37,508 bases of DNA from Paraglomus brasilianum (lineage: Eukaryota). Of the stretch, positions 1 to 37,508 are shown piece by piece. Numbering within the stretch: the first letter of the stretch is position 1; the number at the start of each line of letters is the position of its first letter. The position numbers and the translations under genes were made by a program. Location of the stretch: assembly GCA_910592345.1 (NCBI GenBank), contig CAJVPI010000272.1, positions 1-37,508 of the forward strand. The letters are read 5' to 3'. The notes below the pieces were generated by a model. It saw only the letters and a program-made list of their open reading frames with translations, was not told the DNA's origin and made no database searches.

Positions 1-108
1 GACATATGTCCATTTGGAATGGACACAAATTCCCATCTGACATATGTCCATTCCGAATGGACATATGTCTATTCCGAATGGACATAAATTCCAAATGGAC
101 ATACAACA
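1..108. mobile_element. Right end of a short repeat element built of GACATATGTCCATT(C/T) units, ending TACAACA (truncated by window start)
   Basis: Repeated GACATATGTC units; ends TCCAAATGGACATACAACA, matching the end of the copy at 31879-31982 (TCCAAACTGACATACAACA). Confidence 0.6.
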
Positions 109-478
109 GTCACACCTTTATTTGCCATAAATTGAACCACCCTGAACAATCTAAAACATTATAGACTGGGTTTAAAATAATAGTCCCATGAATAACATTT
201 GAAAATCGTAAGTTACTTGAAACGAGGGAAAAGCTATTAAAATACTCTTACAATTACGATAAGAGATTTATTAAGAATTCATGGGAAATAAAAAATTACT
301 TGCAAAAATATTTGTTAACGCTATTTTGCATGGTCGAACTTGAATTTCGCAATTGCTTGGCAAGACTAAAAATTGTGAATTAATGGTTTATATTGGACAT
401 ATCCTTGTTTAATTCTAAAGCCAAAAAAAAAAAGTCTTGCAACTGTTTACTGGATAAATAATATTACTAATTTACTTT

Positions 479-708
479 GGCCTTCTCAACAACTCGATGC
501 CCCGATCAAATTTGGAAATTATTACCTTAAATAGTAAGGGCATTGACTAAATTGGAAATTGTTTATTTTCACATGAACCTGACTTGTTCACACGCACGAA
601 TTCTATCTGCACCCAAAACCTAAATACAGTATTACTCTATTTAGAAAGGCTGTTGAGAACTGCCCTACTTGTACACGTTTCCAAATTTGATCGGGGCTTG
701 AGAAGGCC
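479..708. mobile_element. ~230-bp MITE with ~31-bp terminal inverted repeats (possibly PIF/Harbinger-Tourist-like)
   Basis: Left GGCCTTCTCAA(+9 nt insert)GCCCCGATCAAATTTGGAAA (479-518) is the reverse complement of TTTCCAAATTTGATCGGGGCTTGAGAAGGCC (678-708). No clean TSD; superfamily is a guess from the GGCC termini. Confidence 0.7.
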
Positions 709-1549
709 CTTATTAACTCAATTCTCGACGTATTTTAAAAGGTAAAACTAGGATATAAATTTTTTGGGGCTTCGCCCCCGTATTGTATTGGATATTCAAA
801 TCCTAAGTAGTAGTGCAAATTCGTATTTATTATTCGATATGGACCATGAATAATAGTATTCGTTATTGTAAATTATTTATAGTAATAGAAGGAATGTTGT
901 TTAATTTAATATAATTTATTATTCTTTGTTATAGTTTGGAATATCTAAATTAGTCGCTGCTAGGTCAGAAATTTTTTAGCTATATTAGATGAACGCAGTT
1001 CTCGCTTTACAGGTTGCTTTTATGTTTTCGAAGATTTAACGGCAGAATGTTGATGCGTTATCTGAATCAGTGACAGATCATTTTTGCTATTTTAGTAGAG
1101 ATTGACCAATAACATTTTGTCATCTTCATTAGTCAAACATGCTACTTACGATTTATGATTTATTGGCATTTAAACAATTGTTTATACGTCTTTATATCAT
1201 TGATGATTTTATTTGATGATTTAGAAAAAAGACGATATTACTGTAAGATATTTAGACCGACACCCAAATCCTATTGGGCGAGTATAGTAAGTAATGACCA
1301 CTGCCAACCAATGAGACAGTATAGATAATGCTAATGTTGCCGAAACGTATGCCCATTTTTTTTTTCAGCAGGATCGTTGTATAGGGTCCAAATTAATTAG
1401 TGGAGCGGCTGCATCTAACTCATTGTTTTCCTTTAATCATTCTTACGAGGAGTGCCGGAATGTCTATGCAAATAACAATGGAATAGAGTTTGAGACTTTA
1501 TCGTCACTTTGATCGGTTAATCAGCATTGAATGTCAGTGTACGATCTTG

Positions 1550-2556
1550 GTATTTGTCTGCCTTCAATATATCGTCGGCGGGATCACTGCGTACTTCACG
1601 TTAATGTATTATGCTCCTTCCTGCCAGTCTTTATTCTCCATTTCTTCGTTATTATCATAGTCGTAGAGAGGAAAGATTTGTATAAGTCGGATATTTTTAT
1701 CATGTAGTCGTTGTTATCAGGAGAGAATTCAAATGCCACTGCATATTACATTCCTCTCCTTCACCATATCTTTGCATATGGATTGATTCTTGGAGGAAGT
1801 GTATATCTACGCACAAGTAAGCTTTTGGGTTCAACTATAGATGTTCTATGAGCATACTCACTTGTCAAAGCGAAACTTTTGATGTAATTTGGGATCTACG
1901 AAAATGTCTGGCTCAATTTGGCCGTACTTGGAGATGATAACTTCGAATGAAGAGTTATATTGATCGAGAAGATAGATGTAAATACAATGTCCATACATCA
2001 GACTACAAATACTTTAATGGCTATCATACATTATGCTCTTGTCCGGGTGGCGTGACTGTAACAAATTGTTCCGTGTTATTTTGTTCTAAAACCGTAAGGA
2101 TGCCTTCTTGAAAAACTACGGGATTGTTCATAAGCGACCTAACGTCTATGATTAAAAAATTAGTTAATGTGATCGAAATATTTCAATCCATCATGAGGCT
2201 TGGCTCAAAAACGTTCGTATACACCATTAAATACATCATTAACTTCTCCTGGAGGACTATCTAGTAAGAATTTTGTGATTATTTCCAATGTCTTTTCGTC
2301 GCTCAGGAAAGCTATTATGCAAAATAAAAAGAGTGGTCAGCATGCTGTTAGTGGGCCGCTCTTGGTTCGACTGTGGATTGAAGGATGGTGGGTTGTCTTG
2401 AGAAGAAGCTCGAAACTGCATTGGATAACGGAGAGGTTGTGGAGTGGTGGTATTAGGTGATGTAGGCACGGAAGAAGAGGTGGGATAGAGTCGTCGTCTT
2501 TGTAATTGGTGCGAACTACGCCAAGAAAAATGCCGGTATTTTTTTCGTACAATCAT
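1550..2556 (-). pseudogene. Decayed protein-coding sequence, family not recognised
   Basis: Manual minus-strand translation gives protein-like stretches broken by stops and frameshifts (YIYLLDQYNSSFEVIISKYGQIEPDIFVDPKLHQKFRFDK; LPPRINPYAKIW*RRGM*YAVAFEFSPDNNDYMIKISDL; WQEGA*YINVKYAVIPP). Boundaries approximate. Confidence 0.4.
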
Positions 2557-3129
2557 TATCTATTATCACACAGAAAGTTTAAGTCATGTAGCTAAAACCT
2601 TTGTGATATGCTGCGTTGTAAGACGAATTTTTAGAGCATTAAGTGGTATAGTATATAAAATCCAGCGCGAAGATCTACACGATAAACGGGTATTTGAAAG
2701 TGCGAAAATTGAATAAGGAAGAGAACGACTTGACGAACGAATAAGCATCAAAAGAAGTTAGTTGCTATGCATAGTAATAGCGTTGGAAATGTACCTTATG
2801 CTAATAAGTTGAGACATTATGACTATGATTAATAATAGCTGGTAAATAGGAAGGAAAGTTTGAAAAAACTAACCTACACATGCTCCTGCAAGACGTTCTC
2901 CTAGCCATTACAGTATTTTATAGACATTTTGTTTCTTCTATTACGCGAAATACTGCTTTACTTTTTGAATGCTGTCATCTTGTTTCACTTACTAGACACA
3001 CATATCATTGTGAATGTACCGCCAAGTAGTGCAATTGCTCTCGGAAACGACGATAACATGCAATCTTGCATCTGATCTCGTTATCGATAAAAACGCCATG
3101 TCAAACAAGGGAACGCAAAACAATCACAA

Positions 3130-4885
3130 ATAATGTCTTATCATCAGTATCAATACGTTACACGTCAACATCTTGTAGTTGTTGTGTCTGAGTTCGGGGC
3201 CTGTCAACCCAGTCACTCAGTCCAGAACTGAGACAGGTCCCTGATTGAGGTACAACAATATCACGAATACGTTATTATAAGAATTGTTACAATTAAAAAC
3301 TGTGGCCTACCGCATCGCATTCTTGATAAGTGTTACTGTAATACAAGTCTTTTAAAACATTGCTAATTTTAAATCGGTCATTTTCATCAACACCGTAAAT
3401 AAAAAATTGTTTAGATTGCCTTGTTCTTACCATTTTTTGGACATTACAAACTATCTTTTATTATGGCAAAGGGTGTAGCTATACAATGCGTTTATCGAAT
3501 TGTACGCTTATTGGCGAACGTTTATTTTATAAGACAATGAATAGATTGATGAGAAAAAGGTAACAAATAAACATAATTGAACACACGGCGTAGATCAATG
3601 TGTGTAAAATGTAAATGAACTGTTAAAAAGAGATTTTAATTGGTCGTTCAAACCAATCGTGATATGATAATCACTCCGTATTAGTTTGTGTAATATAAAT
3701 ACTACAGCATTACATAATGAGAGCAAGAAAACAGCAGTATGAAAATACCTAATATGGATAATCATTAAAATATTGTCACTTAAACTAGCCAAATTAAGCG
3801 ATATCTGCAACTTGATCGCCTGCATATTTTCAATCAAGAACAGTGCTTATCGATTGTGCTTGCTTCTTAGTATAATCCAGACGCTTCACACACTATATCT
3901 GCTGTTAAATATTACGCTACTGGCTGGCGGACAAACACTCCGATTATTAGTCATTGCTTTCAGTTATAGATACACGTATTAAATAGTTCAAGGTTTAGGC
4001 ATGACATTACAATATATTCGTTGGAAAGAACGACCGAGCACCCTCATCTGTGTCACTACTAACAAACACTGGCGTCCTGCACCAAAATTTTTTTGGTTGA
4101 ATGCATACAAACTTGAATGAGGATCTTACTGCAGAACTGATATGCATTCAAGACAACTAATTCAAGACGAGCACAGTCCTTTTGATCGTCTAAACTTAAA
4201 CCAAAAAAAAGTTCAGCCTTTCCATGCAGCACATCATGATTGCATTGTCTGAAAAGAAATAGTAATTGACTAGGTCAATGAATAAAGCCGTGCAACATAT
4301 TTAACAGTTTCATATGACGTTTTTCGTCTGACGACAATTCAACAACACTTGCTGTGGAAGCCTAAAAATACACGTATCTAATTTTATCAGCTACATTGTT
4401 ATCTCGACTTTTTTGGTCAAGTGTTACGCTTTATAGTAATTAAATTTTGTGTGCAATGTCTAAAGTAGCTACAGTTGATATCGGCTATAACGCTTGTCTT
4501 CATCGTATAGCTTCTTTGAATATACAAATGCAATATTGAAATAAATCATTTGCTTCAACTTTAACAGTATTACAACACAAACTCTGTCTTTTTTCAGTCG
4601 ATGAAACTGCGTTTTGCATAGCGTTTGATCCAATAACACAATCAAATAAAGTGAATTATTCATTGTTTGCGCTGCACGTTTATTTTGACTTCTTTTTATT
4701 AGTCAATTAATTTTTAGACACTGTTGAAATAATCCTTGTCTTCCCTAAGCCTCAGAACAAGAAACTTCTTATTCTAGTTATATCGCGAATGCCAAGCATT
4801 GACTGTCTATTTTTAACTCTTGCTTACTCCGGTAGTTAAACTATTGTTTGATATTGTGTAACTTATTGTGTGCCTTCCTCGCTTT
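3130..4885 (+). promoter_or_regulatory. Orphan copy of the ~1.5-2 kb upstream region of the SOD-like-fold genes, truncated just before the TATA box
   Basis: Colinear blocks shared with ~7970-9360, ~12500-14750 and the reverse complement of ~18490-20100. Ends at ...GCCTTCCTCGCTTT, where gene-bearing copies continue CACAGCTATATAAA. Confidence 0.7.
3180..3257 (+). mobile_element. 78-bp TGTTG...CAACA element (family A), inserted in the duplicated upstream region
   Basis: Termini TGTTGTGTCTGAG / GTACAACA; core AGAACTGAGACAGGTCCC shared with 17236-17348 and, reversed, the start of 20385; absent from paralogous sites near 12545 and 20050. Confidence 0.7.
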
Positions 4886-5999
4886 ATTACTCGGAATACT
4901 GCTTTCCTTTTCGAATGATTACCTAGTGCAATCGCTCTCGGAACGACGATAACATACAATCTTATCTGATCCCGTTATCGGTAAAAAACGCCGCGTAAAC
5001 AAGGAATCAGAGATGCATACACTTTTTATGGAGCAATTTGATAAGAGATTGCATATTTTCGTGCGTGGTATGTAATGAATCTTTCCGGTATCTTTGCAAT
5101 TTGCTCCGATCACCGAAAATGTGATATGTTTTGATGTTCTGTTTTGGAAATCTTTGGGCTCGAGAATGAATTACCTAAAACAATGTGTAGGGGACGATAT
5201 ACATCTGATTGATCGATTACCAAAGCAGAGTCAGGTACTTGCAGGTACTGTACTCGAATCAATGAATGAGACAACACTAAAGGAAATGGCTATGAAAGAC
5301 GTAAGATTACTTAATAAGATGTATTACATCGAATTGTTGTACAAATGTAAATGTCTATTTTTGGTTACGTTCGCTCGACGCTGATCTAAAGTCACGACAA
5401 CATACATCGAAACAAAGCCTTTGATCTAATATGTAACAACTGACTTTTAAGCATTCTAATTTTTTTTTTTACAATAAACCTTTTTGAATTAGTGTGTCGG
5501 CATAATATAAAGTCAATTTGCAATGACATAATCTAAACTGACAGAGAACAAACACGCACAACAAACAAATACCGGTCGGTGCATGTTCTTAAATGCGTCG
5601 TTACCTTTTAGGAAAATTATATTGAGAATGAACTTGTTTACGAACGAGTTATCTAAACAAGGCAAGGACAACTAAAAATAAACAACGCGAATAAAAATAA
5701 TCGACTCTGTGAGAAAGTAACAAAATTTTCATACTAAAATCAGGATGCCATTTTGATAATGTATTGTTGTCATGAGTTTCTCATTTCTTTTAACCGAGTA
5801 TATGAGGTACCCTTTTTGGCAAAAACGTTAGTATGAGAATACTTCGTGTGCTATTTTTAGCCTGCCGAGTGGAAAGATCAAGAACACTTTCTAAAAAAAA
5901 AGTTGCAATGCTTTATATGGAAATTCTACGTGCGTCTATGACAATAAATGCCTGAGGTATTGGATATATACAATAGTAATATAGGAGCAATTCAGTTGC

Positions 6000-6015
6000 T
6001 CACAGCTATATAAAC
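6000..6015 (+). promoter_or_regulatory. TATA-box core promoter of the KEP gene
   Basis: TCACAGCTATATAAAC 70 nt upstream of ATG 6085; identical 16-mer at 14737-14752. Confidence 0.7.
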
Positions 6016-6084
6016 CATCCTTTCCGCCCTCCTTCATTCCTCATCAACGCAAATACGTTGTCTCGAATACAATCTGAAATAAGC

Positions 6085-6555
6085 ATGACTGCCTATACTC
6101 AACTGTTGCTTGTAGCATTTATTGCTCTCTTCTTTATTCAATTCAACGAAGCATTGCCTGCATCCGACTCTGCCCTCGAAGAACGCTGGAAGGATCCATA
6201 CTATTACTGTTGTTACTACTACTATAATGATAAGAGTGACAAACGGGGTCTTGAAAGAAGATGGGAAAACAAATGTGATGAATACAAACCAGACAAGAGA
6301 GGTTTAGCTGAACGAAATGATGAATTGGTTAAACGTTGGGGCAAGCCATCCTACTACTGCTGCTACTATTATTACGATGAAGACTCCAAGAAACGAGGAT
6401 TGGAAGCACGCAGCTTGGAACAACGCTGGGATGATAATTGCAAAGTCAATAAGCCCGACAAGAGAAGCGAGAAACGTTGGGATGAATGTAAACCAGAAAA
6501 ACGTGGTTTAGAAAAGAGGTGGGATCCGTACTGTTGTTGTTATGAATATGAATAA
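6085..6555 (+). CDS. Secreted Kex2-processed repeat protein (KEP), 156 aa, precursor of Trp-initial Tyr/Cys-rich peptides
   Basis: ATG at 6085 (the ORF-track TTG start at 6058 is upstream). Hydrophobic signal peptide MTAYTQLLLVAFIALFFIQFNEA, then repeats split by KR/RR/LxxR: WKDPYYYCCYYYYNDKSD, WENKCDEYKPD, WGKPSYYCCYYYYDEDSK, WDDNCKVNKPD, WDECKPE, WDPYCCCYEYE. Intronless. Confidence 0.9.
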   Translation: MTAYTQLLLVAFIALFFIQFNEALPASDSALEERWKDPYYYCCYYYYNDKSDKRGLERRWENKCDEYKPDKRGLAERNDELVKRWGKPSYYCCYYYYDEDSKKRGLEARSLEQRWDDNCKVNKPDKRSEKRWDECKPEKRGLEKRWDPYCCCYEYE

Positions 6556-7304
6556 AGTAAGTAAAGTTTTCTTTCATTGTATTATACAATTAAATCAATA
6601 ATAAGATTTCTAATCAACTTGACTCTGGTTTTTTTTTCATAGTTGAGCAACAGATTGTTGAGAAGTAACTCTTTGGTTACTATTTTGAGTCACATCATTT
6701 TTTAAATTAGGCCTTTTGAATTAAGTTATTTTATTCTGCAATTGCATGTTAACACTAGTGTAAATCAATAAATTATTGGGTATTTTTGCGTGCACGTTAA
6801 CTAAATCGTACCTAAAATTGTTGAATGTAAATTTACCGAACAATGTGTGTACATGTCTTTCTTTACAAAGATAATTGAACAAAACAGTATTCGAATTGTT
6901 GTTATTGTCTGCAATATAAAAAGCCTTTAAGTTTGCCAGATTTGTTACAAAACATCGATTTGACTTGCACTTGCCCACGGTAATATTAATAAAGTCACCC
7001 CCGAAGCGGTGGTTACTATCTGGACAATGATTCTAGTTCACATAAACAATTTTCGTTGGTAGTATTTATTATCAAATGAATTTCGTTGACTAAACATGGA
7101 CTTGTTATCTCTGCAATTCTCTCACGTGACATTTTTAAATTCAGAGAAAGCAATACATTTCGGTTTAAGTATACTGTAAGTATCATAATCAAGCTAATTA
7201 ATTTCTAAACCCTAATCAACCATGTTATAGTGCTAATAACAACGAACATATTCATTTTGGTAATATAAATATCTTTTGTTCGACTGTAGTACTGAGATTT
7301 TATG

Positions 7305-7457
7305 GGGTCCGGTTCATTTCATCGACAATCATTTCACCGACAGTACGTTTCACCGACATAAATTTCATCGAAAACCAATGAACAATGTGTCATGTGAAGT
7401 GACTGTCGGTGAAGTGTACTGTCGATGAAATGATTGTCGATGAAATAAATGCCTCCC
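7305..7457. mobile_element. Mutator-like MITE, copy 1 (153 bp)
   Basis: Long inverted arms ATTTCATCGACAATCATTTCACCGACAG / CTGTCGATGAAATGATTGTCGATGAAAT; ends GGGTCCG...TGCCTCCC; imperfect 9-bp TSD GATTTTATG/GATTTTGTT; second copy at 31404-31569. Confidence 0.8.
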
Positions 7458-8807
7458 GATTTTGTTAGCATGTATTACCATTAACCGGCTTATAATGCAA
7501 TGAATGCTATTTCGATATTATAAGGTTGTTCGGATAAACTAACTCATAATCATAGTAAGAGTCAGGGTCAAGAACGTTACGACATGCGGAAAGGGGTGAG
7601 AGTATGAACAGTGACTGCGATACTACGATACTAGCATACCCCTTCGCCAGTGATGTTGCATTATCAACAATCGCATTGATTATTGTTTGTGTCAACGTAA
7701 TCAGACTATTTAAATCTCGTTGTAACGCGAGTCTTGCTAATTTTAAATTGACGTTCGGTTCTACCTTGGTCTTATCACCTGTCATCAACAATGTGAAATG
7801 TGATGACTTGTATGTGCTCAACACTCGATTCAACTATTTGCCATTCACGCATGCAAGAGCTAGTTCCTTTACTATAATAAAGACAGCTTGTACAATAATA
7901 TTTTGTTATCTACAAAATCAGTAAAAGGCAAGCCGAGTGTTTGTGGATTGCATTCTTAGTGGCAAACGAAAATAATAGCTGACAGTAACAAATAAACAAA
8001 GACACCAAATGCAAGATAATCACAATGGAGAATGTGTACATGAAATGTGTTACGCAAAAAAAGTAAAAAAACAATAGTATGAAAATACCTAATATGGATG
8101 ATCGTAACCAAATATTTGTACTGCGGCGGAAAATATGGAATATTACAGACAGTTACTATTTCGCATAATACACTAACGTATTTGACTGTGCTTATCGATT
8201 GTACAGTACATTAGCTCTGGTGAAAAACTCGTAGATTTAAGCAAGGCATAAACACATATTCGTTGTATGTGTCGGGACCAAAAACACTGGCGTACTGCTT
8301 TGGAGGCAAAACTGAACGGATATTCTTAGACAATTGAAAGGAGAACAAACACAAGCGCAATGCCCAAATCAAACCAAATATTTCTAATTGACTGCATGCG
8401 TTCAAACAATATGTGCTCAGCCTTTCTCGTCATTCGATTTTTAATTTTGGAATGTAGCCTACTATAATAGACATTAATCCTGATACAAAAATACAGAATG
8501 AGCGCTTCGTGATTGCATTGTCTGCAAATAAATAGTAAATAACCTGGTCATGAATGAAGCTGTACAACAAATTTAACAGGTTTTAGTTGACATTTTTAGC
8601 CTGACAACAATTTAATGACATTTCCTTGTGTAAACCTGAAAATGCGTATATCCTATTTTTATCACCCCCCATTGCACCTCTTACCTTTTTCGGCCAAAAT
8701 CTATATTTAAAATTAATTAAGTGTTACGTTTTATAGTAGCCACTTTGACTAATTCGGGTCAAATTTGTAAAGTTCGAGACTAACTGCGGTTGGTATCAAC
8801 GAGAACG

Positions 8808-8908
8808 TTTGTCTTTTACTGTATAATTTATTTGAGCAAGCTTGTCTTTTACTGTATAATTTATTGAGTAAGCTTGTCTTTTACTGTATAATTTATTTGA
8901 GTAAGCTT
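8808..8908 (+). repeat. Tandem repeat, ~34-bp unit x3
   Basis: TTGTCTTTTACTGTATAATTTATT(T)GAG(C/T)AAGC three times head to tail; single copy at the paralogous upstream sites (~14410, ~18810 reverse). Confidence 0.85.
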
Positions 8909-9346
8909 TCTTTTCGTCATTAATACGAGTTTGAGCGCAGTTATTGAAATTATTCGTTTCAACGATAACAGCAATATAACATAGACTCGGGTCGCCTTAA
9001 AAATACATTTACCGCTGCAAAAAAACTCTCTTTAATCCAGTGCACAGTTTATCAGTGCAACTGTTTATTCGTATCGCATTCGAGTCAATAACACATCTAA
9101 TAATAAATAAACTCATCCGCCGTTCACTGCCGCACGCATTAATTTGACGGTTTTCTATTGGTCTGATTTAAATTTAGATAATGTTTGAGGAGTAACGCCC
9201 CGTCTTGTCTGTGTACGCGACCTTTTGTCTATATTGTCAATACATTTGTTCTACTAAACCTTCGCTGTCTATTTTTAACTCGTGTATATTCCGTAGTTTA
9301 TAATACTGTTTGATATTGTGTGATATGTTGTGAGCTTTCCTCGTTC

Positions 9347-9361
9347 TCACTGCTATATAAA
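9347..9361 (+). promoter_or_regulatory. TATA-box core promoter of SOD-like-fold gene 1
   Basis: TCACTGCTATATAAA ~130 nt upstream of ATG 9492. Confidence 0.65.
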
Positions 9362-9491
9362 GGGGGGGATCCAAGCTCTTTTTCCACATTGCTCAGGCAA
9401 CGAATTGACGACTTTACAAGAACAAGCTTACAGCAATCGATCCATCTTATAACGATACAATTTACTCTTGCGCTTATTCGAAAACGAAAAC

Positions 9492-10046
9492 ATGAACAAA
9501 ATCGCCTGCTTGATCTTTCTCTTGGTTACCCTTCTCGCCGTGATCTCTAAGCCAGCTGCAGCTGCCGGACTCGAGAAAAGATGGGATAACTGCTGCCCTG
9601 TTGCTCTCTGTGTATTCAAAAAGGGTAGCAGTTTCGACCGACGCAAGACTAAACGTAATACAGACCTGTTTAATGGATTTATTCAATTCACGGAAACGTT
9701 CAACAACCAGTTATATATCAGCGGTTTCTTGGATGTTGAACACGTTCAGAAGGAGGTCGCGGCTGATGATCTTTCACCTCCATTTGATGTACATGTAAAT
9801 AAATGCAACGACGTAAGCTTTGGTAATATCGAAACCGGCCTTGATTTGGACGATGTCGATGATATTTTCGATCTGCCATTCGTCAAAGTTGTTAGCAATA
9901 AGAAAGTTAGCGATGTTGTTGACCAATGCTGTATTGTAGCAAAGGACAAGGGCACAAGCAATCACAAAGTTTTGGGCGTTGCAAAGGTGAAGCAAGCCAT
10001 AAAGTGTAACCCTAACAGCATTGTTTTAGGCAGCGACTTTAATTAA
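9492..10046 (+). CDS. Secreted Cys-rich protein, paralog 1 (184 aa), Kex2 sites, degenerate Cu/Zn-SOD-like beta-sandwich pattern
   Basis: Signal peptide MNKIACLIFLLVTLLAVISKPAAAA, GLEKR|WDNCC, internal TKR|NTD. Motifs VALCVF, GFIQFTE, ISGFL, DVHV, VVDQCCIV, VLGVAKV echo SOD strands (AVAVL, GTVTFTQ, VTGL, GFHVH, IIGRTLVV, RLACGVI), but most His ligands are absent. The CDS is solid; the fold is inference. Confidence 0.85.
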   Translation: MNKIACLIFLLVTLLAVISKPAAAAGLEKRWDNCCPVALCVFKKGSSFDRRKTKRNTDLFNGFIQFTETFNNQLYISGFLDVEHVQKEVAADDLSPPFDVHVNKCNDVSFGNIETGLDLDDVDDIFDLPFVKVVSNKKVSDVVDQCCIVAKDKGTSNHKVLGVAKVKQAIKCNPNSIVLGSDFN

Positions 10047-11389
10047 ATTGAGCAATAGTAGATAGTCTTTTCTTTGTTGTGCTTAATATTATATTATTCA
10101 ATAATTAGTAAAAGAGCTTTCTGCAACGATTAGGATGTGATATATTTTCATAACAATAAATGGTGTATACTTATTGTGCTCTGTGATTTGATAAACTAAA
10201 TGGTCACTGTATATTGTTACTGCGTATTGTATGTATGGCAAAAGCTTTAGACGGTTAATTATCTAAACGCGCTTAAACTCTCACAATTAAGACATCTCGG
10301 AATTGTGTTATAGTGCTCATTCTTCAAGAGGGTTCAACTTCTTTATTTGTTGCTTCCTTTGCTCGACCAAATTTTCCAATTTACTTCAAACTTAATTATT
10401 GTTTAGAGTAAAGTTAGAGTTTTGTGATAAAGTTTTAGTTTAGCAATAGTATTTATTCATAGTTAATTGGTTTAATTCGCTAATAGTAGACATATTGCAT
10501 AGCAGTGTTCTACTTCTTATTACTAGTCAACAATTAGTTTATATTGTCAGATTGGACTATTTATTCTTGCTCACAGCGGCGGTGAAAAGCGTATTCGAAA
10601 CCATTGTTCTTTATAAATCTTTATTATTGCCTTAAAGTCTTACTCGAATGCGTTAAATGACATGTAGGTAGCTTTGCCGTCGTCGCTAGCAATAATAAAC
10701 GCTATTAGGTATTTCTTGTCATAGCAATCTTACATTCATCGACTTTTGTAGTTACGTTGCCATTATTTGTAGACCATACGACGTTTATCTAGATGTTATT
10801 AATTTTCACTGTGGTACGAATAAAAGCAGAAAGCACTGACTATGAAAATTTACAAACGTGGAATATTAAAATTCAAAGTTGTATTAATTATTATGCAACA
10901 TACAAGTTTTTCGAACCTTTAAAGACATGTTTATATATTCGTCGCTTTATTCGCATCTTCTGGTTCATGCATGCTACTCTGGGTATATAGAAATTATGTG
11001 CTGTAGCTCGCAAATTTGCGCCATACGGGTAAAAGGATTTATGCACGTGCAGAATGTACAGACACGTGAATCGTTACCGACAAAAATTCTCACGGACAAG
11101 TGATTTGTCACGCAAACCCCGCATGAACCATGAACAAGGGGTGATGTACAGAGTTTAAGGAAAAGTTAACAATAAAAGTGACACAAACATTGGAGGTCTT
11201 CAGACCCGTATTTCCTTATTATTTTTTTTTGTGAAACAGCAAACCGCCCGCTTTGATGGTTTGATGGAGACAAAGACAACGCCCTCATACTTGTCGAAAT
11301 TAGGTAGAATGCTTACAGGTACGCTACCATGTCTTTTTCTATGAACATTCTTGCTGAGAATATCGTAATACAATTATAACTCTTGCTCA

Positions 11390-11610
11390 TTTGTTTTTAA
11401 ACTCTTAGTTGAAGTACTGTTGATACTGTTTGATTTCCTTTCTTTCACTGCTATATAAATTCTCTTCCTCAACAACAAATCGACAACTTCACAAGAACAA
11501 GTCTTACAACGGCAGACCTTTGTTGTAACGATACAAATTACTTGTCTGTCATGGTTACCATTATTGTGTGATCTCTACACCAATTACTGCTGCCAGTTTT
11601 GAAAGGATAG
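11390..11610 (+). pseudogene. Truncated 5' remnant of a SOD-like-fold gene (core promoter, 5'UTR, broken signal peptide)
   Basis: TCACTGCTATATAAA at 11445-11459; UTR ACAAGAACAAGTCTTACA...TAACGATACAA; GTGATCTCTACACCAATTACTGCTGCCAGTTTTGAAAGG (VISTPITAASFER vs VISTPVAAAGLEK in paralog 3); no intact start or body. Confidence 0.75.
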
Positions 11611-11865
11611 CCAGTATAATTTCTATCCTTCGAAAAACAAGTTTATTCCAACCTAATCTTGATCGAACTATGATATTCTCAGTAACTCAACCCCGTCCGT
11701 GTAGTCTTAATACACAGTCAACCATGTTAATATACTTCTTTCGAATGGTCATCAAGTCCCATTTGACGGATAAACGATATACTATATAATGTAGTTATCT
11801 GCTTTCAACTATTAAAATTACACTACTGTGATCAAATTACTTGACTTGTATATAGCTGCCTCATT

Positions 11866-12210
11866 GCTATACTCAACTGTTGTGAGTAGCCCTTGTTGCT
11901 CTCTTCTTCTTTGTTCAATCCAACGATGCGCCTTTCCCGCATCAGACGCTTCCTGGAAAAGCGCCGGAATAGGAAGGATCCATAATATTATTTCTGTCAC
12001 TTACTATTGTTCGAGTGGCAAGCAAAGTCTTGAGAGAGCAATGTTCAGATAAGAGAGATTTGGCCGAACAAAATTGATCTAAATTGGGGAAAATGATTTT
12101 ACTACTGCTGTCATTATTATTACGATAAAAGCTCCAAGAAACGAGACTTGGAAGAACGTGGCTTAGAATAATGATGGGATAATAAGTGAAAGTCTATAAG
12201 TCCAGCAAGG
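11866..12210 (+). pseudogene. Pseudogene of the KEP precursor
   Basis: CTATACTCAACTGTTG...TTGCTCTCTTC...GGAAGGATCCATA aligns to 6093-6200. 12085-12189 reads WGK*FYYCCHYYYDKSSKKRDLEERGLE**WDNK* vs WGKPSYYCCYYYYDEDSKKRGLEARSLEQRWDDNC. Confidence 0.85.
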
Positions 12211-13572
12211 CAACAATCATTGGTAAATTCTTACTAAGATTATTCTCATTGTAATATTACTTAAGTGGAAATTAACGATCAAATAGACAACCCTAAGCGC
12301 TGGTCACAATTTACACAAATGGTTTTATAGTTTATGTGGATAAAATCGTTGGAAATACCAGCTGCTCTTACAACTCAAACTGACAATAACTTTGTCGAAC
12401 AAACAGCAAATATACAATCTCGTTGACCATTATTGCTAGGGCTATGCAAATTATTATCCTATAACATTTTATCTATCGCATTATATCAATAAACGTTGTT
12501 TAGTATTAAGAGTAATGTCTTGTCAATACGTTGCACGCCAACATCTTTGTTAATAGAACGTTCAATTCGACTGTAGAACCGAACACAACATTTCGTCAAG
12601 ACACTGACTATTATTATAACTGTGGCTTATTGCATATCGGAATTCGGGATAATTATAAGGCCTATTATTATGCATATCCTCAATGATTATAAATAAAAAT
12701 TATTTTTGGATTGTTATTTTGTCTTTGTTCTTGCCAATTTATAGACATTACCTTCAAATACAAACTATTGTTGATTATGGCGAAAGGCGTAGCTATACAA
12801 TTCTGCAAATGCGTGAATGACGAATAGATGAATCATGCGTTTATGATTGTATTCTTATTGGTAACTTGTATTCCATTATAAAAGGCAGACAATGACTATG
12901 TAGCCGTATGACTTGTGTAATGTGTTACATAAATTTTGTTGAAAACGGCAGTATGAAAATGCCTAATATGGATCATCATCCATTAAAATGTTGTCACAAA
13001 CTAGTCAAATGCAAAATTGTTACACAATACAACTTTCGCGTACGTAGCAGATCGTCTACCGTATTTTCATAAGAACAGTGATTATCGATGCAGTTATTAC
13101 TTGTGCTGCATGATCCAGACTATATCTGCCGTTGAATGTTACGCTACTTACTGACAGACAAACACTCCGATTGTTAGATCAGTAGATACACGTATTAAAT
13201 AGTTTAGTATATTCATTCGTTGGAGAGATAGTATAAGACTTGGAATATCGACTGAGCACCCTCATCTGTGTCACTATTAATGAACACTGGCGCACTGCAA
13301 ACTTTATTATTTTTAGTACTTACTAGTTGAATGCAAACTCGAATCTGTAGATAACTAGATAAGCATTCAAGACGAGCACAATCCCAGTTTTATTGATCGT
13401 GAAAATAATGTTTAGCCTCAGTCAGTAACAATTATCGTTAAAGGGCTCAAGTATGATAAGGAGATTTACACCGTCGAATTGATTATTGCATGTGTCTCCA
13501 AATCATAAACCTCTTTAAGTTTTGTTGTAAGCACAAGTCTTTCAAAAACATCATGATCGATTTCCTTGCCTT

Positions 13573-13595
13573 ATCATCATCATCATCATCATCAT
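13573..13595 (+). repeat. (ATC)n microsatellite
   Basis: About seven ATC units. Confidence 0.8.
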
Positions 13596-14736
13596 GTAAC
13601 AAAAATTATTTTTAGATTGCATTATCTCAACAATCGACTTGTCTCTTGTTGACATCCTTTCACTCACACAAATTCTATCTTTGATTATGCATGAAGAAAA
13701 GATGAGATCGTGCGTTTGTAGATCGGTGTTCGTGGATCGGTATTCATGGCCTGGGTACGAAAAAATAGACAGGATGAGGACACAATTAAATCAATTCAAA
13801 CCTAGCCTTATAGACAGGCGTAAATACTTTATTAAGGATATGTGTAACATGTGTTACTTAATAATAATAATTAAGCAGAGTATGAAAATACTTAATATGG
13901 TAGTACATAAAAGTCCAAACTAACCAAATTGATACTCGCGACATAAAATCAATGTACGCTATGTATTTCGTTTAAAAACAGTGCATATCAATTGTACTCG
14001 GTGGTTCACACAGCTATACATATTGATCATTCACAGCTTACGTTCCTTTGAGAGACAGCATAACATTGAATGAGCACTCTCATTCGTGTCAGGACCAATG
14101 AACGCTGATAGGCCACTAGATTTAATATTACTACTCTAAGCATAGAAGCCCAATTCCTTCAGACGTCTGTGCTGTGGCGTTGAAATGCAAAATAAATTTA
14201 TTTTTTTCCCATGCATTTGTCATTCGATTATCAAACCTTGAAACGCAGCATTCATGAACAAATTTGTATCGCCGAAAATTCTGTTCGGAAATCTAAAAAT
14301 ACTCATTCTATTTTTATGAATGCTGTCTCGACTTTTTTGTAAAAACTTTATGGTAATTACTTAGATCAGATTTTGTGCAAGTCTAAGACTAGCCACTACT
14401 AAGAACGCTTATCTTTTACTGCATAGTTTACTCGGATGGGTTTTTTGCGAGTGCAGTCATTGAAATTGTTTCAACAATAACAGCATTATAACACAAACGC
14501 TGTTCTTCTTTTATCAATAACACATCAGATTGCAAGTAAACTTATCCACCGTTTCCTGCCGCATTGATTAAGGGTAACACCTTGCTTGTGTACGCGACCC
14601 TTGTTTTCCCAAAGCCTTAAAATAATAACGTTGTACTGCTTACTATATTGTGAATGCGTTTGTTAACTGTCTATTTTTAACTCGTGCATATTCTGCAGTT
14701 TAAAATACTATCTGATATTGTATGCCTTCCTCGCTT

Positions 14737-14752
14737 TCACAGCTATATAAAC
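14737..14752 (+). promoter_or_regulatory. TATA-box core promoter of SOD-like-fold gene 2
   Basis: TCACAGCTATATAAAC, identical to the KEP promoter 16-mer; mirrored at 18480-18495 (-) for gene 3. Confidence 0.7.
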
Positions 14753-14890
14753 GAGGAGATCCAAGCTCTTCTTCCACATCGCATCGACCACAGCGACTCC
14801 GACAAGTTTACAACAAGGCTTACGACAATCGATCCATCTTATAACGATACAGTTTACTCTTCTACTCGAAAACGAAAACAATCCATCAAA

Positions 14891-15424
14891 ATGAGCAAAA
14901 TCGTCTGCTTGACCTTTCTCTTGGCTATCATTCTCACTGTGATCTCTCCAACCGCGGCTGCCGGACTTGAGGAAAGATGGCGCAATCATCAAAATAATAA
15001 TTGTTGTCCAGTCGCTATCTGCGAATTCGAGAAGGGTGACCCCTTCATACATAAACGCAATACAAACCCGTTTGATGGATTTATTCAATTTACAGAAACG
15101 TTTAACAACCAGCTGTTTGTCTCCGGTTTCTTGGATGCAGAAAACTTTCAGAAGGATACCACTGCTGGCAAACAAGGCCTTGACGTTCACGTAGCCGATT
15201 GTAACCTCAAAAATATTGATGGCGTACTTGATTTGGACGATGTCGATGACATTTTCGATAGGCCTTTCGTTGGCGTTATCCCCAACAAGAAAGTTCGTCA
15301 ACTTGTTGGCCAATGTTGTATTGTGGCAGATGATAAACAAAATGATCAAATTATTGCCGTTGCAAAGGTGAAGCAAGCCATTCGGTGTGGGCGTAACAAA
15401 AAGATTCTTATAAAGGATCTCTAA
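14891..15424 (+). CDS. Secreted Cys-rich SOD-like-fold protein, paralog 2 (177 aa)
   Basis: ATG 14891 in AAAATGAG context downstream of the TATA box; signal peptide, GLEER|WRNHQNNNCC, internal HKR|NTN; same 7 Cys as paralogs 1 and 3. Confidence 0.88.
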   Translation: MSKIVCLTFLLAIILTVISPTAAAGLEERWRNHQNNNCCPVAICEFEKGDPFIHKRNTNPFDGFIQFTETFNNQLFVSGFLDAENFQKDTTAGKQGLDVHVADCNLKNIDGVLDLDDVDDIFDRPFVGVIPNKKVRQLVGQCCIVADDKQNDQIIAVAKVKQAIRCGRNKKILIKDL

Positions 15425-15799
15425 TTAATTAGTTGATAGGCTTTTTCCCTTGTTGTGCTTAACTTTATATTTATTATTACATATATGTTTGTATTTGTAA
15501 AGAGCGTTCTCTCGTGCAAAGATTAGAATGTGATAGTATATTTTGTAAAACAATAAAATTTACTATTGTGCCAGCATAATTGCAGATAAACGATCGGTGT
15601 ATGCGCATTCTACTTTGAAATTTGATAAACTAAACTGTTACTGTATATTGTGCACATATAGCAATATAGCAGTATATAATATTTAAATTTTAGCTGTAGA
15701 CGGTCCCAAATAGCAGGAATATCAGCAAGCATGATAGTGCTAAAAGCTTTCAAATAATGATTGGTAAGTGGATTAAAAGGGAGGACTAATTATTTCCAG

Positions 15800-17438
15800 T
15801 GAAAAACTTCTCGACAAGGAGAGCTTTTGAAATAAATGATCGAACGAAGGAATGTTACACTCGTGAGGAGTGATAGTCAAAAGCACTTTTTATTCGACGA
15901 TCACTAGCGGTATTTTGTACTATCTTTAATTTTGCAGTTCACATACAATGGATTGTTTTTGCTAATGACAGACGACTGCAAAAACTAGCAAACTCTGTTT
16001 ATGATAAAGGCCTTTGCAGGAAATTTTTTTCATAAATACAGAATATGCCTACATAACAGTGGTTCCGCCCCTTATTTCTAAACCAACAATTAATTTGTGT
16101 CGTCAGATTAGACTATTGTTAAATTTTGACGTTCTATCTTACAGCAGTGAAAGCGTAATCCATTCTTTTTAATATGTCTTGGCTGTTTATACATGCTTAC
16201 TGAACTAAGATTGAGAACATTAATAAAGCGTATCCTCTATCTAACATTGGTTATGGCGTAATGCAATTTAAAACTACTATACACTACACTAATGTCGTAA
16301 CAACCAGATGTTATGATGCATCAAGTATTAACAGTCAATACTTAACCACAGGAGCCGAATTTGTGTCGAGTCGCTTTGCCGTAGATAAATTATTAATAAG
16401 CAATCATTAATTGTAATAACAAACATTTCTGCGGTGGTCAGAATTGTGACGTCTACCTCTATATTATAGTATTACACTAATACGGGTTCTTCATGTCCTA
16501 ATAAAGCATTATTCACACATATACAACCTTTGCCAGACTATGGAAACATATTTGTATCTTTGTCTTTCATATATGAGCGATCGATTCTGTTTGATATACT
16601 GAACTACCGAGTTTGGTGCTTTTAATATCCTGACAATTTCATTACAACATGGACAAGAGTGTATACACACACAGCAATATCGACTAATTTGTTTGTAGCT
16701 TTCTATTAACGCCTGCAGAGTTCAAATGTCCACTACCAAGAATACTTTTTTCTGACAATAGGATTGATGAAAAACCGACATTCGCTAACACCCTTCAATC
16801 AAATATCGGCTTGTGCACTATACCGATAAAATATTATTTAAACGCAATTTCTAAACTTCAACATGTTATATAAGAACAAACGTATTCGTTTGGCCGCAAT
16901 AGAACACTGTATATGTAATACCGATGCAAAATTTTGTTTAAATGAGCGTATTGTTATTACTCAATACCAACAAGCATTTAAGATGGGGAAATAAACAAAA
17001 ATAGCGCATTTTGAGAACGTTCTGACAAACTGATATCAAGGATAAATTATTGGTTTGCGGGGATAAGAACGTTTGGTTCATTGCGAAATATATATTTCTA
17101 AATTCGGGAAATAGGACGATTACAGTCACTTAGAATATAACAAAGTTGTCCGTTTGGACGGGAACAGCCTCTTCGGAAAGGGCTTAATTATGATAAAAAA
17201 ATTTTACACCAGTCGCATTTATTATTGCATGTGTCTGTTGTGTCTGAGAGTTTGAGTGAGACTTGTCTTAGTCCAGAATCCAGTTGTCTCAGTTCGAAGC
17301 CAGACACTCAATCTAGAACTGAGACAGGTCCCCAACTAAAGTACAACACTCCAATAACTGAAAAACTTCTCAACAAGTAGAGTTTTTGAAATAAATGATC
17401 GAACGAATTACACTCATGAGGAGTGATAGTCAAAAGCA
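15800..17438 (+). repeat. ~80-bp direct repeat (15800-15884 and 17360-17438) in the spacer of the inverted duplication
   Basis: GAAAAACTTCTC(G/A)ACAAG...TTTTGAAATAAATGATCGAACGAA...TTACACTC(G/A)TGAGGAGTGATAGTCAAAAGCA in both. Confidence 0.8.
17236..17348 (+). mobile_element. 113-bp TGTTG...CAACA element (family A)
   Basis: Same termini and core as 3180-3257; empty paralogous site ATTATTGCATGTGTCTCCAA at 13482-13501. Confidence 0.75.
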
Positions 17439-17798
17439 ATTTACAAATATATATTTATTCACGCTTGCTGACATTCTACTATTTGGGCGCTCGAATAAAA
17501 TTCTGTTGAATAACAAGCCGCGAATTCCAAGACACTTTCAACCGCCTACAGCTAAAATTTAATACTATACACAGCTATATTGCTATATGTGCACAATATA
17601 CAGTAACAGTTTAGTTTATCAAATTTCAAAGTAGAATTCGTTTATCTGCAATTATGCTGGCACAATAGTAAATTTTATTGTTTTACAAAATACACTATCA
17701 CATTCTAATCTTTGCACAAGAGAATGCTCTTTACAAATACAAACATATATGTAATAATAAATATAAAGTTAAGTACAAGGGAAAAGACTATCAGCTAA

Positions 17799-18338
17799 CT
17801 AGAGATCACTTATAACGATTTTTTTGTTACGCCCACACCGAATGGCTTCCTTCACCTTTGCAACAGCAATAATTTGATCATTTTGATTATCATCTGCCAC
17901 AACACAGCATTTGCCAATAAGTTGACTAACTTTCTCGTTGGGGAAAACGCCAACGAAAGGCTTATCGAAAATGTCATCGATGCTGTCTAAATCAAGTCCG
18001 TTTTCAATATTTTGGAGGTTACAATCGGTTACGTGAACGTCAATGCCTTGATTATCAGCAGTGGTATCCGACTGAAAGTTTTCTGCATCCAAGAAACCGG
18101 AGACAAACAGCTGGTTGTTAAACGTATCAGTAAATTGAATAAATCCATCAAACGGGTTTATATTGCGTTTAGCGTGGCGTCGGTGATCGAAGGGGTCACC
18201 CTTCTCGAATTCGCAGATAGCGACTGGACAACAATTATTATTTTGCCATTTTTTCTCAAGTCCGGCAGCCGCGACTGGCGTAGAGATCACAGTGAGAAGG
18301 GTAGCCAAGAGAAAGGTCAAGCTGACGATTTTGCTCAT
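17799..18338 (-). CDS. Secreted Cys-rich SOD-like-fold protein, paralog 3 (179 aa)
   Basis: Signal peptide, GLEKK|WQNNNCC, internal AKR|NIN; close paralog of 14891-15424; TATA at 18481-18488 (-). Confidence 0.88.
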   Translation of the reverse strand: MSKIVSLTFLLATLLTVISTPVAAAGLEKKWQNNNCCPVAICEFEKGDPFDHRRHAKRNINPFDGFIQFTDTFNNQLFVSGFLDAENFQSDTTADNQGIDVHVTDCNLQNIENGLDLDSIDDIFDKPFVGVFPNEKVSQLIGKCCVVADDNQNDQIIAVAKVKEAIRCGRNKKIVISDL

Positions 18339-19675
18339 TTTGATGGATTGGTTTTCGTTTCGAGTAGAAGAGTAAACTGTATCGTTATAAGATGGATCGA
18401 TTGTCGTAATCCTTGTTCTTGTAAACTTGTCGGAGTCGCTGTGGTCGATGCGATGTGGAAGAAGAGCTTGGATCTCCTCGTTTATATAGCTGTGAAAGCG
18501 AGGAAGGCATACAATAGTTTAACTACCGGAATATGCAAGAGTTAAAAATAGACAGTCAAAATTTGGTAGAACAATGCATTTGCAATATAATTAGAGTATA
18601 AACAGAGTGTTACACAATTTCGACATATTAATTGACCAATAAAAAGAAGTCAAAATAAACGTGGCGGCGCAAACAATGAGTGATTCACTTTATGTTATCG
18701 AATCGAATGCTATACGAAACGCAATTGCATCGACTGAAAAAAGACGGAGTTTGCGTTAAAGTTGAAGCAAATAATTTCAATATTGCGTTTGTATCCATAA
18801 AAACTTGTTCAAATAAACTATACAATAAAAGACAAGCGTTATAGTCGATATCAACTGTAGCTAGTTTTAAACTTGCACAATAGTTAATTAGAAAGTAGTT
18901 ATTATAAAGCGTAACACTTGACCGAAAAAAGTCGAGACAAGAATGTTTCTGATAAAATTAGATACGTGTATTTTTAGGCTTCTACAAGGAAGTGTCGTTA
19001 AATTGTTGTCAGACAAAAAAAGTCGATTGGATCTGTTGTACAGCTTCATTCATCAGAATTTGGCAGTCTGAATGACGGAAAGGCTGAATTTTTTGGTTTA
19101 AGTTTAGACAATCATGTGTGCTCTCATCTATTAAAATTTGCATCCAAACAGTGAGTACTAAAAATAAATAAAGTTTGGTAGCAGTGCGCCAGTGTTTCTA
19201 GTAGTGACACAGATGAAGGTGTTCAGTCGATATTTCCGAGTCTTATGCTATCTCTCCAACGAATATACTGTAATGTCATGCCTAACTGTATCTATAACTG
19301 GAAGCCGATTGGAGTGTTGGTCCGTCGGTAGCGTAATGTTTAACGGATATAGTGTGTGAAGCGTCTGGATCATGCATCATGTAATAACTGCAAGTAATTG
19401 AGAAGCAAGTACAATCGATAAGCACTAAAAATATGGTAGGCGATCTTATGCGAAAGTTGCGTTGTGTAATAATTTTGCATATTCGATATTCCCCAGTACT
19501 AATTTGGCTAGATAATCGTACATATTAGTATCTTGCTTCGAATATCCAACTGAAAATCATTTTTAACTTGCACTTACACAATGGACAATTACTGCATATC
19601 ATAATTGATCTACGCCGCGCCGTAGTTACTTTTTTCTCATCCGCCTACCTTTTTTAATGAAATAAAGTTCGCTAA

Positions 19676-19728
19676 GAAGCACACAATCCAGAAGCACACA
19701 ATCCAGAAACACACAATCCAGAAACACA
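19676..19728 (+). repeat. 15-bp tandem repeat AGAA(G/A)CACACAATCC x~3.5
   Basis: Directly visible. Confidence 0.8.
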
Positions 19729-20384
19729 TGATTCATCTATTCGTCATTCACGCATCTGCAGAATTGTATGGCTACGCCTTTTTGCCATAATTAAAAATAG
19801 TTTGCCTAATCACTTTCTGATCAACTTATTTGCTACTTTATTCACTTTTTCCCGAATTCCGATAATATGCAGTAGGCCACAGTTTTTAATTGTTATGATA
19901 TCATTTTGCAGAATTTTCTATTTATAAATGCTTAAAATTATATAATTTTTTTAATAGTCAGTGTCTTGACAAAATAATGTATTCGGTACTACAGTCCAAT
20001 AAAATGTCCATTAACAAAGCATATGTGCAAGACGAATACATTCGTTATTAATAGATGTCGACGTGTAACGTATTGATACTGATGATAAGACATTCCGCGC
20101 GATTTTCTAAAAACCGATAAGCGTTTTTAGATAAAAATGTCACGAAATAGTAATTTGTATAATCCCAGTGATAGTTTATGTTTATGTTCAACGAGATTGC
20201 TGTTTATTTAATACTGATAAATCTATTGTCAGTTTTTGAGTTGTAAGCAGCAGACTTACCAGCTTAGGATTGTCTATTTAATTATATCGTTAATTCCTAC
20301 TAACTTGATTTGCCGAAACTAATAATAATAAGGGTTATCGTATATTTTGTATAACGCATACTATTCCAGTTTAAGTAATATTAC

Positions 20385-21299
20385 TGTTGTACCTCAGTTG
20401 GGGACCTGTCCTTAGTTCTGAGTTCTGGACTGGGTGACTGGGTTTACAGAACCATTACGAATGATTGCGGGTAACTAGAGCAAGCCAGTGACAGGTGAGA
20501 ATGTGTGTATGAGAGAGATAAAAAGAACAAGAGAGTGTAAGAAAGAAATAAAGCCAGAATGAGAAATCAAAAGTGAGAGAGTGAGAAAGTAATAGCAAAG
20601 AGTGTGATCGCGATAAAGAGAGGAGGTGAGCAAAGGAGTGGTATTGAGAGTGGTATTGAGAGTGGTAAGCAAATGAGAGACTGAAAGTGTGTTAGAAGGG
20701 GAGTGAGAGAATGATTAAAAGGCAAGAGAGCGATTGAGAGAACGAAAGAGTAAGAACTTGAAAGCGAATAAGAGTGTGATTGAAAGAGTGCGAGTGATTA
20801 CAAGAGAGAGAGGGCAGGAGGGTGAGTTTGAAAGAGATCAAAAGACAGAGGGGAGATCAAGAGTGCGATCACTAGAGAAAAGAGTAACTAAATAAAAGTG
20901 AAGAGAACGGGAGAGTGATTGGGAGAGTGAGAAAAAGAGCAAGAGTGTAAGAGATTAAGAAAGTTATCGAAGAAGCAAAAGGGGAAGATGGAATTAACAA
21001 TATGTAAATTCCATGAGCTTTGGATTCTCGGTTGTTGTGAAGATTGATTTCGCGTTTTCGAAAAATCAAGCCAATCGGTATATGCAAAGTTCAAATCATA
21101 CTTAATATTCTGTGTCAATTTTTTAACACACGCATCGACAACAGTTACGATTAATAAATGTTTAAATACTATGAGCATGGGATTCTTGGCTGTTGAGTAG
21201 TTAGTTATTGACGACGAAAATCGATTTTGCGTTTTGAAGAATCAAGCCAATCGGGATATAAATATTCGCGCTCCATGTACTAGTGGCGCAGCTACAACA
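20385..21299 (-). mobile_element. Longer TGTTGTA...TACAACA element (family A end plus GA-rich interior); possible solo LTR or parent of the short copies
   Basis: 20385-20450 is the reverse complement of the family A 3' end; strongly purine-skewed low-complexity tract ~20490-20990; internal ~60-bp duplication (~21020 and ~21180); candidate far end TACAACA at 21293-21299 (uncertain); no TSD. Confidence 0.5.
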
Positions 21300-23484
21300 C
21301 CTGTTTGTAATATCTCGATAGGCTAAACATTTCTAATTTTTCAGCCCTTGACAAAAATTTATAAAACTTTGTACTCATGTATGAATACAATCTCTTAATG
21401 AAGATTTTGCGCTTTTGTCGATTGAAATTCCAGGACAAAATCAGCAAAACTCTTTCGTTGACTCTAACAACCTATTTTTAGTAAAGAAAGGTGGAAAAAT
21501 ATTTATAAAGCAAAATATGTGTAAAACGATACTGCAAACAAGTTTGATTAATGCGTAAAATACTACGATTTCATAGCATGATCCGTAGGTATAGGGGCAT
21601 GACCTGCAATGGAGTAATTTCGACTTTTTTGCCGTCTTTTTTATTAAAAATTTCTTCTGGTCTTTTACAGTAATATATTTTAAATTAAAACTTGTATAGA
21701 AAATAACAATTTTTTATTTAGAATTTTTGTATCTTTGAACCTGCTGGAATAATCGATGCATATGAACACGACTTTTTAGAATTTATGACAAGTTGGTTTG
21801 TACTATCTATAGCCTTTACAAAGAGTGGTGATTTAATTGTAATATTTTTTGAAAGAATATCTTCTTCAATATTGCAATTCTCTGATACGTTTATTTTATT
21901 TTTCCTAGGCAAAAACCATATCTAACACATGTATTACGTTCTGGTGGCATCTCAGAGATGTTGATTTTGACCTGGAATTTTGATTATGCATTCTGTTTCA
22001 CAACGTTTAGATTGTTTTGATAGTTTTGGATTTTGTCTTTCTAGTTTTCTCTGTAAATTGGTGGTTATCTCTTTTTAGTAACTAACGTTGTTACATAAAC
22101 TCTTTGACACCAGTACAATCTTTCAATTATGAAAAACGTCGTGTCGAAACTGCAAACAACGTTTACGCCTACGCCCCAAAAACTGTGTCAAATTAATAGA
22201 AAATAATCCATTTTTGGAAATATTGAATAGCAAACAATTATGGTATTGAATTTATTGTTAATAAAGTCTTTAAGTAAAGCAAAATAATTACTGGTGGAAG
22301 TCCTGTATTTATTATTGAAAGTTAGAAAAAAAGCAGTAGTGTATTAACTATTGCTCACGTATTGATCCCTGATTACTCCTAATAATTAGACAATTGGGGT
22401 TTTTTTTTTCAAAACCTACACTTGCTCATTTTTCTACCACTTTTTATTATGACACAAAATATGTGTAAGTGCTGTTTAAACAATGATTTTTCAAACCTTT
22501 CTTTGTGTTGAGTTTTAAACATCTCATTACTGATCTTAACCAAGATTTTCGATTCACGATACCTGCAATGATATTGTCGACGCTAATCCTCAATTGCTAT
22601 TTAACCTCGAGTTATACGTCGATGGGATTAATCCGAGAGCCTATAAGTCAGGTTTAAACTACGTTTATTGACAATTAAATAGCAATCGTATGTGCTAAAC
22701 TAGAACGACTCGATGGACAAGATCGACCCGCTCTTAATAGAGGGACTAATGATTTCTCGCTCTACCAGTACGATTACCAGGGAAATAGAAAATAAATTAT
22801 ACGTTTCAAATGCGACTTATTAGAGTATCAATGAGCTACTCTGTTATTAAATGAGATCTGAGTTATCGAAGAAACTTGATAAAGATTAGCAAAATTTGAG
22901 CACTTTATGGTTTTACCAACTAATTCAGCCGCTCTAGAACAGTTTTTTTGCACGCACTGCGCCACGCCCCCATCTTCGCGATATGGATTAATTTTAGGGC
23001 ATTTGCGGGCACACTAGTTTATTGTACGATGATGGCACATAAATAATCAGAGATAATTAGGCTTGACACAAGTCATATAATATAATCTGCTTGTCCATTT
23101 ATGAGTATAACTTTGGAATACAGCGACAATTATATTCATAAACAATCTCCGGTTAATTATGGTTGTTTGTTTTTACTTGCAGTAATATTTGACTATCAAT
23201 ATTAATCAATAACATAGGTTACATGACAGGTCAGATAAATCAACCTGACTATTCAGCTGTTTACGATTTTACTTATGACAGAAGTGTCGATATTTAACAG
23301 GAGTAGAGTTCGCCAAAGCCTCGATTGAAATAACTATCTCGAGGCTCGTGATTATCCGCGCTCTCGTGGACATTGTTCCGAGTAGATATAAAATATTATC
23401 ATATCGGATGATCGAAAATGTAGTGTTGCCAGTTTGGGATTCCTGTTCTATATAATTTGAGTAAATCCAACCTCTGGTTATGTA

Positions 23485-24314
23485 CGGTGACACCTCTATA
23501 AATGCAACCCCTATAAGTGCAATACCCCTCTAAATGCAACACTTTGTCCGGTCCCAAGCATGGGACTTAGTGAATAAGTGCAACCCGTTTTCTGCAATTG
23601 CAATGGATTTGTGGTCCCGTCCTAATGGATTTATTTCTCTAAGTGCAACTCACGTGATTACCGTAATGTTATTTGTTACAATATAAGCAGTAGTAAGTAG
23701 TAGTACAAAATCTGTTTCGACTTTAGTTTCGCGCGCACAACATTATTTGTTATATATACAGTTTTACGTGTGAGAAAGAATTCTTTGTGAAGCATCGCTA
23801 TTTTCTTTTCAGTATTCGAGTTTGATCCCGCTTTGAAACAGTAGATTATTAGATTTAGTTGTGAAAAGGAAGAATTCTTCAGTGTTTGGGTTAGAAACTG
23901 TTTGTTTTATTTTACAATATTATTTCTTTATTTGGTGGACGATAATGGTAATGAAACCCCAATAGTGAGGCACTAAAAGTTTAGACAACGTAAAGACATA
24001 ATACACGTAGTTTGGAGAAACTCATTCGCGAAAAAAAGAATAAATTTGATGAAACAAAGTAGCATAACACAATTCTTAGTTAACAATTAGAGATATTTAT
24101 AGTCAAACTTTTACGTAAAGTTAGCTAGAAAGTTTTAATAAAGATAAATCTGTAAATCGTTAAAATGTCTTTCCTAATATGGAAATCCTCCATAAATGCA
24201 ACCCCCCATAAATGCAACCCCCCATAAATGCAACCCCCCATAAATGCAACCCTCCCCCATAAATGCAACGCAAGCACTTGGTCCCGAGGTGTTACATTTA
24301 GAGGGGTGTCACTG
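23485..24314. mobile_element. Non-autonomous Tc1/mariner (pogo-like) element, 830 bp
   Basis: TA|CGGTGACACCTCTATAAATGCAAC ... GTTACATTTAGAGGGGTGTCACTG|TG: imperfect TIRs of CAGT-type, TA on the left; many subterminal TAA(A/G)TGCAAC motifs, including 5 tandem CATAAATGCAACCCCCC-type units at ~24191-24270; no transposase ORF. Confidence 0.75.
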
Positions 24315-25160
24315 TGCATTACTGTATTATTACCTCTCTGTTCGACCATGGTATGAGTTTGTTATCACAATCACTTAAATGGTAATCTACAGCAAATAAA
24401 GTAGCAATCGACTTTGTTGACAACTTTCGCTTTCACATGCTTCTTTCTGTATTTGGTAAACAAGAATGATTTGTTAAGCGACTATTGCACTGATGCGTGG
24501 CAAAAGAAAAATTCATATCGCTTACCACGTTAGACGAATACAAATTTGTACAAGATTCTCTGTCGTATACTGCCTCAGAAAGCATAGATAGAAGATCTCT
24601 CAATCTGGCGGGTAATTAAGCGAGGGCAGCAAATCAAATATATGTATAATAAAATCTTAATCAGGTGTACTACAAAATGTGTAGGTGGTACATGTCTGAT
24701 CAAATATAAGTAGAAAGCAACAATTAAGTGAAAGTTTTCGCTTAACGAAGAGGCTTGTGCTAATGAATGAAAGTGTAAATTGGTCATTTATTGGCTAGAG
24801 TGCGAATTGGCTAGAAAACACCAAATTGAGGATATTACATATTATTTTAATTAGTTTTTTTATCTCTTAAGTGGTTACTATTTGAGTGCTTGAGACCCGA
24901 ACTAATAATAGTCAATTGATAAGTCATTATTATATCACCCATAAAAGTTATTACCATGCCGACCGTGTGCGTGAGAAAAAAAAATATATATATAAGCTCC
25001 ACTGTTTTCAATTTACAGTAAAAATTTACGTCAATAACCTTTCTCAATGCTATTCCAAAAAAGGGCCATAATACGTCATTTTACTAAGAAACCTGGTTGC
25101 ATATTACACATAATAATAAATAGAAGCGCTTTTGGAACCGATCACATTCTCTCACGTAAC

Positions 25161-26673
25161 ATGTCCACAAACTTTTACGCTCAGCATTCAAAGAATTTTT
25201 TGCAGCTATTCGAAAGTGACAAAAACTTTGACCTCATTTTATATGCAGGTTGTGAACAAGATAGAAAAGAATTCAAAGTACATACTCAAATACTGTGCGC
25301 TCAATCAACATATTTTCAAGCTGCATTATCAAAAAAATGGCTCAAAAAGAAGGGTGATTGTTATGTTTTTGAAAAAGCCAACGTCGAAGCCGATGTGTTT
25401 GAAATCATTCTAAGGTAAATGCAATGTCTTTTGAACAAAGCATCTTCGTTCGATATATATGTACTCAACACATTCAATTTAATATGCTATTCGTTATAGG
25501 TATCTGTATACGGGAGAAGTGAATATAGACAAGTGTGATGGATCTCAGATTCTCAAATTGTTGGTTGCAACGGACGAGCTGGATTTGGGTGATCTCCTTC
25601 AATTTGCGCAAATTTATCTTATTAAATCAAGAGAATCGTTCATAATTGAACAACCAGTCCGAGTGCTGGAATCAATTTTCCGACTTGAATCGTGCAAAAC
25701 GCTTAGACTCTTTTGCCTTGATGAAATTTGCAAGAACTATACGTATCTGTTCGACTCGGACGATTATTTGACATTGGAAAAAGACATATTCGCTCAGATA
25801 TTGCAACAGGATAAATTACATATAAAAGAAGTTGAATTATGGAAATGTGTTTTGAAATGGGGCGCGAGCAGACATCCTGAATTAAAACCTTCCCCAACAG
25901 AATGGTCGACAGATGATGTGAATCAAATGAAGAAGACACTAGCCGGTCTGATTGAGCACATTCGATTTTTTGCAATATCCGCAGGAGAATATTATGACGA
26001 AGTTAGGCCATACAGAAAGCTATTCTCTAAAAAATTAAGAGAAGAAATGTTGCAATTTATTATGTTGCCATCCAGAAAACCGAACGATATTATGACAAAA
26101 GCTAGAGGCAAACCGTTAAATTCGAGATTAGTTGGTTATTCTGTCATGGCTCTTATTGCTGGATGGATTGATTCAAGGAATACCGCCTATGACGAGATTC
26201 CCTATGAGTTTACACTTATCTATCGGGCAAGTCGTGATGGATTTGATGACCAAAAATTTCGCAACATGTGCTCCTCCAAAGGCCCAACTGTTGTCATTGC
26301 CAAAGTTACGAATAATCCAAATATATTCGGCGGCTATAATCCTTCACATTGGCCTAATTATAATTCAGTTGGCTCTCAATCTTATAGCAATACAGATAAT
26401 AGTTTCATTTTTGAGATGTCTGATGGAAAGTCGACCGCAGGAGCACGCATTGGTAGGCTCGTTTCTGGAAATAGACATGGATACTATAACAACTACCCCG
26501 ATATGCGATATTGCCACAGTCATGGTCCATCTTTTGGTAGCGGTTTTTGTATTCGCGGACGCGCATTGAGTTCAGATACTTCAGCGAATAATTATTATCG
26601 GTATGGAATTGGATACAGTATTGCAAATGGAACTCTTGAGGAATACGAAGTTTTTACAGTAAAAAGAGGTTAA
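25161..26673 (+). CDS. BTB/POZ-BACK-TLDc protein A, join(25161..25414,25500..26673), 475 aa
   Basis: BTB: FDLILYAG...EFKVHTQILCAQSTYFQAALSKKW...FEIILR/YLYTGEV; 85-nt GT-AG intron 25415-25499 restores the frame. BACK: LHIKEVELWKCVLKWG, IRFFAIS. TLDc: LIYRASRDGF, GPTVVIAKV, IFGGYNP, GPSFG, EEYEVF. Confidence 0.93.
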
Positions 26674-28289
26674 ATAAATTCATTGGTTAAAGGTTTCTCT
26701 ACATTTTATCTTATCTCATGGACACTGAGCGAATGCGGGATAGGCAAACGAAAAAATCGGCGAGAAAACCAGATAAAACATGACATTATATGAAAAATAT
26801 CATGCTAAAATAATAAAACGTAATTTTTGATTTAAGGCCGTGCATCAATGTTTACCGCTCTAATTAAATTTTGTTCTAAACACAATTGAAGCATTTTTGA
26901 TCCTGTAACTATTTCTAATAGGTGTAATACTATTTCTGGTTTATATTGAAGACGTTTCTGGTTGCATAAACGTGTAGATAAAAACTATTTAAAATACAGT
27001 CGCATTCTGAGTCCCAGATATAATGGTATCGCTTCCATGGATGCAAATAGCAATGTCAGTTTACTTATAAGCATTAACGGAATAGTTTATGAAGTTCCCG
27101 ACAGCGACTACGAACTCATATACTGTCACAAAGTAGCCCAAAATTGAGAAAGGTCTCTAAAATTTTTTCTTATCAGGGGTTTTGAATTATGTACCCTTAT
27201 TTTCTACTACCTATATTTACAATATTCACTATTTTATGTAATATACCATTATCATTTACAAAATAAACCTTTTTTTTTTGTTTCAATTGATTACATCCAA
27301 TATTAGAAGAGTTCACACGCCAAGTATTCTTACAACTAACACGAGCTTTATGGCATCGATTGTCACACTTTTCCACAAGCGATCATCAGTGCATGTACCA
27401 CACATTATCCGTCGACCGCTGCTCAATGCAACCCCCACTGCGCTTTGAGCTCTTACTGTCTTTCTCAATGTTACTTGTTGCTGTGGTATATTACCCAGCT
27501 CAGGAAACTCAGCTGCTCATCCACCCTTCTTGTTGATATGCCATTCACAAGAACACCTTCTACGAGGCCTTGAGTAGTCGTTCACTTACGACTTCACCTA
27601 GCATTGTCATTCTGGCAGATCATGTCATTACCTCCACAAGTAACATAGAGCACATCCTAACCGATATGTGGAATTAGAACAGCTATAGATTCAACTGAAA
27701 GTCCGATTTTTCTTTCGAGAAAGCCGGTCCGAATATTCGTTTCCCTTAGATAGTAGGCTGTAAAGATGTTTCATTAAAAGTTAGACAACGATGATATGGA
27801 TATTGTTAGTGGGATTTATATATAACGGCTTTATATCATACCATAGCTTTAACTATATTTATAGGGGATGTTTATTCACAACTTCGTGTAATCACAGAAG
27901 TTACAGAAACATTTAAGGATTGTGGGGAGGTGAACTATACGGTATTAATAAGAAAGTAAACATAGTTTATGCTTGGTTGTTATTGTTACAGTCGTCTTAT
28001 TACATAACTCATAACGTTTATGACAATCCGCTCTCATCAGCTTGTAGGTCTTGCCAAATAAAGTGGATTATTGTTTGATAAATTATACATGTCATATTAA
28101 GATTGTAAAAACGATAGTATAAATAGACGATTACTCTGAAAATGTCTGTTAATCACTAACAATTGTATCTCCACTATGGTAAATTCTCCTCTATATCGTG
28201 ATTGCTAATTTTAGCAACTTCGATTCCAAATCTGATGGGAGATGACGGTATTTATGTGTATCTACATATTTGGTATAAATGACAGCTAA

Positions 28290-28628
28290 ACTCCACTGTT
28301 TTCAATTTACAGTTTGAAAAACACGGAAAAAACATAAAAAAAAACGGTACAAAAGCCAACCGGGTCAAAAAACGCAGGCCTGGTGGATATAACCCACTTT
28401 CATGGGGTTCCAAAACTGGTTGGGTTAACACTAAAGAAAGTTTTATATTTACATTAGATAAAAACATGGCTTGGATTTTTTTTAAATATTTTTCATTGAT
28501 TCGTGCTGGTGTTGCTGATTGAACAGCTTTCTTTGAACAGTCATCGGTAACTAAAACTTTTGCGGAATTATCCGGGTTGTAAGCGGTGTGGCAGTAAAGA
28601 CTCCACTGTTTTCAATTTACAGTTTGAA
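28290..28628 (+). repeat. Perfect 29-bp direct repeat flanking a 281-bp insert upstream of BTB gene B
   Basis: ACTCCACTGTTTTCAATTTACAGTTTGAA at 28290-28318 and 28600-28628; only one copy upstream of gene A (24997-25019). Confidence 0.85.
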
Positions 28629-28750
28629 TATCCTGTCACAGCTTTCTCATTACTATTCCAAAAGGAGTAAGAATAGAGTCATCATACTGCGGTTGCATAT
28701 TATACATAAGTAGGAGCACTTTTGGAAAACCGATCACATTCTCACGTACA

Positions 28751-30208
28751 ATGTCTACCAACTTTTATACTCAACATTCAAAGAATTTTTCGCAACTACT
28801 CGAACATGGCAAAAACTTTGACCTCATTTTATATGCAGGTGACAAACAAGACAGAAAAGAATTCAAAGTCCATACTCAAATACTGTGTGCTCAATCAACA
28901 TATTTTCAAGCTGCACTATCAAAAAAATGGCTCAAAAAGAAGGGTGATCGTTATGTTTTTGAAAAAGCAAACGTCGAAGCCGATGTGTTTGAAATCATTC
29001 TAAGGTAAAGTGCGTTAAACAAACCATTTCTGTTCATTGTATACTATGCTCATTGTCATATGTTATGACGTTATAGATATCTGTATACGGGAGAAGTGGA
29101 TATAAAAAAGTATGATGGATCTCAGATTCTCAAATTGTTGCTTGCAACGGACGAGCTGGATTTGGGTGATCTCCTTCAATTTGCGCAAAATTATCTTATT
29201 AAATCAAGAGAATCGTTCATAATTGAACAACCAGTCCGAGTGCTGGAATCAATTTTCCGACTTGAATCGTGCGAAACGCTTAGACTCTTTTGCCTTAATG
29301 AAATTTGCAAAAACTGTACACATCTGTTCGGCTCTAACGATTATTTGACATTGGAAGAAGACATATTTGCTCAGATATTGGAGCAAGACAAATTGCATAT
29401 AAAAGAAGTTGAATTATGGAAATGTGTTATGAAATGGGGCACGAGCAGACATCCAGGGCTGAAAACCTCCCCGACTGAATGGTCGAAAGATGATGTGAAT
29501 CAAATGAAGAAAACGCTGGCCACTCTTATTGGACACATTCGGTTTTTTGCAATGCCTGCAGACGAATATTATGACGAAGTTAGGCCATACAAAAAATTGT
29601 TTTCTAAAAAACTAAGGGAAGAAATGTTGCAATTTATCATGCTACCATCCAGAAAACCGAACGATATTATGGCAAAAACTAGAGGCAAACCGTTAAATTC
29701 GAGATTGGTTGGTTATTCTGTCATGGCTCTTGTTGCTGGTTGGATCGATTCAATGAATACTGCCTATGACGAGATCCCCTATGAGTTTACACTTATCTAT
29801 CGGGCAAGTCGTGATGGATTTGATAATCAAAAATTTCTCAAAATGTGCTCCTCCAAAGGCCCAACTGTTGTCATTGCCAAAGTTACGAATAATCCAAGTA
29901 TATTCGGCGGTTATAATCCTTCACATTGGAATTCAACTGGCTCCCAATATTACAGCTCTGCAGATAACAGTTTCATTTTTGAGATGTCTGACGGAAAATC
30001 AACCGCAGGAGCACGCATTGGCAGATGCGTTTCCTTCGGTGGTTGGAGTTACAACGGTTATGGTCCGTTTTTTGGTAGCAACTTTTATATAAATCAACAA
30101 ACATGGAGTTCAAATATATCAGGATGTAACCGCTATGGAATTGCATGCAGTGTTACAAGTGGCACTCTTGAGGAATACGAAGTATTTACAGTAAAAAGAC
30201 AAGGTTAA
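28751..30208 (+). CDS. BTB/POZ-BACK-TLDc protein B, join(28751..29004,29077..30208), 461 aa
   Basis: Tandem paralog of gene A with the same intron position (72-nt GT-AG intron 29005-29076) and the same domain motifs. Confidence 0.93.
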
Positions 30209-30681
30209 ATAAATAAAGCGATTAAACGCTACTTTATTCTTGAGTTTCTCTGCAGTAAGTCATGGGCACTGAGCAAATTCGGGGGAATCAAACAAAGAAA
30301 TTGCGGGAAACCCATATTATACATGAGATTAGCAGACTTTATATGAAAGAGATCGGGCTGATTATATAGTGGCTTTAATCTTTGCTTTTAAGACTATGCG
30401 TCAATGTTCACCATTAATTAGACTTTTACAGAACAAATTGATGAGGCACTGTAAATGCGCAGAAATGTATGGAAGCACCGAAGTAACTATTGCTAGTGCG
30501 TTAAAAGACTTAGAGACGTACGCCATTTGTGTTACAAGTAGAGGACAGATGAACTGTAGAGAAAAAGCCAAATAAACAAATGGCTATAACCAATATTTGA
30601 ATTCTTTGTAAGGGTGATACCATTTCCGATAATTAATTATACGCTAACTATAATAATGAGTTACATAGCTTAATGTAATCA

Positions 30682-30960
30682 GCCGTGCGCGTGAGAAAAA
30701 ATTTGTTGTCAATAACTTTCTCAACTATTCCAAAAAAGAGCCATTGTACTGCACAAACATGGTTGCATATTACAAATAAGTAGAAGAACGAATCACATTC
30801 TCATGCGCAGCATGTCCAAAAAATTTTATACTCAGCATATTTAACTGTTAATGTCTTATAGATGTCCGAAGAAGTGGATTTTGACGGATCTAAAATCCTT
30901 AATATTAATATTAATTGCTGATTGCAACGGACGGGCTTGGGTGATCTACTTCAATTTATC
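30682..30960 (+). pseudogene. Heavily deleted third BTB-BACK-TLDc copy
   Basis: Upstream blocks CCGTGCGCGTGAGAAAAAA, CTATTCCAAAA, GGTTGCATATTA, ATCACATTCTC; ATG at 30812 (MSKKFYTQH); jumps to the intron end (TTATAG) and fragments GGATCT...TTGCAACGGACG...TTGGGTGATCTACTTCAATTT. Confidence 0.8.
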
Positions 30961-31403
30961 AAGCTACGATATAAACGGTGACGTATTCTCTCTCCTATCG
31001 GTGGTAACACCAGAGCAGCTGCGGAATTTGCATCATCATCGCTGCGGCATAGAAAAGTAAATTGGTCGTATGCCAGTTGGGAATTTATGTCAGATTGGAA
31101 TGTACGAATACAGTTCGTCCCATCTTGTTCTATCGCCATGCTAAGCCATCACACCAGTACTGTATAAGTTAGATATGTCTATTGATGGATATCTACTTGT
31201 ATTTTATGTATTCAATCATGTCGTAGAGAATGTGTACATTTTATTTGTGCGACATAAACTAAATCATTCTATTCAAACGGCATTTACATCGACAACGGAT
31301 ACACTGAACTTTCAAAATAACATCTAATTTGACCAAGCTTTGAGCTGAAGCAGCTTTATATAATGTTACATTTAGGGGTGGACCAACTGCACATAATTTG
31401 ATG

Positions 31404-31569
31404 GGGAGGCAATCATTTCGTCGACAATCATTTCACCGACAAATCTTGACCAACATTATTTCGAAGTTATCCTTTTTTTGAGTTTTGCGTTCTTTATTTG
31501 TTTACAATCCTTTTTTGGTAGTTAATTGTCGGTGAAATGATTGTCGATGAAATGAAATAATACGGACCC
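31404..31569. mobile_element. Mutator-like MITE, copy 2 (166 bp), opposite orientation to copy 1
   Basis: Ends GGGAGGCA...CGGACCC; inverted arms TCGACAATCATTTCACCGACAA / TTGTCGGTGAAATGATTGTCGA; perfect 9-bp TSD AATTTGATG (31395-31403, 31570-31578). Confidence 0.88.
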
Positions 31570-31878
31570 AATTTGATGTACAGTATCACAAATAGGCTTT
31601 CATATCGATAAACGTTTGGGCTCATTTTAATATTATTGTATCAGGAAATTGACAATTGAAGGCATATTTGCTCAACAGCTCGATGCGCTTGTCGCAAAGT
31701 TCCAGTCATTTGTAACCACGTGTAATTGTTACGTAATATGAAGACGTAATACAAGTAGTAATACCACAAGTTACTATATAAATTTACAGACGTTAAATAA
31801 CATATATTTATAACAAAAACCTAGTTGTTTATATGCAAGTAGGGTTGATATCGTAATGTCAATAAAATACTTTTATAA

Positions 31879-31982
31879 TGTTGTTACCTGATTGTCTTTA
31901 CTATTCCAATCTGACACATGTCCATTCTGAACTGACATATGTCCATTCTGAATTGACATAAACTCCAAACTGACATACAACA
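31879..31982 (+). mobile_element. Short TGTTG...CAACA element (family B) with GACATATGTCCATTC units
   Basis: Starts TGTTGT, ends TACAACA; homologous to 1-108; no TSD seen. Confidence 0.6.
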
Positions 31983-32134
31983 AGGAAGCTTTCCGCATCT
32001 GCATACAGCGAGAGGCTACAAGGACGGTTTGCATATGCTTTGGTTTCCATGACTTGACCAATTAAATCTCGGAATTGATTTAAAAAATTTTTTTTGCGGT
32101 CCGTAACTTGATGTAAAGATACTTCTAAGTGTTA

Positions 32135-32815
32135 ACTTACCAGCAATTATGTCTTCAAAAATATGCAGACTCTCGGTAATGCTTTAATACCACTTGCTCC
32201 GGCTTTTAAGGTTTTTGTGTTTCTTGGTTTTTGTACTGCTGAAAAGTTACCGGTTTCTCAAATTTATGTAGAAATTTTAATTTATGGGACGCTACTCTCA
32301 AATCATTTTTTGGTTCTATGGGCGATCTTCTACTCACATGTTTTGCCAAGAGATTTTTCATTTGCTAATATAGAAACTCATTCCCAAATATCTTTGATCT
32401 CAAGCCGAAGAGTGCATAAACCCAACATTTGATGACAAATCGCTCCAAATTCAAATGGAGTCCGCATGTTGATATGTATGCGGTGACACTCAAATGGTAC
32501 GTGAGAAAAGCATTGTGCATGTTTGTGCATAGTAATAGGTCCACTGAAACCGTCTTATCAGTTCGTGGTCCGACAATTATAACCGATCTGGGAGTTATGG
32601 TTAAGGTTAGAAAAATTGGATTCTCGAGTTTGCGCGAGTAATGAGAAAAGAATACATTGCGCATCTTGATTTTAACCCTCCCCAAATTTTGATGATGTCT
32701 CAAATGAAGCAATTTCCACACCTTGATCTGCATATCAGCAAGGCTTTGTGCAGAAGTTTCACTTGATGCATCTACGAGTTGATCCTCATGTACAGTATAT
32801 CTTTGTGGCATGCGT
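32135..32815 (-). pseudogene. Possible decayed gene, family not recognised
   Basis: Minus-strand frames give LSDHELIRRFQWTYYYAQT and AQCFSHVPFECHRIHINMRTPFEFGAICHQMLGLCTLRLEIKDIWE*VSILANEKSLGK, with scattered stops. Confidence 0.3.
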
Positions 32816-33847
32816 GAGAAAATTATTATGCAAACTTTGATGTGTATCCGCAGTTCATACAAACTTCTATAAATGGCAGGTATAATAGAGACAGTGCTTA
32901 TTTGATAATCTGTGCATCAAGCATTTTGCACTAGCCATTGTGTGACGGATGAAAAAAAATTTTCCCAAGCATCCAGATAATCTTACGACCTCTCGATTGG
33001 ACGACTGGTAACAAGTCACTGGATTCATTCATTATGGAGTCATGGAATAATAGTAAGCATGAATATGATGATGTCTATATACAATGGATAGAGTATTCTC
33101 TATTGACAGACGGACATCGTTATGCCAAGAGATCTAGCGATTGTATTGATTGCGTAAATCTAATTGAAGGAAATACGAGGTCTATTTATTCACAAAATTG
33201 ACTACACGAACAATTAACGAGTATCGTCGTCTAGGAGTGTCGTCGTCGGTTAGCAACCGACATAGTGAGACCGGTATATAGCGTAGGACTTTAAAGTATG
33301 CGAGCTGCTTTTTTCTCCACTTCATGCATCTCACAGATTGCCTTTACTTCAATTTAGGACGTTTAAACATTTATCACCACTTTAAAATTGCATAGAAATG
33401 CAATGTTCGTGGCGTTACTAGGATGAGCGATTTTTTGGTGCCAGTTGGCTTTGCATATTTACAGCTATTCTCTATGTACTGTTCGCTTGCACGCACGGAG
33501 AAAATGCAGGGGGTGCATCAAAACTCATCAGCCGTCGGTCCGCTTTAATTTTAAAGAGAATCGATAATTACTATTGGCAAAGCCCCGCTCAGAAGAAGTA
33601 TTGTATTGGAGACAGTTGTACGCCACAAACGAAAAACTAGCTATATTTTGCATGAACTCTACATGAGTGAATCATACAAAGGCCGCGCTCAGGTTTTGGG
33701 ACGTGTGCCTTCGTTTCTAGATATTTTCTATAAAATCCCGCAATTTTTCCATGAATACTCTAGCTCCAGCTTCAACGACTTATCGAATCTTTCTCTACAT
33801 TATCACCTCTGCAAACTACAACTTTTTGTTCTAAAGATTTTAACACC

Positions 33848-35194
33848 ATGCAGTTTGACTTGAAAAGTTTACCCGAGCACCGTGTTGGATTCTGGCTGCC
33901 CAAGGATCGTCGTCTCATCACGGGATGGGTCAACAAGCTCATGGTGGAGGCTCGAAAGAAAAAATTTAGCCACCTTGACCCTCTTCTGCAAGCCTTCAAA
34001 AAGGTCGTAGCTAGTGATGTGTACTTGAACGCGCTCTCGGTTTCCATGTTCAGCGAAGTACCGAACGTTCACCCCTATAACAAGGATCCCGACGGCCAGC
34101 CTGAATTGAAAAGCTTCAATGACATGCTCTTAGCCATCAATGTGATCATAAAGACTGCACCTCCCTGGTCGGACGCGGCCGAACTCAGTGGCCTTATCGG
34201 CTTTCCAATCAATGCTATACTTGACTGGCCAATGGCAACTGCTTCTGGCTTCGCATTTTTCCTGGAACCTAAAGTCAACGGCTGTCTCAGAGAAATTCTG
34301 ACTAAATGGTGCAAGTACCTTCAGGACCCCAATCAAGATTCCAACTTAGTCCTCTATCCCCCCAATGGCTGGCTTGGAACCGACGGGCTCAACGCCTTGA
34401 CCGCGAAGGGCGACCAGAACGGGCTTTCTTCAGCTGATGCGTATACTTTCACGCAACTCTATGCTTGTCCTAATCCAGACGACCCGAACACTTTCGGCTT
34501 CGAGTCGTGGGACGCTTTCTTTACCCGCGAATTTCAGGACAATGTGCGACCCCTCGACCCCAATGCGGATATCGTCCACGCTTGCGAATCTGCTCCGCTT
34601 CAATACCCGGTTAGCAATGTCCAGCTCACAGATAACTTCATGGGCAAGGTTCAGGCCTATTCGCTCCAAAACATGCTTGATAATGACCCCTTCGCTAAGC
34701 AGTTCGTTGGTGGTACGGTATACCAAGCCTTCCTCTCAGCTCTCAGCTTCCACAGATGGGTTTCCCCTGTCGATGGTACCATCGTCAAAGTCACTAATGT
34801 GCCGGGAACGTACTATTCGGAGAATATGTATCAAGGCTTCTTTAGCGGGAATCCCGACGAGGCCGCTCCGAACAACTCGCAGCCTTACATAGCCTCTTTG
34901 GCGACTCGAGCGCTGGTATTCATCCAGGCCGATAACGCTAATATCGGCCTTATGTGCTTCATCGCGATCGGGATGGCCGAAGTTTCCTCTTGCGAAGTGT
35001 TTGTCAAAAAGGCACAGCATGTCAAAAAGGGTGACCCGCTGGGCACGTTCCATTTTGGTGGCTCCAGCCATTGTTTGGTATTCGGTCCAAATGTAAAGCT
35101 GAATTGGATTGGCCTTCCGCCTAAGGATGACACACGCTGGCAAAACATGGACAATTACCATGTCAAAAGCGGGCTCGCTACTGTATCACCGTAG
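33848..35194 (+). CDS. Pyruvoyl-dependent phosphatidylserine-decarboxylase-family protein, PsiD-like soluble subgroup (448 aa)
   Basis: Intronless ORF. Motifs GFPINAILDWPM, GFESWDAFFTR, ACES, YSLQNML, QAFLSALSFHRWVSPVDG, VPGTYY, FIQADN.IGL, IGMAEVSSC, G.FHFGGSS (self-cleavage G|S) parallel Psilocybe PsiD (GFNSYDDFFNR, ACES, YHRWHAPVNG, FHFGGSS) as recalled. Confidence 0.92.
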   Translation: MQFDLKSLPEHRVGFWLPKDRRLITGWVNKLMVEARKKKFSHLDPLLQAFKKVVASDVYLNALSVSMFSEVPNVHPYNKDPDGQPELKSFNDMLLAINVIIKTAPPWSDAAELSGLIGFPINAILDWPMATASGFAFFLEPKVNGCLREILTKWCKYLQDPNQDSNLVLYPPNGWLGTDGLNALTAKGDQNGLSSADAYTFTQLYACPNPDDPNTFGFESWDAFFTREFQDNVRPLDPNADIVHACESAPLQYPVSNVQLTDNFMGKVQAYSLQNMLDNDPFAKQFVGGTVYQAFLSALSFHRWVSPVDGTIVKVTNVPGTYYSENMYQGFFSGNPDEAAPNNSQPYIASLATRALVFIQADNANIGLMCFIAIGMAEVSSCEVFVKKAQHVKKGDPLGTFHFGGSSHCLVFGPNVKLNWIGLPPKDDTRWQNMDNYHVKSGLATVSP

Positions 35195-35810
35195 AAGCAC
35201 GAAGTGGCGAATGGGAAAGGCATCGTCACAACTAAAAGTACCACATGAATTTTTGTTGTATATAAATAAAGCCTACTGGATTAAATAAACATCTTCACAA
35301 AAGATTTATGCTTGCAATGGTGACATATTATAAATGAAATTTCTTGAAGGGAATACATTTAAGATTCCCTTACAATCTTTAGAATTGGTAGTGACCATGT
35401 CTTGTTTAATGACGAGACAAACATTTAATCAAAATCTATGTGCAATTTGATATAATCAGATCCTGATCTCCATGAACCCAATCTGGGTTTATGTCTTAGC
35501 CCGCGGAGAATGTGTATTGAACCTGCCGTTGGGCCACTGGCCAACCCAATCGCCTAATGTTTCTATTGTCAGGCTTACGTTGCTTTCGCTGCGCCACTCA
35601 TCCATGCTGTAAGGATTTTTAAACCGTTGCGAAGCCGAAACCGAAATATGAATATGATGACATTCTTGACAGTTGCCTTTGTTAGAAACTTAATTAACTC
35701 ATAATGTTTCACCTTATTAATGATGTGATTGCTACATTCGTGTATATATATCTTTACAGACCTCGTTCACACAATCAATCTTAATCCTCAATTATATTTA
35801 CCAACATCCT

Positions 35811-36517
35811 TTATACAGCATCTGATCCAAGATACTTATAATGAGTTGTGCGTCGGTAAAGGTAAAATAGTGACGGTAACAACCTGGGAAACTCCTCTTT
35901 CGTGAAAGTATTTTTGTCGATTAACTCCGATGTTGGAAATAAACCAAGTGAAACCCTTTGCCTGCATAAACACCGAACCACACCATTGGGTGAGAGCGCC
36001 CTGAGGATCTCGAGAGATTGAGCACAGGTCTTGAAACGCAGTGTATATTCTTGTACGAACTCCTTTCTTTTCTTGGGATCTTTGACATGCTTCACGTTGA
36101 CTGGTATTTGCCTGCTCATTCTTCTTATTTTTAAACCCAACAGGGTTAGAGTAGATGATAAGTTTGTCCTTCCCAATATAATCTTGTATATCTACAAGAA
36201 ATTTGGTGATGGTAGCCGTAGTGGTGTATGAGTCAAACTTATTCGTGTCCATGTCGAAACTCCGAGTCAATACATAAATAAATGAAACTTTCATACTTTC
36301 GCTCCTGCATATTTTGATTATCAGCCAAAGTCGAATACGTAGAATGAAGGGGAAAACCCACGCGACTGTTCTCTGTCTGTGTACGTGCAAGGTGGACCCG
36401 ATTTAGTCGAAGATTTGTGGCGGATATATTCTTATCGATCATATTCCTCTTTAGTAACCATCCTGTCAGAGAATAAAGTTCGTATCGAATCAAGAAGCAA
36501 CTATACCTCCTCGTCAT
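35811..36517 (-). pseudogene. Frameshifted or spliced hypothetical gene remnant
   Basis: Three overlapping minus-strand ORFs in different frames (36239-36517, 35836-36390, 35811-36176) whose protein-like parts join end to end; no family recognised. Confidence 0.35.
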
Positions 36518-37332
36518 TCATGTTTTTCGAAGCTCTTAACTTATCTACATACCCAATTTGTTAGATTAGAATATTAAGTAACATAACACGGTAGATGTGA
36601 ACGACTTTAAATGCGGAGTACGTACCATAAACATGTTATTGTATTAGTATGGTGCGTCCATTTTGTCACATTCTCAACTTTTGGTGTTGATACGCGCGGT
36701 TCATATCATTGGCTGCGAGGTGAATGCAAATACAGCCCGGAGTAAGGCTAATGGACGAATAAAATCAATTGTTTACACTGCACGAGTATTAGGCTCTATA
36801 CTTGTATGCATCGTGATCTAACATGCAAGATTTTACATTTCAAGGTTCTAGATCAACAACCAACAGTTTATAATTCCCTCATTGTCCCGCATGTTGGATG
36901 TTGTGTTATATCAGGTGGTTCTAGAAATTTACATAAGTTATTGCAAATTATGGAAGACAAAAGTAAGTGGTATAAGCTCCAACGATAGAGATACGCAGTA
37001 AATTTTTCTCGTACGTGAATACTTGGGAGAGACGTGCATGGAGGCCTAAGAAGCAATTTCCGGGTCCAACAACCTATGTACTTCGACTTAACAGCTGTAT
37101 CGGTGCACTCTAGTTCTTTTCTTTCTTTCTTTCTTTTTTTTAGCCAAAATTTCAAGCAGTGAAAATCTGTCGTCTGTCGGAAATGAAAATGGAATTTCGA
37201 GGTCGTAATTCTGCGGTTGAGTGATCTCACCGTCAACTAAATTATCTAAGGCACGAAGTGGTGTCGAAAGCTTCTTACTTACTGGCTGTTTCATACATCG
37301 AAGATATGGTGCTTAAAATGGTACATATGTCG

Positions 37333-37425
37333 TATATAAATCCCGTCACCATATAAATCCCGGATTTATATATATAAATGCCGTACCACGATTTACACTA
37401 CCCTACCATAAATCACCGGATTTTT
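37333..37425. repeat. Cluster of ATAAATCCCG-like motifs, possible transposon subterminal region
   Basis: Four ATAAAT(C/G)(C/A)C.G variants, including the palindrome TATAAATCC-C-GGATTTATA; the partner end is not in the window. Confidence 0.35.
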
Positions 37426-37508
37426 TGTCACGTGTTTGAAATAGATATGAAATTTTTGTATTTTCTAAGCGACGTTGACAATTTTCAAATTTATTAACCA
37501 TCGATACA

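What the first reader, a model, noticed from the sequence alone, without database searches (positions are those of the whole stretch)
6000..18495. Candidate new secreted-peptide system: Tyr/Cys-rich KEP precursor arrayed with SOD-like-fold proteins sharing its processing motif
Seen: the order is orphan upstream region - KEP - SODL1 - SODL remnant - KEP pseudogene - SODL2 >< SODL3. The KEP-to-SODL spacing is similar in both units (~2.9 and ~2.7 kb), so the pair seems to have duplicated together. Both gene types give products starting with Trp after an L-E-x-R/K site (KEP GLEKR|WDPYCCC; SODL1 GLEKR|WDNCC). Known: fungal KEPs include RiPP (dikaritin) precursors that cluster with DUF3328/UstYa oxidases or tyrosinases, and plant burpitides use copper-dependent BURP cyclases on Tyr/Trp repeats; none of these enzymes is in this window. 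Inference: the SODL proteins are dedicated partners of the peptides (modifier, carrier, or co-assembling wall/effector subunit). I know of no described KEP + SOD-like module, but could not search.
Basis: partly seen in the sequence, partly recalled or inferred. Interest (0 to 1): 0.9.

Follow-up and report, generated by a model that had tools for sequence, protein, structure and literature searches.

The report
Peptide precursor amid copper-less SOD-fold genes
In a Paraglomus-type root-symbiotic fungus, an expressed gene whose product is likely cut into small tyrosine- and cysteine-rich peptides sits among three genes for secreted-type proteins predicted to have the shape of superoxide dismutase without its copper site; the two families share a promoter element and a leader motif and are likely co-regulated, but nothing yet shows that they act on each other.

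Summary
The anatomy is real: KEP 6085-6555, three intact SODL genes, a SODL remnant, a KEP pseudogene and an orphan upstream block. KEP, SODL1 and SODL2 are covered in 4 of 4 rhizosphere RNA runs laid; the KEP intron is spliced in 3. SODL has the Cu/Zn-SOD fold (pLDDT 86; Z 9.9 to Candida Sod5) but only one conserved His, so a copper-dependent modifier is unlikely. All named relatives of both families are from Paraglomus. For a link: an exact 15-base core promoter (5 hits, at KEP and every SODL copy that keeps its TATA box) and a L-x-x-[KR]-W...CC leader whose window spellings are absent from two other AM secretomes. Against a dedicated module: 0 of 15 SODL genes in two named Paraglomus assemblies share a contig with the KEP (fragmented assemblies), and the 'equal spacing' is SODL's own upstream block, not a co-duplicated spacer. 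New: the KEP keeps 10 Cys in 8 of 8 sequences; SODL keeps seven, one likely unpaired. Best reading: two undescribed, likely co-regulated secreted families, not enzyme and substrate.

The parts
3132..4890 (+). Orphan copy of the SODL upstream block, cut just before the TATA element; no SODL coding sequence follows
   Evidence: 68% to SODL3 upstream over 1,025 bases and 69% to SODL2 upstream over 389 bases; one soil contig spans 3424-5317
6000..6014 (+). Core-promoter element TCAC[AT]GCTATATAAA of the KEP, shared with the SODL copies
   Evidence: 5 exact matches in the window and none else at up to 2 mismatches; 0.43 expected by chance
6085..6555 (+). KEP: 156-aa secreted-type precursor with six Trp-initial Cys-bearing peptides (three Tyr-rich CC/CCC, three single-Cys), 10 Cys in all
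   Evidence: ORF; 10 Cys in 8 of 8 sequences, all 10 invariant in a 6-row alignment; RNA cover in 4 of 4 runs laid
6557..6642 (+). 86-base GT..AG intron in the KEP 3' UTR
   Evidence: Joint 6556>6643 in 3 of 4 RNA runs
7305..7460 (.). Palindromic high-copy repeat (MITE-like) between KEP and SODL1
   Evidence: Self-inverted, also near 31401-31556; bin depth 35-187 against mostly 0-6 in neighbouring bins
9347..9361 (+). Core-promoter element of SODL1
9492..10046 (+). SODL1: 184-aa secreted-type protein, predicted Cu/Zn-SOD barrel, 7 Cys, no 3-His copper site; second KR site in the loop after strand 1
   Evidence: RNA cover in 4 of 4 runs
11374..11610 (+). SODL remnant: promoter (element at 11445-11459), 5' UTR and decayed start of the signal peptide
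11867..12223 (+). KEP pseudogene without detectable promoter or 3' end; frameshifts and stops
   Evidence: 69% to the KEP over 381 bases; alignment and three-frame reading; flanks not homologous to the KEP's
12250..14890 (+). SODL2 upstream block (element at 14737-14751), homologous to the SODL3 upstream and the orphan block
14891..15424 (+). SODL2: 177 aa, 7 Cys
   Evidence: RNA contigs with 1-2 differences in 4 of 4 runs
17799..18338 (-). SODL3: 179 aa, 7 Cys, inverted duplicate of the SODL2 lineage
   Evidence: 88% DNA over 1,061 bases; dS 0.09, dN 0.10 to SODL2
18339..20380 (-). SODL3 upstream block (element at 18481-18495); no KEP copy at its far end

Best explanation
This is a cluster of two secreted-type gene families of a Paraglomus-type mycorrhizal fungus, an expressed precursor likely cut by Kex2 into six Trp-initial, Cys-bearing peptides and three proteins predicted to have a superoxide-dismutase fold without its copper-binding histidines, which share a 15-base core promoter and a leader motif and are therefore likely co-regulated surface or secreted proteins rather than an enzyme and its substrate. 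Mechanism. Shown: both families are transcribed and the KEP mRNA is spliced; the KEP's 10 Cys are invariant; SODL has one conserved His and seven Cys. Inferred: the KEP precursor forms five disulfides in the ER, Kex2/Kex1 clip out the charged spacers, and the product is a disulfide-tied, multi-chain, Tyr-rich assembly that coats the wall or surface (works like the Ustilago Rep1 repellent peptides; not a member of that family). Inferred: SODL is a non-catalytic binding or structural barrel with three internal disulfides (C75-C116, C10-C117, C4 or C5 to C142) and one spare Cys in its W-x-CC leader that most simply links SODL to SODL. Inferred: the array grew by tandem and inverted copying of SODL with 1.5-2.6 kb of its upstream DNA; a KEP copy was caught once and decayed.
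For: Fold: model pLDDT 86.4, pTM 0.83; the top 14 VIA rows are all SOD or CCS chains, best Candida Sod5 Z 9.9, rmsd 3.2, 123 aligned; Foldseek's best rows are SODs but none reaches E 0.001. No copper site: one conserved His column (30 of 32); Val, Ala or Lys in 32 of 32 at the strand-7 position mapped by eye to the SOD His; 11 of 34 family rows (three are fragments) hold a single His; Sod_Cu matched by 0 of 28. Cys pattern: 7 Cys in 28 of 32; C75 and C116 lost together once, C4, C5 and C142 lost together twice (one clade). KEP: 10 Cys in 8 of 8 sequences, also where Kex2 sites or Trp are lost. Expression: near-identical RNA contigs on KEP, SODL1 and SODL2 in 4 of 4 runs from 4 studies, spliced joint in 3 of 4, and 18 of 30 bins without cover in any run as a control for DNA. 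Promoter: 5 exact hits; 0 of 13 other TATATAA[AG] sites have the prefix; present in 2 of 2 environmental SODL loci that include a promoter; similarity disappears when the element is masked. Dispersal: 15 named SODL genes on 15 contig lengths, none the KEP's.
Against: Co-regulation rests on one element that could be a general strong promoter of Paraglomus; only four other upstream regions of the window were controls and no genome was available. The RNA runs were found with the KEP and SODL1 stretch, so their cover is by choice, and contigs give no level or timing. D69-x-H71 is kept in 31 and 30 of 32 rows on the strand that carries the SOD metal site, so an unusual metal site is not excluded. 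The disulfide pairs come from co-loss and strand order, not from coordinates. The KEP model is uninformative (pLDDT 51), so the multi-chain product and the surface role are inference by analogy. Divergence does not exclude co-duplication: KEP versus pseudogene 13 of 38 four-fold sites differ, SODL1 versus SODL2 pS 0.45.
Confidence: 0.47

Rival explanations
1. Chance neighbours: a KEP lies in a duplication-prone stretch of secreted genes; the shared TATA element and LExR-W leader are general features of strongly expressed Paraglomus secreted genes, and the two families have unrelated jobs.
For: 0 of 15 named SODL genes share a contig with the KEP homologue. The SODL1-like P0002 lies on a 19.3-kb contig, while at most 8.3 kb could lack both KEP and SODL2 if the window's spacing held. 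Spacers not homologous near the KEP (35 of 100 shuffles reach the score). Leu at P4 and Arg at P1 are the general Kex2 preference (PMC8528282, passages). The two families share only 14 profile columns (probability 42). The second KEP copy decayed while SODL2 is intact and expressed.
Against: LEKRW, LEKKW, LEERW and LERRW occur 0 times in the tables of 872 R. irregularis and 2,633 G. rosea predicted secreted proteins (PMC5293756 supplements). The 15-base element marks only KEP and SODL copies in 37.5 kb. The assemblies are fragmented, and a high-copy repeat between KEP and SODL1 is a likely contig break.
Confidence: 0.25
2. Dedicated physical partners: SODL's spare Cys in the W-x-CC leader forms mixed disulfides with KEP peptides (or SODL carries them), giving a two-component secreted assembly; the two leaders and promoters may descend from one 5' cassette.
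For: Odd, conserved Cys count in SODL with the spare Cys in the KEP-like motif. Trp after the leader in 23 of 34 rows down to about 30% identity. A second KR site in all three window SODLs would free a 25-residue Trp-initial, three-Cys chain that resembles a KEP peptide. Same promoter element. KEP and SODL 5' coding DNA align better than codon shuffles in global mode (0, 6 and 9 of 300).
Against: The KEP has an even, invariant 10 Cys and needs no partner. A SODL homodimer explains the spare Cys as well. One KEP against at least 10 dispersed SODL paralogues in P. brasilianum. Local alignments of the 5' ends are significant for SODL2 only, and global scores can reflect shared signal-peptide composition.
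Confidence: 0.15
3. The KEP peptides are signals (pheromone- or effector-like), released singly; SODL is a separate effector family.
For: Trp-initial, Cys-containing peptides from Kex2 precursors are a feature of ascomycete alpha-type pheromones, and Tyr-rich KEPs are noted in R. irregularis (PMC6339444, passages).
Against: Six different peptides, three with a single Cys, on a fixed 10-Cys frame; no STE13-type X-A/X-P dipeptide after the sites (sequence); pheromone precursors repeat one unit (recalled).
Confidence: 0.08
4. New RiPP system: SODL is a copper-dependent oxidase that cross-links Tyr or Trp of the KEP cores, in place of DUF3328 or BURP.
For: Tyr-rich cores (17 Tyr); fold of a copper enzyme; conserved D-x-H; no known cyclase on the contig.
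Against: One conserved His where Cu/Zn and Cu-only SODs use four or three (numbers recalled); no conserved linkage; 78% of fungal KEPs have no DUF3328 neighbour (PMC7329392), so its absence calls for no substitute.
Confidence: 0.05

Closest known systems
Kex2-processed repeat proteins (KEPs; Le Marquer 2019 PMC6339444, Umemura 2020 PMC7329392), including the Tyr-rich KEPs of Rhizophagus irregularis
   Same: Signal peptide, repeated units between KR/RR and LxxR sites, Tyr-rich products, AM-fungal host, no DUF3328 neighbour (like 78% of KEPs).
   Different: Two alternating unit types on an invariant 10-Cys frame rather than one repeated core; named relatives only in Paraglomus; YCCY, CCYYY, YCCCY and 'Paraglomus' not found in Umemura's held supplement text.
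SOD-like secreted proteins of R. irregularis, structural sub-community C18b (Teulet et al., bioRxiv 10.1101/2022.12.16.520752)
   Same: Secreted AM-fungal proteins with a predicted superoxide-dismutase-like structure.
   Different: No Rhizophagus name among the sequence hits; whether C18b lacks the ligands or has the W-x-CC leader could not be seen (supplements closed); no link to KEPs in the passages read.
Candida albicans Sod5 (PDB 4n3t) and fungal Cu-only extracellular SODs; Gigaspora rosea GrSP2450 as a true AM secreted Sod_Cu
   Same: Same barrel (Z 9.9, rmsd 3.2, 123 residues); secreted.
   Different: HxH reads D-V-H, the strand-7 His is Ala or Val, no Pfam Sod_Cu match, a different set of seven Cys, Kex2-type leader.
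Ustilago maydis Rep1 repellents (PMC3133707, search listing only)
   Same: One precursor processed into many short peptides; proposed analogue for a surface-coating role.
   Different: Rep1 forms amphipathic amyloid fibrils; no sequence comparison was made; the KEP here is Cys- and Tyr-rich.
Dikaritin (ustiloxin-type) RiPP clusters
   Same: Kex2-cut precursor with Tyr in the cores.
   Different: No DUF3328 or tyrosinase on the contig; cores not near-identical; neighbours are pseudo-SODs.

Membership tests
KEP (Umemura 2020 definition) | N-terminal signal peptide | tested here: met
   Hydrophobic N-terminus seen in the sequence and a helix at 2-23; SignalP itself was not run
KEP (Umemura 2020 definition) | Three or more repeats of 8 aa or more between dibasic sites | tested here: met
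   Two classes of three imperfect units (13/20, 8/10, 5/8; 7/13, 6/8, 7/9 identities); the published scoring was not re-run
KEP (Umemura 2020 definition) | Actual Kex2 cleavage into peptides | not testable with these tools
   Needs peptidomics
Dikaritin RiPP cluster | DUF3328/UstYa (and tyrosinase) gene near the precursor | tested here: not met
   0 of 107 ORFs of 66 aa or more match; short exons could be missed, and the contig starts 6 kb left of the KEP
Dikaritin RiPP cluster | Tyr-containing cores | tested here: met
   17 Tyr in the pro-protein
Dikaritin RiPP cluster | Aryl-ether macrocycle in the product | not testable with these tools
   Needs MS/NMR
Cu/Zn or Cu-only superoxide dismutase | Greek-key SOD barrel | tested here: met
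   Top 14 VIA rows are SOD/CCS, Z 5.8-9.9; Foldseek best E 0.002
Cu/Zn or Cu-only superoxide dismutase | Three or four His copper ligands (numbers recalled) | tested here: not met
   One conserved His column, 30 of 32; 11 of 34 rows have one His in all
Cu/Zn or Cu-only superoxide dismutase | Pfam Sod_Cu (PF00080) match | tested here: not met
   0 of 28 at E up to 1; an Atlas feature hit to a Sod_Cu cluster scored 0.82, a lead only
Cu/Zn or Cu-only superoxide dismutase | Dismutase activity or metal binding | not testable with these tools
   D69-x-H71 conserved; needs assay
R. irregularis SOD-like community C18b | Secreted-type AM-fungal protein with SOD-like predicted structure | tested here: met
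R. irregularis SOD-like community C18b | TM-score of 0.6 or more to C18b members | not testable with these tools
BURP-domain peptide cyclase | BURP domain | tested here: not met
   No BURP match for SODL or any window ORF; the fold is a SOD barrel
Conserved precursor-plus-partner gene module | Adjacency kept in other genomes | tested here: inconclusive
Conserved precursor-plus-partner gene module | Co-duplication of precursor, spacer and partner | tested here: not met
   No homology between the KEP and pseudogene flanks (35, 25 and 46 of 100 shuffles reach the score); the pseudogene's 3' flank matches SODL3's upstream (score 131, shuffles at most 28)
Conserved precursor-plus-partner gene module | Physical interaction | not tested

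The most novel reading that the evidence does not exclude
KEP and SODL are two arms of one Paraglomus-specific secreted system born from a shared 5' cassette (core promoter, signal peptide, LExR|W-x-CC). The precursor is clipped into a five-disulfide, multi-chain Tyr-rich unit, and a dead SOD barrel docks onto it covalently through its one spare Cys, building a wall coat or effector complex: a peptide-plus-pseudoenzyme assembly unlike any described RiPP or KEP.
Probability: 0.15. Interest if true: 0.78.

Novelty: new variant of a known kind. Interest (0 to 1): 0.42.

Why it matters
Paraglomus is an early-diverging AM lineage and its secretome is barely described. The locus gives two concrete, expressed, undescribed families: a KEP whose invariant 10 Cys suggest an insulin-like 'fold, then clip' product rather than free repeats, and a pseudo-SOD family with at least 10 copies in one genome. 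It also gives a candidate core-promoter element for an AM fungus. If the covalent partnership held, it would be a new way to use Kex2 peptides and a repurposed SOD scaffold. If not, it is still a useful catalogue entry and a warning that neighbours of a KEP need not be its enzymes.

Tried and rejected
No whole genome was held, so genome-wide tests of the promoter element and of KEP/SODL copy number were not possible. The Atlas search with the KEP did not complete, and a second-look VIA job was not accepted. The KEP structure model had pLDDT 51 and was not searched. A profile search of PDB sequences with the SODL alignment gave only chance rows, best E 0.29. The one metagenome scan gave 3 SODL loci of 1.0-1.5 kb, too short to test linkage. 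No soil-DNA contig piece listed bridges KEP to SODL1 (789 pieces not shown). The remnant and the pseudogene had no RNA cover and SODL3 only divergent pieces or depth under 1 in 4 runs; this does not show silence. Co-duplication from spacing was rejected. Promoter homology beyond the core element was rejected (19-85 of 100 shuffles once masked). Common descent of the 5' coding ends stayed inconclusive. An MDA-type inverted chimera for SODL2/SODL3 was rejected because the copies are 88% alike. The hit P0038 (1,048 aa, repetitive) was dropped as chance; P0026, P0037 and P0041/P0043 (N-terminally cut or near-duplicates) were left out of the 34-row survey, and P0028, P0031, P0034 and P0056 out of the 32-row tree (29 of these rows plus the three window proteins). 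Earlier-finding look-ups by sequence and place found nothing. Two papers on SOD ligands were not held, so ligand numbers are recalled. The peptide table of PMC6339444 was not seen (its second file holds 1,644 characters), so a similar R. irregularis KEP there cannot be excluded.

Full report
Setting. The window equals the 37,508-base contig listed for its own proteins. It is about 35% GC, and every named homologue of both gene families is from Paraglomus brasilianum or P. occultum. I therefore call the organism Paraglomus-type. No whole genome was held.

Observation. All elements exist in the stated order: orphan upstream block, KEP 6085-6555, SODL1 9492-10046, a SODL promoter remnant, a KEP pseudogene 11867-12223, SODL2 14891-15424 and inverted SODL3 17799-18338. 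Four soil metagenomes from three studies cover 26, 29, 27 and 20 of 30 bins, and single contigs cross the remnant/pseudogene and pseudogene/spacer junctions with 1 and 0 differences, so the array is not an assembly artefact. I laid 4 of the 6 RNA runs listed. All four, from four studies, hold near-identical contigs on KEP, SODL1 and SODL2; three show the KEP 3'-UTR intron spliced (GT..AG, 6557-6642); 18 of 30 bins have no cover in any run. The runs were found with the KEP-SODL1 stretch, so only the SODL2 cover is unselected, and contigs give no expression level.

The KEP. Splitting at dibasic and LxxR sites gives six Trp-initial, Cys-bearing peptides in the order A-B-A-B-B-A: A units are Tyr-rich with CC or CCC, B units carry one Cys. 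The Cys total is 10 in 8 of 8 sequences examined, including relatives that lost a Kex2 site or a Trp. All 10 Cys are invariant in the six-row alignment, against 4 of 6 Trp and 9 of 14 Arg. The Cys frame, not the cleavage pattern, is the most conserved feature. I infer a precursor that forms five disulfides and is then clipped into a multi-chain unit. The model was uninformative (pLDDT 51) and there is no Pfam match. The search returned 5 clusters; identity is 98% to the P. brasilianum protein and 77% to the P. occultum one.

SODL. A 28-row alignment gave a confident model (pLDDT 86.4). Against 48,161 PDB representatives the top 14 rows are SOD or CCS chains, best Candida Sod5 (Z 9.9, rmsd 3.2, 123 aligned; first unrelated row Z 5.3). 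Foldseek agrees in kind, but with no E under 0.001. The copper site is not there: one His column is conserved (30 of 32), and the strand-7 position is Val, Ala or Lys in 32 of 32. By eye, the FSYHVHEF and GRSIVIH motifs of a true Gigaspora secreted Sod_Cu (printed) correspond to PFDVHVNK and DQCCIVA here. That SODs need three or four His is recalled; two papers on it were not held. D69-x-H71 is well conserved, so an unusual metal site remains possible. Seven Cys are kept in 28 of 32 rows. C75 and C116 are lost together in P0035; C4, C5 and C142 together in P0036 and P0055. This implies three internal pairs and one spare Cys in the W-x-CC leader. All three window SODLs also have a second KR site in the loop after strand 1. 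The family is expanded: 10 named genes in P. brasilianum and 5 in P. occultum. An Atlas feature search points to unnamed Mucoromycota clusters (0.92 and 0.90), and SOD-like secreted proteins form sub-community C18b of the R. irregularis secretome (bioRxiv 10.1101/2022.12.16.520752; passages and section 5; supplements closed). SOD-like secreted proteins in AM fungi are thus known in kind.

Are they linked? Against. P0002 groups with SODL1 (100/96) and P0007 with SODL2 (97/86). P0002's contig is 19.3 kb, while at most 8.3 kb could lack both KEP and SODL2 at the window's spacing, so the full array is not conserved there. KEP-SODL1 adjacency alone could still be hidden by a contig break at the high-copy repeat, and P0002 (82.5% to SODL1) may be a paralogue. 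The equal spacing is not evidence of co-duplication: the pseudogene's 3' flank is SODL's own upstream block (score 131 to SODL3's, 59 to the orphan's; shuffles at most 29), and it does not match the KEP's 3' flank (35 of 100 shuffles). Age does not exclude co-duplication (13 of 38 four-fold sites against pS 0.45). L at P4 and R at P1 are the general Kex2 preference (PMC8528282, passages), and P1 is Lys in 13 of 23 motif-bearing SODL rows.

Are they linked? For. TCAC[AT]GCTATATAAA occurs exactly five times, before the KEP, the three SODL genes and the remnant, with no further hit at two mismatches (0.43 expected). None of 13 other TATATAA[AG] sites has the prefix. The 14-base core is in 2 of 2 environmental SODL loci that include a promoter. 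The similarity is confined to the element. The leader L-x-x-[KR]-W is kept in 23 of 34 family rows, and LEKRW, LEKKW, LEERW and LERRW are absent from the R. irregularis and G. rosea secretome tables (PMC5293756; passages and supplement searches). A profile comparison finds just this 14-column match. Tests for common descent of the 5' ends were mixed. Whether element and leader are general in Paraglomus could not be tested.

Known systems. No DUF3328, tyrosinase or BURP gene was found in 107 ORFs, but only 22% of KEPs have a DUF3328 neighbour (PMC7329392; passages, sections 13 and 14, supplement search). Tyr-rich KEPs are noted in R. irregularis (PMC6339444; passages and supplement searches, peptide table not seen). 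KEP peptides detected in agaricomycetes were linear and minimally modified (PMC9769878; abstract). Rep1 is cited from a search listing only. PMC9816061, PMC12037060 and PMC7960929 were read as passages and added nothing specific. Ten searches found no KEP plus SOD-like module and no description of either Paraglomus family; subscription journals are mostly not covered. One earlier AI note (e1-7199062, unchecked) describes a ligand-less SOD fold in another fungus.

Verdict. Most likely (0.47) these are two undescribed, likely co-regulated secreted families in a duplication-prone array: a disulfide-framed KEP and a pseudo-SOD. Chance neighbours 0.25, covalent partners 0.15, signal peptides 0.08, copper modifier 0.05. 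New variant of a known kind; interest 0.42.

Noticed in passing
window 33848-35194 +: Intronless 448-aa PSDC + PS_Dcarbxylase gene in DNA of about 51% GC against about 35% background; best PDB matches are PsiD-like L-tryptophan decarboxylases (9jer E 2e-77, 8x4q 4e-50), far above E. coli-type phosphatidylserine decarboxylase chains (E 7e-8). Possibly horizontally acquired; 15 kb from SODL3 and probably unrelated to it.
   Followed up: partly
window 25047-26673 + and 28751-30208 +: Two duplicated BTB-BACK-TLDc genes, 82% alike in DNA over 1.8 kb, with a third short fragment near 30694-30957.
   Followed up: no
window 7305-7460, 31401-31556; 3201-3260, 17297-17348, 20382-20449; 21039-21259: Three small high-copy repeat families (MITE-like), seen as depth peaks in soil metagenome contigs.
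   Followed up: no
window 14891-15424 + versus 17799-18338 -: SODL2 and SODL3 have dN/dS of about 1.0 (dN 0.10, dS 0.09), against 0.26-0.59 for the other nine pairs: relaxed or diversifying selection after the inverted duplication.
   Followed up: partly
window 35836-36294 -: 152-aa ORF without a Pfam match; not examined further.
   Followed up: no
window 20480-20990: Purine-rich low-complexity stretch (GC skew 0.44 in 20001-21000) with raised depth in metagenome contigs.
   Followed up: no
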